A stretch of 64,000 nucleotides of DNA from Acidimicrobiales bacterium. GTDB lineage: Bacteria > Actinomycetota > Acidimicrobiia > Acidimicrobiales > JAUJNH01. The stretch spans positions 956 to 64,955 of the forward strand of contig JBBSHM010000003.1 of the NCBI GenBank assembly GCA_038253125.1. The letters are read 5' to 3'. Below, in pieces: positions 1 to 64,000 of the stretch (position 1 is the stretch's first letter; the number at the start of each line of letters is the position of its first letter). Position numbers and translations under genes: made by a program. The notes under the pieces were generated by a model. That model searched no databases. It saw only the letters and a list, made by a program, of their open reading frames with translations, and was not told the DNA's origin.

Positions 1-1
1 G

Positions 2-220
2 GTGGCGGTAGAGGGGATCGGTCTCGGGCACGTCGCGGGCCATGAACGACCACACCCTGACCTGAGCCTCGTCGTCGATCTCGAACAGCGAGACCCAGTA
101 CATGGTGGAGCCTTTGCGGATCGGCACGTCGCCGTCGCCGTCGACCACCAGGTCCTGGGTCTCGCAGAACTCCTTGAGGAGCTGCTCGACGTAGGGGCGC
201 ACCGTGTCGGGGCTGGCCAT
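2..220 (-). CDS. YbjN-like domain protein, N-terminal part (gene runs off the left edge)
   Basis: Reverse-strand translation from ATG (cat at 218-220) gives MASPDTVRPYVEQLLKEFCETQDLVVDGDGDVPIRKGSTMYWVSLFEIDDEAQVRVWSF..., a pattern recalled from actinobacterial YbjN-domain proteins. It is missing from the ORF track because the window edge truncates it. Confidence 0.5.
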   Translation of the reverse strand, partial: MASPDTVRPYVEQLLKEFCETQDLVVDGDGDVPIRKGSTMYWVSLFEIDDEAQVRVWSFMARDVPETDPLYRH

Positions 221-237
221 GGGGCGAGCGTGGCACA

Positions 238-3200
238 TCAACGGAAGTCGCGTGACGGCGGTCCGGGGGGCGCCGCCGAGGCGGAGGCTCCGGGCCGCGA
301 CACCCGCAGGTCGAGCTGCTCCAGCTTCTCGGCCACGACGTTGACCACCGTCTCCTTGCGCTCCAAGCGGCCCTGCACCACCAGCGCCGCCGCCCCCCGG
401 GCCACCCGGCGGAAGGCGGCCCAGCAGCCGGGCGACACGATCACGTTCAACAGACCGGTCTCGTCCTCCAGGCCGAAGAACGTGGTGCCCTCGGCGGTGG
501 CCGGGCGTTGGCGGTGGGTGATGATCCCGGCCACCAGCACCCGGGTTCCGGCGGGGAGACGGACCTGGTCCTCGAGGTCGCGGGCGGTGACCACCCCCCG
601 GGCGTTGAGCCGCTGACGGACGAACCGGGTGGGCGAGCCGGCGGACACCCCGTTTGACCACAGGTCGAACGCCTCCTCCTCGACCGGGGTCAGGCCGGGC
701 AGCTCGGGGGCGGCGCTGCCGGTGACGATGCCGGCCAGGCGGTCGGGCCGCGACTGGCTCACCGCCCCCGCCGCCCACAACGCCCGGCGACGGCTGAGCG
801 AGAACGATTCGGAAAAGGCGCCGGCCGTGGCCAGCGCCTCGAGGTTGGCCAGCGTGAGGGCCGGGTTGCGGCGGGCCACGTCCTCCATGTCGGCATAGGG
901 CCGGCCGGCGGCCAGCGCCTGGGCCCGGTCCTCCCCGAGGGTGCGCACCTCCTGCAGGCCCCGGCGCACCGCCCCCTCCTGGTCGATCGAAGCGAGCGCC
1001 CGGCTGGCGTTGACGTCGGGCCCCTTAACCGCCACGCCGTGGCGGCGAGCGTCGGCGCAGATGGTCTGGGGCGACCAGAACCCCATGGGTTGGGAGCTCA
1101 GCAGGGCGGCGCAGAAGGCGGCCGGGTGGTGCAGCTTCACCCACGACGAGGCGTAGACCAGGTAGGCGAACGACACCGAGTGGCTCTCGGGGAAGCCGTA
1201 GCTGGAGAAGGCGGCCAGCTTCAGCCACAGCACGTCGATCACCTCCGGCGGGATGTCCCTCTCGGCGGCGCCGGCGGCGAACCGGGCGCGCATCTGCTCC
1301 ATGCGCTCGCTGGAGCGCTTCGAGCCCATGGCCTGGCGCAGCTGGTCGGCCTCGGCCGGGGTGAAGCCGGCGCAGTCGATGGCCAGCTGCATCAGCTGCT
1401 CCTGGAACAGCGGCACGCCCAGGGTCTTCTCCAGGGAGCGCTTCATCAGCGGGTGGAGGTAGGTGACCTCCTCCTCGCCGTTGCGGCGACGGATGTAGGG
1501 GTGAACCGATCCGCCCTGGATCGGACCGGGTCGGATGAGGGCCACCTCGACCACCAGGTCATAGAAGCAGCGGGGCTTGAGGCGGGGCAGGGTGGCCATC
1601 TGGGCCCGGGACTCCACCTGGAACACCCCCACCGAGTCGGCCCGGCTGAGCATCTCGTACACGGCCGGGTCCTGACCGATGGTGGCCAGGTCGACCTCGA
1701 TCCCGGTGGACTCGCCGATGAGGTCGACGGCGTGGTGCAGCATCGTCAGCATCCCGAGGCCGAGCAGGTCGAACTTCACCAGGCCGGCCGCCGCGCAGTC
1801 ATCCTTGTCCCACTGAAGGACGGTGCGGCCCACCATGGCGCCCCACTCGACCGGGCACACCTCGACCACCGGCCGGTCGCAGATCACCATGCCGCCCGAG
1901 TGGATGCCGAGGTGGCGGGGGAAGTCCTCGACCTCGCGGGCCAGCTCGAGCACCGCCGACGGGATGTCGTGGCCGCCGCCCTCGACCGTCTTGCGCAGCC
2001 GGCCCCACGGGTCGACCTGCTTCGACCAGGCGTCGACCTGTCCCTGGCTGGCGCCCAGCGCCTTGCCCATGTCGCGCACGGCCGAGCGGGCCCGGTAGGT
2101 GATGACGTTCGCCACCTGCGCCGCCTTCTGCCGGCCGTAGCGGGCGTAGACGTGCTGGATGGCCTCCTCCCGCCGCCCCGACTCGATGTCGAGGTCGATG
2201 TCGGGCGGCCCGTCCCGCTCGGGCGACAGGAAGCGCTCGAACAGAAGGCCGAGGCCCACGGCGTCGGCCTTGGTGATGCCGAGGGCGAAGCACACCGCCG
2301 AGTTGGCCGCCGAGCCCCTTCCCTGGCAGTAGATGTCGTGGCTGCGGCAGAACTCGACGATGTCGTGTACCACCAGGAAGTACCCGGGGAACCCCAGCTG
2401 CTCGATGACGTCGAGCTCGTGGTCGATCTGCCGCCAGGCCCTGCTGTTGATGTCGTCTTCCCCGAGGCAGTGCCCACTTCTGGTGCCCTGAAGGGCCGGA
2501 AGTGGGCACTCTCGGAGGGTCTGCGGCCGGGGGCCGTAGCGGAAGGTGGCGCCCTCCTCGGTGAGGTGGCGGAGCCAGCTCATCTCGGTGTGGCCGGGGG
2601 CGACCGGGCAGTCGGGCAGCCGAGGGGCCACCAGGCGGAGGTCAAAGGCGAGCTGGCGGCCGAGGGTGGCAGCCTGGGCCACCGCTCCCGGCCAGCGGGC
2701 GAAGCGGTGGGCCTGCTCGGCCCCGCTGCGCAGGCAGGCCATGGAGGCCGGCGGCAGCCACCCGTCGACCTCGTCGAGGCTGCGCCGGGCCCGCACCGCA
2801 GCCAGGGCGGTGGCCAGCGGCCGGCGGGCCGGGGTGGCGTAGTGCACGTTGTTGGTGGCCACCACGGCCAGGCCGGCGTCGACGGCCAGGGCGGCCAGGG
2901 CGTCGTTGCGGGCCGAGTCGAGCGGGTCGCCGTGGTCCCACAGCTCGACCACCACCCGGTCGCCGCCGAACAGCGTTACCAGCTGGTCGAGCCGGAGGCG
3001 GGCGGCGGCGGGCCCCGCGGCCATGAGGGCGGCCGGCACCGCCCCCTTGCGGCACCCGGTGAGGACCTGGGCGTGGCCGGCCAGGTGCTCGGCCGCCTGC
3101 TCCAGGCCCAGCACCGGCCGCCCCTTCTCCTCGCCCCGCAGGTGGGCCTCGGAGATGGTGCGGGCCAGGCGGGCGTAGCCGTCGGGCCCATCGGCCAGGA

Positions 3201-3651
3201 CGAGGAGGTGGCTGCCCTCGGGGTCGGCCACCCCGTTCTGGGGCCGGGACAGGCCGATCGTCAGCTCGGCCCCCACCACCAGCGGCACCCCGAGCGCCCG
3301 GGCCGCCTCGGACGCCCGCACCACCCCGTACAGGCCGTCGTGGTCGGTGGTGGCCAGCGCCTCGAGCCCCAGCCGGGCCGCCTCCTCGACCAGCTCCTCG
3401 GGATGGCTGGCCCCGTCGAGGAACGAGAAGTTCGAGTGGCAGTGCAGCTCGGCGTAGGCCACCGCACCGGCATCGGGGCGGGGGATGAGGTGGCGGGGCG
3501 GGTCATAGGCCAGCCGGTGCGGTGACCACGCCGGGCTGTCCCCCCCGTCGCGCCCCGGCTCCCCGCGGCGGCTGCGCCCGTCGGAACGGCGGTCCGACAG
3601 GGCGGCGTTGACCTCCTGCCAGCTGAGGTCGGGGCGCTGGTCCCATCCCAT
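238..3651 (-). CDS. dnaE2: Error-prone DNA polymerase III alpha subunit DnaE2
   Basis: PHP-domain start YAELHCHSNFSFLDGASHPEELVEEAARLGLEALATTDHDGLYGV plus full-length Pol III alpha similarity. The track ORF (to 4029) has an Arg/Gly-rich N-terminal extension. ATG at 3649-3651 (MGWDQRPDLSW...) gives 1138 aa, and a LexA box lies 19 nt upstream. Confidence 0.9.
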   Translation of the reverse strand: MGWDQRPDLSWQEVNAALSDRRSDGRSRRGEPGRDGGDSPAWSPHRLAYDPPRHLIPRPDAGAVAYAELHCHSNFSFLDGASHPEELVEEAARLGLEALATTDHDGLYGVVRASEAARALGVPLVVGAELTIGLSRPQNGVADPEGSHLLVLADGPDGYARLARTISEAHLRGEEKGRPVLGLEQAAEHLAGHAQVLTGCRKGAVPAALMAAGPAAARLRLDQLVTLFGGDRVVVELWDHGDPLDSARNDALAALAVDAGLAVVATNNVHYATPARRPLATALAAVRARRSLDEVDGWLPPASMACLRSGAEQAHRFARWPGAVAQAATLGRQLAFDLRLVAPRLPDCPVAPGHTEMSWLRHLTEEGATFRYGPRPQTLRECPLPALQGTRSGHCLGEDDINSRAWRQIDHELDVIEQLGFPGYFLVVHDIVEFCRSHDIYCQGRGSAANSAVCFALGITKADAVGLGLLFERFLSPERDGPPDIDLDIESGRREEAIQHVYARYGRQKAAQVANVITYRARSAVRDMGKALGASQGQVDAWSKQVDPWGRLRKTVEGGGHDIPSAVLELAREVEDFPRHLGIHSGGMVICDRPVVEVCPVEWGAMVGRTVLQWDKDDCAAAGLVKFDLLGLGMLTMLHHAVDLIGESTGIEVDLATIGQDPAVYEMLSRADSVGVFQVESRAQMATLPRLKPRCFYDLVVEVALIRPGPIQGGSVHPYIRRRNGEEEVTYLHPLMKRSLEKTLGVPLFQEQLMQLAIDCAGFTPAEADQLRQAMGSKRSSERMEQMRARFAAGAAERDIPPEVIDVLWLKLAAFSSYGFPESHSVSFAYLVYASSWVKLHHPAAFCAALLSSQPMGFWSPQTICADARRHGVAVKGPDVNASRALASIDQEGAVRRGLQEVRTLGEDRAQALAAGRPYADMEDVARRNPALTLANLEALATAGAFSESFSLSRRRALWAAGAVSQSRPDRLAGIVTGSAAPELPGLTPVEEEAFDLWSNGVSAGSPTRFVRQRLNARGVVTARDLEDQVRLPAGTRVLVAGIITHRQRPATAEGTTFFGLEDETGLLNVIVSPGCWAAFRRVARGAAALVVQGRLERKETVVNVVAEKLEQLDLRVSRPGASASAAPPGPPSRDFR

Positions 3652-3669
3652 GGGAGGAGCCACTGTAGA

Positions 3670-3683
3670 CGAACATGTGTTCG
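3670..3683. promoter_or_regulatory. LexA (SOS) box CGAAC-ATGT-GTTCG between dnaE2 and the divergent DUF2277 gene
   Basis: Perfect palindrome matching the actinobacterial SOS box core TCGAAC-N4-GTTCGA, located between the dnaE2 start (3651) and the plus-strand gene start (3789). Confidence 0.8.
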
Positions 3684-3788
3684 CCCCCGCTCCCCCAACA
3701 CCCCACCCCCCGGAACTGTCGGGAGTAGCTGTCGCCTGGCGCAGCACTTCTCCCGACAGAAGCGATGGGGGCGGGGCAGGATGGGGGC

Positions 3789-4031
3789 ATGTGCCGGAGC
3801 ATCCGACCGCTGCACCGATCCGAGGTCGAGCCGACCGACCTCGACGTGCGCGACGCCGCCGTCCAGTACGTCCGCAAGCTGTCGGGGATCCGCACCCCGT
3901 CACGAGCCGACGCCCCCGCCTTTGAGGCCGCCGTCGAGGAGGTGGCGGCCTCGACCGCCCGCCTGCTCGCCGCTCTCCGCCCCGCCCCGCCCGTGCCCGG
4001 CCGGATACCGCTGCGCCACCTCCACCCATGA
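3789..4031 (+). CDS. DUF2277 family protein
   Basis: MCRSIRPLHRSEVEPTDLDVRDAAVQYVRKLSGIRTPSRADAPAFEAAVEEVAASTARLL matches the recalled DUF2277 pattern (MCRxI...AAxQYVRKxSG...AFxxAVxEVA). The start is taken at the internal ATG of track ORF 3765-4031. Confidence 0.65.
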   Translation: MCRSIRPLHRSEVEPTDLDVRDAAVQYVRKLSGIRTPSRADAPAFEAAVEEVAASTARLLAALRPAPPVPGRIPLRHLHP

Positions 4032-4465
4032 CATTCCGGATCCTGCACCTGACCTTTGACTGCGCGGATCCCGGCGCCCTCGCCGACTTCTGGTGCGCCG
4101 TCCTTGGCTACGAGCGGACGCCGCTCGGGTTGGAGATGGTCGCCGAGGCCGTGCCGCCCGACGGAGTCGAGGCGCCCAAGCTGCTCTTCATCAAAGTTCC
4201 CGAGCCGAAGACGGCCAAGAACCGCCTGCACGTCGACTTCGCAGTGCCCGACCGTGAGCCCGCCCACGGCGCTCGGCGCGATCGGGAACGACAGCTCCGA
4301 TCCGTCATCCCGGGTGACGTAGACCCGGTCGACACCTTCATCGGCCCCGCCCCGCACGAAAGCCAGGTTCGTCGCCACGACCTGGCATCCTGCTGCACCT
4401 GGTGCCCGCATGGAAGGTGGTTCTCCGCTCCGACGAGCTCGGTGCCCTCCCGCACCGGGTCGTGA
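4028..4465 (+). CDS. VOC/glyoxalase-like domain protein with a degenerate C-terminal half (possible pseudogene)
   Basis: The first ~77 aa (MTFRILHLTFDCADPGALADFWCAVLGYERTP...KNRLHVDFAVPDRE) look like a glyoxalase-like domain. The rest is Arg/Ser-rich with no recognisable second half, and it overlaps the next gene. Confidence 0.4.
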   Translation: MTFRILHLTFDCADPGALADFWCAVLGYERTPLGLEMVAEAVPPDGVEAPKLLFIKVPEPKTAKNRLHVDFAVPDREPAHGARRDRERQLRSVIPGDVDPVDTFIGPAPHESQVRRHDLASCCTWCPHGRWFSAPTSSVPSRTGS

Positions 4466-4716
4466 TCGACGGACATGAGGTCGTGCTGTGGCGCATCGCC
4501 GACGGTGAGGTGGCGGCCCTTGATGACCGCTGCGCCCACCAGGCCATGCGCCTGTCCATCGGCACCACCCTCCCCGACGGCTGCCTGGTGTGCGTGGCCC
4601 ACGGCTGGACCTACCGCCCCGACGGCACCAACGCCCTGATCCCCGGAGGCCCGAGCGTCCGCGCCCACCAGGCCCACGACGACGGGGTAGTCATCAGAGT
4701 CCGCCTCTCGGGCTGA
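4402..4716 (+). CDS. Rieske [2Fe-2S] domain protein
   Basis: Rieske motif CxH...CxxH is present: DDRCAHQAMRLS...GCLVCVAHGWTY. GTG start at 4402; the start is uncertain. Confidence 0.7.
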   Translation: MPAWKVVLRSDELGALPHRVVIDGHEVVLWRIADGEVAALDDRCAHQAMRLSIGTTLPDGCLVCVAHGWTYRPDGTNALIPGGPSVRAHQAHDDGVVIRVRLSG

Positions 4717-5113
4717 CGACGGGCAAGCCGGCCTGCGAGGCGACTGTCGACTCGAGGATCACGTGAATCTTTGTCAAAGTGGGGTCATGCCGGTTACTGG
4801 CCTTCCCTTTCATCCTGAGTACCTATTGAGTCATATCAACTTCCAAGACTAAAACCTCCCGCCTAAGACTAGACTCCTTCGCATGCTTCAAGCGACAAGC
4901 CCAAGGAGCACTATGACGAGAACGACCTTCGCTCAGCAGTCTTTGCGCTTGCGGAAGATCGGATAGAGAATTTCGTCCAGATCGGCTTGCCGTGTTCGGC
5001 AAACGGCGTCCTGGGACATCCTGATCCAGAGCCCGCTACTGACAAATCGTGCTGCTCGAGCCACGAGAGAACAAGGTACTTTGCACCAGATCGTTACGGA
5101 GGATAGGTTGGCA

Positions 5114-5351
5114 GTGCAGCAACCGCACATCGCTTCCAGCGCTAACAAGCATGGTGTCCCAGACGAGACGATCCTCCATGCCTTGCCTTCAACAACCCAC
5201 TCACGACAGAGGACCTCGACGAGGGCATGACCATGCTCATCGGGTCCGACCACGCCGGCAACCTCTACGAGATCGGTGTCGTCAGTTCCGAGAGAGAGGT
5301 CTGGTCATTGTCCACGCTATGCCCGCACGAGCCACATACCTCGGTGATGCC
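5114..5351 (+). pseudogene. Frameshifted small toxin-like gene (KHGV...HAMPAR type)
   Basis: GGAGGA at 5098-5103, then GTG at 5114. The peptide VQQPHIASSANKHGVPDETILHAL (phase 2) continues as NNPLTTEDLDEGMTMLIGSDHAGNLYEIGVVSSERE (phase 1) and then GLVIVHAMPARATYLGDA (phase 0), so two frameshifts are needed to read it through. Confidence 0.5.
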
Positions 5352-5621
5352 ATGCCCCGAAGCCTCAAGGAGATCCTTGAGCAGGCCGACAAACTCGCCG
5401 CCCTGTTCGAAGACCACAACCCCACTGATGTCAAGGATGCCGCCGCGCTCCAGGCGTTGCGGGGCGCGTTCCGAGAACGAGCCGAGGGTGATGCCCGTCT
5501 CGCTGCTGCTGTCTCGGCGGCTCGCGCCGACGGACACTCCTGGGCGGCGATAGGAGCCATGGTTGGCACCTCGGGCGAGGCCGCTCGGCAACGCTACGGG
5601 AACCCGGCACGAAATTGCTGA
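5352..5621 (+). CDS. Small HTH protein, putative antitoxin partner of the decayed upstream toxin
   Basis: MPRSLKEILEQADKLAALFEDHNPTDV...ARADGHSWAAIGAMVGTSGEAARQRYG has a C-terminal sigma-region-4-like HTH. ATG at 5352 directly follows the toxin remnant. Confidence 0.55.
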   Translation: MPRSLKEILEQADKLAALFEDHNPTDVKDAAALQALRGAFRERAEGDARLAAAVSAARADGHSWAAIGAMVGTSGEAARQRYGNPARNC

Positions 5622-5690
5622 TCAGGGCGCCTCGGCGGTCAGCCACCTCCGCACCACGTCAAGACAGGGATCGAAGGTCTCTCGCATGGG

Positions 5691-7673
5691 TCAGTCGTAT
5701 GTGGCCTCGAGCCACCACCGGCCCTGGTCGCAGGCCAGGAGGAGGGCGGTTCCGTCGGAAGCGATGACCTGGATGCGGGCCAGGCGGGAAGCGGCGGCGG
5801 GATCCCACCAGCGCTCCTCGACCGGCCACGGGCCGGCCCAGCCGGACACCTCCAGGGCGCGTGCCGACCATGTCACCCGGGACGGGGCGGCGCTGGCCAG
5901 GCCTCGGCCGGACACCAGGACCGGGGCGCCGGCGGCGTCGACCACCTCGACCGGCTCCCGCTCGGGAGGCACCACGGCCGGCGGGGGCCCGGGGATGCAG
6001 CCTGGCCACGGTGGCACCTCGTCGGCGGCGGCACCTGTGATCCCCGCTCTGTCGGACCGCTCGGGCCCTGTGATCCCCGCTCTGTCGGGCCGCTCGGGCC
6101 CTGTGATCCCCGCTCCATGAGGCGGCTCTAGCTCTGGGCCGCGCTGGGGGCGGCGCACCACAGGTTCGGCCTCCTCGGGGCGTTCGGCCACCGGGCCCAG
6201 CTCGATGGCTGCCCTCTTCGCTTGGCCGCCGGGCTGGGCCGGCTCGCGCTGGTCACCCCACGGAACGAGGGTGGCGCGGGGCAGCGGGCCCCTCCCGCCT
6301 GAGAGCACGGCGGTAACCACCGCCGCCGGGCCCAGCAGGCCCTGAACCCTGGCCAACGCCCGGGACGCCCGCTCGTCCGCCTCGGCGTCGCCACCCCAGA
6401 ACCCCAGCTGGCGGCCACCACCAGGCACCACCTCCTCGGGCACCAGGCGCAGCAGCGTGAGGCCACCACCCTCAGCCCGGCCGCCGACATCCCCCAACTC
6501 GTGCCCTCCGCTCTGCTGGGCCGCTCGGGCCCTCTGCTCCCCGCTCTGCTCGGCCGCTCGGGCCCTGGTGGTGAGCCAGCCGTCCAGCTGCCAGCGCACC
6601 CGTTCGGCGGTGGCACCCGGGGTGAAGCGGCCCTCGTGGCGCCACACCCGGCTGAGGCGCTCGCCGTCGGTGGTGACGGCCTCGATGGTCAGCCGGGTGC
6701 AGGCCAGACCCTGGCGCTCGAGCCGGTCGTGCAGGTCGGCCGCCAGCGTGCGGGCGGCGAAGGCGGCGGTGTCGATACGGTCGGCCGGCGGGTCGAGGGC
6801 CACCTCGGCCACCAGGTCGGGAGGGGGGTCACGGGCGTCGAGCGGCCGGTCGTCGAGGCCGTTGGCCCGGCGCCAGGCCAGCCCTCCGGCAGCGCCGAAG
6901 CGAGCCATGACGTCGACCTCGGAGAGGGCGGCCACCGACCCGAGCGTCCGCAGACCCAGCCGCACCAGCAGCGACGCCAGATCAGGCGCCGCCCTGGCGG
7001 GCGCGCCGAGCGCGTCGCCCAGGGCGGACACGGGCAGATCGGCCAGGAAGGGCCGGGTGGCACCCGATGCCAGCACCAGGATCGGGGCACCCCCGGCCGT
7101 GGCCCGGGCCGCCAGCGAGGCGGCAAAGGCGCCGTCGGCCACCCCCGCCCCGATGTGGGCGGCGGCGCCGCCCAGAACCTCCTGGACCGCCGCCACCACC
7201 CGGGCGGCCAGGGGCTCGTCGCCGCCGAAGTAGCGCGACGGCCCCCGGGTGGCCATCGAGCACAGGCCGGGGCGGGTCAGCTCGATGCGGGGGGCGAAGG
7301 CCTCGATGGCGGCGACCACCGGCTCGAAGGCCCGGGCGTCGCGGGCCGGGTCATGGGCGAGGACGGCCAGGTGGGCACAGCGGGCCTCGGCGTCACGCCG
7401 ACGCATGCCCCGGTGCACGGCCTCGGCCCGGGCCGCCGGCGTGCACGCCACGATGCGCCCGGCGCGCAGGACGACCGCCGGCTCGTCGGCCGGCACCCCG
7501 GCCGCCACCAGCGGCCAGTCGGCGCACCACAGCGCCAAGGTCCGCACCGCCGTCGCCCACGGCCTGATCGCAGAGGCGGGAGCGCCAGCGCCATCCGCGG
7601 GGTCGGTAGTGGACGAAGCCGCGGCGCGGCCCACGTACCCGGCCAGGGCGGCCGCCGCCGGGCCGTGGTCCAC
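5691..7673 (-). CDS. imuB: ImuB, Y-family-polymerase-like mutasome subunit
   Basis: N-terminus LALWCADWPLVAAGVPADEPAVVLRAGRIVACTPAARAEAVHRGMRRRDAEARC is typical of ImuB. The gene immediately follows imuA' (TAG then GTG). It carries two blocks of the 33-bp repeat. Confidence 0.85.
   Translation of the reverse strand: MDHGPAAAALAGYVGRAAASSTTDPADGAGAPASAIRPWATAVRTLALWCADWPLVAAGVPADEPAVVLRAGRIVACTPAARAEAVHRGMRRRDAEARCAHLAVLAHDPARDARAFEPVVAAIEAFAPRIELTRPGLCSMATRGPSRYFGGDEPLAARVVAAVQEVLGGAAAHIGAGVADGAFAASLAARATAGGAPILVLASGATRPFLADLPVSALGDALGAPARAAPDLASLLVRLGLRTLGSVAALSEVDVMARFGAAGGLAWRRANGLDDRPLDARDPPPDLVAEVALDPPADRIDTAAFAARTLAADLHDRLERQGLACTRLTIEAVTTDGERLSRVWRHEGRFTPGATAERVRWQLDGWLTTRARAAEQSGEQRARAAQQSGGHELGDVGGRAEGGGLTLLRLVPEEVVPGGGRQLGFWGGDAEADERASRALARVQGLLGPAAVVTAVLSGGRGPLPRATLVPWGDQREPAQPGGQAKRAAIELGPVAERPEEAEPVVRRPQRGPELEPPHGAGITGPERPDRAGITGPERSDRAGITGAAADEVPPWPGCIPGPPPAVVPPEREPVEVVDAAGAPVLVSGRGLASAAPSRVTWSARALEVSGWAGPWPVEERWWDPAAASRLARIQVIASDGTALLLACDQGRWWLEATYD
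6035..6116. repeat. 33-bp tandem repeat, 2 full copies plus 1 partial (inside imuB, site 1)
   Basis: ctgtgatccccgctctgtcggaccgctcgggcc (6035-6067), ctgtgatccccgctctgtcgggccgctcgggcc (6068-6100), then ctgtgatccccgctcc. Translated as GITGPERxDRA. Confidence 0.95.
6498..6564. repeat. 33-bp tandem repeat, 2 copies (inside imuB, site 2)
   Basis: ...ccctccgctctgctgggccgctcgggcc followed by ctctgctccccgctctgctcggccgctcgggcc (6532-6564). Translated in another phase as RARAAEQSGEQRARAAQQSG. Confidence 0.9.
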
Positions 7674-8618
7674 CTAGCCGCCCAACCCTCTGCGCCGCCC
7701 GTCGCCGTGTTCTGCCCGGACAGGAACCGTAGCCTTGGCACCACCTTCTGCCCGGGCAGCCGTGGCGCCGTTCTGCCCGGGCCGGAACCGTCGTCCTGGC
7801 AGCACGTTCTGCCCGGGCAGCGGTGGCTCGACCACGGCCACCCCGTCGTAGCCGGGGAGCCACAGGTGCACCGACCGCTCGCGGCTGGCGGCGCCCCGTC
7901 CGGTGGCGGCCACCTTGACCTGGCGGGCCTGGAGGAAACCGTGGCCGGCCTCGACGCCGTGCCAGGTGGCCGCCACCACCCGCAGCCGCAGGTCGGCCCC
8001 CTCCACCCACGACGCACCGGCCGGGAGCAGGGGGATGAGCACGCTGCCCCGCTCCCGGGCCCGGGCGACCAGGCGGCGGGCGTCGGGAGCCCGAAGGCCG
8101 GGAGGCACGGCCGCCACCACCAGGTCGATCCCGTCGAGCAGGGCCGCCACCACCGTGGGCCAGTGGCCCAGGACGGCGGCGTCGGGAACCAGGGCCAGCC
8201 GCTCCAGCGCCACGCCCAGGTGGGCGGCCGCCGGGGCGTGGGCCGCAGGCAGGCCGACGACCGCCGCCCACGAGCCGGCCTGGGTGGCGGCGGCCACGAG
8301 GGCGAAGGCCAGGCTGGTGGCCCCGAGCCCCGACCCGCCCGCCACGGTGGCGGTGGACCCCCGGCGCAAACCCTCAGGTCCTGAGGGCAGGGTTCCCCGC
8401 TCCGAGGGGCCGCTCGGGCCCAGGATCCCCCGCTCTGAGGGGCCGCTCGGGCCCAGGATCCCGGCGAGGGCGGGGAGGATCGGGAGGGTCTGATCCCGGG
8501 CCAGGGTGATGGGCGCCACCCGCTCGGCCAGCGCCCGCAGGCCCGCGGCCTGAACAGCCCGGCCCGAGCCACCGTCGTCATCCGGGCCGACTAGCGGCCG
8601 GTTGAGCGCCACGACCAT
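7674..8618 (-). CDS. imuA': ImuA' (RecA-fold mutasome accessory protein)
   Basis: GGSGLGATSLAFALVAAATQAGSWAAVVGLPAAH...GVALERLALVP resembles mycobacterial ImuA'. It is the first gene of the imuA'-imuB pair, with a LexA box 14 nt upstream of the start. Confidence 0.75.
   Translation of the reverse strand: MVVALNRPLVGPDDDGGSGRAVQAAGLRALAERVAPITLARDQTLPILPALAGILGPSGPSERGILGPSGPSERGTLPSGPEGLRRGSTATVAGGSGLGATSLAFALVAAATQAGSWAAVVGLPAAHAPAAAHLGVALERLALVPDAAVLGHWPTVVAALLDGIDLVVAAVPPGLRAPDARRLVARARERGSVLIPLLPAGASWVEGADLRLRVVAATWHGVEAGHGFLQARQVKVAATGRGAASRERSVHLWLPGYDGVAVVEPPLPGQNVLPGRRFRPGQNGATAARAEGGAKATVPVRAEHGDGRRRGLGG
7704..7827. repeat. Two tandem copies (63 and 61 nt) of a palindrome-containing unit forming the 3' end of imuA'
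   Basis: gccgtgttctgcccggacaggaaccgtagccttggcaccaccttctgcccgggcagccgtggc, then gccgttctgcccgggccggaaccgtcgtcctggcagcacgttctgcccgggcagcggtggc. Each contains the palindrome ctgcccgggcag. Confidence 0.85.
8388..8464. repeat. 33-bp tandem repeat, 2 copies plus 1 partial (inside imuA')
   Basis: cagggttccccgctccgaggggccgctcgggcc (8388-8420), caggatcccccgctctgaggggccgctcgggcc (8421-8453), then caggatcccgg. Translated as GPSGPSERGIL. Confidence 0.95.
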
Positions 8619-8631
8619 GGCCTCATCGTAG

Positions 8632-8645
8632 CGAACGTGTGTTCG
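8632..8645. promoter_or_regulatory. LexA (SOS) box CGAAC-GTGT-GTTCG upstream of imuA'
   Basis: Perfect match to the TCGAAC-N4-GTTCGA core, 14 nt upstream of the imuA' start at 8618. Confidence 0.8.
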
Positions 8646-8658
8646 TGACGCTCAGGTG

Positions 8659-9069
8659 TCAGCCCACGAGCTCGTGCTCCACACCGAGGGCGACGTAGGT
8701 GGCCGAGGCTCGACGGTCACGGGTCAGCAGCATCAGCCCGTGGTGCTTCGATGCGGCTCCGACCAGGGCGTCGTACACGTTGCCGCCCGCCACACCGAGG
8801 GCGGGCAGCTGGACGAGGAGGGCGGCGGCCGCCTCGCCGGGCAGGAAGGCAGCGATGGGGAAGCTCCGGCGCAGGATCTCCCCGACCACCTCGGGGCTTC
8901 GACGGGCCGGAGCGGGAAGTCTGGTGAGAACGGAGTACGTCTCAAAGGCGGCATGCCCGGCCAGGCCGAGCCGCCGTCCGGCCATGGCCACCCGGACCGC
9001 CTCGTGATGTTCATGGTCCTCGACGACGAGGGCGACGGCAAGGCTGGTGTCGACGAGGGCGGGCGCCAC
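8659..9069 (-). CDS. vapC: PIN-domain toxin VapC
   Basis: LVDTSLAVALVVEDHE...NVYDALVGAASKHHGLMLLTRDRRA shows the PIN acidic residues. It starts 4 nt after the stop of the upstream AbrB-type antitoxin. Confidence 0.8.
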   Translation of the reverse strand: MAPALVDTSLAVALVVEDHEHHEAVRVAMAGRRLGLAGHAAFETYSVLTRLPAPARRSPEVVGEILRRSFPIAAFLPGEAAAALLVQLPALGVAGGNVYDALVGAASKHHGLMLLTRDRRASATYVALGVEHELVG

Positions 9070-9072
9070 GTC

Positions 9073-9306
9073 CTAACGCTGGTCGCCGTCACGCAGGGCC
9101 TGCACCAGAGCGTCGTCCACGGCCGCTCCGGCCGCCGGTATGACCAGGCGACCGTCCTGTTCGACGACTCCCCCGGCCGCGACCGGTTCGATCCTGATGC
9201 CGTTGCCATCGATCGTCATCTCGACCTCACCAGGGGCCAGGCCGACCCTGTCCCGTAGCGGCTTGGGGATGACCAGCCGTCCGACCCGATCTATCGTCGC
9301 CCTCAT
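9073..9306 (-). CDS. vapB: AbrB/MazE/SpoVT-type antitoxin VapB
   Basis: MRATIDRVGRLVIPKPLRDRVGLAPGEVEMTIDGNGIRIEP is a SpoVT/AbrB looped-hinge motif. The start is taken at the internal ATG (9304-9306). Confidence 0.75.
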   Translation of the reverse strand: MRATIDRVGRLVIPKPLRDRVGLAPGEVEMTIDGNGIRIEPVAAGGVVEQDGRLVIPAAGAAVDDALVQALRDGDQR

Positions 9307-9320
9307 GCCATGAGGATACC

Positions 9321-9354
9321 AGATTGGTGGCAACTAGATGGTAACGAGATGGTA
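9321..9354 (-). promoter_or_regulatory. Candidate vapBC operator: three direct AGAT(T)GGT(A) motifs
   Basis: agattggt (9321-9328), agatggta (9336-9343) and agatggta (9347-9354). The last two are 11 nt apart, in a locally AT-richer stretch just upstream of vapB. Confidence 0.35.
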
Positions 9355-9421
9355 GACGGCGATTCGTCAGCCAGGATGTCCGCCAGCTGCGAGGAGCCGG
9401 AACCGGAAATCCCTGAGCTGC

Positions 9422-10693
9422 TCAGGCGGCGGTCAGCGCCGCCTCGAGCACCGGGTCGGGCTGCAGAGCCACCGCCGGGGCGTCGCCGCCCTGGCCGGCC
9501 AGGGCGGCCGGCAGCAGGGCCACGGCCACGGCTACGGCGGCGGCGGCGCCGCCCCCGCCGAGGGCGACCTGGGCCCCGAAGCGCTGCACCACCCAGCCGA
9601 CCAGAGGGGCGCCCACCGGCGTGGTGCCGAGGAAGACCATGGTGTAGAGCGCCATCACCCGCCCCCTCACCTCACCGGCGGCGACCAGCTGCACCCGGGC
9701 GTTGGCGGTGGAGAAGAAGGCGATGCCGGCGGCGCCCGCCAGGGCGAGGAGGGGCAGGACCAGCACGAGCGAGGTGGTCGCCGCCGCCGCCGCCAGCAGC
9801 AGGCCGGACGCCAGTCCGGCGACCAGCAGCACCCGGTCGGTGGGGCGGCGCCGGCCGGCCACCAGGAGGGCGCCCACGACCGAGCCGAACGCCATCGTGG
9901 CGGTCAGGGCCGAGAACAGGGCCGAACCGCCGCCGTAGGAGCGCTCGGCCAGCACCGGCAGGACGATCGGGAAGTTGAACGAGAGGAACGAGACCGCTCC
10001 GACCAGGAGGAGCGTGCGCCGCAGCACCGGCTCGCCCCAGACGTAGCGCAGGCCCTCGCGCACCTGGCCCCGGCCGGGCCGGGGGCGCGCCGACGGCCGC
10101 AGCTCCTCGACCCGCATGCGGCGGTAGGCCTCGATGACGGCCAGGAACGAGACTGCGTTCACCACGAAGCACCAACCGCCGCCGACCAGGGCGAGGAGCC
10201 CGGCGGCCACGGCGGGCCCGACGATCCGACTGGCGTTGAACAGGGCGGAGTTGAGCCCGATGGCGTTGGGCAGCTGCTCGGGCCCCACCAGCTCGTTGAC
10301 AAAGGCCTGCCGGGTGGGGATCTCGACGGCGCTGCCCATCCCGGAGGCGAAGGCGAGCAGGCCGAGGAGCCACACCCGCTCCGAGCCCAGCAGGGTCACC
10401 GCCGCGAGCAGGGCGGCGACGACGGCGAGTGAGGCGTTGGCGGCGATCAGCAGTCGTCGCTTGTCGAACCGGTCGGCGAGCAGGCCGCCGAACGGGCCGG
10501 CGAGGAGCATGGGGAGCAGCGAGAGGGCGGTGATGACCCCGAGGGCGACGGCTGAGTCGGTGAGCCGGTACACAACCCAGCTGAGCGCCACCACCTGGCA
10601 CGCCGTGCCCGACAGAGAGACCAGCTGGCCCAGGTAGAACAGGCGGTAGTTCCGGCTGCGGAACGAGCCGAAGGTGCGCGAGGCGGTCGACAT
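9422..10693 (-). CDS. MFS transporter (EntS/DUF894-like)
   Basis: FRSRNYRLFYLGQLVSLSGTACQVVALSWVVYRLTDSAVALGVITALSLLPMLLAGPFGGLLADRFDKRRLL, with a 12-TM-like hydrophobic pattern. Confidence 0.8.
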   Translation of the reverse strand: MSTASRTFGSFRSRNYRLFYLGQLVSLSGTACQVVALSWVVYRLTDSAVALGVITALSLLPMLLAGPFGGLLADRFDKRRLLIAANASLAVVAALLAAVTLLGSERVWLLGLLAFASGMGSAVEIPTRQAFVNELVGPEQLPNAIGLNSALFNASRIVGPAVAAGLLALVGGGWCFVVNAVSFLAVIEAYRRMRVEELRPSARPRPGRGQVREGLRYVWGEPVLRRTLLLVGAVSFLSFNFPIVLPVLAERSYGGGSALFSALTATMAFGSVVGALLVAGRRRPTDRVLLVAGLASGLLLAAAAATTSLVLVLPLLALAGAAGIAFFSTANARVQLVAAGEVRGRVMALYTMVFLGTTPVGAPLVGWVVQRFGAQVALGGGGAAAAVAVAVALLPAALAGQGGDAPAVALQPDPVLEAALTAA

Positions 10694-10758
10694 GCTTGCT
10701 CAGTTAACTGCTTAGCACAGCAAAGTGTTCCGGCAGAGCCTTCAGCTCGGCCAGGGCA

Positions 10759-11070
10759 TCAGCCGAAGGTCTTGGGCTCCACGCCTTGGACGTAGTGGGT
10801 GAACAGGCCGCGCACGATGTCGGCCATGCCTTCGCTGGTGCCGAAGGGCTCGAGCTCGACGGTGACCTGGTTGCCGTAGACGTGGACCGCCACCACCCCC
10901 CCGTGCTCGAACAGGCGCCGGGCCAGAACGTCGGGCGGCCGGTCACCGGAGCAGTCCTCGAGCGAGCGGTACCGCTCGTGGCCCATGCCGGTGAGCGGAC
11001 GGTTCACCTCGAAGCGGGTGACGCCGACGCGTCCGGTGGGCTTCTCGGTGACGGCGACTGACTGTCCCAT
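10759..11070 (-). CDS. Small protein, Nfu/NifU N-terminal-like
   Basis: GVTRFEVNRPLTGMGHERY...LARRLFEHGGVVAVHVYGNQVTVELEP...MADIVRGLF has a layout resembling the Nfu_N domain. The assignment is tentative. Confidence 0.4.
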   Translation of the reverse strand: MGQSVAVTEKPTGRVGVTRFEVNRPLTGMGHERYRSLEDCSGDRPPDVLARRLFEHGGVVAVHVYGNQVTVELEPFGTSEGMADIVRGLFTHYVQGVEPKTFG

Positions 11071-11108
11071 CGAGAGTTGAACCTAGACCGTCGGTACGCT
11101 GAGCCGCC

Positions 11109-12374
11109 ATGTCCGACGCCGCGGGGTCAAGACGCGAGCGGGTGCCGTGGCGCACCATCCTCGCCGTGCTGTTCGTGGTGGTGGCCTCGGCCTTCGCCGT
11201 CCTCACCCTGCAGCGCCTAGGGCGGATCATCACGTGGTTCGTGGTGGCAGCCTTCTTCGCCGCCATCCTCAACCCGGCCGTTGACTTCCTGAGCCACCGG
11301 CTGCGGCTGCCTCGGGTGCTGGCCACCCTCGTGGTGTTCCTCCTCGGGATGGCGGCCATGGCGGCGATGCTCTACGCCTTCATCCGGCCCCTGGTCGACC
11401 AGGCGTACCAGTTCTCCGACAACCTGCCGACCTACGTGGCGGAGGCCAGGGCCGGACGAGGCCCGGTGGGCGACCTCGTCCAGCGCTACCACCTGGACAC
11501 CTACGTCGAGCGCAACCAGGCCAAGCTGCGGGCCGCCGTCACCGGGGCGGGCGGACCGGTGGCCAAGGTCGCCTCGGGGATCTTCAGCACCGTCGCCGCC
11601 GTCGTCACCATCCTGGTGCTGATCTTCCTGATGCTCCTGGAGGGACCGAAGGTCATCGCCGGGCTCCTCCACCTCATTCCCCCACGCCACCGCGACCGGG
11701 TCCGCCGCGTGACCCGTGACAGCAACCGGGCCATCACCGGCTACATGTTCGGCAACCTGGCCATCAGCGTCATCGCCGGCATCGCCACCTATCTGGTGCT
11801 GTGGCCGCTCGGCGTGCCGTTCCGTGGCGTCCTCGCCCTGTGGGTGGCCTTCGCTGACCTCATCCCGCTCGTCGGGGCCACCCTCGGTGCTGCGGTGGTC
11901 AGCGCCGTGGCCTTTCTCGACACGCCCCGCACCGGCCTCATCATCGTGATCTTCTTCATCGTCTACCAGCAGTTCGAGAACCACGTGCTGCAGGTCTCCA
12001 TCATGAGCCGCACGGTCGACCTGAACCCCCTGGCCGTGCTGGCCAGCGTGCTGGTCGGGGTCCAGCTGTTCGGGCTGCTGGGCGCCCTCCTGGCCATCCC
12101 GGCCGGCGGCGTGCTGCAGGTCATCTGCCGGGACATCTACGACACCAACCTCGGCATGCTGAAGGAGGATCCGACCCTGGGCAGCGACGAGGTGCCCGTC
12201 TCCCAGGTGCAGGCCCAGGAGGCGGCCGAAGCGGCCACCGCCGCCGACCAGGGTCACGAGCGGGCCATGCCGGCCGCGCCCGAGGTCGAGGCCGAGGTCG
12301 GAGCGTCGCCGCCCGGGCCGTCGGCCGCACCGGTCCTGGGCCCGCCCGCACCGGACCCGGCCACCAGGACGTGA
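11109..12374 (+). CDS. AI-2E family transporter (PerM/UPF0118)
   Basis: AITGYMFGNLAISVIAGIATYLVLWPLGVPFRGVLALWVAFADLIPLVGATLGA...YQQFENHVLQVSIMSRTVDLNPLAVLASVLVG. Confidence 0.85.
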   Translation: MSDAAGSRRERVPWRTILAVLFVVVASAFAVLTLQRLGRIITWFVVAAFFAAILNPAVDFLSHRLRLPRVLATLVVFLLGMAAMAAMLYAFIRPLVDQAYQFSDNLPTYVAEARAGRGPVGDLVQRYHLDTYVERNQAKLRAAVTGAGGPVAKVASGIFSTVAAVVTILVLIFLMLLEGPKVIAGLLHLIPPRHRDRVRRVTRDSNRAITGYMFGNLAISVIAGIATYLVLWPLGVPFRGVLALWVAFADLIPLVGATLGAAVVSAVAFLDTPRTGLIIVIFFIVYQQFENHVLQVSIMSRTVDLNPLAVLASVLVGVQLFGLLGALLAIPAGGVLQVICRDIYDTNLGMLKEDPTLGSDEVPVSQVQAQEAAEAATAADQGHERAMPAAPEVEAEVGASPPGPSAAPVLGPPAPDPATRT

Positions 12375-12625
12375 CGCCTGCTCGGGCCACACTCGAGCTG
12401 GAAGGCCACATCATCGACTCGCTGCTCCTGGCCAAGGTGCTCGACCAGATCGTGGACGACGGCGCCGACTACGGGATCGTCGAGGTGGTCATCGGCCGGG
12501 CCCGCAGCGACCCCAGCCGGGCCGTGCTGGCCCTCACCCACCCACGGGGCGTCGCCGCCCTCGACGACCTCTGCGACCGCCTGGCCGCCCACGGCGCCCT
12601 TCGCGCTCCGGGCGCCGGTGGGTGA
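12371..12625 (+). CDS. Conserved small hypothetical protein
   Basis: TLELEGHIIDSLLLAKVLDQIVDDGADYGIVEVVIGRARSDPSRAVLAL. GTG overlaps the upstream stop (GTGA at 12371-12374), and its own stop overlaps the next gene by 8 nt. Confidence 0.5.
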   Translation: MTPARATLELEGHIIDSLLLAKVLDQIVDDGADYGIVEVVIGRARSDPSRAVLALTHPRGVAALDDLCDRLAAHGALRAPGAGG

Positions 12626-13433
12626 GGAGCTGGCCTGGGGCCGCCGCTTCCTGCTGTGCTCTCCCGACCACTTCAGCGTCGCCTATGAGATCAACCCCTG
12701 GATGTCAACCGAGGTGCCGGTAGACCGTGACCGGGCCCAGGCCCAGTGGCACGGCCTCGCCGCCGCCCTGCAGCAGGCGGGGGCCACGGTCGAGCTGCAG
12801 CCCGCCGACCCGTCGGTGCCCGACCTCGTCTTCACCGCCAACGCCGGGATCGTCCGGGGGCGCACCTTCGTCCCGTCGCAGTTCCGCCACCCCGAGCGCC
12901 AGGCCGAGACGCCGCTCGACATCGCATGGTTCGAAGCGGCCGGCTACGAGGTGCGCCAACTGGTCGGCGGCGTGGGCCACGAGGGGGCGGGTGACGCCCT
13001 GCCCTTCGGACCGGTCCTGGTCTCGGGCTACCGGTTCCGCAGCGACGCCGCCGCCCACAGCCAGCTGTCGACGCTGCTCGGCATCGCCGTGCGCCCGATC
13101 GAGCTGGTTGACCCCCGCTACTACCACCTCGACATCACGTTCTGCCCGCTCGACTCGACCCGAGCCCTGGTGTGGCCCGGCGCCTGGGACTCCTACGGCT
13201 GCACGGTCATGCAGGCCCTGGTGCCTGAGCCGCTCGTCCTCGAAGCCGACGAGGCGGCGGGGTTCGTGGCCAACTCCGTCGTCGTCGGCCGAACCGTCCT
13301 GATGCCCAGCTGCCCATCCCGGGTGGGCCGCCAGCTCGAGGCGTGGGGCTTCACCCCGGTCGAGGTGGATGTCAGCGAGTTCCGCAAGGCCGGCGGCGGC
13401 TGTCGCTGCCTAACCCTCGCCCTGGACACATAG
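12618..13433 (+). CDS. Amidinotransferase / dimethylarginine dimethylaminohydrolase superfamily enzyme
   Basis: RRFLLCSPDHFSVAYEINPWM...YYHLDITFCPLD...FRKAGGGCRCLTLAL, with the C-terminal catalytic Cys motif of guanidino-group modifying enzymes. Confidence 0.75.
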   Translation: MGEELAWGRRFLLCSPDHFSVAYEINPWMSTEVPVDRDRAQAQWHGLAAALQQAGATVELQPADPSVPDLVFTANAGIVRGRTFVPSQFRHPERQAETPLDIAWFEAAGYEVRQLVGGVGHEGAGDALPFGPVLVSGYRFRSDAAAHSQLSTLLGIAVRPIELVDPRYYHLDITFCPLDSTRALVWPGAWDSYGCTVMQALVPEPLVLEADEAAGFVANSVVVGRTVLMPSCPSRVGRQLEAWGFTPVEVDVSEFRKAGGGCRCLTLALDT

Positions 13434-13494
13434 AGCTGGACAGACAGCTATGCACCGCTGGTTGCGGCGCCCCCTGTGGCGGGCGGGCGCGGAC

Positions 13495-14508
<1,014 letters not shown>

Positions 14509-14512
14509 CGGG

Positions 14513-14755
14513 TCAGGCGTCGACGCTGGTCGGCTCTGCCACCGGCGCCGCGGCATGCCGGCGGTGGCGCTGCACAACGACGAGAGTAGCGACGGCGAAG
14601 CCTACCGAGATCACCGCCAGCACCGAGTGGACCGCCTTGAACGGCAGGTTCCGGGTGTCGTCGCGCCAGATGTTCCAGATCCGGGTGACCCACACGTAGA
14701 TCGTCCAGACCGAAAAGGCGCGTAGCAGGAGCGACTGCTTGCTGGTCAGCGGCAC
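14513..14755 (-). CDS. Small integral membrane protein (SCO4848-like)
   Basis: LLLRAFSVWTIYVWVTRIWNIWRDDTRNLPFKAVHSVLAVISVGFAVATLVVV has two TM segments. It is tightly packed between rnhB and lgt. Confidence 0.55.
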   Translation of the reverse strand: MPLTSKQSLLLRAFSVWTIYVWVTRIWNIWRDDTRNLPFKAVHSVLAVISVGFAVATLVVVQRHRRHAAAPVAEPTSVDA

Positions 14756-14765
14756 GGACCCGAAC

Positions 14766-15494
14766 CTAATCCGGGATCCACCCCTGCGTCGCCGCGGGCG
14801 GCTCCCGCCACGTGCGGCCTCCCCACGGGGTGTTGTCCATGAAGACCCAGCTGCGGCGGTGGATGGCGCTCGGGCCGATCCCCTGGAGGACCGCCTTGTG
14901 CTTGGGGCACGGGTAGCCCTTGTTGTCGTCGAACCACCACCACGGGTAGTGCTCGTGCAGCTCTCGCATCAGGCGATCACGGGTGACCTTGGCCAGTATC
15001 GAGGCGGCGGCAATGGACAGCACGGTGGCGTCGCCCTTGATGACCCGGATGGTCGTGCCCCGGCCCACGAAGTCCCAGCTCCCGTCGAGCAGCACCTTGT
15101 CCGGGGTGACCCCGAGCCCGGCGATGGCCCGGCCGGCGGCGAGCCGCTGGGCGGCTGTCATGCCCAGCTCGTCGCACTCGACCTGGCTCGCCATGCCCAC
15201 GTGCCACGCCGTGCACCAGCCGGCGATGCGATCGAACAGCGCCTCGCGCTCCCGCTCGCTCAGCATCTTCGAGTCGCGCACGCCCAGCACCCGGCGGCCC
15301 TGGGGCAGCACGGCGGCGCCGACGGCCAGAGGGCCGGCCCACGCCCCGCGGCCCACCTCGTCGAGGCCGACCACCACCTGGTGGCCCTCGGCCCACATCT
15401 GCTTCTCGAGGGTGAGGGTGGGGGCGGTTGCCCGGGTCAGGGTGCGCCGGCCGGCCGGGCGCAGCAGAGGCGCCTTCTCAAGCGGTGCGACCAC
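14766..15494 (-). CDS. rnhB: Ribonuclease HII
   Basis: VVGLDEVGRGAWAGPLAVGAAVL...VRDSKMLSEREREALF...VLLDGSWDF...IKGDATVLSIAAASILAKVTRD. Confidence 0.9.
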   Translation of the reverse strand: MVAPLEKAPLLRPAGRRTLTRATAPTLTLEKQMWAEGHQVVVGLDEVGRGAWAGPLAVGAAVLPQGRRVLGVRDSKMLSEREREALFDRIAGWCTAWHVGMASQVECDELGMTAAQRLAAGRAIAGLGVTPDKVLLDGSWDFVGRGTTIRVIKGDATVLSIAAASILAKVTRDRLMRELHEHYPWWWFDDNKGYPCPKHKAVLQGIGPSAIHRRSWVFMDNTPWGGRTWREPPAATQGWIPD

Positions 15495-15551
15495 GGTGGC
15501 GACGCTAACCCCTGGGCCGGCGGCGGCTTCGAGCGGCCGGGCCGGGGCTTG

Positions 15552-16574
15552 TCAGGCCAGGCTGACGCCAGGAGGGCCGTCGGCCACCTCGCCGATGACC
15601 GCCCACCCTTCCCCGGCCAGCCGGGCGGCGTCGGCGGTGGGGACGGCGGCCAGCAGGCCCCCGCTCGTCTGCGGGTCGTAGCAGATGGCCTCGTGCTCGG
15701 CGCTGACGCCGTCGGCCACGGTGATGCGGCCCTCCAGGGACGCCCGGTTGCGGGGGTCGCCTCCGGTGCGGACGCCCCGCCCGGCCGCGGCCTGGGCCCC
15801 ATCGAGGAGCGGGAGGGCGGCGGCGGAGAGGCGCAGCGCCACCCCGCCCCGCTCGGCCACCTCCCAGCCGTGGCCGAACAGGCCGTAGCCGGTCACGTCG
15901 GTGCAGGCCCTGGGGCCGGCCCCGCCGTCGACCTCGGCGAGCCTCTCGGCCGCCGCCCGGTTGATCCGGCGCATCCACCCGATGGCCACCGCCTTGTCGG
16001 CCTCGTCCCCGCCGGCCAGCACGATCCCGGTGCCGATCGGCTTGGACAGGACCAGGACGTCGCCGGGGCGGGAGCCGCCCTTGGCCCACACCCGGTCCGG
16101 GTGCACGGTGCCCTGCACGGCGAGGCCGAATATCGGCTCCTCGCTGCGGATGGTGTGACCCCCGGCCACGACGCCGCCGGCCTCGGCCACGATCTCGGCC
16201 GCCGCCCCGAAGATGGCCTCGATGGCCGCCACCGGCAGCCGCTCGGGGAAGGCGGCGACGTTCACGGCCAGGCGGACGCGGCCTCCCATGGCGAACACGT
16301 CCGAGCAGGCGTTGGCGGCGGCGATGGCGCCGAAGTCGGCCGGGTCGTCGACCAGGGGCGGGAAGAAGTCGGTGGTGCTCACCAGGGCCAGGTCGTCGCT
16401 CAGGCGCAGCACGGCGGCGTCATCGAAGGGCGCCAGGCCGACGAGCAGGTCGGAGGCCCCGCCCTCGGCGGCCAGCCGGGCCACCAGGTCACGCAGCGGC
16501 GCCGCCCCCCACTTGGCTGCGCAGCCGCCGCAGGCCGTCCACTCAGTGAGGCGAAGGGTCTCGCTCATGGTCAT
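15552..16574 (-). CDS. selD: Selenide, water dikinase (Cys-type active site)
   Basis: LRLTEWTACGGCAAKWGAAPLRDLV...DDAAVLRL...TTDFFPPLVDDP...AANACSDVFAMGG has the AIR-synthase-like fold typical of SelD. Confidence 0.8.
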   Translation of the reverse strand: MTMSETLRLTEWTACGGCAAKWGAAPLRDLVARLAAEGGASDLLVGLAPFDDAAVLRLSDDLALVSTTDFFPPLVDDPADFGAIAAANACSDVFAMGGRVRLAVNVAAFPERLPVAAIEAIFGAAAEIVAEAGGVVAGGHTIRSEEPIFGLAVQGTVHPDRVWAKGGSRPGDVLVLSKPIGTGIVLAGGDEADKAVAIGWMRRINRAAAERLAEVDGGAGPRACTDVTGYGLFGHGWEVAERGGVALRLSAAALPLLDGAQAAAGRGVRTGGDPRNRASLEGRITVADGVSAEHEAICYDPQTSGGLLAAVPTADAARLAGEGWAVIGEVADGPPGVSLA

Positions 16575-17487
16575 GCGGAGGACCGTACCCAGGCGGCGGA
16601 GGTTGTGTGACCCATCCGGGCGGCGCCCCCGGAGGCCCGGGAGGCCCGGGAGGCCCCGGCGGCTGGTTCCGGCGCCGGCTGCGACGGATCAGGACGACGA
16701 TGAGGATGATGATGCCGATGAGCACCAGCAGCCCGCCCCCGACCAGGACGGCGACGATGATGAGGACGGTGCGGGTGTCGTTTGTCTGCACCCCCTTGTC
16801 GAGCGCCGGGTCCCGGGCTCCGAAGCGCCGCTGCAGCTCGGCCCGGTCCGCCTGGTAGGTGCCGTGGCCGCCGTAGCCGTTGTTGCAGATGACGCTGAGC
16901 TGCTCGATCCGGAACGGCAGGTTGCGCCACACCACCCCGGCAGCCTCGGCGGCGGCGGCGTCGAGGTCCTCGGTGTCCTTCTCGACGATGACCCGGAGCG
17001 AGTCCCCCGGCTCGAGCTGGACGTCGGGGACGCCGAACCCGGCGTCATCCAGCGCCCGGACGGTCGAGACGCTCCCCCGCACCACGCCGCACCCGACCAA
17101 GAGGAGAAGGGCGGCGCACAGCACCAGGCCCAGCACTCGACTGCCGGAGGGGCCTCCGCCGGGCCGGATCGCCCGGTGGTGGCCCCGGCCGAGACGGCTG
17201 CGACCGGAGCGACCCTGTAGGGCGACGGCGCCGGGCGTCGGGCTGCGGCCCTCGGTCGCCGGGGCGGGCCCCGACAGGGCGATGGCGCCGGGCCGCGGGC
17301 CGCTGCCGTCGGCCGCCGGGGCGGGATCCAACGTCGCTAGGACCACCGCGGCCCGAAGGTCGAGCGCATGACAGGCATGGCCATGGGTCCGACGGTAGGC
17401 GGCCCGGGGAGGGCCGCACGAGTCGCCGGCCCAGCAGCCGCGCACCGGGTTTGGCGCCCGCACGGCTGGCCTGATCGCGTGGCTCAT
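16543..17487 (-). CDS. Membrane-anchored hypothetical protein (possible lipoprotein) with Pro-rich C-terminal tail
   Basis: The ATG overlaps the upstream stop (ATGA at 17484-17487). An alternative GTG at 17136 gives VLGLVLCAALLLLVGCG (lipobox-like). A C-terminal TM (LIIVAVLVGGGLLVLIGIIILIVVLI) is followed by PPGPPGPPGPPG. The gene overlaps the selD start by 32 nt. Confidence 0.5.
   Translation of the reverse strand: MSHAIRPAVRAPNPVRGCWAGDSCGPPRAAYRRTHGHACHALDLRAAVVLATLDPAPAADGSGPRPGAIALSGPAPATEGRSPTPGAVALQGRSGRSRLGRGHHRAIRPGGGPSGSRVLGLVLCAALLLLVGCGVVRGSVSTVRALDDAGFGVPDVQLEPGDSLRVIVEKDTEDLDAAAAEAAGVVWRNLPFRIEQLSVICNNGYGGHGTYQADRAELQRRFGARDPALDKGVQTNDTRTVLIIVAVLVGGGLLVLIGIIILIVVLIRRSRRRNQPPGPPGPPGPPGAPPGWVTQPPPPGYGPPHDHERDPSPH
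17219..17332. repeat. 57-bp tandem repeat x2
   Basis: agggcgacggcgccgggcgtcgggctgcggccctcggtcgccggggcgggccccgac (17219-17275) and agggcgatggcgccgggccgcgggccgctgccgtcggccgccggggcgggatccaac (17276-17332). Confidence 0.85.
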
Positions 17488-19253
17488 GAGAGCTCGACCG
17501 TGCCCCCGCCGCCGGAGCCGGCGGGCGGTGCCGGGGGGCTGAGCAGGGCCTCACCCCGGGGCTCGTCTGTCAGGAACCTGGCGTCGAGACCGGGGGCGGT
17601 GAGGCGCAGGCCCGAGTTGGCCTCCCACAGCAGCGCCGGCCGTTCCCCGTGCCACCGCACGGCGTAGGAGAGGCGCACGCCGCCGGACAGGACAGCGTCG
17701 TCGACCCGTACCGGCTGGCCCCGCCACTCGTCTGGCAGCACCGGCAGCAAGACGGCGTGGCCGGGCTCCGGCTCGGTGACCAGCAGGTCCCTCACGAGGA
17801 GGAGGAACGCGGCGGTGGCGGCCGGGCTGTGGCCTCGGCCGTCGCTGCCGGCACCGGTCCTGGGGTGGACGTGATCGGGCCAGGCCCAGGTGGGTGCGCC
17901 GACACCGACCAGCCAGGCCAGGCGGCCCAGGGCGGCAGGGTCACCCGAGGCCACCTCGGCGGCCGCGGCCGCCATCGTGGCCACCACATCGTAGCCGGCC
18001 GGCCCCCTGGCGGCCGCGTGAGGTGTTGCCACCCGGCCCGGGCGATCGCCGATGGCCGATGCGGCAGCGGTCGTAGGCGGCGGGAGCCCTGGGCCCTCGG
18101 CTCCCCGCCCTGCCGGGCCGCTCGGGCCCGCGGATCCCCGCTCTGCCGGGCCGCTCGGGCCCGCGGATCCCCGCTCTGCCGGGCCGCTCGGGCCCTCGGC
18201 GCCTCGCGCAGGGGGTACGAAGGAATTCTCGGATGATCGGGCCGGCGCGCTGCTCCGGGCGTCGCTCGTCATCGTCGATCGACCGGTGGCAGCCAGGGCA
18301 GCCCGGATGAGCTCCGCCTCTTCGGGCGTCGCGGCATCCTCCGGTCCGATCAGGAGCAGGCTGCGACATGCGGCGTCAAAGGCGTGTTGCAGCTGGCCAT
18401 CGGGCACGTCGATGCGCACGCCGTCCCGGCCCGGGCTCTGGGCCTTCCAGCCGCGCACGGCAGCGGTCGACGACGCCCGCCCGTCCACACCTCCCGACGG
18501 GCCGCCCAGCGGAATCACCGCCCGGACGGTGGTGCGGTGGGCCACCGGGACCAGCACGGCCACCGATGCCAGGCCCTCATGGCACACCGCCGGCGCCGTC
18601 CTCGGGCCGGCGGCGCCGCTGAGCACCAGTCCCGCCACGTCGCCCGAGGCTGCGGTGGAGGCGGCCATCCGCCGGGAAGGCCCTGACAGGATCAGGGCGG
18701 TGCGCCCGTCGACCAGGACCTGCGAGCCCTCGACAGCCACCGTTGCCACGCTGGTGGCCCCGAGCGGGTCGTAGGGGCGGATGACCAGCGCCAGGGCGAA
18801 GGGCGAGGGTGAGCGGTTTTCCACCTCGATGACGAGGAAACCGGGGACGCCGAAGCAGCGGTGCACGGCGTCACCGCTTGGGACGCGAAGCACGGTCTCG
18901 ACCACCGGGGTCGAGTCGACCAGGGACTGGCGCACCGCCGGCTCGCGGCTGGGCAGGCGCCACCGGTCGTCGGCGCCCACCCACCAGTCGAGCGACCACC
19001 CGCCGAGGCGGGGGGTGACCAGGCCGGCGGGGTCGACGGCGGCGGCCGGCCCGCCGGACGGCCCCACCAGCGTCCACCGACGACCGGTGCGGTTGACCAG
19101 GCCCTCGCCGGCGAGGCGGGGGACAAAGGCGACACCGCTCTGATCCACCTGCCGCCCCAGGCCCCAGGGCAGCACCCAGCCCGCGTCCACCAGCCGGGCC
19201 GTCCGCTGCGGGCGGTCCAGGTCGCCAGGGGGGCGGCGGCCCGGCCACAGCAC
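17484..19253 (-). CDS. Hypothetical protein (C-terminal part faintly six-hairpin-glycosidase-like), carrying a 33-bp repeat block
   Basis: Long ORF 10 nt downstream of gpsA on the same strand. Its composition is unlike the antisense artefacts (for example FLVIEVENRSPSPFALALVIRPYDPLG). No confident family assignment. Confidence 0.55.
   Translation of the reverse strand: MLWPGRRPPGDLDRPQRTARLVDAGWVLPWGLGRQVDQSGVAFVPRLAGEGLVNRTGRRWTLVGPSGGPAAAVDPAGLVTPRLGGWSLDWWVGADDRWRLPSREPAVRQSLVDSTPVVETVLRVPSGDAVHRCFGVPGFLVIEVENRSPSPFALALVIRPYDPLGATSVATVAVEGSQVLVDGRTALILSGPSRRMAASTAASGDVAGLVLSGAAGPRTAPAVCHEGLASVAVLVPVAHRTTVRAVIPLGGPSGGVDGRASSTAAVRGWKAQSPGRDGVRIDVPDGQLQHAFDAACRSLLLIGPEDAATPEEAELIRAALAATGRSTMTSDARSSAPARSSENSFVPPARGAEGPSGPAERGSAGPSGPAERGSAGPSGPAGRGAEGPGLPPPTTAAASAIGDRPGRVATPHAAARGPAGYDVVATMAAAAAEVASGDPAALGRLAWLVGVGAPTWAWPDHVHPRTGAGSDGRGHSPAATAAFLLLVRDLLVTEPEPGHAVLLPVLPDEWRGQPVRVDDAVLSGGVRLSYAVRWHGERPALLWEANSGLRLTAPGLDARFLTDEPRGEALLSPPAPPAGSGGGGTVELS
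18096..18194. repeat. 33-bp tandem repeat, 3 copies (inside hypothetical ORF 17484-19253)
   Basis: ctcggctccccgccctgccgggccgctcgggcc (18096-18128), cgcggatccccgctctgccgggccgctcgggcc (18129-18161), and an identical copy at 18162-18194. Translated as GPSGPAERGSA. Confidence 0.95.
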
Positions 19254-19262
19254 GGGGCGGCC

Positions 19263-20261
19263 CTACAGCCCGTGCTGCTCTAGGCCGGTGCCCCGCGCCA
19301 GGAGGCTGCGCAGGGCGTCGGCGGCCGTCCAGCCCTCGTGGCAGACGCCGGCCACGGCCTCGGCGATGGGCAGGTCCAGACCGACCCCGCGGGCCAGGTC
19401 GACCACGGCCCGGCTGGTCTTCACGCCCTCGGCCACCATGTTCATCTCGGCGACCACCTCGGCAATGGTCTGACCGGACCCGAGTGCGGCGCCCACGGCC
19501 CGGTTGCGGCTCTGCCGGCTGGAGCACGTCGCCACCAGGTCCCCGAGGCCGGCCAGGCCGGAGAACGTGAGCGGCCGGCCGCCGAGCGCCACGCCCAGGC
19601 GGGACAGCTCGGCCAGGCCGCGGGTTATCAGGCTGGCCTTGGTGTTATCGCCGAAGCCCATCCCGTGGGCGATCCCGACGGCGATGGCCACGACGTTCTT
19701 GAGGGCGCCGGCCAGCTCGCAACCGACGACGTCGTCATTGGTGTACACCCGGAAGACCGGGGTGCAGAACACATCCATCATGCGCTCGGCCAGCCGCAGA
19801 TCGGCGAACGCCACCACCGACGCCGCCGGCTGGCCGACCGCCACCTCCCGGGCCAGGTTCGGCCCGGTCAGCAGCCCAGCCGGGCTGCTCGGCAGCACCT
19901 GTCGGACCACCTGGGTCATGCGCAGGAGCGTGCCCTGCTCCACCCCCTTGGCCAGGCTCACGACCGGCGTGCCCTCGGCGACGAAGGGCGCCGCCTCGGC
20001 CAGCACCGCCCGCATGCCGTGGCTGGGCACGGCAAGTGCGACGACGTCGGCGTGGGCCACCGCCTCCTCCAGGTCGCTCGTGGCCCGGACGTCCTCAGGC
20101 AGCAGGTAGCCGGGGAGGTAAATCGAGTTGGTGTGCTCGGCCTGCATCTCCTTGGCGATCTCGGGCCGGCGGGCCCAGAGCACGACGTCGCCCCCCTGGC
20201 GGCACAGCCCGGCGACCACCGTCCCCCAGCTGCCGGCCCCGACCACGGCCACGGTCGTCAT
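19263..20261 (-). CDS. gpsA: NAD(P)H-dependent glycerol-3-phosphate dehydrogenase
   Basis: VAVVGAGSWGTVVAGL...HTNSIYLPGYLLPEDV...GALKNVVAIAVGIAHGMGFGDNTKASLITRGLAE. Confidence 0.9.
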   Translation of the reverse strand: MTTVAVVGAGSWGTVVAGLCRQGGDVVLWARRPEIAKEMQAEHTNSIYLPGYLLPEDVRATSDLEEAVAHADVVALAVPSHGMRAVLAEAAPFVAEGTPVVSLAKGVEQGTLLRMTQVVRQVLPSSPAGLLTGPNLAREVAVGQPAASVVAFADLRLAERMMDVFCTPVFRVYTNDDVVGCELAGALKNVVAIAVGIAHGMGFGDNTKASLITRGLAELSRLGVALGGRPLTFSGLAGLGDLVATCSSRQSRNRAVGAALGSGQTIAEVVAEMNMVAEGVKTSRAVVDLARGVGLDLPIAEAVAGVCHEGWTAADALRSLLARGTGLEQHGL

Positions 20262-20344
20262 CGCGGGCGACCGTAGCCCTCGCCATCTGAACGGCTCTCC
20301 GCATCTGGCCTCCGGGCTCCGGCAGGGGACCTAGGGTCGATGCG

Positions 20345-20935
20345 GTGGAGGCCAATGCCGCGGTGCTCGTGCCGGTCAAGGCCTTCGGCGAGGCGAAGCG
20401 GCGGCTGAGCCCGGCCCTCGGCGCTGGCGAGCGTGCCGCCCTGTCGCGCCGGCTGGCAGCCGGGGTGGTGGCGGCAGCCGGGCCGCTACCGGTCGCCGTC
20501 GTCTGCTGTGACCGGGATGTGGCGGGGTGGGCCCGGGAGCTGGGGGCGCTGGTGATCTGGGAGCCGGGCCGTGGGCTCAACGGCGCCGTCGCCGCCGGCG
20601 TCGCCCACCTGGGCGCCGAGGGCTTCGCCACAGCAGTCGTGGCCCACGGCGACCTGGCTCGGCCCGCCGGGCTGGCGGATCTCCTGGGCAGCCACCCGGC
20701 TGCGGGCATCACCCTGGTGCCGGACAGCCGGGACGACGGCACGAACGTCGTCGTGGTCCCGACCACCGTCGGCTTCCGGTTCTCCTACGGCCCGGGTTCG
20801 TTCCGCCGCCACCTGGACGAGGCGGACACCGGCGACCTGGTGCTGCGCGTCGTCCGGGGGAGCGACCTCTCGCTCGATGTCGACCTCCCGTCCGACCTCC
20901 CGCTGGCGGGCTGCGCCACCTCGCCCGGCCGGTGA
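20345..20935 (+). CDS. cofC: 2-phospho-L-lactate / phosphoenolpyruvate guanylyltransferase (F420 biosynthesis)
   Basis: AVLVPVKAFGEAKRRLSPAL...RGLNGAVAAGV...VVAHGDLARP...VPDSRDDGTNVVVVP. It is divergent from gpsA, as recalled for the mycobacterial gpsA-fbiD neighbourhood. Confidence 0.8.
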   Translation: MEANAAVLVPVKAFGEAKRRLSPALGAGERAALSRRLAAGVVAAAGPLPVAVVCCDRDVAGWARELGALVIWEPGRGLNGAVAAGVAHLGAEGFATAVVAHGDLARPAGLADLLGSHPAAGITLVPDSRDDGTNVVVVPTTVGFRFSYGPGSFRRHLDEADTGDLVLRVVRGSDLSLDVDLPSDLPLAGCATSPGR

Positions 20936-21711
20936 CCGACCGCCACGCCGCCGGGGAGACGGCGGTCACAGTCGATCTGCCCACGCCCACAGTGGCCCTG
21001 GCCGTGGCCGCCCACCCCGACGACGTCGAGTTCCAGGCCGGCGCCACCCTGGCCCGGTGGGCGGCGGCAGGGTGCGAGATCCACCACCTGATCCTCACCG
21101 ACGGGTCGAAGGGCACGTGGGATCCCGACACCGACCCTGCCGCCCTGGTGCACGAGCGGGAGGCCGAGCAGCGGGCCGCCTCCCGCCGCCTGGGCGGCGC
21201 CGAAGGCGGCGTGCGCTTCCTGCGCTGGCCCGACGGCGAGCTTGAGGCCGGCCTGCGCCAGCGGGCCCAGGTGGCGGCTGTCATCCACCAGGTCAGGCCC
21301 GAGGTCGTCCTGGGCCACGACCCGTGGCGCCGATACCGGCTCCACCCCGACCACCGCAACGCCGGCTGGCTGGTCTGCGACGCCGTGGTCGCCGCTCGTG
21401 ACCCGCTGTTCTTCCCCGAGCTGGCCACGCCGCCGCATCGGCCCGCAGCCCTGCTGCTGTGGGAGGCCGACGAAGTCAACCACGTCGAGGTGGCCGACGA
21501 GGAGGCCCTGACAGCCAAGGTGGCTGCGCTCCTCGAGCACCGCAGCCAGTTCGTCACCACCCACAGGATGAGTGGCGTCGAAGCGGGCGGCTCCGTCGAC
21601 GCCGCAGAGGCGGCGGCCTTCGCGGCCCGTCAGCGGGACGGCCTGGTAGAGCGGGCGGCGGGCGTGGGCGCCCGGTTGGGTGAATCGTTTCGCCTGCTCG
21701 ACGACCTCTAG
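20932..21711 (+). CDS. PIG-L/LmbE family deacetylase
   Basis: VALAVAAHPDDVEFQAGATLARWAAAGCEIHHLILTDGSKG...VVLGHDPWRRYRLHPDHRNAG. GTG overlaps the cofC stop (GTGA at 20932-20935). The track ORF from 20527 is an over-extension. Confidence 0.8.
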   Translation: MTDRHAAGETAVTVDLPTPTVALAVAAHPDDVEFQAGATLARWAAAGCEIHHLILTDGSKGTWDPDTDPAALVHEREAEQRAASRRLGGAEGGVRFLRWPDGELEAGLRQRAQVAAVIHQVRPEVVLGHDPWRRYRLHPDHRNAGWLVCDAVVAARDPLFFPELATPPHRPAALLLWEADEVNHVEVADEEALTAKVAALLEHRSQFVTTHRMSGVEAGGSVDAAEAAAFAARQRDGLVERAAGVGARLGESFRLLDDL

Positions 21712-21758
21712 CTCGCCGAGCACCACCGGCCGGGGAGGTCGCCTCCCCGGCCCGCCAG

Positions 21759-22176
21759 CTACTTCTTGCCGACCCTCTTCGATGTCACCTTTGATGCCTT
21801 GCCGGTCGGGGTGGACGATTGGCTGGCCTCCTTTGACGGCGGGGCGTCGCTCTTGCCCGCCGCCTTGGACGCCGCCGCCTTGGCCGGCGCCTTCTTGGCG
21901 CTGTTGGCCTTGTTCTCCCCCTGCACCTTCGACGCCCCCGGCGACTGGGCCGCCTTCGACGCCGTGCTTACCTTCGCCGCCTTGTCCGCTGCTGCCTTGG
22001 CCGGGGCCTTCGCCGTCGGGCCTGCGGCGGGCTTGGCTGGCGAGGACTTCTTCGTGGCCGCCGCCGCCGTCGTGGTCTCCACGTCCGCGTTCTGGCTGCT
22101 GGCCGCCTTGGACCCGCCGGGCATCGCCTTCTTCACAGCGGCGGCGGCCTTCTTGATCGGTGACTTCTTCTCGGCC
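21759..22176 (-). CDS. Ala/Lys/Pro-rich histone H1-like basic protein
   Basis: MAEKKSPIKKAAAAVKKA...KKAPAKAAASKAAGK...SKRVGKK. The ATG at 22174-22176 lies 5 nt after the hupB stop. Confidence 0.55.
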
Positions 22177-22180
22177 ATGG

Positions 22181-22567
22181 TCAACCCTTCTTCTTCGCAG
22201 TGGACTTCTTGGCCGGAGCGGCCTTCTTGACGGGAGCCGCCTTCTTGGCAGGGGGCGCCGACTTCGACGCCGCCGACTTCCGGGCAGCCGCCTTGGCGTT
22301 CAGGGCGGTCTTGAACGCCTGGGCCGGGGCGAACCTGACGCTCTTCGAGGCGGCGATCTTGATGGCGTCGCCCGTCTGGGGGTTGCGGCCAGTGCGGGCC
22401 TTGTTGGCCTTGGGTGAGAACTTGCCGAAGCCGAACACCGACACGTCCTCGCCCTTCTTGACGGTGCTCATGATGCCGCTTACGACGGCCTCGACGGCCT
22501 CCTCGGCTTCCTTCTTGCCGCTCCCCGTGGTCGCCGCCACGTGCTCGATCAGGTCTGCCTTGTTCAC
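22181..22567 (-). CDS. hupB: HU-type DNA-binding protein with Ala/Lys-rich C-terminal tail
   Basis: VNKADLIEHVAATTGSGKKEAEEAVEAVVSGIMSTVKKGEDVSVFGFGKFSPKANKARTGRNPQTGDAIKIAASKSVRFAPAQAFK, then an AKKAAPVKKAAPAKK tail. GTG at 22565-22567 is preceded by GGAGGTGG. The track ORF (to 23209) is over-extended. Confidence 0.9.
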   Translation of the reverse strand: MNKADLIEHVAATTGSGKKEAEEAVEAVVSGIMSTVKKGEDVSVFGFGKFSPKANKARTGRNPQTGDAIKIAASKSVRFAPAQAFKTALNAKAAARKSAASKSAPPAKKAAPVKKAAPAKKSTAKKKG

Positions 22568-22658
22568 GCCACCTCCAGGTGGGTTGGGGAAGTCCCTGTC
22601 AATGAAAGGGCTTCCGGCCCTCCAGGTCAAGCATCCTCCAAGCATCCTCCGAGTAGAC

Positions 22659-23597
22659 ATGGGCCGTTTTCCGGCCCCGCAGCCGGAGAAACCCAGGATC
22701 TGCAAGGATTTCGGGGTGCAGCCGCGGCCCGACAGGTCCTGCCAGACGACGATCACCGGCGTGCCGGGGTGCGGCTTGCCCGCCGCTGACCCGGTGCCCG
22801 GCACGGACCGGCGCACCCAGCTGGACCTGTCACTGCGCCTTTCCCGGGAGGAGGAGGTGAAGCGGCTCGAGGCCGCGTCCCGCCGGCTGCTGCAGCTGCG
22901 GCTGGTGCTCGGCGGCCACCTGGCCCCCGACGGCGCCCTCACCGGCGAGCGCCGGTTCGGGCCGCCGCTGTGCATCGTGTTCGAGGGATGGGACGCCTCG
23001 GGAAAGGGGGGCGTCATCCGCCGCCTGGTCACCCCCCTCGATCCCCGGCACGTCTCGGTGGCCCAGTTCGCCGCCCCAAGCTCGCGGGAGAAGCGCCACC
23101 ACTTCCTCTGGCGCTTCTGGCCGGTCCTGCCGGGCTGGGGGGGCATGACCGTGCTCGACCGGAGCTGGTACGGCCGCGTGCTGGTCGAGCGGGTCGAGGG
23201 CTTCGCCACCGACGAGCAGTGGGGTCGGGCCTACCAGGAGATCGTCGAGTTCGAGCAAACGCTCGTGGCCGAGGGCACGATCCTGATCAAGTTCTGGCTC
23301 GAGATCTCCGACGCCGAGCAGCTGACCCGCTTCGAGCGCCGGGCCGCCGACCCGCTCAAGGCCTGGAAGCTGGGCGAGGAGGACTGGCGTAACCGCGGGA
23401 AGCGGGCCGCCTACGAGGCGGCCGTCGACGAGATGGTGGAGCGCACCGAGCACCCCGCCGCACCGTGGGTGCTGATCGAGGCGGAGTCGAAGCGCCACGC
23501 CCGGGTCTCGGTCATGGAGCGCACGATCGCCACTGTGGAGGAGGGCCTCCGGGCTCGCGGCTTCGGCGACATCGTCCCGCTGGAGGCGCCCGGCTGA
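22659..23597 (+). CDS. ppk2: Polyphosphate kinase 2
   Basis: LCIVFEGWDASGKGGVIRRLVTPLDPRHVSVAQFAAPSSREKRHHFLWRFWPVLPGWGGMTVLDRSWYGRVLVERVEGF. The first in-frame ATG after the hupB promoter region is used; the start is uncertain. Confidence 0.8.
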   Translation: MGRFPAPQPEKPRICKDFGVQPRPDRSCQTTITGVPGCGLPAADPVPGTDRRTQLDLSLRLSREEEVKRLEAASRRLLQLRLVLGGHLAPDGALTGERRFGPPLCIVFEGWDASGKGGVIRRLVTPLDPRHVSVAQFAAPSSREKRHHFLWRFWPVLPGWGGMTVLDRSWYGRVLVERVEGFATDEQWGRAYQEIVEFEQTLVAEGTILIKFWLEISDAEQLTRFERRAADPLKAWKLGEEDWRNRGKRAAYEAAVDEMVERTEHPAAPWVLIEAESKRHARVSVMERTIATVEEGLRARGFGDIVPLEAPG

Positions 23598-23644
23598 GGA
23601 AGCCGACCGTGGCTGCACGCGGCGCTGAGTAACGTCCTCACTCG

Positions 23645-25511
<1,867 letters not shown>

Positions 25512-25532
25512 GCCCGGGAAGCGTGAACTGAA

Positions 25533-27767
25533 GTGGCCGATCCCTCGCTGATGCGCAACCGGAGCCTTGCCGACCGCCTCAGGGCCCACCGGCTGCGAAC
25601 GGCGGCGGCGGCCCTGGCTATCCTGCTGTTCCTCGTGGCGGTGGTGCCGCCCCTGCGCTACGTCGCCACCATCGCTGCCTCAAAGGCGATCCTGGTGCTC
25701 ACCACCCCCTTCGCCCCGAGCGTGAAGGGCCTGAACACCGCGCCGCAGGGATCCAAGGTGGTGGCCGCCGACGGCTCGGCCCTGGGCAACTTCGACGAGG
25801 GCGAGCGCATCGCCATACGGGTCGCCGACCTGCCGCCACACGTGAAGGGAGCCGTCATCTCGGCCGAGGACGCCGAGTTCTACAGCCACAGCGGGGTGAA
25901 CCCGTCCGCCATCGTTCGGGCCACCTTGAACATGGCCACGGGCAGCAAGCAGCAGGGCGGCTCGACCATCACCCAGCAGCTGGCCAAGCTGAACTACACC
26001 TCGGGCGAGCGCACCGTCTTCCGCAAGCTGCGCGAGGTGCTGTTCGCCAGCCGCCTCGAGTCGACCTACAGCAAGGACCAGCTGCTCGAGCGCTACCTCA
26101 ACCAGGTGTACTTCGGCGACGGCAACTACGGGATCGAGACGGCGGCCCGGCGCACCTTCGGCGTGCCGGCGGCCAGGCTGACGCCCGACCAGGCCGCCAC
26201 GCTCGCCGTGCGCATCCGCAGCCCGCGCAACCTCGACCCCCGCAAGGACCCCCAGCCGGTGCTGGACCGCCGGAACCGGGTGCTGCAGGCCATGGCCAAG
26301 GCTGGGACGGTACCGAAGGACCAGCTGGCCGCCCTCGAGGCTGCTCCCCTGGCGACCATCCCGCTGCCGCCCGCGGCCCCGAAGACCGAGCGCCTGGTGG
26401 TGGACCGGGCTCGACGCGAGGCGCTGAAGCCGGGCATCCTCAGCGGCAACGACGACGAGCGGCTGGCCAAGCTGGAGGGTGGCGGTCTCACAATCGAGAC
26501 CACCCTCGACCCCAAGGGCCAGGCCGGGGCCCGCCAGGCCGCCCAGGCCGCCCTCCCCCGCCCCGAGGACCCGAGTGCCGCGGTCGTCGGCGTCCAGCCC
26601 GGCGACGGGGCCATCCGCGTGCTGGTCGGCGACTCCAAGGGCGGTCAGTTCGACGTGGCCACCGTGGGCCGGCGCCAGCCCGGCTCGTCGTTCAAGCCCT
26701 TCACCTACGCCGCCGCCCTGGAGGACCACATCCACCCGGGTACGACCTACGACTCGAAGTCCCCGCAGACCTTCACCTACCAGGGCAGCACGTTCTCGGT
26801 GCAGAACGCCGAGGAGGGGACGGGCGGGCCGATGACGCTCGACGACGCCACGGTCGACTCGGTCAACGTCGTCTACATGCAGGTGGCGCTGAAGGTGGGA
26901 CCCGACAAGGTGAAGGAGGTCGCCGTGCGCCTCGGCGAGCCCGGCGACCTTCAGGCCGTGCCGTCGCTGGCTCTGGGCGGAGAGGGCAAGGGGGTTAGCC
27001 CGCTGGACCAGGCCTCGGCCTACGCCACCTTCGCCTCGGGCGGCACCTACGCCGAGCCTTACCTGGTGACCCGCATCAAGGACCCTCAGGGCAAGGTGGT
27101 GTGGCAGCACGACAAGAAGACTCACAAGGCCATGGAACCGAAGGAGGCCGGCGTCGTCAACGCCGTGCTCCAGCGGGTGGTGACCGACGGCACCGGCCAG
27201 GCGGCGGCAATCGGGCGCCCGGTGGCCGGAAAGACCGGGACGACCAACGAGAGCAAGGACGTGTGGTTCGTCGGCTACACCCCCCAGCTGGCCACCGCGG
27301 TGTGGGTGGGTTTCGTCGACGCTCCCAGGCCCCTGACCGACTCCCGGGGCCGCCCCCTCTTCGGCGGCGGCCCGCCGGCCCGGATCTTCTCGGGCACCAT
27401 GAAGGCGGCACTGCAAGGGGTGAAGGAGACACCCCTGCCGGTCAACAAGCCCGAGGACCTGGGACTCAAGCTGGGCGGCGGCGGCGGCGGCGGGAGCAAC
27501 GGCACCAGCTCGACCTCCTCGACCCTGCCGCCGCTGAACGGCGCCTTCACCACGACGTCGGCGCCGCTTTCGGGAGCCCCGGTGGATCCCTTCCCGCTGC
27601 CGGGCCAGACCGTGCCGAGCTTTCCGGGCCAAGGTTTCCTGCCGACCACCACCAGCCGCCCCCCGAGGACCACGACGAGCCGCCCGTGCCCGACGACCAC
27701 CGTCCCGCCCAACCCGCTGCCACCTGGCGCCACCAGCACCACGGCCAGGCCGCCGCCCGGTTGCTGA
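25533..27767 (+). CDS. Class A penicillin-binding protein (glycosyltransferase GT51 plus transpeptidase)
   Basis: AVISAEDAEFYSHSGVNPSAIVRA...GGSTITQQLAKLNY...RLESTYSKDQLLERYLNQVYFG (GT51 motifs); SSFKPFTY, SVN and KTGTT (transpeptidase motifs); Pro/Thr-rich tail. Confidence 0.9.
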   Translation: MADPSLMRNRSLADRLRAHRLRTAAAALAILLFLVAVVPPLRYVATIAASKAILVLTTPFAPSVKGLNTAPQGSKVVAADGSALGNFDEGERIAIRVADLPPHVKGAVISAEDAEFYSHSGVNPSAIVRATLNMATGSKQQGGSTITQQLAKLNYTSGERTVFRKLREVLFASRLESTYSKDQLLERYLNQVYFGDGNYGIETAARRTFGVPAARLTPDQAATLAVRIRSPRNLDPRKDPQPVLDRRNRVLQAMAKAGTVPKDQLAALEAAPLATIPLPPAAPKTERLVVDRARREALKPGILSGNDDERLAKLEGGGLTIETTLDPKGQAGARQAAQAALPRPEDPSAAVVGVQPGDGAIRVLVGDSKGGQFDVATVGRRQPGSSFKPFTYAAALEDHIHPGTTYDSKSPQTFTYQGSTFSVQNAEEGTGGPMTLDDATVDSVNVVYMQVALKVGPDKVKEVAVRLGEPGDLQAVPSLALGGEGKGVSPLDQASAYATFASGGTYAEPYLVTRIKDPQGKVVWQHDKKTHKAMEPKEAGVVNAVLQRVVTDGTGQAAAIGRPVAGKTGTTNESKDVWFVGYTPQLATAVWVGFVDAPRPLTDSRGRPLFGGGPPARIFSGTMKAALQGVKETPLPVNKPEDLGLKLGGGGGGGSNGTSSTSSTLPPLNGAFTTTSAPLSGAPVDPFPLPGQTVPSFPGQGFLPTTTSRPPRTTTSRPCPTTTVPPNPLPPGATSTTARPPPGC

Positions 27768-27789
27768 GCGCGCCGCCATCTGGCTCACG

Positions 27790-28287
27790 TCAGGCGGCAG
27801 GCGCCACGAGGAGAACGCCGCCCTCCCCAAGGTCCACCTCGAGACGGCTCAGGTGGCCGGCCCCGTCGATCCAAGCCTGAGCCGGCGGGCTGCCATCGAG
27901 CCGGAGATGGCGACCCTCCCAGCGGACGGAACGGTTCACGAGAGGCCCGAGGAGGACATCGGGGTCGGGCGCCGCCACCTCGACGGTGGTGCCGAGAACC
28001 TGGAGCCAGCGGCCCGCCTGCACCCCCGTCAGCCCGGCGGCGGCGACCTCCGCTCGATCCCCGTCAATCCGAGCCCGAGCCACCTCCTGACCACCGGACA
28101 CCAGGGTGACCAGGAGCGGCTCGGCCAGCGCCAGCTCACGAGCCCGCCGGGCCGCCACCACCGGATCGGCAGCCATGGCGGCAACCGGCAGCGCCGCCCG
28201 GCGCTCACCGTGACGGACGGTGACCACGCTCACCCCGAGGACCACCACAATCGTCAGGCCGATCAGCGCGCTCCGGCGCACAACCAC
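27790..28287 (-). CDS. Hypothetical membrane-anchored protein
   Basis: A GTG around 28287 gives VVRRSALIGLTIVVVLGVSVV (N-terminal TM). The track ORF start at 28446 would overlap the lon 3' end. No family recognised. Confidence 0.35.
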   Translation of the reverse strand: MVVRRSALIGLTIVVVLGVSVVTVRHGERRAALPVAAMAADPVVAARRARELALAEPLLVTLVSGGQEVARARIDGDRAEVAAAGLTGVQAGRWLQVLGTTVEVAAPDPDVLLGPLVNRSVRWEGRHLRLDGSPPAQAWIDGAGHLSRLEVDLGEGGVLLVAPAA

Positions 28288-28376
28288 CTCCAAGAGGTCG
28301 GAGGGCGGAGGCGCCAAGCGGCAAAGCCGTGGCGTCAGCCTACCGTCACCATCTCGAAGCGAGCTGATCCTGGCTC

Positions 28377-30791
28377 TCAGGCGGCGGCGGCCATCGCCGC
28401 CGCCGGCTCGAGGGCCAGCTCCAGGACCTGGCGGACGTCGCTGCACAGGTGGATGGTGACCTGGGCGCGGATCTCCTCGGGGATGTCGTCCAGGTCGGCC
28501 TCGTTGCCCCTCGGCAGCAGGACCTCGGTGAGCCCGGCCCGGTGGGCGGCCAGCACCTTCTGCTTGACGCCGCCGATGGGCAGCACCTTGCCCTGGAGGG
28601 TGACCTCGCCGGTCATGGCCAGGGTCGGCTTCACCAGCCGGCCGGTCAGGAGCGACACCAGGGCCGTGGTCATGGTGACCCCGGCCGAGGGGCCGTCCTT
28701 CGGCACCGCGCCGGCCGGGAAGTGGACGTGGAAGCGCCGGCCCTCGAAGCCGGCGGGCTCACAGCCCAGCTCGTCGGCCCGCGACCTGACGAAGGACAGG
28801 GCGATCTGGGCCGACTCCTTCATGACGTCGCCCAGCTGGCCGGTGACGGTGAGGCCGGGGCTTCCGCTCTCGCCGGGCATCGACGTGGCCTCGACGAACA
28901 GCACGTCGCCGCCGGCACCGGTGACGGCCAGGCCGGTGGCCACACCGGGCACCGAGGTGCGCTCGTGCACCTCGTCACGGAACCGGGGCTTGCCGAGGAG
29001 GTCGCGCACCATGGCGGCGTCGACGACGACCGTCTCACCGGAACCCGAGCGGGCGATGCGGGTGGCCACCTTGCGCAGCAGGCGGGCCAGGGCCCGTTCC
29101 AGCGACCGCACGCCGGCCTCCCTGGTGTGCTCACGCACGAGCGAGTGCAGGGCGCCGTCGTCGATGGTGACCTCGGTCTCGCGCAGGCCGGCGGCGGCCC
29201 GCTGGCGGCGGAGCAGGTGGTCACGGGCGATGGCCACCTTCTCGTCCTCGGTGTAGCCGTCGAGGCTCACCACCTCCATGCGGTCGAGCAGCGGGCCGGC
29301 CACCGTCTCCATCTGGTTGGCCGTGGCCAGGAAGATCACGTCTGACAGGTCCAGCTCGACCTCGAGGTAGTGGTCCGAGAACGTGTGGTTCTGGGCCGGG
29401 TCGAGGACCTCGAGCAGCGCCGAGGCGGGGTCGCCCCGCCAGTCGCCGCCCAGCTTGTCGACCTCGTCCAGCAGGATCACCGGGTTCATGGCCCCGGCCT
29501 CCTTCATGGCCCGCACCAGGCGGCCGGGCTGGGCGCCGACGTAGGTGCGACGGTGACCACGGATCTCGGCCTCGTCGCGCACCCCGCCCAGCGCCACCCG
29601 CACGAAGGGCCGGCCGAGGGCGCGGGCGATCGACTCGCCCAGGCTGGTCTTGCCGACACCCGGAGGGCCGACGAGGGTGAGGATGGCACCGGAGCCGCGG
29701 CGTCCGTCGAGGGGTGGCGGGGCGTCGGCGGCGGCCTCGCGCTCGGCCCGCAGCTTGCGGACGGCCAGGTGCTCAAGGATGCGCTCCTTGACGTCGTCGA
29801 GCCCGGTGTGGTCGGCATCGAGGACGGCCTGGGCCTCGGCCAGGTCCAGCCTGTCCTCGGCCCTCACGCCCCAGGGGACGTCGAACACCCACTCCAGCCA
29901 CGTCTGCACCCAGCCGCGCTCGGGCGACTGCTCTGACATGCGCTCGAAGCGGCCGATCTCCTTGGTGACGGCGGCGGCGACAGCCTCGGGCAGGTCGCGC
30001 TCGTCCAGCAGGCGGCGGAAGCGGGAGGCGGCGTCGCCGTCATCGCTCTCGTCGCCGCTCAGCTCGCCCAGCTCCTTGTTGATCGCCGTCAGCTGCTGGC
30101 GCAGGAGAAACTCGCGCTGGCGCTTCTCCAGCCCCTCGTTGACCTCGTGGTTGATGTGCTCCTTCAGCTCGAGGTCAGCCAGGTGCTCCTTGGCCCAGTC
30201 CAGGACCAGGCGCAGGCGCTGCTCGACGTCGACGACCTCGAGCAGCTCGACCTTGCGGTCGTAGGACAGGTCGGGCCAGTAGCCGGCGGTGTCGGCCACC
30301 TCACCGGGGTCGCTGACCCCGCCGAACAGGTCGACCATGCGGGCCGCCCGGCGCCGGTCGAAGATGACCTCGACCGTGGCCCGCAGCTCGCGGGCCAGCC
30401 GGTGGGCCTCCTCCGATGCCGGGCCGCTCTCTATCGGCCGGGCCTCGATCCACGTTGCCGTCCCGCCGCCCGGGTCGGCGGTGCCGGCGCCCAGGTGGGC
30501 CCGACGCAGTCCCCGCACCACGGCGGCGCGCTGGCCGTTCGGGAGGGCGCCCACGTCCTCGATGCGGGCCACGGTGCCAACGTCGGCGAAGCCGCCCCCG
30601 GAACGCCTGGGGACCAGGACGAGGGTGCGGTCGGCGGCCTCGGCTGCGGTGGCCGCGGCCTGGGCCTCGGCGGTCTCCAGGGCCAGGGTGACAACCATGC
30701 CCGGGAGCACCACGCCTGAGGAGAGCGGGAGCAGGGGCAGGATCTGGGTGGCGTCGGCGGTGGTGTCGGCGGTGGTGTCGGCGGTGGTCAC
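28377..30791 (-). CDS. lon: ATP-dependent Lon protease (endopeptidase La)
   Basis: LPLLPLSSGVVLPGMVV...LVGPPGVGKTSLGESIARALGRPFVRVALGGVRDEAEIRGHRRTYVGAQPG...DGPSAGVTMTTALVSLLTG. GTG at 30789-30791 is preceded by AAGGAGGG. Confidence 0.9.
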   Translation of the reverse strand: MTTADTTADTTADATQILPLLPLSSGVVLPGMVVTLALETAEAQAAATAAEAADRTLVLVPRRSGGGFADVGTVARIEDVGALPNGQRAAVVRGLRRAHLGAGTADPGGGTATWIEARPIESGPASEEAHRLARELRATVEVIFDRRRAARMVDLFGGVSDPGEVADTAGYWPDLSYDRKVELLEVVDVEQRLRLVLDWAKEHLADLELKEHINHEVNEGLEKRQREFLLRQQLTAINKELGELSGDESDDGDAASRFRRLLDERDLPEAVAAAVTKEIGRFERMSEQSPERGWVQTWLEWVFDVPWGVRAEDRLDLAEAQAVLDADHTGLDDVKERILEHLAVRKLRAEREAAADAPPPLDGRRGSGAILTLVGPPGVGKTSLGESIARALGRPFVRVALGGVRDEAEIRGHRRTYVGAQPGRLVRAMKEAGAMNPVILLDEVDKLGGDWRGDPASALLEVLDPAQNHTFSDHYLEVELDLSDVIFLATANQMETVAGPLLDRMEVVSLDGYTEDEKVAIARDHLLRRQRAAAGLRETEVTIDDGALHSLVREHTREAGVRSLERALARLLRKVATRIARSGSGETVVVDAAMVRDLLGKPRFRDEVHERTSVPGVATGLAVTGAGGDVLFVEATSMPGESGSPGLTVTGQLGDVMKESAQIALSFVRSRADELGCEPAGFEGRRFHVHFPAGAVPKDGPSAGVTMTTALVSLLTGRLVKPTLAMTGEVTLQGKVLPIGGVKQKVLAAHRAGLTEVLLPRGNEADLDDIPEEIRAQVTIHLCSDVRQVLELALEPAAAMAAAA
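30753..30788. repeat. 12-bp tandem repeat x3 at codons 2-13 of lon
   Basis: gtcggcggtggt x3 (30753-30764, 30765-30776, 30777-30788), encoding (TTAD)x3 directly after the GTG start. Confidence 0.9.
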
Positions 30792-30907
30792 GGCGGCCCT
30801 CCTTCGAGCAGTAACGGTGTAACTCCGATGTGTGCGGCGGCTATTCCGTCCGCGACCCGCCGGCAAGACTGCCGGTTTAGGAAGGGTCCTCCCCTACCTT
30901 TGCGGCC

Positions 30908-33900
30908 GTGACGGACGAGGGGGCACAGGTCGGTTGGCTCCGACGGCTGCTGGGATGGCTGGCCCCCCACAAGCTGAACGTCGGCGTCGCCTTTGGCGCC
31001 GGCCTGCTCGGCACCGGGGTGGCCGGGCTCACGCCCGTGGTGCAGAAGGTCGTGGTCGACCACGTCACACGTCGCACCGGCGACGCCATCGCCCCGTGGC
31101 TGATCCTGCTCGCTGTGGCTGGCGTGGCCCGCTTCGCCCTGGCCTACGTGCGCCGCTTCTTCGGCGGCCGGGTGGCCGCCGACGTGCAGTACGACCTGCG
31201 CACGGCGCTGTTCCGCCACGTGCAGCGCCTGGACGTGGCCAGCCACGACCAGATGCAGACCGGCCAGCTGGTGGCCCGAGCCTCGACCGACGTGAACTCG
31301 CTGTTCCAGCTGCTGAGCTTCCTGCCGCTGGTCCTCGGCAACGTGCTGCTGTTCTTCATCGCCCTGGCCGTGATGGTTCGGCTGTCGCCGCTGCTCAGCC
31401 TCGTCGTCTTCGCCATCGTGCCGTTCATGGCCTACGCCACCGCCAGTGTGCGCAAGACGATCTTTCCGGCCAGCTGGGACGCCAGCCAGCAGACGGGCGT
31501 GGTGGCCGGGATCGTCGAGGAGTCGGTCACCGGCGTCCGGGTGGTGAAGGGATTCGGCCAGGAGCGCCGCGAGCTGGCCCGCCTGGCCGATGCCTCGGCC
31601 GACCTTCTGGCCAGCCGCACCCGCCTGGTCCGCCTCCAGGCCCGGTTCGCCCCGACGCTGCAGGTCATCCCGGCCGTAGCCCAGGTGGCTGTGCTCGGGG
31701 TGGGCGGTTGGCTCACCATCCGCCACCGCATCACCCTCGGCACGTTCCTGGCCTTCAACGTCTACGTCACCTCTCTGGTCGGCCCGGTGCGCACCGCCGC
31801 CTTCCTGGTCGCCTTCTCACAGCAGGCCAAGGCCAGCATCCAGCGCCTGGCCGAGGTGCTGGACGCCAACCCGCAGGTGGCCGACCGGCCCGACGCCGCC
31901 ATGCTCGCCACCGGCGCCGGGGCCCTGGAGCTTGACGACGTGACGTTCGGCTACGTGGCCAGCGAACCGGTGCTGGCCGGGTTCAGCCTGCGGGTCGAGC
32001 CGGGCGAGACCGTGGCCCTGGTCGGCACCAGCGGCTCGGGCAAGAGCACGGTGGCGCTGCTCCTCCCCCGCTTCTACGACGTGCACGCCGGCTCGGTGCG
32101 CATCGGGGGCACCGACGTGCGTGACGTGACCATCGAGTCGCTCCGCCGCCGGATCGGGGTGGTGTTCGAGGAGCCCTTCCTGTTCTCTGACACCATCGGC
32201 TCGAACATCGCCTACGGGCGGCCTGACGCCACCGACGCCGAGATCGAGGCGGCCGCCCGGGCGGCCGAGGCCCACGGCTTCATCTCCGAGCTGCCGGCCG
32301 GCTACGGCACCGTCGTCGGCGAGCAGGGCCTGACCCTGTCCGGCGGCCAGCGCCAGCGGGTGGCCCTGGCCCGGGCCCTGCTCACCGACCCCCAGGTGCT
32401 GATCCTGGACGACGCCATGTCGGCGGTCGACAGCCGGGTCGAGGAGGACATCCTCGCCACCTTGTCCCGCCTGCTGGCGGGTCGCACCACCGTGCTGGTG
32501 GCCCACCGCCGCTCCACCCTGCGCCTGGCCGACCGGATCGCCGTGGTGGACCGGGGCCGGGTGGTGGCCGTCGGCACGGCGGATGAGCTGCAGGCCGCGA
32601 GCCCCCTCTACCGGGCGCTGCTGTCGGGGCCGGACGAGGACGTCGAGAGCCTCGCCGGGGCCGATGCGGTCGCCGGGGCCGAAGGAGGCGACGGAGCCGA
32701 CCGGGTCGGCGGGGTCGAAGGAGCCGACGGAGCCCGCGAGGTCGACAGGGTTCTCGTTCGGGTGGGCGGGGCTTGGGACGGCCGGCCGACGGCGGGCCTG
32801 TGGACCGAGCGCCAGGTGTCGCCCCTCGAGGCCCTGACCGCCGCCGGCCGGCTGCGCAAGCCCGACCCGGCGGCCGGCGCCGGCCGGGGCGGGCCCGGCG
32901 GCGGTCGGGGGGGCGCCGGGCACATGGGCGCCTCGATGGTGGCCACCCCCGAGCTTGTGGCGTCGGTGGCTGCGCTGCCCCCGGCCCGGGACCGCCCGGA
33001 CGTGCCTCTCGATGAGCTGGCCGGCGACGAGTCGCCCTTCCACTTCTGGCCGTTCGTGCGCCGGTGGCGTCGGCTGCTCGGCTTCGGCATCGGCCTGGTG
33101 GTCATCGACTCGCTCACCAACCTGCTCGGCCCCACCGTCGTTCGCTTCGGGGTCGACCACGGCGTCCAGCCGGGGCGCACCAGCCTGCTGTGGGTGGCCA
33201 CCGGCCTGGCCCTGCTGGTGGCGCTGGTGTCGTGGGGCAACGCCGTGATCGAGCAGCTGGTCACCGGCTCGACCGCAGAGAAGGTCCTGTACGCCCTGCG
33301 GGTGCGCGTGTTCGCCCACCTGCAGCGCCTGTCGCTCGACTACTACGACCGCGAGATGGGCGGCCGGGTGATGACCCGGATGACCACCGACGTCGACGCC
33401 ACCCAGCAGCTGCTGGCCACCGGGCTTGTGCAGGCGGTCGTCAGCGGGGTCACCTGCGGCGGCGTGGCGGCGGCGCTGGTGCTGATGAGCCCGCCGCTGG
33501 CCCTGGTCACCTCGGCCATCGTCCCGCCCCTGGCCCTGGCCACCTGGCTCTACCGCCAGCGGGCCCACACCGCCTACGACCGGGCCCGGGAACGGGTGGC
33601 CGAGGTGAACGCCGACTTCCAGGAGAACCTGTCCGGCGTGCGGGTGGCCCAGGCCTACAGCCGGGAGGGACGCAATGAGACCCGCTTCGCCGGGCTGGCC
33701 GACGGCTACCGCCGGGCCCGGGTCGACGCCCAGCGCCTAGTGGCCCTGTACTTCCCGTTCGTCGAGATGCTGTCGGAGCTGGCCAACGCCCTGGTGCTCG
33801 GCGCTGGAGCGGTGTTCGTGGCCCGGGGCACCACGACCGCCGGCGAGCTCATCGCCTTCCTGCTGTACCTCAACCTGTTCTTCGGCCCCATCCAGCAGCT

Positions 33901-34768
33901 GTCGTCGGTGTTCGACACCTGGCAGCAGGCCCGCATCTCGATCGGCCGGATCGAGGGGCTGCTGGCCCTGCCGTCGGGCACGCCGGCCGCAGAAGACCCC
34001 GTGCCGCCCGGGACGCTCACCGGCCGGCTCGACCTGGTCGGCGTGCGGTTCCGCTACGCCAGCACCGCCGAGGAGGCGCTCCGGGGCATCGACCTCACCA
34101 TCGAGCCCGGTGAGACGGTGGCCTTCGTCGGCGAGACGGGCGCCGGCAAGTCGACGGTGCTGAAGCTGGTGGCCCGCTTCTACGACGTCACCGGTGGCGC
34201 CGTGCTGATCGACGGGGTCGACGTGCGCCGCCTCGACCTCACAGCCTTCCGCCAGCAGCTCGGGCTGGTGCCCCAGGAGCCGTTCCTGTTCGCCGGCACC
34301 ATCCGGGACAACATCGCCTACGGCCGGCCCGACGCCACCGACGCCGAGGTCGAGGCCGCCGCCCGTGCCGTCGGGGCCCACGATGTGGTGGCCGGCCTCC
34401 CCGGCGGCTACACCCACGTCGTGGGCGAGCGGGGCCGCACCCTTTCGGCCGGGCAGCGCCAGCTCATCGCCCTGGCCCGGGCGCTGCTGCCCGACCCGCC
34501 CCTGCTCCTCCTCGACGAGGCCACCGCCAACCTGGACCTGGCCACCGAGGCCAAGGTCACCGAGGGCATGGGCGTCGCCGCCCGCGGCCGCACCACGCTC
34601 CTCATCGCCCACCGCCTGTCGACGGCGGCGGGAGCCGACCGGATCGTGGTGCTCGACGCCGGACGGGTCGTCGAGGTGGGCCGCCACGCCGCCCTGCTGG
34701 CCCGGGGCGGCCGCTACGCCGAGCTCTGGCGGGCGTTCACCGGTGCCGACGAGGGCGCCGTCGCCTAA
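30908..34768 (+). CDS. Fused ABC exporter (TMD-NBD-linker-TMD-NBD in one ORF)
   Basis: Two complete half-transporters are present: Walker A GTSGSGKST and GETGAGKST; signatures LSGGQRQRVALARAL and LSAGQRQLIALARAL; Walker B ILDDA and LLDEA. They are joined by a ~140-aa low-complexity linker with no stop codon. Confidence 0.8.
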   Translation: MTDEGAQVGWLRRLLGWLAPHKLNVGVAFGAGLLGTGVAGLTPVVQKVVVDHVTRRTGDAIAPWLILLAVAGVARFALAYVRRFFGGRVAADVQYDLRTALFRHVQRLDVASHDQMQTGQLVARASTDVNSLFQLLSFLPLVLGNVLLFFIALAVMVRLSPLLSLVVFAIVPFMAYATASVRKTIFPASWDASQQTGVVAGIVEESVTGVRVVKGFGQERRELARLADASADLLASRTRLVRLQARFAPTLQVIPAVAQVAVLGVGGWLTIRHRITLGTFLAFNVYVTSLVGPVRTAAFLVAFSQQAKASIQRLAEVLDANPQVADRPDAAMLATGAGALELDDVTFGYVASEPVLAGFSLRVEPGETVALVGTSGSGKSTVALLLPRFYDVHAGSVRIGGTDVRDVTIESLRRRIGVVFEEPFLFSDTIGSNIAYGRPDATDAEIEAAARAAEAHGFISELPAGYGTVVGEQGLTLSGGQRQRVALARALLTDPQVLILDDAMSAVDSRVEEDILATLSRLLAGRTTVLVAHRRSTLRLADRIAVVDRGRVVAVGTADELQAASPLYRALLSGPDEDVESLAGADAVAGAEGGDGADRVGGVEGADGAREVDRVLVRVGGAWDGRPTAGLWTERQVSPLEALTAAGRLRKPDPAAGAGRGGPGGGRGGAGHMGASMVATPELVASVAALPPARDRPDVPLDELAGDESPFHFWPFVRRWRRLLGFGIGLVVIDSLTNLLGPTVVRFGVDHGVQPGRTSLLWVATGLALLVALVSWGNAVIEQLVTGSTAEKVLYALRVRVFAHLQRLSLDYYDREMGGRVMTRMTTDVDATQQLLATGLVQAVVSGVTCGGVAAALVLMSPPLALVTSAIVPPLALATWLYRQRAHTAYDRARERVAEVNADFQENLSGVRVAQAYSREGRNETRFAGLADGYRRARVDAQRLVALYFPFVEMLSELANALVLGAGAVFVARGTTTAGELIAFLLYLNLFFGPIQQLSSVFDTWQQARISIGRIEGLLALPSGTPAAEDPVPPGTLTGRLDLVGVRFRYASTAEEALRGIDLTIEPGETVAFVGETGAGKSTVLKLVARFYDVTGGAVLIDGVDVRRLDLTAFRQQLGLVPQEPFLFAGTIRDNIAYGRPDATDAEVEAAARAVGAHDVVAGLPGGYTHVVGERGRTLSAGQRQLIALARALLPDPPLLLLDEATANLDLATEAKVTEGMGVAARGRTTLLIAHRLSTAAGADRIVVLDAGRVVEVGRHAALLARGGRYAELWRAFTGADEGAVA
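32652..32741. repeat. Degenerate 18-bp periodic repeat (5 units) in the ABC inter-half linker
   Basis: tcgccggggccgatgcgg / tcgccggggccgaaggag / gcgacggagccgaccggg / tcggcggggtcgaaggag / ccgacggagcccgcgagg. Confidence 0.7.
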
Positions 34769-34778
34769 CCCAAACCCT

Positions 34779-34832
34779 GGGTTCTGTCGGGATCAGCTGT
34801 CGCTGGGCGGGGGGTTTCTCCCGACAGAACCC
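34779..34832. terminator. 14-bp perfect inverted repeat between the convergent ABC exporter and ung
   Basis: gggttctgtcggga (34779-34792) and tcccgacagaaccc (34819-34832) with a 26-nt loop. The right arm lies inside the last codons of ung. There is no U-tract, so terminator function is uncertain. Confidence 0.3.
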
Positions 34833-35479
34833 CAATCGACCGGGGGGCGGCCCGCCTCGACCAGGGCGGCGTTGGCCCGGCTGAAGGGCCGGCTGCCGAC
34901 GAAGCCGTTGGCGGCGGAGAGCGGTGAGGGGTGGGCCGACTCGATCACGACATGACGGTCCTGGTCGACCAGCGACCGCTTTCGGCGGGCCGAGGCCCCC
35001 CACAGGATGAACACCACACGGTCTGGCTTGGCCGCAACCGCCTTGATGACCTCGTCGGTGAACGTCTCCCAGCCCCGGCCCTGGTGGCTGCCCGCCTCCC
35101 CGCCGCGCACCGTGAGGGTGGTGTTGAGCAGCAGCACGCCCTGGCGGGTCCACGGCTCGAGGCTTGCCTGGGCCGGCGCCGGGATGGCGAGATCGGTCCC
35201 TAGCTCTTTGAAGATGTTGCGCAGCGACGGTGGAGCCGGCACGCCGGGGCGGACGCTGAAGGCCAGCCCCTGGGCCTGGCCTGACCCGTGGTAGGGGTCC
35301 TGGCCCAGGATCACCACCCTGACCTGGCTCCAGGGCGTCAGGTGGAGGGCGGCGAACACCTCATCATGCGGCGGCCAGACCGGGTGACGGTCCCGCTCGG
35401 CCGACACGAACGACTGCAGCTGCGACCAGTACGGCTTGGCCAGCTCGCCCCGCAGGACCGGGTTCCAGTCGGTGATCAT
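34793..35479 (-). CDS. ung: Uracil-DNA glycosylase, family 1
   Basis: VRVVILGQDPYHGSGQAQGLAFSV...PPSLRNIFKEL...GVLLLNTTLTV...HQGRGWETFTD...VFILWG...ESAHPSPLSA. ATG at 35477-35479. Confidence 0.9.
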   Translation of the reverse strand: MITDWNPVLRGELAKPYWSQLQSFVSAERDRHPVWPPHDEVFAALHLTPWSQVRVVILGQDPYHGSGQAQGLAFSVRPGVPAPPSLRNIFKELGTDLAIPAPAQASLEPWTRQGVLLLNTTLTVRGGEAGSHQGRGWETFTDEVIKAVAAKPDRVVFILWGASARRKRSLVDQDRHVVIESAHPSPLSAANGFVGSRPFSRANAALVEAGRPPVDWGSVGRNPPPSDS

Positions 35480-35514
35480 GGCCTCGGCGATGGTGCCATG
35501 CCGGGGGAGCCCGC

Positions 35515-36114
35515 TCAGGCCGCCTGGGTCAGGTACGGCTCCCAGGCCGGGTCGATCCGGCCGACCCCGACGACCAGCCACCGGGTGCCCCGGGGGACCG
35601 TCGGCGTGGTGCGCAGCGCCCAGCCCAGCTCGGCCAGGAGGCGGTCGCCCTTGCGGCCGTTGCACAGCCGGCAGGCGGCCACGACGTTCTCCCACTCATG
35701 CAGGCCGTGGCGCGAACGGGGCACCACGTGGTCGATGGTGTCGGCGCTGCGGCTGCAGTAGGCGCAGCGGTGGGCGTCCCGGGCCAGCAGCGCCCGGCGG
35801 GTCAGCGGCAGCCGGGCCCGGTAGGGCACCCGCACGTAAGTGGTGAGCCGGATCACCGAGGGGACGGGAACGGCGGTCGACTCAGAGCGCACGACACCGC
35901 CGCCGGCCTCGAGGATCTCGGCCTTCTCGGCCAGGACCAGCACGATGGCCCGCTTCATCGGCACCACGCAAAGGGGCTCGTAGCTGGCGTTCAGCAGGAG
36001 GGTGCCCTTCGGCCTGCAGCGGGCTGCCACAGTCGGAACGATACCGGCGCCGCCCGGCGGCCGCCGGCCATATGCCCGGCCCGGCCGGATGCCATGACCA
36101 GGACCACCTAGCAT
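35515..36114 (-). CDS. HNH endonuclease
   Basis: LLNASYEPLCVVPMKRAIVLVL...DAHRCAYCSRSADTIDHVVPRSRHGLHEWENVVAACRLCNGRKGDR. The start is uncertain (ATG at 36114 or GTG at 36030). Confidence 0.75.
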   Translation of the reverse strand: MLGGPGHGIRPGRAYGRRPPGGAGIVPTVAARCRPKGTLLLNASYEPLCVVPMKRAIVLVLAEKAEILEAGGGVVRSESTAVPVPSVIRLTTYVRVPYRARLPLTRRALLARDAHRCAYCSRSADTIDHVVPRSRHGLHEWENVVAACRLCNGRKGDRLLAELGWALRTTPTVPRGTRWLVVGVGRIDPAWEPYLTQAA

Positions 36115-36124
36115 CCTCCTCCGG

Positions 36125-37507
36125 GTGGGTCATCCGAGGAGCATGGAGTCGCGCGTGGTGGTTTGGGGGCGAGGAGATGACCAAAGCGGCGGCAGGCGGC
36201 GGCCCGGCCGTCCGGCGACCCGTAGGGCTTGCGCTGTCCTCGTCGGCGCCTGCAGCCTCTCGGGCCTGGCCGCGCTACCCGCCGCCGCCCAGGTCTCGCC
36301 GCCTCCCCCGCCGCCAGCCGTCACGGCGCCCGTCACCACCCCGGCGCTCACGACCCCGCTCGGAGCCAACGAGACCCTCCGGGTCCGCACGGTGGCCGAG
36401 GTGTCGGCGGCCAAGAGCGCCCTCACCGCCGCCCAGCGGGCCGAGAGCCAGTCACGCCAGAAGGCGGCCGCGCTAGACAAGTCTCTCGCCGACCTGGAGG
36501 GGCAGCGTGGCGCTCTCGCCGGCGAGGAGCGCGACGCCGCCGACCGGCTCGAGGGCACCCGCTCCCACCTGCGCAGCGCCGCGGTCAGCCAGTACATCAG
36601 CGGCGGCGGCACCACCATCGGCAACCAGCTGCTGCACTCAAAGGACCTCGAGGCCTTCACCCGCAACCGGGTCTACGGCGGCGCCGTGCTCGACAGCCAG
36701 CAGCGCACCCTCAGCACCTACCGCGTTGAGCTGACCAAGGTCACCGGCGTCACGTCGAACCTGGGTCGTCAGATCGACCGGGTGAAGGCCGACCGGGGCC
36801 TTGTCACCCAGGAGCTGCAGGCGCTGACCGCCGAACGGGTCCTGCGCGAACAAGACCTGGCCCAGAAGCAGGTGCTGAACCAGCTCGTCACCGCCGCCGC
36901 CCCCGTCCTGCCGAGCGACATCCCGGCCCTGGTGCTCGACGCCTATGTCCGGGGCGCCGCCGCCGCCAACCGGCGCATTCCCGGCTGCCGCATCCACTGG
37001 ACGGCGCTGGCCGCCATCGGACGCACGGAGTCAGACCACGCACGCGAGGGCAACGGCTCGCTGACCCTGGCTGGTGACGTCTCGCCCCGCATACTCGGTC
37101 CCCGGCTCGACGGCAACGGGTTCGCATTTGTGGCCGACACCGACGGCGGGGCGCTCGACGGCGATCCCGTGGTCGACCGGGCGGTCGGGCCGATGCAGTT
37201 CATCCCGGGCACGTGGAGGGGCGACGGCGAGGACGGCAACGGCGACGGGATTCGGGACCCCAACAACATCTACGACGCCACCACCGCGGCAGGGATGTAC
37301 CTGTGCCGGGCGCGCCAGGGGCTCGACCTCGACCAGAACCTGTACACCGCGGCCCTCAGCTACAACCACAGCGCCAGCTACGCGGCGCTGATCGTGACCC
37401 GGGCCCGGGAGTACATCAACCTGAACCTCGCCGGCCTCCCGCCCGGCCCGCCACCCTCCCCGGCGCCAGTGCCCCCGCCCGCGCCTGCGCCGCCCCCAGC
37501 GCCGTGA
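36125..37507 (+). CDS. Secreted coiled-coil protein with C-terminal lytic transglycosylase (SLT-like) domain
   Basis: Signal-like RRACAVLVGACSLSGLAALPAAAQ; long coiled-coil-like region; GPMQFIPGTWRGDGEDGNGDGIRDPNNIYDATTAAGMYLC...ALSYNHSASY. The start is uncertain. Confidence 0.7.
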   Translation: MGHPRSMESRVVVWGRGDDQSGGRRRPGRPATRRACAVLVGACSLSGLAALPAAAQVSPPPPPPAVTAPVTTPALTTPLGANETLRVRTVAEVSAAKSALTAAQRAESQSRQKAAALDKSLADLEGQRGALAGEERDAADRLEGTRSHLRSAAVSQYISGGGTTIGNQLLHSKDLEAFTRNRVYGGAVLDSQQRTLSTYRVELTKVTGVTSNLGRQIDRVKADRGLVTQELQALTAERVLREQDLAQKQVLNQLVTAAAPVLPSDIPALVLDAYVRGAAAANRRIPGCRIHWTALAAIGRTESDHAREGNGSLTLAGDVSPRILGPRLDGNGFAFVADTDGGALDGDPVVDRAVGPMQFIPGTWRGDGEDGNGDGIRDPNNIYDATTAAGMYLCRARQGLDLDQNLYTAALSYNHSASYAALIVTRAREYINLNLAGLPPGPPPSPAPVPPPAPAPPPAP

Positions 37508-38832
37508 GCACGGTGTACAGGCCCCGACGGTCCTCGGGGGCCGGCGCTGGCCCGCTGTGCCTTGTGGTGGCGATCCTGGTGCTCCTGACGGGTGCAGCGG
37601 CCGCCCCGGCGCTCGCAGGACCGTCGTCAACCACCTCCTCGTCCACCTCGACATCGACCACGACCACGGCGCCGACGACCACCACCACGGCGCCGACGCC
37701 TCTCATCCCACCGCCGCCCCCGCCCGGCCCGCTGCCGTCGGCGCCTCCTGCTCCGGCGCCGGTGGACACCAAGACGGTGGACAACAGCGACGAGCCGCCG
37801 CCCCGGATCGCCGTTCCGCCCCGGCTCACCATGCGGGTGGTGACGCCGGTCGACCAGGCCGTGGCCAAGGTGCTCGACGAGCAGCTGAAGGCGGCCCAGC
37901 TGACCGCCAACGACGCCATGGCCGCCTCCCAGGCCTCGGAGCGGGCCCTGGCCGGCCTCGAAGCCGACCAGGCCGCGCTCCAGAGCCGCTACGAGGCGCT
38001 GCACGCCGATGAGTCCGCCGCCGCCCAACGCCTAGTAGAACAGCGCCGGCACATGCGGGCGCGGGCCGTCGCCATCTACGTCTCAGGCCCCGTTGACCCG
38101 GCCGTTCCGGCGGGCGGGGACATCGATGAGTACGGGCGCCGCCGGGTGCTGGTGCAGGCGCTGCACGCCGCCGACCTCCGCTCCCTGGACCGGTACAGCC
38201 AGGCCAAGGCCGCCGCCGGCGGGCACGTCGACGACATCATCGCCCAGCTCGAGGACGTGAACGCCAAGGTGATCGTCGGCCGGGCCGACTCCCAGGCGAA
38301 GTCAGCGGCCGCCCAGTCCGGCCTGATGGCGATCGGCACGGCCCAGGCCGGCAGCCGGCTGACGATCGGCGGCTTCGCCTTCCCGGTGGCCTCGCCCCAC
38401 AACTTCGTCGACACCTACGGAGCCCCCCGCAGCGGAGGCCGCCAGCACCAGGGCAACGACATCTTCGCCACCTACGGCACGCCGCTTTACGCCGCCGAGC
38501 ACGGGGTCGTCAGCCGGATGGGCACGGACACCCTCGGCGGCACCAAGCTGTGGATCAGCGGCGAGAGCGGCACCAGCTACTACTACGCCCACCTGTCGGC
38601 GTTCGCCCTCAACGTGGTGGACGGCACCGTCGTCGAGCCGGGGGACGTGGTCGGCTTCGTCGGCAACACCGGCGACGCCATCACCACCCCGCCGCACCTC
38701 CACTTCGAGATCCACCCGGGCGGCGGACCGGCCGTGGACCCCTACCTGATCCTGAAGGCGGCTGACGACGCCACCAGGCAGCAGCTCGCCCAGCAGGCCG
38801 CTCAGCAGCCGCCGGTTCCAGCCGCCCCCTGA
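37504..38832 (+). CDS. Secreted coiled-coil M23 family metallopeptidase
   Basis: GTG overlaps the upstream stop (GTGA at 37504-37507). TM/signal LCLVVAILVLLTGAAAAPALA and a Ser/Thr/Pro linker are followed by HQGNDIFATYGTPLYAAEHGVV...YYYAHLS...VGNTGDAITTPPHLHFEIH. Confidence 0.8.
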   Translation: MSTVYRPRRSSGAGAGPLCLVVAILVLLTGAAAAPALAGPSSTTSSSTSTSTTTTAPTTTTTAPTPLIPPPPPPGPLPSAPPAPAPVDTKTVDNSDEPPPRIAVPPRLTMRVVTPVDQAVAKVLDEQLKAAQLTANDAMAASQASERALAGLEADQAALQSRYEALHADESAAAQRLVEQRRHMRARAVAIYVSGPVDPAVPAGGDIDEYGRRRVLVQALHAADLRSLDRYSQAKAAAGGHVDDIIAQLEDVNAKVIVGRADSQAKSAAAQSGLMAIGTAQAGSRLTIGGFAFPVASPHNFVDTYGAPRSGGRQHQGNDIFATYGTPLYAAEHGVVSRMGTDTLGGTKLWISGESGTSYYYAHLSAFALNVVDGTVVEPGDVVGFVGNTGDAITTPPHLHFEIHPGGGPAVDPYLILKAADDATRQQLAQQAAQQPPVPAAP

Positions 38833-39524
38833 GGCGCGGCCGAGACGGGCTCCGGCTGCACCTCGGACACGAAGAGGCAGGAGGCCAGAGCCGGGCCCAG
38901 GGCCAGCGGGTGCCCGTCGATGTCCAGGGTCAGCGAGCCGTCGGGCGCCCGTCCCGTGACCGTCGCACCGACACCCGGCATGAAGCGGGCGGCGGCCAGG
39001 TAGGAAAGCGACTCCTGGTCGATCTCGACCTGTTCGATGACCCGGCGCAGGACGATCCTGCCGCCGGCGGCGACCTCGGAGAGGGCGACCGCACCCAGCT
39101 CCTCCACGTTCGCAACGGTGCCGGGGATCGGGTTGCCGTGCGGGCACGTGGTGGGATGCCCGAGCACCTCGACCAGGCGGGCCTCTACCTCATCTGAGAT
39201 CACGTGCTCCCAGCGGCAGGCCTCGACGTGAGCCTTGTCCCAGGCCAGGCCGATGACGTCGGTGAGGAGCCGCTCGGCCAGGCGGTGCTTGCGCACCACC
39301 GATTCCGCCAGGTGCCGGCCCTTGCCGGTCAGCTCCAGCTGGCGGCCGGCCACCTCGACGTAGCCCTCGCTCTTCAGCCGCCGGACCATCTCCGACACCG
39401 ACGGCGCCGAGTGCCCGACCCGCTCGGCCAGGCGGGCCTGGATGACGACCGTGCCCTCCTCCTCCAGCTCGTGGATCGCCTCGAGGTACTCCTCGAGGGG
39501 AGGGTGGTAGCCGAGGGCGGTCAT
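38802..39524 (-). CDS. ideR: DtxR/IdeR family metal-dependent transcriptional regulator
   Basis: LEEYLEAIHELEEEGTVVIQARLAERVGHSAPSVSEMVRRLKSEGYV...VVRKHRLAERLLTDVIGLAWDKAHVEACRWEHVISDEVEARLVEVLGHPTTCPHGNPIPG. ATG at 39522-39524. Confidence 0.85.
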   Translation of the reverse strand: MTALGYHPPLEEYLEAIHELEEEGTVVIQARLAERVGHSAPSVSEMVRRLKSEGYVEVAGRQLELTGKGRHLAESVVRKHRLAERLLTDVIGLAWDKAHVEACRWEHVISDEVEARLVEVLGHPTTCPHGNPIPGTVANVEELGAVALSEVAAGGRIVLRRVIEQVEIDQESLSYLAAARFMPGVGATVTGRAPDGSLTLDIDGHPLALGPALASCLFVSEVQPEPVSAAPQGAAGTGGC

Positions 39525-39549
39525 CACAGCCACGCTACCGGCGGCCTCG

Positions 39550-40056
39550 CTAGTTGGCCGGAACCTCGACCAGATGGCGGGCGGCACGCAGGGCGGCACC
39601 GCGGGAGCGCAAAGCCACGTTCAGGGCGTCCGAGGGGCGGGCGTCGAGCTCGACCAACGTTCGGTCCGCCAGCCTGACCTGCAGGTTGGCCACGTAGACC
39701 CCGCCCGGACGCCGCTCGACCAGGGTGACGCCGGTGACCGCCCCGGACAGGGCCTCGACGGCGGCCAGCAGCAGGTCATGGGTGCGCGGGCGGGGCGGGG
39801 CCGTGCCGGCGATGGCCTCCTGCACGAGCACGGCGTCGGCGCGGGCCATCACGATGTCGAGCTTGCCGCCGCCCTGCAGATCCACGAGCGCCACGGTGCC
39901 GGTGGCCGGCTGCAGCCCCTCGGGCGACAGCTCGACCGAGGCGAGCGCCAGCTCGACCAGCTCGGTCAGCTCGACCTGCTCGGGCGCAGGCGCAGGTTCG
40001 CCCGGCGCCGCCGGGGGCAGGCCGGCGTCCTCGGCATCCACGGGTTCCGAGCTCAT
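39550..40056 (-). CDS. Bifunctional nuclease (BFN/DUF151) family protein
   Basis: RPRTHDLLLAAVEALSGAVTGVTLVERRPGGVYVANLQV...VELDARPSDALNVALR. ATG at 40054-40056. Confidence 0.7.
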   Translation of the reverse strand: MSSEPVDAEDAGLPPAAPGEPAPAPEQVELTELVELALASVELSPEGLQPATGTVALVDLQGGGKLDIVMARADAVLVQEAIAGTAPPRPRTHDLLLAAVEALSGAVTGVTLVERRPGGVYVANLQVRLADRTLVELDARPSDALNVALRSRGAALRAARHLVEVPAN

Positions 40057-40122
40057 CACACGCCAATCTTCACACGACAATCTTCACACGACGACCTTCA
40101 CACGACGAGGTTCGCACGTCCG
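40053..40122. repeat. Five tandem 14-bp units (core TTCACACGAC) in the BFN / msrA divergent region
   Basis: tcatcacacgccaa / tcttcacacgacaa / tcttcacacgacga / ccttcacacgacga / ggttcgcacgtccg. The first unit overlaps the BFN start codon. Confidence 0.85.
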
Positions 40123-40199
40123 GCCTGGCTGATCCTCATCGGGGCCCGACCGGACCGGACCGGGAACGACGGGGCCACCCGGGGGGTTGAACACAGCTG

Positions 40200-40871
40200 A
40201 TGCTGTTCGCCCGCAAGAGCCATGACCTGCCCACCGCTGAGACCGCCCTGGCCGGCCGGTCAACGCCGATCGGCCCGCGGCACCCCCACGCCGTCACCGG
40301 TCGCACCATCGAGCCACCGTTCCCCGACGGCATGCAGACCGTGATCGTCGGGATGGGTTGCTTCTGGGGGGCGGAACGCCTCTTCTGGCAGACCGAGGGG
40401 GTGTGGACCACCGCCGTCGGCTACGCCGGGGGAATCACGCCCAACCCGACCTACGCCGAGACCTGCAGCGGCCGCACCGGTCACACCGAGGCGGTGCTGG
40501 TGGTCTTCGACCCGGCGGTCATCTCCTTCGACGCGCTGGTCAGGGTGTTCTGGGAGGGCCACGACCCGACCCAGGTCATGCGCCAGGGCAACGACGTCGG
40601 CACCCAGTACCGCTCAGCCCTCTACTGGACCACCGACGGGCAGCGCCAGCTGGCGGAGGGGAGCCGAGACGCCTTCGCCCAGGCCCTGACCGATGCCGGG
40701 CACCCCCGGCCGATCGCCACCGAGCTGGCGCCGGCCGGCCCCTTCTACTACGCCGAGGACCACCACCAGCAGTACCTCTACAAGAACCCGGGCGGCTACT
40801 GCGGGCTCGGTGGCACCGGCGTCACCTGCCCGACGGGGCTGGGGGCGCCCGGGCCGGCGCCGACCGCGTGA
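40200..40871 (+). CDS. msrA: Peptide-methionine (S)-S-oxide reductase
   Basis: [58 protein letters not shown]...YHQQYL. Confidence 0.9.
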
Positions 40872-40881
40872 GGGACCGGGC

Positions 40882-42405
40882 TCAGCCGGGGATGCGGGCG
40901 AAGTAGGCGTCCTGGCGGAAGCCGCACCGCCCGCCCACACAGCCCGTCTGGCGCAGATCGGTCCACAAGGCGGCGATGAAGCCGGGGCCGACGGCCACCG
41001 CCGAGTAGTCCCCGATGCTGACCGCCGGGTTGGGGAAGGCCGGGTCGATCGTCCCCCGGGAGGCGGTGTTGTTCCTGGTCGGGTCGGAGAGGGCGGAGGC
41101 GACCTGGGTCGTCGAGAAGGTGAGGCTGCCGGGCTTCACCTCGCTGGCCAGGGCATAGCCGTACCTCTGGTTGGCCGGGTCCGAGGAACGGTCGTAGAAG
41201 CCGACCCGGAGCCGGCCCCGGTGGTCGTAGGCGGCCCAGGGCATGAACTGGTCGTTGGGCTCGTGGATGGCCGATGGGAGGCTCCAGGTGCGCCCGCCGT
41301 CGCGCGTCTCGCTCACGATGATGTCGGCGTCGGTCGTGGCCCGGTACGGGTCAGAGGGGACGGGGCGACTGGCGCTGCGGTCATCGGTCCACACCACGGC
41401 CATGTGGCGACCCCGGGGATCGGTTGGGTCCACGGTCACATTGCCCATCCCGTCGATGCCGAACTGGCTGTCGTGGACGGTCTGGGTGCCCCCGGCACCG
41501 ACCGGGTAGTCGTGCTCGATGATGCCGTCGTAGGCCTGGCCGATCAGGTTGGGGCCGTCCACCGCCACGCCGGTCATGGGATCGACGAGGACGGCCAGGT
41601 ACTGGTTGCGCCCCAGGGCCGCCGATGCGTCGGGAGCTTCCCTGTAGGTCTCCTGGAAGGTGACGACGGCTCCGGCCCGGCCGTAGGCCACAGCGTTGCC
41701 GAACGTCTGGTCACAGGCCGTCCCGCCCGCCCGGCCGGTGCAGAACGGGGCGGAACCGGAGATGTCGTTCGGCGGCGTCCAGCTGACGCCCCGGTCGTGG
41801 CTGGCGCTGTCATAGACCTTGGCGCTCACCAGTTTGCCGTCAGCCCCAAAGAGCTCCCTGATCCAGGTCAACAGGACACGGCCGTTGCCCCAGGCGGTCA
41901 GCTGGGGATGGTCGTTGAAGACTCCGCCCCGGTCGCCGAGGTCTCCCGGGGCGACCGTCGTCGGCTGGGACCAGCTGCGGCCGCCGTCGGTGGAGCTTGA
42001 GACCACGATGACGCCATCGCTCGTGCCCGTGAGGTAGGCGGTGCCGGTGGCGTCAAAGGCCAGCGACGGGTCGACCGTGCCGGGTGCGAAGTCCACGGAG
42101 TAGGTGGCCCAAGTGGCTCCCCCATTAAAGCTGGCCCGGGGCTGGATCACCAGCGTCCGAGGCTGGCCGGCGCCGCCGCCGCCGATCTTGATGACGGCGG
42201 CCACGATGTTGCGGGGACGCTGTGGGTTAACGGCCAGGGTCGTCTCAAAGAAGTTCCCGCCGGTCTGGCAGCCCGTGTTTCGGTCGGCCGTGAGCGAAGG
42301 ACCCGTCACGCAGGCCGGCTGACCGCTCGAGGCCGAGGCCGGCGGGCCGAGCGCGATCGAAGCCAGCAGCCCGGCCGCCAGCACGCACGCAGAAATAGCT
42401 CTCAT
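40882..42405 (-). CDS. Secreted BNR/sialidase-like repeat protein
   Basis: Signal MRAISACVLAAGLLASIALGPPASA; BNR-type motifs SSTDGGRSW, SHDRGVSW, TRDGGRTW. ATG at 42403-42405; the track ORF to 42729 is an over-extension. Confidence 0.7.
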   Translation of the reverse strand: MRAISACVLAAGLLASIALGPPASASSGQPACVTGPSLTADRNTGCQTGGNFFETTLAVNPQRPRNIVAAVIKIGGGGAGQPRTLVIQPRASFNGGATWATYSVDFAPGTVDPSLAFDATGTAYLTGTSDGVIVVSSSTDGGRSWSQPTTVAPGDLGDRGGVFNDHPQLTAWGNGRVLLTWIRELFGADGKLVSAKVYDSASHDRGVSWTPPNDISGSAPFCTGRAGGTACDQTFGNAVAYGRAGAVVTFQETYREAPDASAALGRNQYLAVLVDPMTGVAVDGPNLIGQAYDGIIEHDYPVGAGGTQTVHDSQFGIDGMGNVTVDPTDPRGRHMAVVWTDDRSASRPVPSDPYRATTDADIIVSETRDGGRTWSLPSAIHEPNDQFMPWAAYDHRGRLRVGFYDRSSDPANQRYGYALASEVKPGSLTFSTTQVASALSDPTRNNTASRGTIDPAFPNPAVSIGDYSAVAVGPGFIAALWTDLRQTGCVGGRCGFRQDAYFARIPG

Positions 42406-42538
42406 GGATCCAACCCCCCGGGAAGAGGGCTGCCTCAGCCCTTCCGCCCGGAAGTTACCACCGTCAGGAGCATCTGGTTTCAGGTCGGCCGCGAAGTTCG
42501 GAGGAGCCGGCGCCCAGCGTCGGCGGTGAAGAGGCCGC

Positions 42539-42961
42539 CTAGTAGGCGACGGGAGGTGCCGGCTTGGCCGGGAGCGCCTCAGCCAGGGAGCTGCGGAGGC
42601 GGCGGGTGCGGGCGTGGTGCTGGCGCAGGCGCTCCTCCTCGGCGGCGTCGAGCACGTCGACCACGGCCTCCCAGCCGCTGCAGGTCCAGACCGCCGGCCC
42701 GTGGGTCGGCACCCGCTCGGCCAGGCCATGGTCGGTCAGCGCCTCCATCACCTGGTAGGTGCTGGTGCGGGGCACACCCGACAGCTCGGCCAGCTGCGCG
42801 CTGTTGGCCGAGCCGGCCTGCAGGAGCGCAAGCAGCACCCGCGCCTCATACGGCCGGAGCCCCAGCTCCTGAAGCTCGCGCCGGAGGCTGTCCGACACGG
42901 CGACCTTCGCTGCTGCCACAGAACCCGAACCCTGGCTTCTATCCCGAAGAATGGTGGACAC
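42539..42961 (-). CDS. TrmB-family HTH transcriptional regulator (short)
   Basis: LQELGLRPYEARVLLALLQAGSANSAQLAELSGVPRTSTYQVMEALTDHGLAERV. The start is uncertain (GTG at 42961, 42919 or 42898). Confidence 0.6.
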   Translation of the reverse strand: MSTILRDRSQGSGSVAAAKVAVSDSLRRELQELGLRPYEARVLLALLQAGSANSAQLAELSGVPRTSTYQVMEALTDHGLAERVPTHGPAVWTCSGWEAVVDVLDAAEEERLRQHHARTRRLRSSLAEALPAKPAPPVAY

Positions 42962-43066
42962 CCGACTCCCCTCGCTGGTCGCGCTCAGGGCTGAGCGGAA
43001 CGACCTTCACTCGATGTCGCTAGATGTACCACGCCTATAGCCCGTACGCCAACCACCCCCGGGATT

Positions 43067-43726
43067 CTAGAAGCAGAGTGGACCGACCCTGACGTCGAAG
43101 ACACCGCAGCGGTCGCCGCCGTCGTCGTGGGCGTACAGCAGGTGCAGGGTGGTCACGTCCTGGTCGTCCGGCTTGTCCGGGCCGCCGCTCGGGAACATCA
43201 CCGAGCCCAGCCGGAGGCTGTGGTCGAGTCCCAGGGCGTGGCCGAGCTCGTGGGTGGCGACGACCCGGCGGCGGGGCGGCTCCAGCCCACAGTTGGAGCA
43301 GACAGCGACGCTGACGCCCCCGATGTGGGCCTGCTTTCGGTCGGACCGGAGCCGGAGGTCAGTCAGGCCCTCACGGTCCCGGTGAATGTCGTCGCCCAGG
43401 GTCTGGGAGGGCTCCTGGCACACGTCGATGCGGTTGCCACCGATCGAGCAGGCGCCAGTGCCGATGGTCCACGTGAAGTGCAGGCCCGTGCCCGACGAGG
43501 CGGCGTTCCAGGCGTCGACGGCGTGGCGGGTGGCGTCGTTCCACCGGCGGTCACCTGTCTTGTCCACCACGACCAGCGCCCGGTCCTCGCTGCGCCAGTG
43601 GGCCAGGAGGTCGAAGCGTGACAGCGCCGAGGCCACGCTCTGGTCGAGCATGACCGCCAGCGCCGAGGCGAACAGGACGCTGTTGGCCAGCCGGACGATC
43701 CGGTACATCTGCGACGCGTGGTTCAT
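43067..43726 (-). CDS. Matrixin-like (M10) zinc metalloprotease
   Basis: Zinc motif VATHELGHALGLDHS and an N-terminal hydrophobic signal/anchor. Confidence 0.7.
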   Translation of the reverse strand: MNHASQMYRIVRLANSVLFASALAVMLDQSVASALSRFDLLAHWRSEDRALVVVDKTGDRRWNDATRHAVDAWNAASSGTGLHFTWTIGTGACSIGGNRIDVCQEPSQTLGDDIHRDREGLTDLRLRSDRKQAHIGGVSVAVCSNCGLEPPRRRVVATHELGHALGLDHSLRLGSVMFPSGGPDKPDDQDVTTLHLLYAHDDGGDRCGVFDVRVGPLCF

Positions 43727-43845
43727 CTGCCGAACGTTCCTCCCCTGGTGCGGTGGTCGGTTGAGGCCGCGGCGACGCCACCCACACGAGCTTGCTCCCG
43801 TATGAGAACCGTCCGGGCGCGTCCGGCATTCCTGTGACGCGAGCT

Positions 43846-46584
43846 TCAGCCTGTGTTGCGCAGCCCGGCGGCGATGCCGTTGATGGTGAGGAGCAGGCCC
43901 CGGCGCAGCAGCGGGTCAGGCTCGCCGCCTTGGCGCCAGCGTGACAGGAAGTCGACCTGGAGGTGGCTGATCGGCGCGAGGTAGAGGTCCCGCACCGCCA
44001 GCGTGCGGCGCAGAGCCGGTTGCCGCTCCAGTAGGGCCGTCTCCCCGATCAGGGCCAGCACCTCGGCCACCGTGGTCTCGTACTCGGCCCGGATGACGTC
44101 GAAGAGGTGGTGCAGCGACGGATCGACGAGGCGGTCGACGTAGTGGCGGGCCACCCCCAGGTCCACCTTGGCCAGGACCATCTCGACGTTGGCGACGAAG
44201 GTCCGGAAGAAGTGCCAGCCCTCGTACATCTCGGTGAGGACCGGCCCGTGGCCGGCGGCTCTCGCCGCCGCCAGCCCGGACCCCACGCCGAACCAGCCGG
44301 GCACGATCTGGCGGGACTGCGTCCAGGCGAACACCCACGGGATGGCCCGGAGCGACTCCACGCCCCCCGGGCCGCCGCCCTGGGCCCGACGGGCGGGGCG
44401 CGAGCCGATGTTCAGCCCGCCCAGCTCCTCGACGGGCGTGGAGGCTCGGAAGTACTCGGTCAGCCCGTCGGTGGCCAGCAGCGACCGGTAGGCGGCGGCG
44501 GCGGCGGACGAAACGGCGTCCATGGTCCGGTCCCAGCGGGCCAGCACGTCGTCGTCCAGCCGGGATGTGCGGTGCAGCACGGTGGCCTCGGTGAGCGCCG
44601 CCAGCGCCAGCTCAAGGTTGTGGCGGGCCAGGCTCGGCAGTAGGTACTTGTCGGATATCACCTCGCCCTGCTCGGTGAGCTTCATCGACCCCTGGACGAC
44701 CCCGAATGGCTGCGCCAGCACGGCGTCGTGGGTGGGCCCCCCGCCGCGCCCGACGCTGCCCCCCCGGCCGTGGAACAGCCGCAGGAGGACACCGTGGCGC
44801 AGGGCCACGTCCCGCAGCATCCGCTGCGCCCGGTGGATCTCCCACTGCGAGGTGGTGATGCCCATCTCCTTGCTGGAGTCGGAGTAGCCGAGCATCACCT
44901 CCTGGACCTCGCCCCGAAGCCGGACCACCTCCCGGTAGGCCGGCTGGCACAGCAACCGGTCGAGGATCTCCCCCGCCGAACGCAGCTCCTCGACCGTCTC
45001 GAGCAGCGGTACGAATCCCAGCCTGGCCACCCCGCCGTGGACGTCGACCAGCCCCGCCTCCCGGGCCAGCACCACCGCAGCCAGAACGTCGTCGGCACCC
45101 TTGGTCATGGAGATGACGTAGCTCTCCATGGCATCGGACCCGAACCGGTCGAGGAGCGTGCGCAGGGTGGTGAACAGCGAGAACGTGGCGGCCGCATCGC
45201 CGTCGAGCATGGGGACGGGGCCTAGGAGCGGGCGACGGCTCTGCAGCTCACGTCCGAGCAGGCTCAGCCGTTGGGTGCCATCGAGGGAGGCGTACGGCTG
45301 GTCCAGCTCGCCGAGCCGGTCGTACGCCGCGGCCAGGGCGACGTGGTGGCGTGCGGCGTCCTCGCGGATGTCGAGGGTGGCGAGGTGGAAGCCGAAGCCG
45401 GTCACCGAGCGGATGAACCGGGCCAGCGTGCCCTCGGCGATCAGCTGGCCCCGGTTGGCCAGCAGCGACTCCCGCATGAGCTCGAGGTCGGCCAGGAGCG
45501 CCTCGACGTCCGCGTACTCATCAGGTGCCGGCACCATTCTGGTCGTGGCCAGCCGACGCTGGGTGTTGCGCAGGCGCTCCCGCACGAACGAGGCCTTGAG
45601 CCGGTAGGGCTCCTCGGCGTCCATCCGGCCGTAGCGCTGGACGACCTCGGGCAGCTCCGAGCCGTCCTCAACGATGCTCTGGGCCAGCGGCTCGGAGATG
45701 CCGGTGATCTGGGTCGACGAGCTGAGGTGGCTGACCAGGGCGTCGACCCCGAGGAGGAGCAGCTCAATCCCGAGACCGTGCTGCTGGGTCAGCACCGTCT
45801 CGGTCACCTCGGGGGTGACGAAGGGGTTCCCGTCGCGATCGCCGCCGACCCAGCTGCCGAAGCGCATCGGCGCCACGCCCGGGGGCAGGGCCGCCCCAAC
45901 CCGGCCGAGCTCGCCGATGAAGTCGTCCACCACGCCGGGAACCACGTTGCGGGCCAGGTCGGACAGGTAGAACAGGACAGCCCCGGCCTCGCCCTGCGGC
46001 GTCGGCCGCTCACGGCGCAGCTCGTCGGTCTGCCAGAGCAGGTCGACCACCTCGGCCAGGTTCTGGTCTATCCGGTCATGCTCGCCCGGGGCGGTGCGAG
46101 CCCGCTGCTCCAGCAGTTCGCCTATCCGCCGCAGCTTGGTCAGCACCGACTGGCGGGCGGCCTCGGTCGGATGCGCGGTGAACACCGGCCGCAGCTCGAT
46201 GTCGCCGCCGCAGCCCCTCAGCTCCATCACGGCCTCGGGATCGGCGGCCACCCGGTCGGCCATCCGCCGCAAGGCGCTTCCGTTGGCGGCCCGCCGGCGG
46301 TCCAGGGCCGCCGCCCGGTGCACCTGCTCGGCGGTGTTGGCCAGGTTGAAGTACGACGAGAAGGCCCTGGCCAGCGAGATCGTGGTGGCGAGGTCGGCGC
46401 CGCCCAGCACGTCGGCCATGGCCGCGTCGTTGCCGCTGTTTCCCTGGCGGCTCAGCCCGCGGACCCGCTCCACGAGCTGGAGCAGGTCGTCGCCCACCTG
46501 GCGCACCAGCGTCTCGCCGAGCAGCCTGCCGAGCAGCCGGATGTCGGCCCGCAGGGCGTCGTCCGCAGCGATCTCCCCGTCCAC
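43846..46584 (-). CDS. ppc: Phosphoenolpyruvate carboxylase
   Basis: LRADIRLLGRLLGETL...VFTAHPTE...GYSDSSKEMGI...FHGRGGSVGRGGGP...LLLTINGIAAGLRNTG (canonical C-terminus). GTG at 46582-46584 is chosen because the upstream helicase gene stops at 46625; the track ORF to 47190 is over-extended. Confidence 0.9.
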   Translation of the reverse strand: MDGEIAADDALRADIRLLGRLLGETLVRQVGDDLLQLVERVRGLSRQGNSGNDAAMADVLGGADLATTISLARAFSSYFNLANTAEQVHRAAALDRRRAANGSALRRMADRVAADPEAVMELRGCGGDIELRPVFTAHPTEAARQSVLTKLRRIGELLEQRARTAPGEHDRIDQNLAEVVDLLWQTDELRRERPTPQGEAGAVLFYLSDLARNVVPGVVDDFIGELGRVGAALPPGVAPMRFGSWVGGDRDGNPFVTPEVTETVLTQQHGLGIELLLLGVDALVSHLSSSTQITGISEPLAQSIVEDGSELPEVVQRYGRMDAEEPYRLKASFVRERLRNTQRRLATTRMVPAPDEYADVEALLADLELMRESLLANRGQLIAEGTLARFIRSVTGFGFHLATLDIREDAARHHVALAAAYDRLGELDQPYASLDGTQRLSLLGRELQSRRPLLGPVPMLDGDAAATFSLFTTLRTLLDRFGSDAMESYVISMTKGADDVLAAVVLAREAGLVDVHGGVARLGFVPLLETVEELRSAGEILDRLLCQPAYREVVRLRGEVQEVMLGYSDSSKEMGITTSQWEIHRAQRMLRDVALRHGVLLRLFHGRGGSVGRGGGPTHDAVLAQPFGVVQGSMKLTEQGEVISDKYLLPSLARHNLELALAALTEATVLHRTSRLDDDVLARWDRTMDAVSSAAAAAYRSLLATDGLTEYFRASTPVEELGGLNIGSRPARRAQGGGPGGVESLRAIPWVFAWTQSRQIVPGWFGVGSGLAAARAAGHGPVLTEMYEGWHFFRTFVANVEMVLAKVDLGVARHYVDRLVDPSLHHLFDVIRAEYETTVAEVLALIGETALLERQPALRRTLAVRDLYLAPISHLQVDFLSRWRQGGEPDPLLRRGLLLTINGIAAGLRNTG

Positions 46585-46624
46585 CTCGGTCAGTCTCGCA
46601 GCCGCAGGAGACCGCCCGCCGCCG

Positions 46625-49552
46625 TCAGTGAACCGGCCCGGGCCGAAGCTGATCGGCCAGCTCGACCACGAGCTCGCCTTGGTCGTCGGCGTAGCGCGAC
46701 CGGTAGGCGTCGACCAGCTCCCACCCCGCCCGCCGCAGAGCCAGGTGCCGCTCCACGTGGGCGGCCGGACCCTTCGGGTGCACACCGCACTCCAGGCCGA
46801 CGAAGCGCCAGGCGCCGCCCGCGCACACGTCCACGGTGTGGCGCCCGGTCGGGTACATCGTGATGGCCGCCATCCCCGCCGCCGAGAGCCCTTCGGCCAC
46901 CGAGGCCGCCCAGGGCGGGGCGACACCGGCGGGGCGGGGGCGGCCAGGCGGCGCATCGGCCTGGGCCAGGTAGTCGGCGAGGAGCCCCCGGGGCGGCGGC
47001 TCGGCGGACAGCAGCAGCACCAGCCGCTGGCGGGCCCGCGTCGCCATGACGGCGAAGAGGTGGGTGTCCTGCACGAACCGCCAGGTGGTGGCGCCGTCTC
47101 CCTCACCGATGCCGAGCGAAACCAGCACCACGTCACGCTCGTTGCCCTGGAACGCGTGCACCGTCCCCACCCGGAGATCGAGTGACGCAATCTCCTGCAC
47201 GGAGAAGCTGTCGAGCACGGCCTTCTCCAGGGCGTCGGCCTGGGCCCGGAAGGGGCTGATGACCCCGACGCTGGCCTCCCCGCCGCGCACCATGGCCTTC
47301 AGCCGGTCCACCACCGACTCCACCTCGCCCCGCACGACGCCGCCCTCGTCGCGCTTGTCCGTTCCCCGCACGACGTCGATGCAGTCGCAGGCCTCGGTGC
47401 GCGGGGAGCGGGTGGCCACCAGCAGCCGGCCGCCGTAGATCCGTCGGGCCACGAAATCGATGAGGTGGGGCGCGGACCGGAAGTGCTCGTCGAGCACGGT
47501 CGGCGGCGCCGCCCCGACGGCGATGTCGAAGATGCTGTTACGGCGGACGTCGAGCCGGCCCACCAGCACGGGGTCGGCATCCACGCCGTGCTCCGCCGCC
47601 GCTCGGCGCAGCTGGTCGTCGGCGAGGAACGAGACGTGGCGAAGCTGCTTCGGGTCGCCCACCATCACGCTGCGGCGGGCCCGCAGCAGAGCCGGCGCCG
47701 CCAGCGGCTGGTCGATGGCCGACGCCTCGTCGAGGATGACCAGGTCGAACAGGCCGGCCCTCGGTGGCATCAGGTCCTCGACGTCACCGAGCGTGCCGAC
47801 CCAGAGGGGGAGGGCCCGGGTGAGCCGGTCGTCCAGCCGGGAGAGCTGGTCGCGCCGGGCTGCCCGCCCGCTTCGCAAGGCCGTGCCCAGAACCGCTACC
47901 TCGGCCAGGCTGGCCCGGGTCAGGCGAGCGGGAGAGCGGCTGGTGAGCGCCAGCCACTCGCCCACCAGGCGCAGCAGCTGGCCTTCCAGCTTCTCAAGGC
48001 GGGCCCACTCCTGGGTGAGGCCGAGACCTCCGGCGGCGATCAACGCACCTGCTGAGCGGGCCTGGCGGGCGATCTCGGCGGCCGGGGCGAGACCCGAGAC
48101 CACGACGTCCGGCCTGGCCCCGGCCAACGCCACCGCCCGGGCCAAGGCCCTTCGGCCCCGGCGTCGGGCCCACCAGCCCGCAGTGCTCGGCGTCGCCGCC
48201 AGGAGTAGCCGGCGCATCTCCTCGAGGTCGCAGGCGGGGTCGAAGAGGCCGGGTGCGAGAAGTCGGGCTTCGTCGCAGGCGTCGTCATCGAGCTGGGCGG
48301 CGGCCTCGGCACCCAACAGCTCGACGATCGACGACACCAGCCCGTCGCGGGCGGCGACCGCATCCCGGAGGGCCCGCTCGGCGCTTTCGAGCTCGGCGCG
48401 CTCGGCCGGACGCAGCTCGCCCGCCGCCAGTCGGTTGGCGAGCTCGACGCGTCGCTCGCTGGAACCGAAGATCACCGGAGCCGGGCCCGGCGCCTCGCCG
48501 AGGAGGACGAGGAGCGCATCGACGGCGGCATCGCTCTTGGCCACCACCAGCACGGTCTCGCCGCGGCCGACGGCGTCACAGGCGATGGCCGACACCGTGT
48601 GTGACTTGCCGGTGCCGGCGGCGCCCGAGACCACCGACACAAGTGCGGATCGGCTCACCGAGACCGCCCTGCGCTGGGTGGGGGTGAGCGGGAACGGAGC
48701 CGTCACCTGAGTGGGCCCAGCGACGTCGGAGCTGTCAGCCTCTGATCCATCGCCGTCATCGGCGAGGTAGAGCGAGTGGAAGGCCGTCATATCCCGGAGG
48801 TCACGCCCGGCCCAGGAGCGCAGCGACGCCGACGCCGACAGCCCGCCGACATCGCCGGCGGTGAAAATCCCGACGCCAGCGACGGTGACGAGGCCGTCCC
48901 GGCGCATGAGCTCCTCGGGACCAGCCGTCACCGGGCGCAGGCCGACCGCCTCCAGATCGGCGGCCCTGGCTGCCCTGGTGGCAAAGGCGGCAAGCAGGTC
49001 CAGCCGGCGCAGCAGGTCGACCGGGATCTCCGGGATCTCCAGCGTGTCGAGCGCCCCGCCACCAACCTCGAAGCGCGCCTCCAGCTCGTGACGGCGGGCG
49101 GGGTCAGCGACGAGGTCGGACACCGCCACGTCGCCCGCGGCCCAGATCATGGCGCTGCCGCCCACTGGGGAACGTGGCAGAGCCACCCGGGCCGGGACGC
49201 TGACCAGCGGGTGGAAGGCGCGTTGCGTCCTGCCCTCACCGAGCTGGCGCCTTCCCGCGACGAACAGCCACCCGACCCGGAGGGACCGATGCTCACCGGG
49301 CCGGATGCGGTCGATGGCCGCCAGCCGCTCGCCCAGCCGGCGATCGACCGGGACCCCCTGCGCCACCTGCAGCCCCTGCCGGTCAAAGGCCAGGGCCTGC
49401 TCCGGCGGGAACAGCCGGACCCCAGAGGCCGGCAGCCACCGGAACCAGTCCAACGGGATGGTGAGAGCCGAAGAGCGCTGCTGGGCGGACGGCGACAGGT
49501 CGGCCAGGACCTGCAGCACCGACGCCGCCTGCGACCCCACCCCGTCGGCCAT
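46625..49552 (-). CDS. SF1 (Upf1/DNA2-like) helicase with DUF4011-like N-terminus and C-terminal restriction-endonuclease-like (DUF559-type) domain
   Basis: Walker A GAAGTGKSH, Walker B LVILDEASAI, motif III VGDPKQL, motif V TVHAFQGNERDVV, motif VI VMATRARQRL. C-terminus HTVDVCAGGAWRFVGLECGVHPKGPAAHVERHLALRRAGWELV. Confidence 0.75.
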   Translation of the reverse strand: MADGVGSQAASVLQVLADLSPSAQQRSSALTIPLDWFRWLPASGVRLFPPEQALAFDRQGLQVAQGVPVDRRLGERLAAIDRIRPGEHRSLRVGWLFVAGRRQLGEGRTQRAFHPLVSVPARVALPRSPVGGSAMIWAAGDVAVSDLVADPARRHELEARFEVGGGALDTLEIPEIPVDLLRRLDLLAAFATRAARAADLEAVGLRPVTAGPEELMRRDGLVTVAGVGIFTAGDVGGLSASASLRSWAGRDLRDMTAFHSLYLADDGDGSEADSSDVAGPTQVTAPFPLTPTQRRAVSVSRSALVSVVSGAAGTGKSHTVSAIACDAVGRGETVLVVAKSDAAVDALLVLLGEAPGPAPVIFGSSERRVELANRLAAGELRPAERAELESAERALRDAVAARDGLVSSIVELLGAEAAAQLDDDACDEARLLAPGLFDPACDLEEMRRLLLAATPSTAGWWARRRGRRALARAVALAGARPDVVVSGLAPAAEIARQARSAGALIAAGGLGLTQEWARLEKLEGQLLRLVGEWLALTSRSPARLTRASLAEVAVLGTALRSGRAARRDQLSRLDDRLTRALPLWVGTLGDVEDLMPPRAGLFDLVILDEASAIDQPLAAPALLRARRSVMVGDPKQLRHVSFLADDQLRRAAAEHGVDADPVLVGRLDVRRNSIFDIAVGAAPPTVLDEHFRSAPHLIDFVARRIYGGRLLVATRSPRTEACDCIDVVRGTDKRDEGGVVRGEVESVVDRLKAMVRGGEASVGVISPFRAQADALEKAVLDSFSVQEIASLDLRVGTVHAFQGNERDVVLVSLGIGEGDGATTWRFVQDTHLFAVMATRARQRLVLLLSAEPPPRGLLADYLAQADAPPGRPRPAGVAPPWAASVAEGLSAAGMAAITMYPTGRHTVDVCAGGAWRFVGLECGVHPKGPAAHVERHLALRRAGWELVDAYRSRYADDQGELVVELADQLRPGPVH

Positions 49553-49667
49553 GCCCAGCCGACGCTAATGACATGTCCCGGCGCCACCGGCCGGTCTGCG
49601 CTGTGAGGTTGACCCATACCGCCCTCCGGCTGGCCGGCGAGGTCTTTTGAGGCTGCCTCTACTTCCT

Positions 49668-51194
49668 CTACTTCTTCCCCGAGAGGTACACGTACACCGC
49701 TCCCTGGTCCTTGTTCTGGGCGACGTCCTCGAACGGCGCCGTCGCCACGTAGTCCGGGCTGCCGTCGCCGTTGAGGTCGCCGGGTGAGGCGCTGCTCCAG
49801 CCCAGGCTGGGGCCCAGGTTGTCAGCTACCACCGGCTGACGGTCCGAGGGCGGCAGCTCGAGGGCCTCCAGCATCTTGCCGGTCCGGCCATCAAAGACGT
49901 ATGTCCCGCCGTCGCCCGGGGTGTTCGGCACCTCGTGCGGCGACTGGCCGACGTAGAGGGCCGGGGTGCCGTCGCGCTGGAAGTCGGTGGCCGACATCGA
50001 CCAACCGAACTGCCCGCCCTCCGTCGGCGTCGGGTCGTTGAGCTGGTAGAGGACCCGGCCAGTCCTGCCGTCGAATACCCAGGCTGCGCCCTGGCCCTTG
50101 CCGGCGGGACCGTCTTGGAGGAAGCCGTTGCCGTAGATCTCGGCGGCGCCGTCGCCGTTCAGGTCTCCCGGTGACAGCGGCGCCGCGTCCTGGAAGCCGA
50201 AGTCGGCCCCCTGCTGGGGCTGGGGGTCGGCGATGGACAGCAGCAGCTCGCCGGTCTTGCCGCTGAAGAGCATGAGCTTGCCGACCCCGTCGAGACTGCC
50301 AGCGTCCACCAGCTGGTCGGGGACACCGTCGGCGTTGGTGTCACCCGGACCCTGCACGGCCAAGCCGAGCGAGCCGCAGCTGTTGCTCGTCATCCCGCCA
50401 CCGCCGGCACCGCGGCACGAGGCCGGAGGCTGATCCGTCGCCGGTAGGTCAAGGGTGCGCACGAGTGCTCCGGCCCGGCCGTCGAAGACGAAGGCCTGTC
50501 CCTGGTCCTTGTGGCAACCGTCGGGAACGGGGTCCTCCTGGCCGCACCCGGCCGGCACATCGTTGGCCGAGGCCCCGACGATGATGTCGGGCACCCCGTC
50601 GCCCGTGACGTCGCCGGCGGAGGCGATCCGAGACCCGAACCGGGCGTCAGCCTGGGGCTGGGGGTTGTCGAGCCGGTACAGCATCTTGCCGTCGGCGCCG
50701 CTGAAGACCCAGGCCGCCCCCTGACCCTTGTTCGGGCCCACCGTCTGTGCGTCGGTGCCGACGGCGACATCCGACTTCCCGTCGCCGTCCACGTCACCGA
50801 GGGTGGCGGTGGCGAACCCGAGCTTGGCGTCCGCCTGCGGCTCGGGCGGATCGATCGGGTATAGGACCTTGCCGGTCCTGCCGCTGACCGCCCACGCCCG
50901 GCCTGCATTGCGGGTCGACGGCGTGCTGTAGCGGGGCTGGCCGACGAACAGGTCGGTCACCCCGTCGCCATCCAGGTCGCCACTGCGCCCGGCCACCGAC
51001 GCCGAGGCCACCCGCTCCCCCCACCGCCCGCTGGCCTGGGGCTCGCTGGCATCGATGCGCGACACCGTGTAAGGACGCTCCCCTCTGGTCGCCGAGGTCG
51101 AGGCGGTCTGACCCGTCCCCGACGAACCCGAGCTGCAGCTGGCCGCCACCATGGCCACCGCCGCGGCGAGCGGCGCCAGCCGCACCAGCCTCAA
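49668..51194 (-). CDS. FG-GAP (integrin-alpha-like) repeat lipoprotein
   Basis: Lipobox AMVAASCSS; repeated GDLDGDGVTDLFVG, GDVDGDGKSDVAVG, GDVTGDGVPDIIVG, GDLNGDGAAEIYG, GDLNGDGSPDYV. The start is TTG at 51194 or GTG at 51185. Confidence 0.8.
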   Translation of the reverse strand: MRLVRLAPLAAAVAMVAASCSSGSSGTGQTASTSATRGERPYTVSRIDASEPQASGRWGERVASASVAGRSGDLDGDGVTDLFVGQPRYSTPSTRNAGRAWAVSGRTGKVLYPIDPPEPQADAKLGFATATLGDVDGDGKSDVAVGTDAQTVGPNKGQGAAWVFSGADGKMLYRLDNPQPQADARFGSRIASAGDVTGDGVPDIIVGASANDVPAGCGQEDPVPDGCHKDQGQAFVFDGRAGALVRTLDLPATDQPPASCRGAGGGGMTSNSCGSLGLAVQGPGDTNADGVPDQLVDAGSLDGVGKLMLFSGKTGELLLSIADPQPQQGADFGFQDAAPLSPGDLNGDGAAEIYGNGFLQDGPAGKGQGAAWVFDGRTGRVLYQLNDPTPTEGGQFGWSMSATDFQRDGTPALYVGQSPHEVPNTPGDGGTYVFDGRTGKMLEALELPPSDRQPVVADNLGPSLGWSSASPGDLNGDGSPDYVATAPFEDVAQNKDQGAVYVYLSGKK

Positions 51195-51622
51195 AGCAAC
51201 GCCCTCGTCTGCAGGCCCGTCCCGCTCCCGCCCCTGCTCTCGGCCCGGCTCGCGGCGGTGATCCGCTGCAGCTCCGCCTCGACCTCATCGGCGGCGGAAG
51301 CGGCCGACACCCCGGCACCGGCTATCTGGCGCCGCCGGAGCACCCGCAATCCAGCCCAGACGGCCGACATGATCAGCACACCGACCACGGCTGCCGCCAG
51401 GTACCAGGCGACCCCGCCACCCGCCGACTCCTGACCCGACGACACCGCCTGGCCGTACCGCGCCACCGTCGACGGCCCAGCCACCGACTGACCCCCGACC
51501 GGCACGTTCGGGTCCACATGGGCCCACGCCGGACCAGCAACCATTACCGAGATCCCCACGCCGATCACGGCGGTTCCCACGCCCCACACATGAGCTCGCT
51601 GCACCATCCGAAGCTCACCCAA
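51191..51622 (-). CDS. Hypothetical membrane protein
   Basis: Signal-like GVGTAVIGVGISVMVAGPAWA and a second TM WYLAAAVVGVLIMSAVWAGL. Its stop overlaps the FG-GAP gene start. Confidence 0.45.
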   Translation of the reverse strand: MGELRMVQRAHVWGVGTAVIGVGISVMVAGPAWAHVDPNVPVGGQSVAGPSTVARYGQAVSSGQESAGGGVAWYLAAAVVGVLIMSAVWAGLRVLRRRQIAGAGVSAASAADEVEAELQRITAASRAESRGGSGTGLQTRALL

Positions 51623-51759
51623 CTCTCAACAGTCGTTCTCGCTCTTACCTGAACAGTAGTCAAGGTCGATGGGACAGCCCAAAGCCAGTGGGTGCGATCG
51701 ATGAAGAAGCCCTCGTCGGCCACCGGGGCTTGCGTGATGGACACCTCTTGCGCCGCCAC

Positions 51760-52104
51760 CTACGTGGGGTGGCGGGCACCGAGAATCGCCGGTGGCCAGG
51801 CGAGCAGCACGATTGCCACGATGAGGGCGGGAAGGTTGAAGACGTAGGCGAAGTACGTCGGCGTGGCGACCGAGATCAGCAGGAGAAGCCCTGCGAGGCG
51901 ATCACGGCAGGAACGGACGGCCCCTGCGGCGCCGACCGCGGAGAGTGGGAAGGCGACAGATGCGACGTAGAGAACGACCGGGGCGTCACCGATGTCGATG
52001 AACAGTGCGGACAGGGCGATCAGCGCCCCTCCAAACGCCCAGACCAGACACCCGATCTCCACTGCCCCACGACGGCCCACCCGGTCAGGCCGACCGTGGG
52101 TCAA
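51760..52104 (-). CDS. Hypothetical multi-pass membrane protein
   Basis: Three or four hydrophobic segments (CLVWAFGGALIALSALFI, VVLYVASVAFPLSAVGAAGAV, LLLLISVATPTYFAYVF, ALIVAIVLLAWPPAIL). No family recognised. Confidence 0.4.
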   Translation of the reverse strand: MTHGRPDRVGRRGAVEIGCLVWAFGGALIALSALFIDIGDAPVVLYVASVAFPLSAVGAAGAVRSCRDRLAGLLLLISVATPTYFAYVFNLPALIVAIVLLAWPPAILGARHPT

Positions 52105-52407
52105 CGCCGCGGCCAGGGACTCGGCGATGAGCAGGCCGCCCCCGAGCGGGCCGCAAGTCTGGCCGCGTCATCGAGGGGCCGCGGTTCGAGGATCTGGAGG
52201 ACTTCGGGTGGGGTGACGCCACGACGGAAAGATCCTCGACCGGTAGCACTCCCAGGCGCTGGAGAGCTGGCCGCCGGCCCGGGCGTGGATTCGTTGCAGC
52301 AGTCGCCAGTGGCGGGACGCGGTCACGCCCAGGTCGTCGTCGGGGAGCCAGTCGGGCCAGGCTCCACCGAGAACGCGGATGGCCAGGTACTCATCGATCA
52401 GGATCAC
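52090..52407 (-). pseudogene. Frameshifted toxin-like gene downstream of a small antitoxin-like gene
   Basis: GTG at 52405-52407. VILIDEYLAIRVLGGAWPDWLPDDDLGVTASRHWRLLQRIHARAGGQLSS continues plausibly only after phase changes (ALQRLGVLPVEDLSVV, then VTPPEVLQILEPRPLDDAARLAARSG..LLIAESLAAAL). Confidence 0.4.
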
Positions 52408-52413
52408 GTTCGA

Positions 52414-52635
52414 GCTCCCGGGGTGGGACGGTCAGGCGTCGTCGTCGTGGTGACCGCCGAGCAGGGGGTCGGTGGCCAGATCGGCGTCGAGGCCGGCCTG
52501 GAACTCCTCGACCAGGTCCCCCGTCGTCATCCGCTGGAACAGCTCTCGGCCTTCGGCCGACAGCCTGGGGTCGCCCGCTCGGCGCCGACGCCGCCGCTCC
52601 TCCAACAGCTCCTCACCGATGCTCACCCTCCCATT
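52414..52635. repeat. Left copy of a ~210-220-bp direct repeat (partner at 63791-64000)
   Basis: Hand alignment gives 14 mismatches in about 211 aligned nt plus one 12-nt indel. It covers the small antitoxin-like gene and flanks. Confidence 0.9.
52432..52626 (-). CDS. Small acidic-tailed protein, putative antitoxin (copy 1 of 2)
   Basis: VSIGEELLEERRRRRRAGDPRLSAEGRELFQRMTTGDLVEEFQAGLDADLATDPLLGGHHDDDA. It lies 24 nt upstream of the toxin-like remnant, and a near-identical paralog sits at 63809-63991. Confidence 0.5.
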   Translation of the reverse strand: MSIGEELLEERRRRRRAGDPRLSAEGRELFQRMTTGDLVEEFQAGLDADLATDPLLGGHHDDDA

Positions 52636-52741
52636 GTGCCCCCGCCGCCTGGTGGCAGAGGCTGTAGAGCGGCACGTGCTCGAGGCCGTGCCGGTGCAGG
52701 ATCGTGCGGAACCTCCTCGACACCGCACGTGGGCGGCCACG

Positions 52742-53059
52742 AACGTGCTCGCTGTCGCACCTCCGTTCCGTCTCGCCGGCTACGCCACCGTCTACCGCCT
52801 GTGGGCGCCGGTGGTGCACAACCTCTACCTGCTCGATCAGATCGCCTTTGTGGCCTGCGTCGCCGTTCGGTTCCGGCGCGCCGAGGGGGACGAGGTTGAG
52901 CAGTTTAAGTGGTTCGTCTACGTCCTCACCGTCGGGGTCATCGTGATGGTCATCGACCGGATGGTGCTGGGCAGCGCCAGTTTGGGCCTGCTGTCCTCGC
53001 CGTCATGCTGCCGTGATCGGATCGGACTCTCAGCAGGTGAAGTGGCCGGGTGTGGTTGA
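52742..53059 (+). pseudogene. Fragment of a sensor histidine kinase membrane region (no kinase domains follow)
   Basis: LAGYATVYRLWAPVVHNLYLLDQIAFVACVAVRFRRAEGDEVEQFKWFVYVLTVGVIVMVI resembles the (R)YRRA-x-G-x-E-x-QQ-KW segment of actinobacterial HK sensor domains. The ORF then runs into the 3' end of the giant gene. Confidence 0.35.
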
Positions 53060-56000
53060 GTATGCGGCGCCTGCGTTGTTGGGGTTGGCCGTGCCAGGAT
53101 AGATGATCGTGACTTCGCCGCCGCCGACGGATGTCCGGTCGGCTGCCCCGACCGCGCCGTCGGCCTGACCGAGCTTTTGGAGGTAGGTGAGGACGCCGGG
53201 ACTTAATGATCTGGTGATCTGCGAGCCGCCGTACGCCGCGGGACAGACCATGAACAGGTTGTAGGCGCCGAACGAGTCGACCAGCCGGTCGTTGAGATTG
53301 TCGGCCTGGGAGATGTCCCGGTTGTAGCCGCCGTAGGCGATGTCGCCGTTGGTGGTCGTCGGGTTGTTCTGGGCGCCCGGGTCGATGTCGTAGGACTGTC
53401 CGGCGGGCGCCGGGAAGCGGGTTGCGTAGGCCGGGATGTTCGGGAACAGCGGCGGTAGAGCCTTGTTGTGTTCGTCCGACTTGGGCGGGACGTCGGTCGA
53501 CAGCGGGCTCCGGATGACGTCGAGGTCGTCGTTGCCATCGCCACCCCAGAGGTGGTCGTTGCCGGGCCCGCCCTGGATCGAGTCGTTGCCGTTGTCGCCG
53601 AACAAGATGTCGTCTCCGGTCGCGGCCGTCTGCCCGGCGATGCGCATGCCGTCGTCGCCCTGGATGAAGTCGTCACCGGCCCCGCCGTGGATGGTGTCGT
53701 TGCCCGGGCCGCCGAAGAGCAGGTCGTTGCCGCCGACGGTGAAATCGAGCAACGTCGTCGGGTAGATGGTGTCGCCCGACGCCGGGAACGACGCCACCAG
53801 GTTGGGCGGGCCGGCCGAGCTGATGTTCTGGGTCGCGCCGGTGAACGGGGTCACGGTAACCGTCGCCCGGTCGCCGATCAGCGCGTCGTCGCCGCCTTCG
53901 CCGCAGGCCAGGTCGTTGCCGTACCCCCCGATCGCGATGTCCTGGCCGGCATTCGGGTCGCTGACCGGTAGGCACTCGTCCGGCGATGGGGCGGGCAGCG
54001 CCGACCAGGCGCTGATGCTGCGCGGGGCGTTGGCGGCCGGGGTGTCGCCGTGAAGAACGTCGTTGCCGTCCTCGCCGTAGTGGGCATCGTTGCCGCTGTT
54101 GCCCTCGATGTAATCGTCGCCGTTGTGGGTCGTCTCGCTGCTCGACTCTCCGAGCAGGGTTGGGTACCGGGTGGTCGAGGTGCCGAGTGAGGTGGTGGCA
54201 TCCTTGGACCTGCCGTAGCTGGTCTGGGTCCAGGCGCACCCGTCCCGCCCGGCCGCCGCGCCGTTGACGGGTGCGCAGCGGTCGATGCGGGCGTTGTTGC
54301 CGGCGATCACGTCGTTGTCGGGTTGACCGGTTGTCTGGCTGCACTCGAATCCGCAGATGTGGTTACCCAGCCTTGGGGTGCCGGCCGCTGCGCCGGCGGT
54401 GCCGTCGGCCTCGGCTGAGGCGTCGCTGCCCGCCGGGAGCGCGACCGGGCTGGTGCCGCCGACGATGTCGTCGTCGCCCGCTCCGCCGGACATGATGTCG
54501 CTGCCGAGGTTGCCTTCCATGTAGTCGTCGCCGACGCCGCCGTCCATGGTGTCGTTGCCGATGCCGCCCCACATCCGGTCGTTGCCGTCGCCGCCGCTCA
54601 TGGTGTCGGCGCCGCCGACTGTCAGCCGGTCGAGTAGCAACGCGCTGCGCAGGAAGCTACCGTCGGCCTGGGAGATGGCCCAGTTGCCCTCGGCGTCGAG
54701 GGGGTGGGTAATCGAGCCGTTGTCACCGATGAGGTAGTCGGCGCCGGCGTCACCGTTGATGGCCGCGTCTCCGACATCGGTCACATCGGTGGTGGTGTGA
54801 CCGGGGGCGAGCGCCAGCGGTGAGGTACCACCGATGACGTCGTCCTGGCCGTCGCCGCCCGACAGCGTGTCGCTGCCGTTGTCGCCCTCGATGTGGTCGT
54901 TGCCGCCGTCACCGCTGATGGCGTCGTTGCCCACCCCGCCGAGCAGCCAGTCGTTGTTGTTGCCGCCGGACATGACGTCGTCGCCACCCACGATGGGGCC
55001 GCCGGTATAGATACCGAGCAGCGCCAAGGTCCGGTGGACCATGGGGGTGTCGGTCGGGTCGGAACCGTCGAGCACGACCGGGTTGTCCCGGGTGATGCTG
55101 CCGTTGTCGCCGACCACGACGTCGTTGCCGTCCTCGCCGTACAGGTGGTCACCGACGTCGGGGATGGCCGATGAGTCGGCGCCAGCGACGGCGACCGGTG
55201 AGGTGCCCCCGATGATGTCGTCTTGGCCCGCGCCGCCGTAGATGGTGTCGGTCCCGACGTTTCCTTCGAGGTGGTCGTCGCCGTCACCGCCGCGGGTGGT
55301 GTCGTCGCCGAGGCCGCCGAAGGCGGTGTCGTTGCCGCTGCCGGCGTCGATGGTGTCGTTGCCGCCCAGGGTCGGGTCGGTCGATGTCAGGTCGAAGACG
55401 TTGACGACCGGCGGCGAGGCGTTCCTGATCGTCCCGTTGTCCCCGATGATGACGTCGTCGCCGGCGTCGCCGTAGATGGTGTCGCCGGTGTCCGCCGATC
55501 CGGCGACGGAGGTGCCGCCGATGAGCTGGTCGTTGCCCGGGCCGCCGGAGAGGACGTCCGCGCCGCTGTTGCCCTCGAGGTGGTCGTTGCCGTCGTCGCC
55601 GTAGAGCTGATCGTTGCCGCTGCCACCCGAGATCAGGTCGTCGCCGGTCCCGCCGGACAGAACATCGTTGCCCTGGTGGCCGCAGATCCGGTCGTTGCCG
55701 GCACCACCGGTGATGGTGTCGTTGCCGCCTTCTCCGCTGATGATGTCGTTTCCGGGGCCGCCGTTGATGGTGTCGTTGCCGTCGCCGGCGGTGACCGGCT
55801 CGGATGCGGCCGGCCACACCACCGGGTTGGTGGAGGTGAGGACGGGACAGGTCGCGTTGCCCTGGTCCCCGAAGATGAGGTCGTCGCCGCCACCGCCGTA
55901 GATGGTGTCGTTGCCGGCCCCGCCGAAGATGATGTCATTTCCATCCTGTTGCGAGGAGGGCTGGAGCTGGCTGAACCGGCCCAGTGCTGGATTGGCCGGG

Positions 56001-59000
56001 GTCAGTGAACTGTCGCCGCCGATGTTGTCGTCGCCCGCGTCGCCGTGGATGGTGTCATTCGCTGGTCCGCCGAGGATGGTGTCGTTGTCCGGGCCGCCCG
56101 AGATGGAGTCGTCACCGGCGCCGCCGGTGATGGTGTCGGCACCGCCGTTGCCGTAGAACGTGTCGTGGGTCGCGATGACGGGCGGTGTCTGGGTGGCGTC
56201 GGCTGACACCGAGTGCCCGACGATGGTGTCGGCGCCGGCGCCCCCGTAGACGGTGTTGTCGCCCGTGCCGCTGTCGATGTGGTCGTCGTAGGTCAGGCCG
56301 GCCACCATGGTGCCGGTCGCGGCCGGATCGGTTAGCGTCTCGTAGTAGTCACCGTAGATGGTGTCGTGGTGCGGACCCCCGACGATGCTGTCGTTACCGG
56401 ACCCGCCGATTAGGACGTTGTTGTCGTCCCGGAACGCCGGGTTGGTCGGATCGGTTACGACCCGACCGTCGTCCGCCCCACCGGCGATGTGGTCGTTGCC
56501 GCCGCCACCGTTGACCACGTCACCGGCGTTGACGTCGCTACCGTTGACGCCGCCTCCGCCGAGGCCGGCGTCGATTGTGTCGTTGCCGTCGGCATTGGCA
56601 CCACCATTGATCTCGGTCACGTGGAGGGCGTCGAGCGACACGGCGTAGTTCGGCCCGACCGTGAGCGCGGCGTCGCCGGCCACTTGGTCGTTGCCGGCGC
56701 CGCTGTGGATGTCGTCGTTGCCTGGGCCGCCGGCGATGAGGTCGTTGCCGTCGCCGGTGATGATCAGGTCGTTGCCTTGCCCGCCGTCGACCGCGACCAC
56801 CGGTGCGACCGACGAGCCGGCGGGTGCCCTGCCGTCGACCTTTATCTGGTCGTCCTGGTTGCCGCCGAGGATGACGGCGGGCTGGTCGAAGTGGCGGACG
56901 GTCGTGCCGGTGGCGGCCGGGTCGGTCCCGGTGCCGTCACCGAGCATGTTGACGATCTCGCGGCCGTCGTAGCCGGTGGCGTCCAGGATGACCCGGTTGA
57001 GCCCGGGGTGGCCCGGGTCGTTCGGTATGCCAGGGTTGGGAGCGATCATGAAGTCTTGGTGGTTCCCTAGGAGGTCGACGCCGAAGCCCAGGAAGTTCCC
57101 GGCCGCGTCGTGTTGGGCCCGGACCGTGGTCAGTTCGGTCGGCTGGGTCTCGGCGCCGTCCAGAGCCGGGTTCGGTGTCTTGGTCAGCGGACCGCCGGCC
57201 TTGTTGTCCCAGTGTGCGTTTCCGCGCGCGGTACCGGTTCCGTATTTGCCGGCGTTGATGATGAGATCCGTGCCCGCGACCTGGCCCAGCGTCGGAGGCG
57301 GCGCGGGCGCGTCGCAGCTGTGGTCGAGGTTGAGGATCTGCCCGTGGGCCAGGGTGTTGGTCCACTCCTCATCGAACAGGCCGAAGTTGACCTTGAAGAA
57401 CAGGACCAGATCGGCGCTGATGTCACCAGAACTGTCGAAGATGCAGAAGGCGTTGAAGTCACCATTGGCATCGCGGCCGAGCTCGTTGATCCTGACCTTG
57501 CCGTCGCCCTTGCCGGTGTTCGGCAGGTCAGGCGTCTTCGGGCTGTCGGAGTCCTTCAGGTCGAGGTTGGCGGTGAGATTTATCGCGCCGCGTATGCCGG
57601 CTTCGACGACTGCCAGGCTGAGCTTGGCGTCGATGTACACCATTGCGTGGGAGATTGCGATCTCGGGGCGCTCCTGGCCCTGGCTGTCGAAGTCGTCGAG
57701 GTAAAACCCGTCGAGGATGCTGGCCAGTTTGCCGGTTTCGATGGCCTTGCGGATCCCGTAGGTGTCGAAGCCTCCGGAGAAGCGCATGTCGACGGTGGCG
57801 GCCACGCCGATGTCGATGAACAGCGGGATCCCGAGGGGACCGATGGTGATGGCGAAGGAGAACTCGTTGTGCAGCGGTCCGGTGTCGTAGGTGACGAGCG
57901 AGATGTCCTGGCCGAGGAGCAGGCCGGCCAGTTTCTCGGGCTGGTCGAGCACGGGGAGGTGGAGGCCGATTGTCCCGGTCGGGTCGAGTTCATCGAGCCC
58001 GATCTCCTTGGTGAGCTTGTTGAGCGCGTCGCCGCATTTGGCGCAGGCCGCGGTAACAGCGTCCTGGACGGCTTTGGCCCCGGCCAGCGCGTTGCCGGTG
58101 ATGAAGTTCTGGATCTGATCCGGGGTGGGTATCCCGACCAGCGCCTTGTCCTTGTTGACACCGAAATCGCCGAGATGTACCGTCCCGCCCGACCCGAAGT
58201 CGACCGCCGATTGGACCAGTCGCAGCACCCGTTCGAGAGCCGCGAACTGCCCGTTGCCGCCGTTGAAGGTGCTGTACAGCTTCATGAGGGTGAGGATGCT
58301 GATGTCGCCCCCACCCACCATGTGCGAGATATCGGACACTCCCGGAATGGGCCCGTCGATGGCGTCGACGACCGGCTTCAGCGGGGAGATGGTCTTTTTG
58401 ATGTCGTCGTAGACCGGCCCGAGCAGCTTGTGGAAGAACGGGTCGAGCTCCAGTTTCACGTCGGAGAACCCGATCGCCAGTCCAGTGTTGTCCGTCGGGT
58501 CGCTGTGGGTGCTGTCCCAGCCCCAGGTGACGCCTAGGTGGGCCGAGATCCCGGGGAAGTCGGAGCCGGCGTTGGCGCTGAGGTCGTATTGCACGTTGGC
58601 CTTGGCACCGAGGCCGATGTGCACCAGTTGGGCGATATCCGCGGAGGCGATGTCGGAGATGCTGAGCAGCGACTTGCCGTTGACCTGCTGCAGCCCGATC
58701 TCGAAAGTGCCCGAGAACTCCGGGGTGGAATGGTTGGTGTCAGCTGTCGCGGTGCCGCCGCCGCCGTTCATGTCGGCGGCTTTGACGGTCACGAACCCGA
58801 TCTGGGCGTCGAAATCGGGGAGGTTGAGCGAGAGCGCCAGTTTGAGGTCGTTGTTGGCCGGTGACCCGGCGTCGAGGTAGAACCCGTGCTCCTTGTCGAA
58901 CCCGAAGGTCAGTTTGAGCTGCCACCCCAAGTCGATGGCGGGACTTGCGTCGCTGCGGAACCGCACGCCGGGGATGCCAAGGTCGAGTTTGCCCGGCGCG

Positions 59001-62000
59001 ACGCTCGGGCAGTTGCTGCCGCTGCATGCTGTTCCGGGGGTCACGCTCCCCTGCCCGACGGTCATCGAGAACCTCACGCCGTCCACCGCGCTCGCGTCCT
59101 CGGTCCCGAGGCAGCTGATGCCTCCGCAGGTAACCGTGGCGGTGAACCCGCTGAGCTCGGTCAGGTGCAGCGTGTTGAGGGCGTTCTCGACATCGTTCGA
59201 GGTGGGGGTAGTAGCTGTGACCGACAGCGCGCCGACGGCGGCGGTCAGGTCCTGCTTGAGCTTCTGGACGAAGGCTGAGCCCTCTTGGATGTCCTTGCCG
59301 ACAAAGGGGAGCTTGCCGTTGGCGCTGGCGACGTCGAGCGACCGGCTGATGTCGTCGAGGTACGGGGCCAGGCCGCCGTTCAGCCCGTCTTTGATCTTCG
59401 GGAGGTCGAGGGTGAGGCTGGACTGGGCGGTCGTGAGGCTGCCGGGAACGGTGATTGACGAGTTGTCGGGCGTGATGCCGGCCAGGCCGTCGCCGAAGAA
59501 GGCCTCGTCGCCCGAGAGGCTGACACCGAAACTGCTCCCGAGGGTCTTGAGGTCGGCGCATACCGCTTTGCCGATCGAACCATCCGGGCAGGTCACCGTC
59601 GGGTCAGCCGCGGGCGCCGCGCTGGACGCGCCGGAGGCCCAGGTGGCGAGCGAAACCAGCCCACCACCGGGACCCTGGACGGTCAACCGTGGGTGGGCCT
59701 CGATCTTGGCCGGGTTGAGGGTGACGGCGAGCGCACCTACGGTGGCGGTGCGGGAGCCGCTGAATGACAGGTCGGGCGAGACCGAGACCGAGCCGTTGCC
59801 CTGGACCATTACCTGGCTGGGGTCGGTTGGCGCGGTCCCGTCGAGGGGAACGGTGAGCGCCAGGTGGGCCTCGGTCCGGCCCTTGGCGCTGAGTGTGCCG
59901 TCGGTGCCGACGCCGACCAGGTCGAGGGGCTTGCCGGCGGACTGGAAGCGCATGGCGAGTGGGGCGGCCGGTTCGCTATCGAGCAGTCGGACGTAGTCGA
60001 CGTCGAGGACCAGATGCGATGCCGGGTGGCTGCCGTCCATGTGAAAAGCCAGCACGCTTGGCGTCCCGAGGGCGGTCGACACGCTGTGGATGAGGCCTTG
60101 GAGGGATTCGGACGGTCCCTGATCGGTGCCCGTCGAGTTCGAGGAGATGGCGCTGAGGGCGGCGTCGAGCTCGGTGGTGCGGAGCAGCGAGGACATGCTA
60201 CGCCCGAGCACCTGGACCTTGGCGTTGAGGCGGTCCTTGGTCGCGCCGGTGGTGAGCGTCCCAAGCTTCTGGAGGGTGTCCCGGAGGGCGCCGACTTCGT
60301 TGGCGACTGCGCCCCGCAGCGCGGTGCTGTCGGCCCCGAAGTCGAGCGGCTTCAGCCGGTCCTGCAGGCCGGCGCCGGCGATGGTCAGTGCCGGCTGCGT
60401 GATGTCGTCGCTGCTCGCGGTCAGGGTGGGATCGGCGCCGTCGAAGAAAAGGCTGGCGTCGGGAACGAACCCATGCAGCGTCGAGCGGAAGTTGGCGAGC
60501 GTGTCATAACTGATGGCGGTGGACGGGGTGCCCCCGTTCAACTGGTTCATCAAGACGCCCATGCGCTGCGGGCCTTGTGAGGCCAGCCCGATGTGGACGA
60601 GGTGAGCCGCCCCGGTAGCGGTGGCGATGCTGATCGAGCCGGTGTCGAACCCGGCCTGAACGAACCCGGCCATCCCGACCGATGGTTTGGCCGCCGTTAC
60701 CGTCGCGCTGACTGTCGTGTCGGCGTCGAGCAGCGTGCCGCCGGTGGCGACCAGGAACCGGTCGGGGGCGATGGGCAGCGACGAGATGATCTTGGTGCCG
60801 ATGACCTGGCTCCCATTCACCTCCTGCACGCTGAAGGGGCAGGCGGCATTGGCCGGGTTGGCCGGATCATTGGCGGTCGCGCAAGCCGTGCCGGCCACGG
60901 GTGGTTTGAGGTCGAGCACAACCGGAAGGTGGAGGGTGTAGGTGGGCGCAGTGGTCGCGACGTCCCCGCCGGGATCAGCCGCGTTGCGGATGCCGGTGAG
61001 CGACTGGGTCGCGTTGCCGATCTGGACCGTGCCCAGGTTCTTGTCGGTCGACCCGTGCGTGGGATCGTTGATGTTCTCGGTGCCACCGGTGCGGTTCACG
61101 ACGATCTCGAACGCCAGCCGGGAGGTGGGATCGTCGTAGCTGGCATTGGCGACAGTCGCCGTCACCACGGCCGGGCCGGTCGATGGGACGTTGACGGTCT
61201 CCTGGCTCAAGGCATTGAAGAAGCCCTGGATCGAGCTGAATTTGGCCTGGCCTGTGGCCTGGTCGACGTTGGCTGGATCGGTGAGGAATTTGACGAACAG
61301 TTCATCGGGGCGCACCGCGTCCGACAGCTTGGCGTCGAGGAACGGCAGGGAGGCGTCGCCGTGCTGGGCTCCGGACAGATGGGCCAGTTGGGCATCACGG
61401 ACAAGGAACAGCAGCCGGGCGACGCTGGTGGCCAGGTCCCTCGGCCCGAGGGTGTTGAACTTTACCAACCGCGCATCGAGGCTCGGCGTGGTCACGGTCG
61501 GCGGTACCGTCGAAAGATCGGCGCTGGTGACACTGACCGAGGTCGGAATGGACGGGAGGGTGAGGCCGGGGATGGCGCTGGGAGCGGTATCGAGATCCAA
61601 CTGGCCGGACACGGAACTGGCGGCTGTGCTGCTTGGGGCGTAGCCGGCGGTGACGATAGCGGCGGTGTTGGCGGCCTGAGCCAGCTCGCCCGGGTTGGTC
61701 GCACCACCCGACGCCGGCTCGGTGAAGGCCAGCTTGCCGTCGTTGTTGGAGTCGAGCCACGTCGTCACGTAATGGGTGTTGAGCTGGAAGGTCGAGGTGA
61801 TCAGCTTCATGGCCAGGATGCCAATCGCCACGTCGACCTTGGTCACATCAGGAATGGACGCCGCGAGGTCGACCTTCAGCGACGGGGTCGAGGCGGTGTG
61901 TACCAGGTAGAAGAAGCTCCTGGACGAGTCGAACGCGACCGTCATGGTGCCGGTCAGGGTGAAGTCCGCCTTCACGCCGTGACTGGCGTTGACCTGCAGG

Positions 62001-62509
62001 CTGGGGCTGGTGCTGGCGATCTGCAAGCCGCTGTCGACGGACCGGGTGACGGTGAAGTCAAGTTGCAACTGCTCGGTCGTGGTACCAGTGGGGGCAGGTG
62101 TTGGCGTAGCGGTCACGAAGGCGTGGCGACCGCCGCCTTCCAGATCCACGCCTGATGCTCCGGTCGACAACGCGGTGGCGACGTCCGACAGCTGAGACGA
62201 GCCGGCCGGGATCCGGTTGACGATGAGCTTGTCGAGCAGATCGTCGAAACCCAGGGTCGAGGGCTCCCCGGGAGTCACCGTCAGCTGCGAGACCGGGGTG
62301 GCGAACGAGCCGGCCGACGCCAGGCCTCCCGACTTAAGGTTGGTAAATGCCGCGAGCTGGGCCAAGCCAGCGGTGATGGCGGCTACACCCGGATCGGCCG
62401 CAACGGCGGCAGCCGGAGTTGGTCCCCTCAAGCCGAAACTGACCAGACCCATCACCGTCAGGACAACCCCGAATCGACGCTTTACGGTCAATACCATCAT
62501 GAAACCCAC
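53030..62509 (-). CDS. Giant (3159 aa) secreted protein: N-terminal signal, ~1900-aa non-repeat region, ~1100-aa RTX-type (GGxGxD) calcium-binding repeat block, short unique C-terminus
   Basis: Signal-like MMVLTVKRRFGVVLTVMGLVSFGLRGPTPAAAVAA. There are dozens of nonapeptide-type repeats such as GGQGNDLIITGDGNDLIAGGPGNDDIHSGAGNDQVAGD between about 53510 and 56800. An alternative ATG start lies at 62500. Confidence 0.85.
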   Translation of the reverse strand: MGFMMVLTVKRRFGVVLTVMGLVSFGLRGPTPAAAVAADPGVAAITAGLAQLAAFTNLKSGGLASAGSFATPVSQLTVTPGEPSTLGFDDLLDKLIVNRIPAGSSQLSDVATALSTGASGVDLEGGGRHAFVTATPTPAPTGTTTEQLQLDFTVTRSVDSGLQIASTSPSLQVNASHGVKADFTLTGTMTVAFDSSRSFFYLVHTASTPSLKVDLAASIPDVTKVDVAIGILAMKLITSTFQLNTHYVTTWLDSNNDGKLAFTEPASGGATNPGELAQAANTAAIVTAGYAPSSTAASSVSGQLDLDTAPSAIPGLTLPSIPTSVSVTSADLSTVPPTVTTPSLDARLVKFNTLGPRDLATSVARLLFLVRDAQLAHLSGAQHGDASLPFLDAKLSDAVRPDELFVKFLTDPANVDQATGQAKFSSIQGFFNALSQETVNVPSTGPAVVTATVANASYDDPTSRLAFEIVVNRTGGTENINDPTHGSTDKNLGTVQIGNATQSLTGIRNAADPGGDVATTAPTYTLHLPVVLDLKPPVAGTACATANDPANPANAACPFSVQEVNGSQVIGTKIISSLPIAPDRFLVATGGTLLDADTTVSATVTAAKPSVGMAGFVQAGFDTGSISIATATGAAHLVHIGLASQGPQRMGVLMNQLNGGTPSTAISYDTLANFRSTLHGFVPDASLFFDGADPTLTASSDDITQPALTIAGAGLQDRLKPLDFGADSTALRGAVANEVGALRDTLQKLGTLTTGATKDRLNAKVQVLGRSMSSLLRTTELDAALSAISSNSTGTDQGPSESLQGLIHSVSTALGTPSVLAFHMDGSHPASHLVLDVDYVRLLDSEPAAPLAMRFQSAGKPLDLVGVGTDGTLSAKGRTEAHLALTVPLDGTAPTDPSQVMVQGNGSVSVSPDLSFSGSRTATVGALAVTLNPAKIEAHPRLTVQGPGGGLVSLATWASGASSAAPAADPTVTCPDGSIGKAVCADLKTLGSSFGVSLSGDEAFFGDGLAGITPDNSSITVPGSLTTAQSSLTLDLPKIKDGLNGGLAPYLDDISRSLDVASANGKLPFVGKDIQEGSAFVQKLKQDLTAAVGALSVTATTPTSNDVENALNTLHLTELSGFTATVTCGGISCLGTEDASAVDGVRFSMTVGQGSVTPGTACSGSNCPSVAPGKLDLGIPGVRFRSDASPAIDLGWQLKLTFGFDKEHGFYLDAGSPANNDLKLALSLNLPDFDAQIGFVTVKAADMNGGGGTATADTNHSTPEFSGTFEIGLQQVNGKSLLSISDIASADIAQLVHIGLGAKANVQYDLSANAGSDFPGISAHLGVTWGWDSTHSDPTDNTGLAIGFSDVKLELDPFFHKLLGPVYDDIKKTISPLKPVVDAIDGPIPGVSDISHMVGGGDISILTLMKLYSTFNGGNGQFAALERVLRLVQSAVDFGSGGTVHLGDFGVNKDKALVGIPTPDQIQNFITGNALAGAKAVQDAVTAACAKCGDALNKLTKEIGLDELDPTGTIGLHLPVLDQPEKLAGLLLGQDISLVTYDTGPLHNEFSFAITIGPLGIPLFIDIGVAATVDMRFSGGFDTYGIRKAIETGKLASILDGFYLDDFDSQGQERPEIAISHAMVYIDAKLSLAVVEAGIRGAINLTANLDLKDSDSPKTPDLPNTGKGDGKVRINELGRDANGDFNAFCIFDSSGDISADLVLFFKVNFGLFDEEWTNTLAHGQILNLDHSCDAPAPPPTLGQVAGTDLIINAGKYGTGTARGNAHWDNKAGGPLTKTPNPALDGAETQPTELTTVRAQHDAAGNFLGFGVDLLGNHQDFMIAPNPGIPNDPGHPGLNRVILDATGYDGREIVNMLGDGTGTDPAATGTTVRHFDQPAVILGGNQDDQIKVDGRAPAGSSVAPVVAVDGGQGNDLIITGDGNDLIAGGPGNDDIHSGAGNDQVAGDAALTVGPNYAVSLDALHVTEINGGANADGNDTIDAGLGGGGVNGSDVNAGDVVNGGGGNDHIAGGADDGRVVTDPTNPAFRDDNNVLIGGSGNDSIVGGPHHDTIYGDYYETLTDPAATGTMVAGLTYDDHIDSGTGDNTVYGGAGADTIVGHSVSADATQTPPVIATHDTFYGNGGADTITGGAGDDSISGGPDNDTILGGPANDTIHGDAGDDNIGGDSSLTPANPALGRFSQLQPSSQQDGNDIIFGGAGNDTIYGGGGDDLIFGDQGNATCPVLTSTNPVVWPAASEPVTAGDGNDTINGGPGNDIISGEGGNDTITGGAGNDRICGHQGNDVLSGGTGDDLISGGSGNDQLYGDDGNDHLEGNSGADVLSGGPGNDQLIGGTSVAGSADTGDTIYGDAGDDVIIGDNGTIRNASPPVVNVFDLTSTDPTLGGNDTIDAGSGNDTAFGGLGDDTTRGGDGDDHLEGNVGTDTIYGGAGQDDIIGGTSPVAVAGADSSAIPDVGDHLYGEDGNDVVVGDNGSITRDNPVVLDGSDPTDTPMVHRTLALLGIYTGGPIVGGDDVMSGGNNNDWLLGGVGNDAISGDGGNDHIEGDNGSDTLSGGDGQDDVIGGTSPLALAPGHTTTDVTDVGDAAINGDAGADYLIGDNGSITHPLDAEGNWAISQADGSFLRSALLLDRLTVGGADTMSGGDGNDRMWGGIGNDTMDGGVGDDYMEGNLGSDIMSGGAGDDDIVGGTSPVALPAGSDASAEADGTAGAAAGTPRLGNHICGFECSQTTGQPDNDVIAGNNARIDRCAPVNGAAAGRDGCAWTQTSYGRSKDATTSLGTSTTRYPTLLGESSSETTHNGDDYIEGNSGNDAHYGEDGNDVLHGDTPAANAPRSISAWSALPAPSPDECLPVSDPNAGQDIAIGGYGNDLACGEGGDDALIGDRATVTVTPFTGATQNISSAGPPNLVASFPASGDTIYPTTLLDFTVGGNDLLFGGPGNDTIHGGAGDDFIQGDDGMRIAGQTAATGDDILFGDNGNDSIQGGPGNDHLWGGDGNDDLDVIRSPLSTDVPPKSDEHNKALPPLFPNIPAYATRFPAPAGQSYDIDPGAQNNPTTTNGDIAYGGYNRDISQADNLNDRLVDSFGAYNLFMVCPAAYGGSQITRSLSPGVLTYLQKLGQADGAVGAADRTSVGGGEVTIIYPGTANPNNAGAAYSTTPGHFTC

Positions 62510-62584
62510 TCAGTTCTGCCGCAGTTCCGCCGCGGCGCCGTTGCGGCTGCGGGCCGTCTCCAGTCGGAGAAGAGCCCAGGGACG

Positions 62585-62613
62585 ACTATTGCTCGGCGGA
62601 CATATCGTGTCAA
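62585..62613 (-). promoter_or_regulatory. Candidate sigma-70-type promoter of the giant gene
   Basis: On the minus strand: TTGACA (62608-62613), a 17-nt spacer, then AATAGT (62585-62590), about 75 nt upstream of the start codon. Confidence 0.4.
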
Positions 62614-62632
62614 GCGGACGTATCGTGTCAAG
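62597..62632. repeat. 18-bp tandem duplication containing the TTGACA element
   Basis: cggacatatcgtgtcaag (62597-62614) and cggacgtatcgtgtcaag (62615-62632), with one mismatch. Confidence 0.9.
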
Positions 62633-62943
62633 GGGCGGGCAGACGTTGCCCGGTGTCCGACCCGGCCGGGGTGTCGAACGCCGGGGGCCTCACCAGCCGT
62701 CTCCCGTCCCACGCCCCGGGGGCCCCAGTGAGCTTGTTCTGCGCCTATCCGTTCAGGATTCTGCACGGTTCCTCGTCACATACGCCACCCAAGGCCTTGG
62801 GCCGCCACGATGGACGAGAATGACCGCAAGCAGTGGGCGTCCAGCCACTCTTCGTCGAGACCCTGGGCACTTCTCCTCATAGGCCCCATTGGACGGTCGA
62901 CCGGCGGCCGGGCCCGAGGAGTGTTCGGGCTTCTTGGTCGTGG

Positions 62944-63297
62944 TCATTGGTTTGGGGGCCCGTCTGTTGTCGGTTGAGGCTGTCCGCGCCGGCCTGGGCC
63001 GGTCGGACCGGTCGGACAGGGTGCGGCAGAACGTGACCGAATCAGGTTGTGGCGGGGACGCGGTCGTGCCAGGCGGGCACCTAGCACGACGATCCAGGTG
63101 AGGACGGCGGTGGTGAAGACCCGCTGGTACAGGCCCGCCCAGCCGGGGCTGATACTCGAGCTGAACAGGTAGAGAACGAACAGCCCGAACGACAGTGGTG
63201 CGCTGATCTGTGAGTAGCGGCGCAAGCCCTGCCACTGCGGGTCGTCGCGGAACGCTTCGGCGAAGACCAGGGGGGCGAGCATCAGGATCCAGAACAC
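62944..63297 (-). pseudogene. Possible DUF998-like membrane protein fragment
   Basis: VFWILMLAPLVFAEAF...ISAPLSFGLFVLYLF...GWAGLYQRVFTTAVLTWIVVLGARL followed by a non-membrane Arg/Pro tail. It is shorter than expected for the family. Tentative. Confidence 0.3.
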
Positions 63298-63590
63298 GGT
63301 GATGGCGGCGAAGTCGTGGCCGTGGTGGTGCCAGGAGACGCTCCCGGGGTGACCGTCGCGCGGCCGGTGCCGGCGCCTCGCCTACCGCCAAGGTGGACCG
63401 CCCGCCGGGTCCGTACGGGGCGCGGATCATCTGCATCGTCCAGCGGCCCGGCCCCCCGCCCACCCAGGGCCGGCTTCGCTTTCGGTGGCGCTCCAAGGCC
63501 CGTGGTTCTCATCAGGCTCAGTATGCGGGGGTGTCGGGCTGGGCACTAGGGGCAGTTGTCCCGAGTTGGCGGGAAATCTCGGCCTGGGTC

Positions 63591-63629
63591 CGGGACAAAT
63601 GTCCCGTCGGTAACGGGACATTTGTCCCG
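63591..63629. promoter_or_regulatory. Two 16-bp near-palindromes CGGGACA-WW-TGTCCCG separated by 7 nt (together a perfect 16-bp-stem hairpin)
   Basis: cgggacaaatgtcccg (63591-63606), tcggtaa, cgggacatttgtcccg (63614-63629). Extra half-sites are ttgtcccgag (~63557) and gcgggacagg (~63634). Confidence 0.45.
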
Positions 63630-63790
63630 TGACAGCGGGACAGGACCTGGTCCTCGTCTCTTCGTCGCCGGTCTGAGCCTCCCGTTGCTCAGCCGTTGAC
63701 CGCCGCTCTAGCCGAGACTGGCGGAACCTGTCAAGGGGTTTGAGACATCTGGTCAGATTTCTTCTGTGCGTCGCCGTCGCCGGGGACGGG

Positions 63791-64000
63791 GCTCCCGGGG
63801 CGGAGCGGTCAGGCGTCGTCGTCGTGGTGACCGCCGAGCAGGGGGTCGGCGTCCAGGCCGGCCTGGAACTCGTCGACCAGATCCCCGGTCGTCATCCGCT
63901 GAAACAGCTCCCGGCCCTCGGCCGACAGCCTGGGGTCGCCCGCCCGGCGCCGCCGCCGACGCTCCTCCAACAGCTCCTCACCGGTGCTCACCCTCCCATT
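63791..64000. repeat. Right copy of the direct repeat (reaches the window edge)
   Basis: See 52414-52635. The repeat may extend beyond position 64000. Confidence 0.9.
63809..63991 (-). CDS. Small acidic-tailed protein, putative antitoxin (copy 2 of 2)
   Basis: VSTGEELLEERRRRRRAGDPRLSAEGRELFQRMTTGDLVDEFQAGLDADPLLGGHHDDDA. It differs from copy 1 by a 4-aa deletion and a few substitutions. No toxin-like ORF lies downstream. Confidence 0.5.
   Translation of the reverse strand: MSTGEELLEERRRRRRAGDPRLSAEGRELFQRMTTGDLVDEFQAGLDADPLLGGHHDDDA

Follow-up and report, generated by a model that had tools for sequence, protein, structure and literature searches.

Acidimicrobiales genomes carry a family of 33-nt repeats, at many loci in tandem arrays, that is an entity of the DNA and spans coding and non-coding sequence alike. 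The Acidimicrobiales are widespread Actinomycetota that are poorly studied and known mainly from metagenomes. We found no published description of this repeat family, and it is apparently undescribed. Its units come and go singly between near-identical strains, and where they lie inside genes they occur in every codon phase.

The window, by which we mean the whole 64-kb stretch of DNA analysed, contains nine full copies of the unit plus partial copies at four sites inside three genes, as confirmed by reading of the window and by a pattern scan. The pattern CCCCGCTCTGNNGGNCCGCTCGGGCC, with at most three mismatches, has nine matches in the window, every one on the plus strand, against 0.01 expected from shuffles, and Tandem Repeats Finder reports a period of 33 at 6034-6115, 8388-8462 and 18091-18199. 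A profile search of the 64 kb returned no further copies beyond one degenerate unit at 6101-6147 and no spacer copy, all four sites of the window being coding. The arrays share one orientation, and their host genes are all on the minus strand. In imuB, site 1 (6035..6147, minus strand) comprises perfect units at 6035-6067 and 6068-6100 followed by the degenerate third, read at codon offset 1 as GITGPERPDRAGITGPERSDRAGITG, and site 2 (6499..6564, minus strand), which directly follows a conserved RVRWQLDGWL helix, comprises two units read at offset 2 as RARAAEQSGEQRARAAQQSG. The imuA' site (8388..8462, minus strand) has two units and a partial one, read at offset 0 as GILGPSGPSERGILGPSGPSERGTL, and is N-terminal, before the conserved ImuA' domain. 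The fourth array (18091..18199, minus strand) has three units, read at offset 0 as three successive copies of GPSGPAERGSA. An earlier note on this DNA had proposed a 33-nt unit in tandem at four sites of the same orientation, and repeat finding, the pattern scan and the profile search all bear this out. Its further claim that the unit is read in all three phases also holds, with less certainty at the fourth site: offsets of 1, 2, 0 and 0, and the peptides GPERxDRAGIT, RARAAEQSGEQ and GPSGPxERGxx, were reproduced.

Two of the host genes belong to a mutasome. The imuB gene (5691..7673, minus strand) encodes a Y-family polymerase-like mutasome subunit with the Pfam domain IMS, and its Acidimicrobiales orthologues are named ImuB; imuA' (7674..8618, minus strand) matches NCBIfam NF058630 (ImuA') with E = 1.3e-38. 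The third mutasome gene, which encodes a DnaE2-like polymerase (238..4107, minus strand; Pfam PHP, DNA_pol3_alpha, finger and HHH_6), gives no profile match to the element. Site 1 of imuB falls within segment 419-565 of the ImuB model, where pLDDT is below 50, and is thus predicted to lie in a disordered linker, the position for which the earlier note had suggested looking. In more distant ImuB orthologues (P0067 and P0093) this linker is occupied by unrelated tandem repeats. The fourth array is held by a conserved hypothetical gene (ORF 17484-19253; 17484..19253, minus strand). Its translation is less certain, because the coding score of the ORF is weak near the array and because the array lies within about 300 nt that have no homology to a segment conserved in the orthologues, which this ORF lacks. 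The ORF may be a damaged or remodelled copy.

The earlier note had suggested searching related genomes for the unit and separating coding from intergenic copies. This search showed the unit to be common in Acidimicrobiales and mostly outside genes. In a scan of species-representative genomes, with all data being MAGs or metagenome contigs, the core of the unit was found at no fewer than 115 loci, at least 85 of them in about 28 Acidimicrobiia-type assemblies; because these loci were found by exact pattern, diverged members escape and the counts lean towards conserved copies. Among the matches listed, a single MAG has up to 11 loci, and about 30 are lone matches in unrelated taxa. Many loci are multi-unit arrays of two to five copies each. 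With gene calls at the loci taken from our own codon-usage model rather than from curated annotation, 74 of 96 arrays among the matches listed are intergenic or at a gene boundary, 18 lie in coding sequence in sense (8, 5 and 5 in the three phases) and 2 in antisense. For the intergenic and boundary arrays the downstream gene is sense at 54 and antisense at 10. A start codon follows the core at a distance of 0-22 nt at 34 of 52 sites, and the median distance from the end of the upstream stop codon to the core is 6.5 nt. At a few loci (L106, L027 and L073) an upstream reading frame crosses the element and terminates at an ATGA, where its stop codon and the following start codon overlap. The earlier note had argued that conservation is at the nucleotide rather than the peptide level, and we agree: one core is read in three phases both in the window and at independent coding sites elsewhere, and most members are non-coding. 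It had also remarked on clustering in the mutasome operon; three sites do lie in imuA' and imuB, but the element is not mutasome-specific, with many loci per genome.

The unit consists of a 24-nt core, which on the gene-sense strand reads GGCCCGAGCGGCCC-NN-CAGAGCGG (the two central bases being free), and a 9-nt semi-variable tail of approximately GRRGCNCAG. In the flank logo this tail is purine-rich and GGAG-like and is followed by GGCCC, and of 28 core-to-core linkers, 24 are 9 nt long. The 22 fixed positions of the core are identical across lineages whose conserved genes are 66-70% identical. At imuB site 2, three species with 27-38% divergence at four-fold degenerate sites show 0 differences at these core positions, where about 6.6 would be expected.

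Whereas the core is constant, copy number is not. At three places, ImuB proteins with 90-98% identity differ in their number of exact 33-nt units (0/1, 0/1 and 1/2), and two of the proteins with such differences come from one sample. At imuB site 1 the element is absent from L116, L117 and L119 and present in L118 and L122; the window has GA as its central bases, L118 has TA and L122 has CG, and in each case the site is empty in the nearest relatives. Site 2 has from one to about five copies in close orthologues and none in distant ones; the window, L117 and L118 have a perfect core there and L119 a decayed one. The site in imuA' orthologues has no copies in L118 and L119, one in L116 and two in L117. 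The orthologue alignments and the exact 33-nt differences thus bear out the possibility, raised in the earlier note, of linkers with variable copy number in ImuA' and ImuB, and they show these blocks to be lineage-specific. Empty sites resemble the element itself. In the five empty/occupied pairs compared, this is seen for the empty imuB site 1 (AAGCGG on one side, ATGGGG on the other), for GGTCCGGCG and GGCCCGGGCC, and for CCGGAGTGA, which is located at a Shine-Dalgarno site; in the L045/L090 site A pair the microhomology is not clear and there are about 40 extra nt.

[quoted passage not shown] We infer this mode of spread from sequence comparison. New copies would be templated by an existing one, with homology as the guide and template switching or short-patch gene conversion as the mechanism, at sites that are already partly like the unit (...AGCGG, GGCCCG or Shine-Dalgarno-like GGAG). 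The proposed choice of self-like and Shine-Dalgarno-like targets would account for both the sense orientation and the adjacency to start codons. Arrays would then lengthen and shorten by replication slippage between the repeated tails, and selection would purge harmful copies. The survivors would be multiples of 3 nt in disordered linkers, or spacer copies where the purine-rich, GGAG-like tail maintains a ribosome-binding site. The clustering in imuA' and imuB is best explained if the linkers of their products are tolerant landing sites, because distant ImuB orthologues have unrelated tandem repeats there. The constancy of the core between lineages is not explained by this model, because copying within a genome cannot keep a sequence the same from one lineage to another. 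The invariant core suggests either that some conserved factor recognises it or that it has a function outside the model.

Such a function is the substance of an alternative that we regard as possible though rather doubtful, namely that the core is a cis-acting mRNA or DNA element: either a GC hairpin with a Shine-Dalgarno-like tail, acting in operon punctuation, transcript stability or processing, or translation start, or a protein-binding site. Selection would then keep the spacer copies, and the coding copies would be by-products. A core that is perfect across deep lineages and at orthologous sites while tail and flanks diverge would be expected of such an element, as would the nearly invariable sense orientation close upstream of start codons and the GGAG-like tail; moreover, the sole stem variant seen, GGTCC, would retain a G-U pair in sense RNA. 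However, the genes downstream of the copies are functionally diverse and unrelated, copies turn over between near-identical strains and one has decayed in L119, coding copies occur in all three phases, and the window has no spacer copies. Furthermore, the GGGCC-N5-GGCCC stem of 5-6 bp (-12.4 kcal/mol) has no extra stability relative to shuffled sequence (z = -0.6), and no Rfam 15 family matches the element in the window or at eight element-bearing loci. The same small hairpin could instead be recognized by a transposase (RAYT, IS200/IS605-like or other) that moves a non-autonomous transposon of the REP/REPIN or MITE type in trans. That the family is dispersed and multi-copy, with a core that looks trans-recognized and that is kept in some lineages and decayed in others, is consistent with this idea. 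So are the 9-mers that flank the element, which are more alike within a site than between sites (3.6/9 versus 2.9/9; none of 2000 shuffles as high). Nevertheless, flanking repeats of at least 6/9 are present at only about 12 of 65 single-copy sites, the 33-nt unit has no terminal inverted repeats, the element has no conserved GTAG, and its target sites are similar to the element itself. The copies are direct and tandem; among 96 arrays only L075 has an inverted pair, and no transposase lies between the two copies there. Orientation tracks genes far more closely than expected of a replication-strand bias, and no copies were found in viral contigs. We therefore consider a transposon of this kind distinctly unlikely.

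Two further explanations fare much worse than our preferred hypothesis of DNA-level copying. If the repeats were selected for a peptide function, for instance that of a flexible linker or an interaction linker in ImuA' and ImuB, with the DNA similarity being secondary, one could understand why the blocks sit in linkers and preserve the frame. This is very improbable given that the same DNA yields three unrelated peptides, that about three-quarters of the family's arrays are outside gene bodies and that most close orthologues are without the blocks. A protein tandem-repeat domain was likewise considered and rejected in view of three phases, three peptides and the non-coding copies. An artefact of assembly or binning, or unrelated local duplications that look alike through high GC, might be suspected in sequences that all come from MAGs and metagenome contigs, and GC-rich genomes do yield single chance matches. 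We give this almost no credence, since dozens of assemblies that were made independently, in different studies, share one 24-nt core, since our own base-composition estimate of about 0.003 chance matches per genome compares with up to 11 loci in a single MAG among the matches listed, and since arrays of 66-130 nt are shorter than sequencing reads; assembly artefact and chance similarity are thus rejected on recurrence in independent assemblies.

We also entertain, tentatively and as rather unlikely, a more specific reading of the core: some conserved factor would recognize the 24 nt in trans and copy them, always the same way round, to sites that look like a Shine-Dalgarno sequence or like the unit itself. 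If this were true, the element would be among the smallest mobile units known and would now be standard operon punctuation before Acidimicrobiales start codons. In a bolder form of this reading, the copying would be error-prone template switching in SOS repair, and imuA' and imuB would then be agents as well as frequent targets. Strain-level turnover set against the deep invariance of the core raises the questions of what recognizes the core, how such tiny units are copied and whether they have a role in translation initiation. The family accounts for the 11-residue indels by which ImuA', ImuB and other proteins differ, and for their variable lengths, both of which otherwise muddle annotation and alignment, and it offers VNTR-like markers with which co-existing strains could be separated in metagenomes. 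It also calls for caution, in that low-complexity peptides such as GPSGPSERG are by-products of an element of the DNA and not motifs with a function.

These findings add a repeat family to the Acidimicrobiales that no classical repeat type fits cleanly, because its members are very short, tandem, oriented with genes, adjacent to start codons and tolerated within proteins in three phases. REPINs are inverted pairs outside genes with which RAYT transposases are associated (PMC3116915). REP sequences and REPINs share with the 33-nt family short GC-rich repeats at many loci per genome, with a hairpin that in the 33-nt unit is a predicted one, and a population that is conserved as if recognized in trans, whereas the 33-nt repeats are direct, include at least 18 coding sites, follow the orientation of genes and are without GTAG or RAYT at the loci viewed. 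The small dispersed repeats (SDRs) of cyanobacteria, which Elhai et al. are said to have described in 2008, are reportedly mobile units of about 20-30 nt within and between genes. We know of no description of them as 33-nt in-frame tandem arrays or as neighbours of start codons. Both families are very small and both are genic and intergenic, in different phyla and with different sequences, the SDR details being compared by description.

The earlier note had likened the unit to Rickettsia palindromic elements (RPEs) or to MIRUs. The likeness to MIRUs is the closer of the two, because the usual position of the 33-nt element is that of a short, sense-oriented spacer just before a start codon. RPEs, reportedly described by Ogata et al. 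in 2000, are said to be palindromic elements of about 100-150 nt that are inserted singly and in-frame in genes. The two families have in common that nucleotide-level repeats lie in-frame in genes and are translated as an extra peptide at tolerant positions; the 33-nt family is unlike RPEs in its unit length, its tandem arrays, its hairpin of only 5-6 bp and its mostly non-coding distribution. MIRUs, according to PMC12548453, are dispersed units of about 46-101 nt in Mycobacterium that form tandem arrays in gene orientation, adjacent to start codons in operons (Supply et al. 1997), and they contain an internal ORF with translational coupling to the downstream gene through a -4 overlap. The comparison, made by description, shows differences in unit length (33 nt) and host (Acidimicrobiia), in the many in-frame copies of the 33-nt family within genes in all three phases, and in its core, which has no ATG, GTG or TTG and hence no internal coupled ORF. 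The two families share short dispersed units in an actinobacterial lineage, direct tandem arrays with copy numbers that vary between strains, and a gene-sense orientation at or beside the downstream start codon in operons, so that in both cases the expression of downstream genes would be spared.

The 33-nt repeat family is real, and the placement of four arrays proposed in the earlier note is borne out by re-reading of the window sequence. Tandem Repeats Finder reports a period of 33 at 6034-6115, 8388-8462 and 18091-18199, and a 26-nt unit pattern has nine matches in the 64 kb, all on the + strand, where 0.01 would be expected from dinucleotide-preserving shuffles. A profile built from the nine units and run against the whole 64 kb found no further copy apart from a degenerate third unit at 6101-6147. 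Two of the arrays lie within ImuB (5691-7673, - strand; Pfam IMS), at site 1 near 6035-6147 and site 2 near 6499-6564; one lies within ImuA' (7674-8618, - strand; NCBIfam NF058630), and the fourth within a conserved hypothetical protein (17484-19253, - strand). A DnaE2-like polymerase is encoded at 238-4107. On the coding strand the unit has codon offsets of 1, 2, 0 and 0 at the four arrays and yields three distinct peptides (GPERxDRAGIT, RARAAEQSGEQ and GPSGPxERG), as expected from the claim that it is translated in all three reading phases.

Written on the gene-sense strand, the unit consists of a 24-nt core, GGCCCGAGCGGCCC-NN-CAGAGCGG, in which NN is free (TT, CT, GG, GT and others are seen), and a 9-nt tail near GRRGCNCAG, after which part of a further core, GGCCC, often appears. 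In 24 of 28 cases the gap between neighboring cores measures 9 nt, hence the 33-nt period; other arrays have periods of 30, 34 or 46 nt, and there is also a run of a 9-nt sub-repeat. Tails within one array are closer to each other and to the flank than to the tails of other sites. The core contains a GC stem of 5-6 bp (GGGCC-N5-GGCCC), the stability of which is not above that of shuffled GC-rich sequence (z = -0.6), and variation in the stem among copies is too scarce for covariation testing. In locus L064, from another genome, the core match at 1759-1782 (+ strand of the locus) is followed, after about 20 nt, by at least five added tandem copies of the 9-nt sub-repeat GCTCGGGCC; because these extend the element's hairpin half, slippage also occurs inside the unit itself. 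At two loci that differ in genome and gene context, L045 (about 6660-6742) and L063 (about 2678-2760), a similar stretch of about 40 nt precedes the core and contains a 7-bp stem with a compensatory change (GAGCTGC...GCAGCTC versus GAGTCAC...GTGGCTC). No further site with such a hairpin was found among the upstream flanks compared, and these two may represent a longer composite sub-family. A longer parent element was rejected, since comparison of all upstream flanks gave just orthologous pairs and neighboring degenerate units.

Copy number turns over in the two mutasome genes. Across 27 ImuB orthologues, the site 1 block is limited to the window protein, P0004 and P0006, while site 2 has between one and about five copies in close relatives but is empty in distant ones; element-type peptides occur at additional ImuB positions in other relatives. 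Among ImuB proteins that are 90-98% identical, two of which share one sample, exact 11-residue block differences are found at three places; in the DNA these are net insertions of 33 nt, one of them exactly a 24-nt core plus a 9-nt tail. The imuA' site has 0, 0, 1, 2 and 2 units in five genomes. In four relatives chosen by protein and not by core pattern, element copies within about 20 kb are exclusively in imuA' or imuB. Thus, the orthologue alignment and the exact 33-nt differences uphold the proposal of lineage-specific, copy-number-variable blocks in ImuA'/ImuB, and the interpretation given in the earlier note was largely right.

The AlphaFold model of ImuB (mean pLDDT 67) places site 1 in a segment with pLDDT below 50 (residues 419-565) and site 2 at the fraying end of the helix 352-387. 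In the distant Acidimicrobiaceae-type ImuB proteins P0067 and P0093, the same linker, which precedes the C-terminal domain at columns ~700-900 of the ImuB alignment A1, contains long low-complexity tandem repeats of unrelated sequence (TPTAD..., DPHAARADQPARAA...). The linker is a general hot spot where repeats expand, and the best explanation for the concentration of the element in the mutasome genes is therefore that such linkers tolerate it. Close ImuB orthologues also differ in the copy number of a second tandem block, which is 8-9 residues (24-27 nt) long; it reads (E)PAGSGGRG in A1 (columns ~350-380) and APAGAGGRG in alignment A3 (columns ~262-272), with one copy fewer in P0010, and in no frame does it match the 33-nt unit. 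In its 3' part, imuA' has a 61-nt direct tandem duplication (7709-7827, 2.0 copies, 86% match) encoding a repeated ...PGQN...PGRRFRPGQN... protein tail. Directly upstream of imuA' in the window is a PIN-domain toxin gene (8659-9072, - strand); a PIN gene at the same place is paired with a MazE-type antitoxin gene in loci L117 and L123, and the pair is absent from that position in L116, L118 and L119.

The host of the fourth array is unusual in that ORF 17484-19253 is missing a stretch of about 100 residues kept almost unchanged by its orthologues (...LWSRQRTDGSFDEP...HLWALGEHLRLRPD...VAAEGWL...). The array sits within a non-homologous replacement of about 300 nt, around 18030-18330, and the coding score beside it is low. 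A frameshift was rejected as the cause: translation in the other frames does not recover the conserved sequence, which means that this stretch was replaced. It may be a damaged or remodeled gene. Elsewhere in the window, a hexamer repeat, CCGGCT, is present 9.7 times at 13563-13622, and a giant ORF (53030-62509, - strand; 3159 residues) encodes many RTX calcium-binding nonapeptide repeats (Pfam HemolysinCabind, E = 1e-97), which explain the 27-nt and 54-nt periodicities reported by Tandem Repeats Finder at 54455-56790. Toward the window end (52-64 kb) GC content falls to ~0.67-0.69 and GC skew becomes positive. Three AT-richer, apparently non-coding tandem repeats, at 40056-40106 (14 nt x 3.6, TCACACGACAATCT), 62596-62632 (18 nt x 2.1, GCGGACATATCGTGTCAA) and 63591-63642 (23 nt x 2.3, with the palindrome GGGACAAATGTCCC), could be operator-like sites.

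One scan of species-representative genomes with a degenerate pattern of the 24-nt core gave at least 115 loci, a selection by exact pattern that hides diverged copies. By record title, at least 85 of these come from ~28 assemblies labelled Acidimicrobiales, Acidimicrobiia, Microthrixaceae or unclassified Actinomycetota, with at least 11 in a single MAG; all data are from MAGs or metagenome contigs. The remaining ~30 matches are single and, among the matches listed, in unrelated GC-rich taxa, which by our own estimate is about the chance level for a collection of such size. The window too belongs to Acidimicrobiales: the orthologues of its ImuB are labelled as such, and two belong to genomes that were also matched in the scan (JAUJNH and JBBPYZ). 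An Rfam search of the window and eight element-bearing loci gave no family at the element, and a full-text literature search for the core sequence and for Acidimicrobiia repeats returned nothing relevant. The core pattern had no match in viral contigs, and a phage origin is thus without support.

To call coding frames, we trained a codon log-odds model on the long ORFs of the element loci; it recovered the window genes. Of the 96 arrays classified, all in the Acidimicrobiia-type loci retrieved, 74 are intergenic or at a gene boundary, a class to which the model also assigned three imuA' arrays that are truly coding; 18 are coding in the sense orientation, two are coding in antisense and two lie at a locus edge. 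The 18 sense arrays fall 8, 5 and 5 in phases 0, 1 and 2, or as ~7, 4 and 2 independent sites once orthologous duplicates are removed, and one coding insertion is in a UvrD-like helicase (L038). Boundary arrays are mostly in sense with the downstream gene (54 versus 10 antisense), and the start codon lies 0-22 nt past the core at 34 of 52 sites. On the other side, the median gap from the end of the upstream stop codon to the core is 6.5 nt, and the spacer is thus taken up by the element; at L106, L027 and L073 the upstream frame runs through the element and stops in an ATGA overlapping the next start. The downstream genes (amidohydrolase, XdhC, P450, HemL-type aminotransferase, YebC, PyrB, NuoL, aldehyde dehydrogenase, MoaC and response regulator) are functionally diverse, which rules out a regulon.

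How the unit reaches new sites is suggested by empty alleles, which resemble part of it. At site 1 the empty allele reads ...AAGCGG-NNN-ATGGGG..., and in filled alleles AGCGG(G)AGT flanks the new core on both sides. The upstream ImuB site, GGTCCGGCG, nearly matches the beginning of the core; at imuA' the empty allele reads GGCCCGGGCC; and in L090 an empty spacer carries CCGGAGTGA at its Shine-Dalgarno position, the exact place of ...GCGG-GAGTCGA in L045. A fixed target-site duplication is not general, being seen in a minority of sites. Neither terminal inverted repeats nor a nearby transposase was found in the arrays examined, and L075 has the sole inverted pair; a transposase between its copies was rejected, as the genes in that region are those of a redoxin and a poly-gamma-glutamate hydrolase, next to an FkbM methyltransferase gene. 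Given the resemblance of empty sites to the unit and the lack of general target-site duplication, terminal inverted repeats or transposase, we favor homology-guided copying, in which template switching or short-patch conversion would place new copies at targets with partial similarity to the unit. Among these, the GGAG of Shine-Dalgarno-like sequences would be a natural pseudo-target, and copying there would account for the sense orientation as well as for the closeness to start codons. Slippage would then lengthen and shorten the arrays, and selection would leave just in-frame linker copies and harmless spacer copies; we infer all of these steps. Site 1 is filled in scattered lineages, with central bases GA, TA or CG and nearest relatives empty, reflecting either recurrent hot-spot insertion or repeated loss.

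The main rival, to which we give substantial weight, is that a conserved factor recognizes the core or that the core itself has a function. Lineages with just 66-70% identity in their shared genes agree at all 22 fixed positions of the core, and at imuB site 2 three species with differences at 27-38% of four-fold degenerate sites have an unchanged core but a diverged tail. Such constancy between diverged lineages is beyond the reach of within-genome copying, which cannot keep a sequence constant from one lineage to another. In L119 the site 2 core has decayed. Homology-guided copying remains our preferred account of how new copies arise.

In the loci examined, the family does not show the inverted-pair layout that helps to define REP/REPIN elements, or the terminal inverted repeats and fixed-length target-site duplication that define MITEs. 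In-frame coding insertion is common to it and the Rickettsia palindromic elements, and small size to it and the cyanobacterial small dispersed repeats. The closest known system is the MIRU. In the part of PMC12548453 that cites Supply et al. 1997, MIRUs are described as mobile elements that insert at start codons and remain coupled to the downstream gene. The 33-nt family differs from MIRUs in that it has no internal ORF, its unit is much shorter, it is frequent within genes in all three phases and its host belongs to another class of bacteria, whereas tandem arrays, variable copy number, orientation and a place adjoining start codons are common to both.

What the first reader, a model, noticed from the sequence alone, without database searches (positions are those of the whole stretch)
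52414..64000. ~11.4-kb segment bracketed by ~93% identical direct repeats (paralogous antitoxin-like genes), with gene fragments on both sides of a giant gene
The repeats at 52414-52635 and 63791-64000 have the same orientation, with 14 mismatches in ~211 nt plus a 12-nt indel by hand count. Between them lie only a histidine-kinase membrane fragment without kinase domains (52742-53059), the 9.5-kb giant gene, its promoter, a possible DUF998 fragment and a palindrome array. Left of the left repeat is a frameshifted toxin, while the right copy has no toxin. The giant gene also uses many A/T-ending codons (gta, ttg, att, cct, gat, cat, ggt, act, caa, ctt within its first ~150 codons), unlike the neighbouring core genes. 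Together this looks like an acquired or rearranged island that could be lost or amplified by recombination between the repeats.
Basis: partly seen in the sequence, partly recalled or inferred. Interest (0 to 1): 0.7.

Follow-up and report, generated by a model that had tools for sequence, protein, structure and literature searches.

The report
Tandem mobile-element remnants flanking giant gene
The two repeats are copies of a small antitoxin-like gene that travels with tRNA-Glu-integrating mobile elements in uncultured Acidimicrobiales, so the giant calcium-binding protein gene sits inside a decayed, patchwork genomic island: a well-known kind of structure, not a new one.

Summary
The segments 52414-52635 and 63791-64000 are direct repeats with 14 differences in 209 ungapped columns plus a 12-nt indel. 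Each encodes an intact 60-64 aa protein on the minus strand.

The repeats are not island boundaries, and probably not a recent local duplication. In related contigs this small gene lies between a tyrosine integrase and a 138-aa partner whose predicted fold is PIN/VapC. These three genes sit at the tRNA end of integrative mobilizable elements. One such element is bounded by 22-nt att repeats, and others lie next to tRNA-Glu.

The right copy ends 4-5 nt before the PIN start codon. It is closer to copies from other metagenomes (5 and 8 differences) than to the left copy (14).

A syntenic relative, L092, shares PEPC and the helicase but nothing to the right of about 49.6 kb. At the equivalent place it carries a displaced tRNA-Glu 3' fragment, an integrase fragment and the small gene.

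My best reading is two successive integrations at tRNA-Glu followed by decay, with the giant RTX gene as cargo or a later insert. The compositional argument is weak. Deletion by recombination between the repeats is possible but not shown.

The parts
63791..64000 (-). Right repeat (module R). It contains the small antitoxin-like gene 63991..63809 (60 aa from GTG; the source aa starting at about 64006), plus 20 nt downstream. Homology to intact modules ends at 63789, 4-5 nt before the partner's expected start codon.
63549..63628 (.). Three operator-like palindromes, GGGACAnnTGTCCC, in unrelated DNA just past the break of module R.
   Evidence: 3 matches against 0.34 expected by chance.
62944..63297 (-). 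5'-truncated DUF998 gene fragment. Only the C-terminal ~40% of the family profile is present.
   Evidence: PF06197, E 4.9e-6, profile positions 112-183 of 184, below the gathering score. GC3 is 0.77.
62596..62631 (-). Two tandem 18-nt repeats (TTGACACGATAYGTCCGC on the minus strand), 90-120 nt upstream of the giant gene. Possibly a promoter or operator.
   Evidence: The function is inferred only.
53030..62509 (-). Intact giant gene: 3159 aa from GTG, or 3156 aa from ATG 62500 as called by the source. It has a Sec-type N-terminal signal-like sequence, a ~1900-aa N-terminal part with no known domain, and a C-terminal half made of RTX nonapeptide repeats.
   Evidence: PF00353, E 1.4e-97, 18 stretches. 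P0141 is the window's own protein; only 6 other homologue clusters were found.
52742..53005 (+). Internal fragment of a multi-pass membrane sensor gene. It is related to the membrane part of GAF-HisKA_3 kinases and is truncated at both ends.
   Evidence: (E 1.7e-13; matches residues ~184-271 of 400-aa proteins).
52644..52744 (-). Tyrosine-integrase fragment, corresponding to residues ~190-226 of a 272-aa homologue. About 246 nt are then deleted (the integrase 3' end and the spacer), so the fragment abuts the small gene's upstream region.
   Evidence: tblastn E 1.6e-10; 92.7% nt to L006 1095-1176.
52414..52635 (-). Left repeat (module L): small antitoxin-like gene 52626..52432 (64 aa, intact ORF).
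52090..52407 (-). Pseudogene of the PIN/VapC-fold partner. It has several frameshifts and an in-frame stop, and is truncated after residue 108 of 138.
49668..52104 (-). Further island-specific genes that are absent from the syntenic relative: an FG-GAP repeat protein (49668-51194), a 143-aa ORF and a 114-aa membrane ORF.
46625..49552 (-). SF1 helicase. This is the first gene shared with the syntenic relative L092 and marks the left edge of the variable region.
   Evidence: 72% aa, 74% nt.

Best explanation
Window 49.6-64.0 kb, probably continuing past the window end, is a variable island. It was most likely built by integrative mobilizable elements that target tRNA-Glu(CTC) in Acidimicrobiales.

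These elements carry, next to the tRNA, a tyrosine integrase followed by a two-gene module: a ~65-aa antitoxin-like protein and a 138-aa PIN/VapC-fold toxin-like protein. I infer that two such elements integrated one after the other at the same site, in the same orientation because integration is site-specific (tandem accretion). Both then decayed.

- **Older copy (L).** It keeps 37 integrase codons, an intact small gene and a broken PIN gene.
- **Newer copy (R).** It is closer to the tRNA. It keeps the small gene, and whatever lies beyond 64000.
- **Between them.** The giant secreted RTX-repeat gene lies here with fragments of DUF998 and membrane-sensor genes. This DNA is cargo of the newer element, or later insertions and deletions within it.

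The direct repeats are therefore homologous modules of two elements. They are not att sites and not a fresh duplication. The two small genes are orphan antitoxin-like genes that outlived their toxins. RecA-dependent recombination between them could delete the 11.4-kb segment, but nothing here shows that it does.

**Shown:** the anatomy, the module's membership of delimited elements elsewhere, the PIN fold, the synteny break, and the displaced tRNA-Glu fragment in the relative.

**Inferred:** the order of events, the cargo status of the giant gene, and the presence of an integrase and tRNA-Glu beyond 64000.
For: 1. **The module belongs to mobile elements.**
   - In L006 the order is tRNA-Glu(ctc), integrase, small gene, 138-aa partner, HTH_17, TrwC relaxase.
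   - In L009 a 10.3-kb element is bounded by perfect 22-nt repeats of the tRNA-Val 3' end. It holds TrwC, HTH_17, XRE, integrase, small gene and partner.
   - In L001 and L005 the order is gltX, DUF218, tRNA-Gln, tRNA-Glu, integrase fragment, small gene, partner or partner fragment.
2. **The left module matches an intact one.** Window module L aligns with L006 at 87-93% nt apart from a 246-nt internal deletion. Module R aligns up to 5 nt before the partner start.
3. **The partner is PIN-like.** AlphaFold2 gives pLDDT 95.6. The top Foldseek matches are PIN/VapC proteins (2fe1, VapC2 3h87_A, FitB) at probability 0.99-1.0.
4. **The copies are not each other's nearest relatives.** Differences are R-L 14, R-L003 5 and R-L092 8 over 209 columns.
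5. **A syntenic relative has different cargo at the same place.** L092 shares PEPC and the helicase, with the break at window position 49567. It carries an exact 46-nt tRNA-Glu 3' fragment with no full tRNA, followed by an integrase fragment and the small gene. Other genes lie upstream of that fragment. This is a displaced att remnant, as expected after a second integration at the same tRNA.
6. **The giant gene is rare and not syntenic.** Seven clusters were found in the 5.8-billion-sequence non-redundant protein database, one of them the window's own protein. The 69%-identical homologue sits in a different context beside transposase fragments.
Against: - No tRNA, no tRNA-Glu fragment, no relaxase and no intact integrase occur anywhere in the 64-kb window. 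The element identity of the window's own copies rests on homology to modules elsewhere.
- The sequence to the right of 64000 could not be obtained. The source contig is 66,360 nt and was not retrievable. The predicted integrase and tRNA-Glu next to copy R are therefore unverified.
- Composition gives almost no support for recent acquisition of the giant gene.
- L092 and module L share a very similar ~250-nt integrase deletion, yet by sequence L092 groups with R. This fits a single ancestral 'integrase-fragment + small gene' unit that later duplicated at least as well as it fits two integrations.
- Only one syntenic relative was found, and it is distant (72-77% aa).
Confidence: 0.55

Rival explanations
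1. In-situ segmental duplication. A single decayed unit (integrase fragment + small gene) was duplicated in this lineage. The copies diverged by about 7%, and the giant gene and the gene fragments were inserted or rearranged between them.
For: Module L and the L092 copy both carry an integrase mid-fragment joined to the small gene by a ~250-nt deletion at nearly the same place, yet by sequence L092 groups with copy R. That pattern is what one ancestral deleted unit giving rise to all three copies would produce.
Against: - The deletion endpoints differ by 3-8 nt on each side.
- The 5' ends of the integrase fragments differ, and no shared derived substitutions are visible.
- Independent internal integrase deletions are common in these remnants, as in L001 and L005.
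- Copy R is 97.6% identical to L003, where the integrase 3' end is intact.
- Copy R shares the GTG start context of L003, not that of copy L or L092.
Confidence: 0.17
2. Assembly chimera. The source is a metagenome-assembled contig, and copy R lies within about 2.4 kb of its end. The assembler may have joined two genomes or strains through this highly conserved repeat, so the two copies would not be on one chromosome.
For: - The contig is 66,360 nt and comes from NCBI. That it is a MAG assembly is inferred from the Acidimicrobiales MAG labels on related proteins.
- The small gene is 94-98% identical across different metagenomes.
- The L092 contig also ends inside the same island.
Against: - The join that matters, copy R to unique DNA at 63789, is on the inner side of the repeat, and the sequence is continuous from there to the core genes.
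- GC content and GC3 stay in the same range across it, about 0.64-0.70 GC per kb and GC3 0.88.
- A chimera at R would only affect what lies beyond 64000.
Confidence: 0.08
3. Recombination hotspot. The 25-nt spacer after the small gene is a site where cargo is exchanged, either as a secondary attachment site or as the edge of a conserved homologous-recombination anchor. The DNA after copy R would then be the native continuation of a different element lineage rather than a deletion scar.
For: - In three independent partner-less copies, homology ends 15, 19 and 22 nt after the stop codon. Each copy has different DNA beyond the break: L092, the second L005 copy, and window copy R.
- In L002 the small gene is followed by a Uma2-family gene instead of the PIN gene.
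Against: - Ascertainment bias: copies were found through an intact small protein, so any break had to lie downstream of its stop codon.
- Only five degraded cases were examined. The other two break inside the partner gene.
- No conserved sequence was recognised on the far side of the breaks.
Confidence: 0.12

Closest known systems
Tandem accretion of integrative elements at one attachment site. Examples are the ICESt1/ICESt3-CIME arrays of Streptococcus thermophilus and the SXT/R391 tandem arrays. They are reviewed in PMC5812530, which cites Pavlovic 2004, Bellanger 2011 and Hochhut 2001.
   Same: - Two related integration modules lie in direct orientation at one locus.
- The older one is decayed.
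- A relative (L092) keeps a displaced tRNA 3' fragment next to the old remnant.
- Arrays of this kind are known to lose DNA by recombination between the related copies.
   Different: - No att repeat, tRNA, relaxase or intact integrase is present in the window itself.
- The repeats seen are a cargo or stabilisation gene, not att sites.
- Mobility was not tested. The host is an uncultured Acidimicrobiales bacterium.
VapBC (PIN-domain) type II toxin-antitoxin modules carried by mobile elements.
   Same: - A small upstream gene sits about 25 nt from a ~138-aa gene whose predicted fold is PIN/VapC.
- The module lies inside integrative elements.
- The toxin is lost first and the antitoxin persists as an orphan.
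   Different: - Neither protein matches any Pfam, NCBIfam or PADLOC model.
- The small protein is a three-helix protein with no recognisable AbrB, RHH, Phd or HTH DNA-binding fold.
- Toxicity and neutralisation are untested.
- The last catalytic acidic position appears to be Asn in the family alignment (position assignment is my inference).
tRNA-gene-associated genomic islands.
   Same: - Variable cargo lies between a tRNA site and conserved core genes.
- Integrase remnants are present.
- The region is a mosaic of gene fragments.
   Different: - The compositional signature is almost absent.
- The tRNA itself is not within the window.
Large RTX-repeat secreted proteins (RTX adhesin or toxin-like proteins).
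   Same: There are 18 matched stretches of the Pfam HemolysinCabind model (each model unit spans four nonapeptide repeats) in a protein of more than 3000 aa.
   Different: - It has an N-terminal Sec-type signal-like sequence (read from the sequence).
- No type I secretion genes were seen next to it.
- The N-terminal 1900 aa has no known domain.
- Only six other homologue clusters were found.

Membership tests
PIN/VapC toxin (partner gene family) | PIN-domain fold | tested here: met
   The AlphaFold2 model of intact homologue P0150, built on a 40-sequence alignment, has pLDDT 95.6. The top Foldseek hits are all PIN/VapC: 2fe1, 3h87_A, 2bsq FitB and 5h4g, at probability 0.98-1.0 and TM about 0.5-0.6. 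Sequence profiles found nothing.
PIN/VapC toxin (partner gene family) | Conserved acidic active-site residues | tested here: inconclusive
   D5, E6, D75, D81 and E98 are invariant in 40 sequences, but position 117 is Asn (nearly invariant) where a fourth acidic residue might be expected. No structural superposition of the active site was made.
PIN/VapC toxin (partner gene family) | An intact gene in this window | tested here: not met
   Window 52407-52090 has several frame changes and an in-frame stop, and ends at residue 108 of 138. No partner follows copy R.
Type II antitoxin (small gene) | A small gene immediately upstream of, and co-oriented with, the toxin gene | tested here: met
   The stop-to-start gap is 9-32 nt in L004, L006, L009 and L001.
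Type II antitoxin (small gene) | A recognisable antitoxin or DNA-binding fold, or neutralisation of the toxin | tested here: inconclusive
   The model has three helices, pLDDT 82 and pTM 0.41, with no meaningful structural or sequence match. Neutralisation cannot be tested with these tools.
tRNA-integrating integrative mobilizable element | Tyrosine integrase | tested here: not met
   The window holds only a 37-codon fragment. Related loci have full integrases matching PF00589.
tRNA-integrating integrative mobilizable element | Flanking att direct repeats derived from a tRNA 3' end | tested here: not met
   The window has no tRNA and no tRNA-Glu fragment. The feature is met in relatives: 22-nt repeats in L009 and a 46-nt tRNA-Glu fragment in L092. 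The region beyond 64000 could not be read.
tRNA-integrating integrative mobilizable element | Relaxase or other transfer functions | tested here: not met
   tblastn with the TrwC and HTH_17 proteins of L006 and L009 found nothing in the window.
Horizontally acquired island | Absent from the syntenic position in a relative | tested here: met
   L092 shares PEPC and the helicase. Nothing to the right of window position 49567 is shared except the small gene. This rests on one relative, and a distant one.
Horizontally acquired island | Deviant base composition or codon usage | tested here: not met
   The giant gene has GC3 0.88 and a CAI-like index of 0.626. Both are at the low end of, but inside, the range of 20 other window genes.
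RTX protein | Tandem calcium-binding nonapeptide repeats | tested here: met
   PF00353, E 1.4e-97, 18 stretches. A 27-nt periodicity is visible in the DNA.
RTX protein | Export by a type I secretion system (C-terminal signal, adjacent ABC/MFP genes) | not tested
   No adjacent secretion genes were seen within the island. The N-terminus reads like a Sec signal. No signal-prediction tool was run.

The most novel reading that the evidence does not exclude
The small gene may be more than a leftover antitoxin.

- It is kept intact in every decayed copy examined: window L and R, L001, L005 and L092.
- It is unusually conserved, at 75-97% aa identity across 44 aligned homologues of 211 hits.
- In three independent copies the DNA downstream changes within the 25-nt spacer right after it.

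It could therefore be one of two things. It could be a domesticated immunity or 'anti-addiction' gene that protects the host against re-invading PIN-carrying elements at the tRNA-Glu site. Or it could be the anchor of a cargo-exchange hotspot through which genes such as the giant RTX gene are swapped between elements.
Probability: 0.15. Interest if true: 0.55.

Novelty: new member of a known kind. Interest (0 to 1): 0.3.

Why it matters
This result explains the repeat, and it corrects the inference that the repeats delimit a mobile 11.4-kb unit.

It also describes three things for a poorly known, uncultured lineage (Acidimicrobiales):
- a family of small tRNA-integrating mobilizable elements;
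- an unannotated PIN-fold toxin-like family with its very conserved small partner;
- a rare giant RTX-repeat protein carried in the variable region.

None of this changes how such islands are understood. The value lies in annotation, and in a possible test case for orphan-antitoxin retention.

Tried and rejected
- **Hidden RNA gene as integration target.** I checked whether the conserved repeat is a tRNA, tmRNA or other RNA family. ARAGORN and Rfam found nothing in the window. The synonymous-dominated differences fit a protein-coding gene.
- **Sequence beyond 64000.** Exact look-ups of the window's own proteins (60-aa and 65-aa forms of the small protein, and the giant protein) returned nothing.
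- **Reference genomes.** The genome-contig scan with the small protein was swamped by the arginine-run pattern and gave one locus only.
- **Empty site through PEPC.** The metagenome scan anchored on PEPC returned 80 loci. The closest has 71% aa identity, and none shares neighbouring genes with the window.
- **Phage origin.** The partner family has no relative in IMG/VR.
- **Plasmid origin.** There is no match in PLSDB.
- **Defence-system models.** PADLOC has no hit for the small protein or the PIN-like partner.
- **Fold of the small protein.** No meaningful structural match was found.
- **Shared flanks with giant-gene homologues.** The window's flanks have no similarity to L010 or L011.
- **Compositional island signal.** This was computed and found marginal.

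Full report
**Observation**

The window is high-GC DNA, about 0.64-0.79 per kb. The closest protein matches are to Acidimicrobiales metagenome bins.

The repeat pair is real. Window 52414-52635 and 63791-64000 align in direct orientation. There are 14 differences in 209 ungapped columns, one 12-nt indel, and a longest identical run of 44 nt.

Both copies encode an intact small ORF on the minus strand: left 52626..52432 (64 aa) and right 63991..63809 (60 aa). Only two of the nucleotide differences change an amino acid, apart from the 4-aa indel.

No tRNA, tmRNA or Rfam family overlaps the repeats or occurs anywhere in the window.

**What the repeated gene is**

The small protein has 211 homologue clusters at E <= 0.001. 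Those that carry a taxon label are from Acidimicrobiales metagenome bins, none has a Pfam domain, and the protein is very conserved. The 44 sequences aligned are 72-97% identical to the left copy.

Its genomic contexts are informative:
- **L006.** The order is tRNA-Glu(ctc), a tyrosine integrase, the small gene, a 138-aa gene, an HTH_17 gene and a TrwC relaxase.
- **L009.** TrwC, HTH_17, an XRE-like gene, an integrase, the small gene and a 141-aa partner lie between perfect 22-nt direct repeats of the 3' end of tRNA-Val. This is a delimited 10.3-kb integrative mobilizable element.
- **L001 and L005.** The order is gltX, DUF218, tRNA-Gln, tRNA-Glu, an integrase fragment and the small gene. In L001 the contig ends 22 codons into the partner. 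In L005 only a partner fragment follows.
- **L004.** The pair lies inside an element next to tRNA-Pro and another integrase.

The partner family has no Pfam, NCBIfam, PADLOC or PDB sequence match. An AlphaFold2 model built on 40 homologues is confident (pLDDT 95.6). Its best structural matches are all PIN/VapC proteins at probability 0.98-1.0.

The small protein models as three helices with no informative match. Calling the pair 'antitoxin-like plus PIN toxin-like' is thus supported by gene order and by the partner's fold, not by any functional test.

**Anatomy in the window, read along the minus strand**

1. **Module R.** The small gene R matches intact modules up to 63789, which is 4-5 nt before the partner's start codon. 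The sequence beyond that is unrelated.
2. **Palindromes.** Three GGGACAnnTGTCCC palindromes lie at 63549-63628.
3. **DUF998 fragment.** A 5'-truncated DUF998 fragment lies at 63297..62944.
4. **Upstream of the giant gene.** Two tandem 18-nt repeats contain TTGACA.
5. **Giant gene.** The intact gene is 3159 aa, or 3156 aa as called by the source. It has RTX repeats in its C-terminal half and a signal-like N-terminus.
6. **Membrane-sensor fragment.** On the opposite strand at 52742-53005 is an internal fragment of a membrane-sensor gene. It is related to the membrane part of GAF-HisKA_3 kinases.
7. **Integrase fragment.** It is 92.7% identical in DNA to L006, and about 246 nt are deleted after it.
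8. **Module L.** The small gene L is followed by the partner as a pseudogene, with several frameshifts, a stop, and truncation at residue 108.
9. **Island-specific ORFs.** A 114-aa membrane ORF, a 143-aa ORF and an FG-GAP protein follow.
10. **Core genes.** Then come an SF1 helicase and PEP carboxylase.

**Comparison with relatives**

The only syntenic relative found is L092, from assembly GCA_038199465.1. It was reached through a near-identical small protein.
- It shares PEPC (81% nt, 77% aa) and the helicase (74% nt, 72% aa) in the same order. Similarity begins exactly at the helicase start, window position 49567.
- To the right of that point only the small gene is shared. L092 has a RES/Xre pair and a molybdate-transport operon where the window has FG-GAP and the other island ORFs.
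- Immediately upstream of its small gene, L092 has an integrase fragment with a ~250-nt deletion at nearly the same place as in module L.
- Some 85 nt further upstream it has an exact copy of the last 46 nt of tRNA-Glu(ctc), with no complete tRNA.
- Unrelated genes lie upstream of that tRNA fragment.

This is what a second integration into the same tRNA leaves behind. The former 3' end of the tRNA is displaced together with the older remnant.

In the window, the position upstream of the old integrase fragment is occupied by the sensor fragment, the giant gene, the DUF998 fragment and module R.

**Are the two copies a local duplication?**

Over the same 209 columns, copy R differs from L003 (another metagenome) at 5 sites, from L092 at 8 sites, and from copy L at 14 sites. 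Copy L differs from L003 at 13 and from L092 at 19.

The start of the source's own protein call for copy R implies a GTG-CAC context upstream. L003 shares this context, but copy L and L092 do not. L003 has an intact integrase 3' end.

These facts favour two separately acquired modules. Against that, the similar integrase deletion in L092 and module L could mean a common deleted ancestor. However, the endpoints differ by a few nucleotides on each side, the integrase fragments start at different places, and different internal integrase deletions are seen in L001 and L005. I therefore keep duplication as a live rival.

**Composition**

The giant gene has GC3 0.88 and a CAI-like index of 0.626. 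Twenty other genes in the window span 0.87-0.955 and 0.606-0.787. Only the first 150 codons stand out, with GC3 0.74. The lower overall GC of the gene comes from first and second codon positions, that is, from its amino-acid composition.

**The giant gene elsewhere**

Only six other homologue clusters were found. The best (69% identity, L010) lies next to transposase fragments in an unrelated context. The next (38%, L011) is also in an unrelated context. This fits a rare, horizontally moving cargo gene but does not prove it.

**Verdict**

This is a decayed, mosaic island at a tRNA-Glu integration site, a familiar kind of structure. Tandem arrays of integrative elements at one att site, and their reduction by deletion, are described for ICESt1-related elements and SXT/R391 (PMC5812530 and the references it lists).

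The repeats are conserved stabilisation-module genes of two element copies. They are not the ends of a mobile unit. Deletion of the segment by homologous recombination is plausible but unproven.

Three things remain open:
- what lies beyond 64000;
- whether the metagenome contig is faithful at its end;
- why homology ends within the 25-nt spacer after the small gene in three independent partner-less copies.

Noticed in passing
window 63549-63628: Three palindromic boxes, GGGACAnnTGTCCC (two perfect, one with one mismatch), occur only here in the window, against 0.34 expected by chance. They look like an operator array left without an obvious regulator gene.
   Followed up: partly
window 62596-62631: Two tandem 18-nt repeats (TTGACACGATAYGTCCGC on the minus strand) lie 90-120 nt upstream of the giant gene's start. 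They are a possible promoter or operator.
   Followed up: no
window 46625-49552: The SF1 helicase next to PEPC is conserved in L092. It matches the PADLOC helicase models MkoA and MkoC (E about 1e-30) over part of its length. It may be a defence-type helicase or simply a related core helicase.
   Followed up: no
L009 443-10806: A compact 10.3-kb integrative mobilizable element is bounded by perfect 22-nt repeats of the tRNA-Val(cac) 3' end. It carries TrwC, HTH_17, XRE, an integrase, the small gene and the PIN-fold gene.
   Followed up: partly
L092 3170-3215: An exact 46-nt 3' fragment of tRNA-Glu(ctc), running from the anticodon loop to the CCA-proximal end, is present without a full tRNA. 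It is a displaced attachment-site remnant.
   Followed up: yes
L005 11064-11151: A second, partial copy of the small gene's 3' end lies about 3 kb downstream of the first copy, in direct orientation. It breaks at almost the same point after the stop codon as window copy R.
   Followed up: partly
L002 3173-4077: Here the small gene is followed by a Uma2-family (putative endonuclease) gene instead of the PIN-fold partner, so the small gene is not always paired with the PIN gene.
   Followed up: no
window 51760-52104: A 114-aa membrane ORF starts inside the last recognisable codons of the truncated PIN pseudogene. Its GC3 is 0.78, and it is unclear whether it is a real gene.
   Followed up: no
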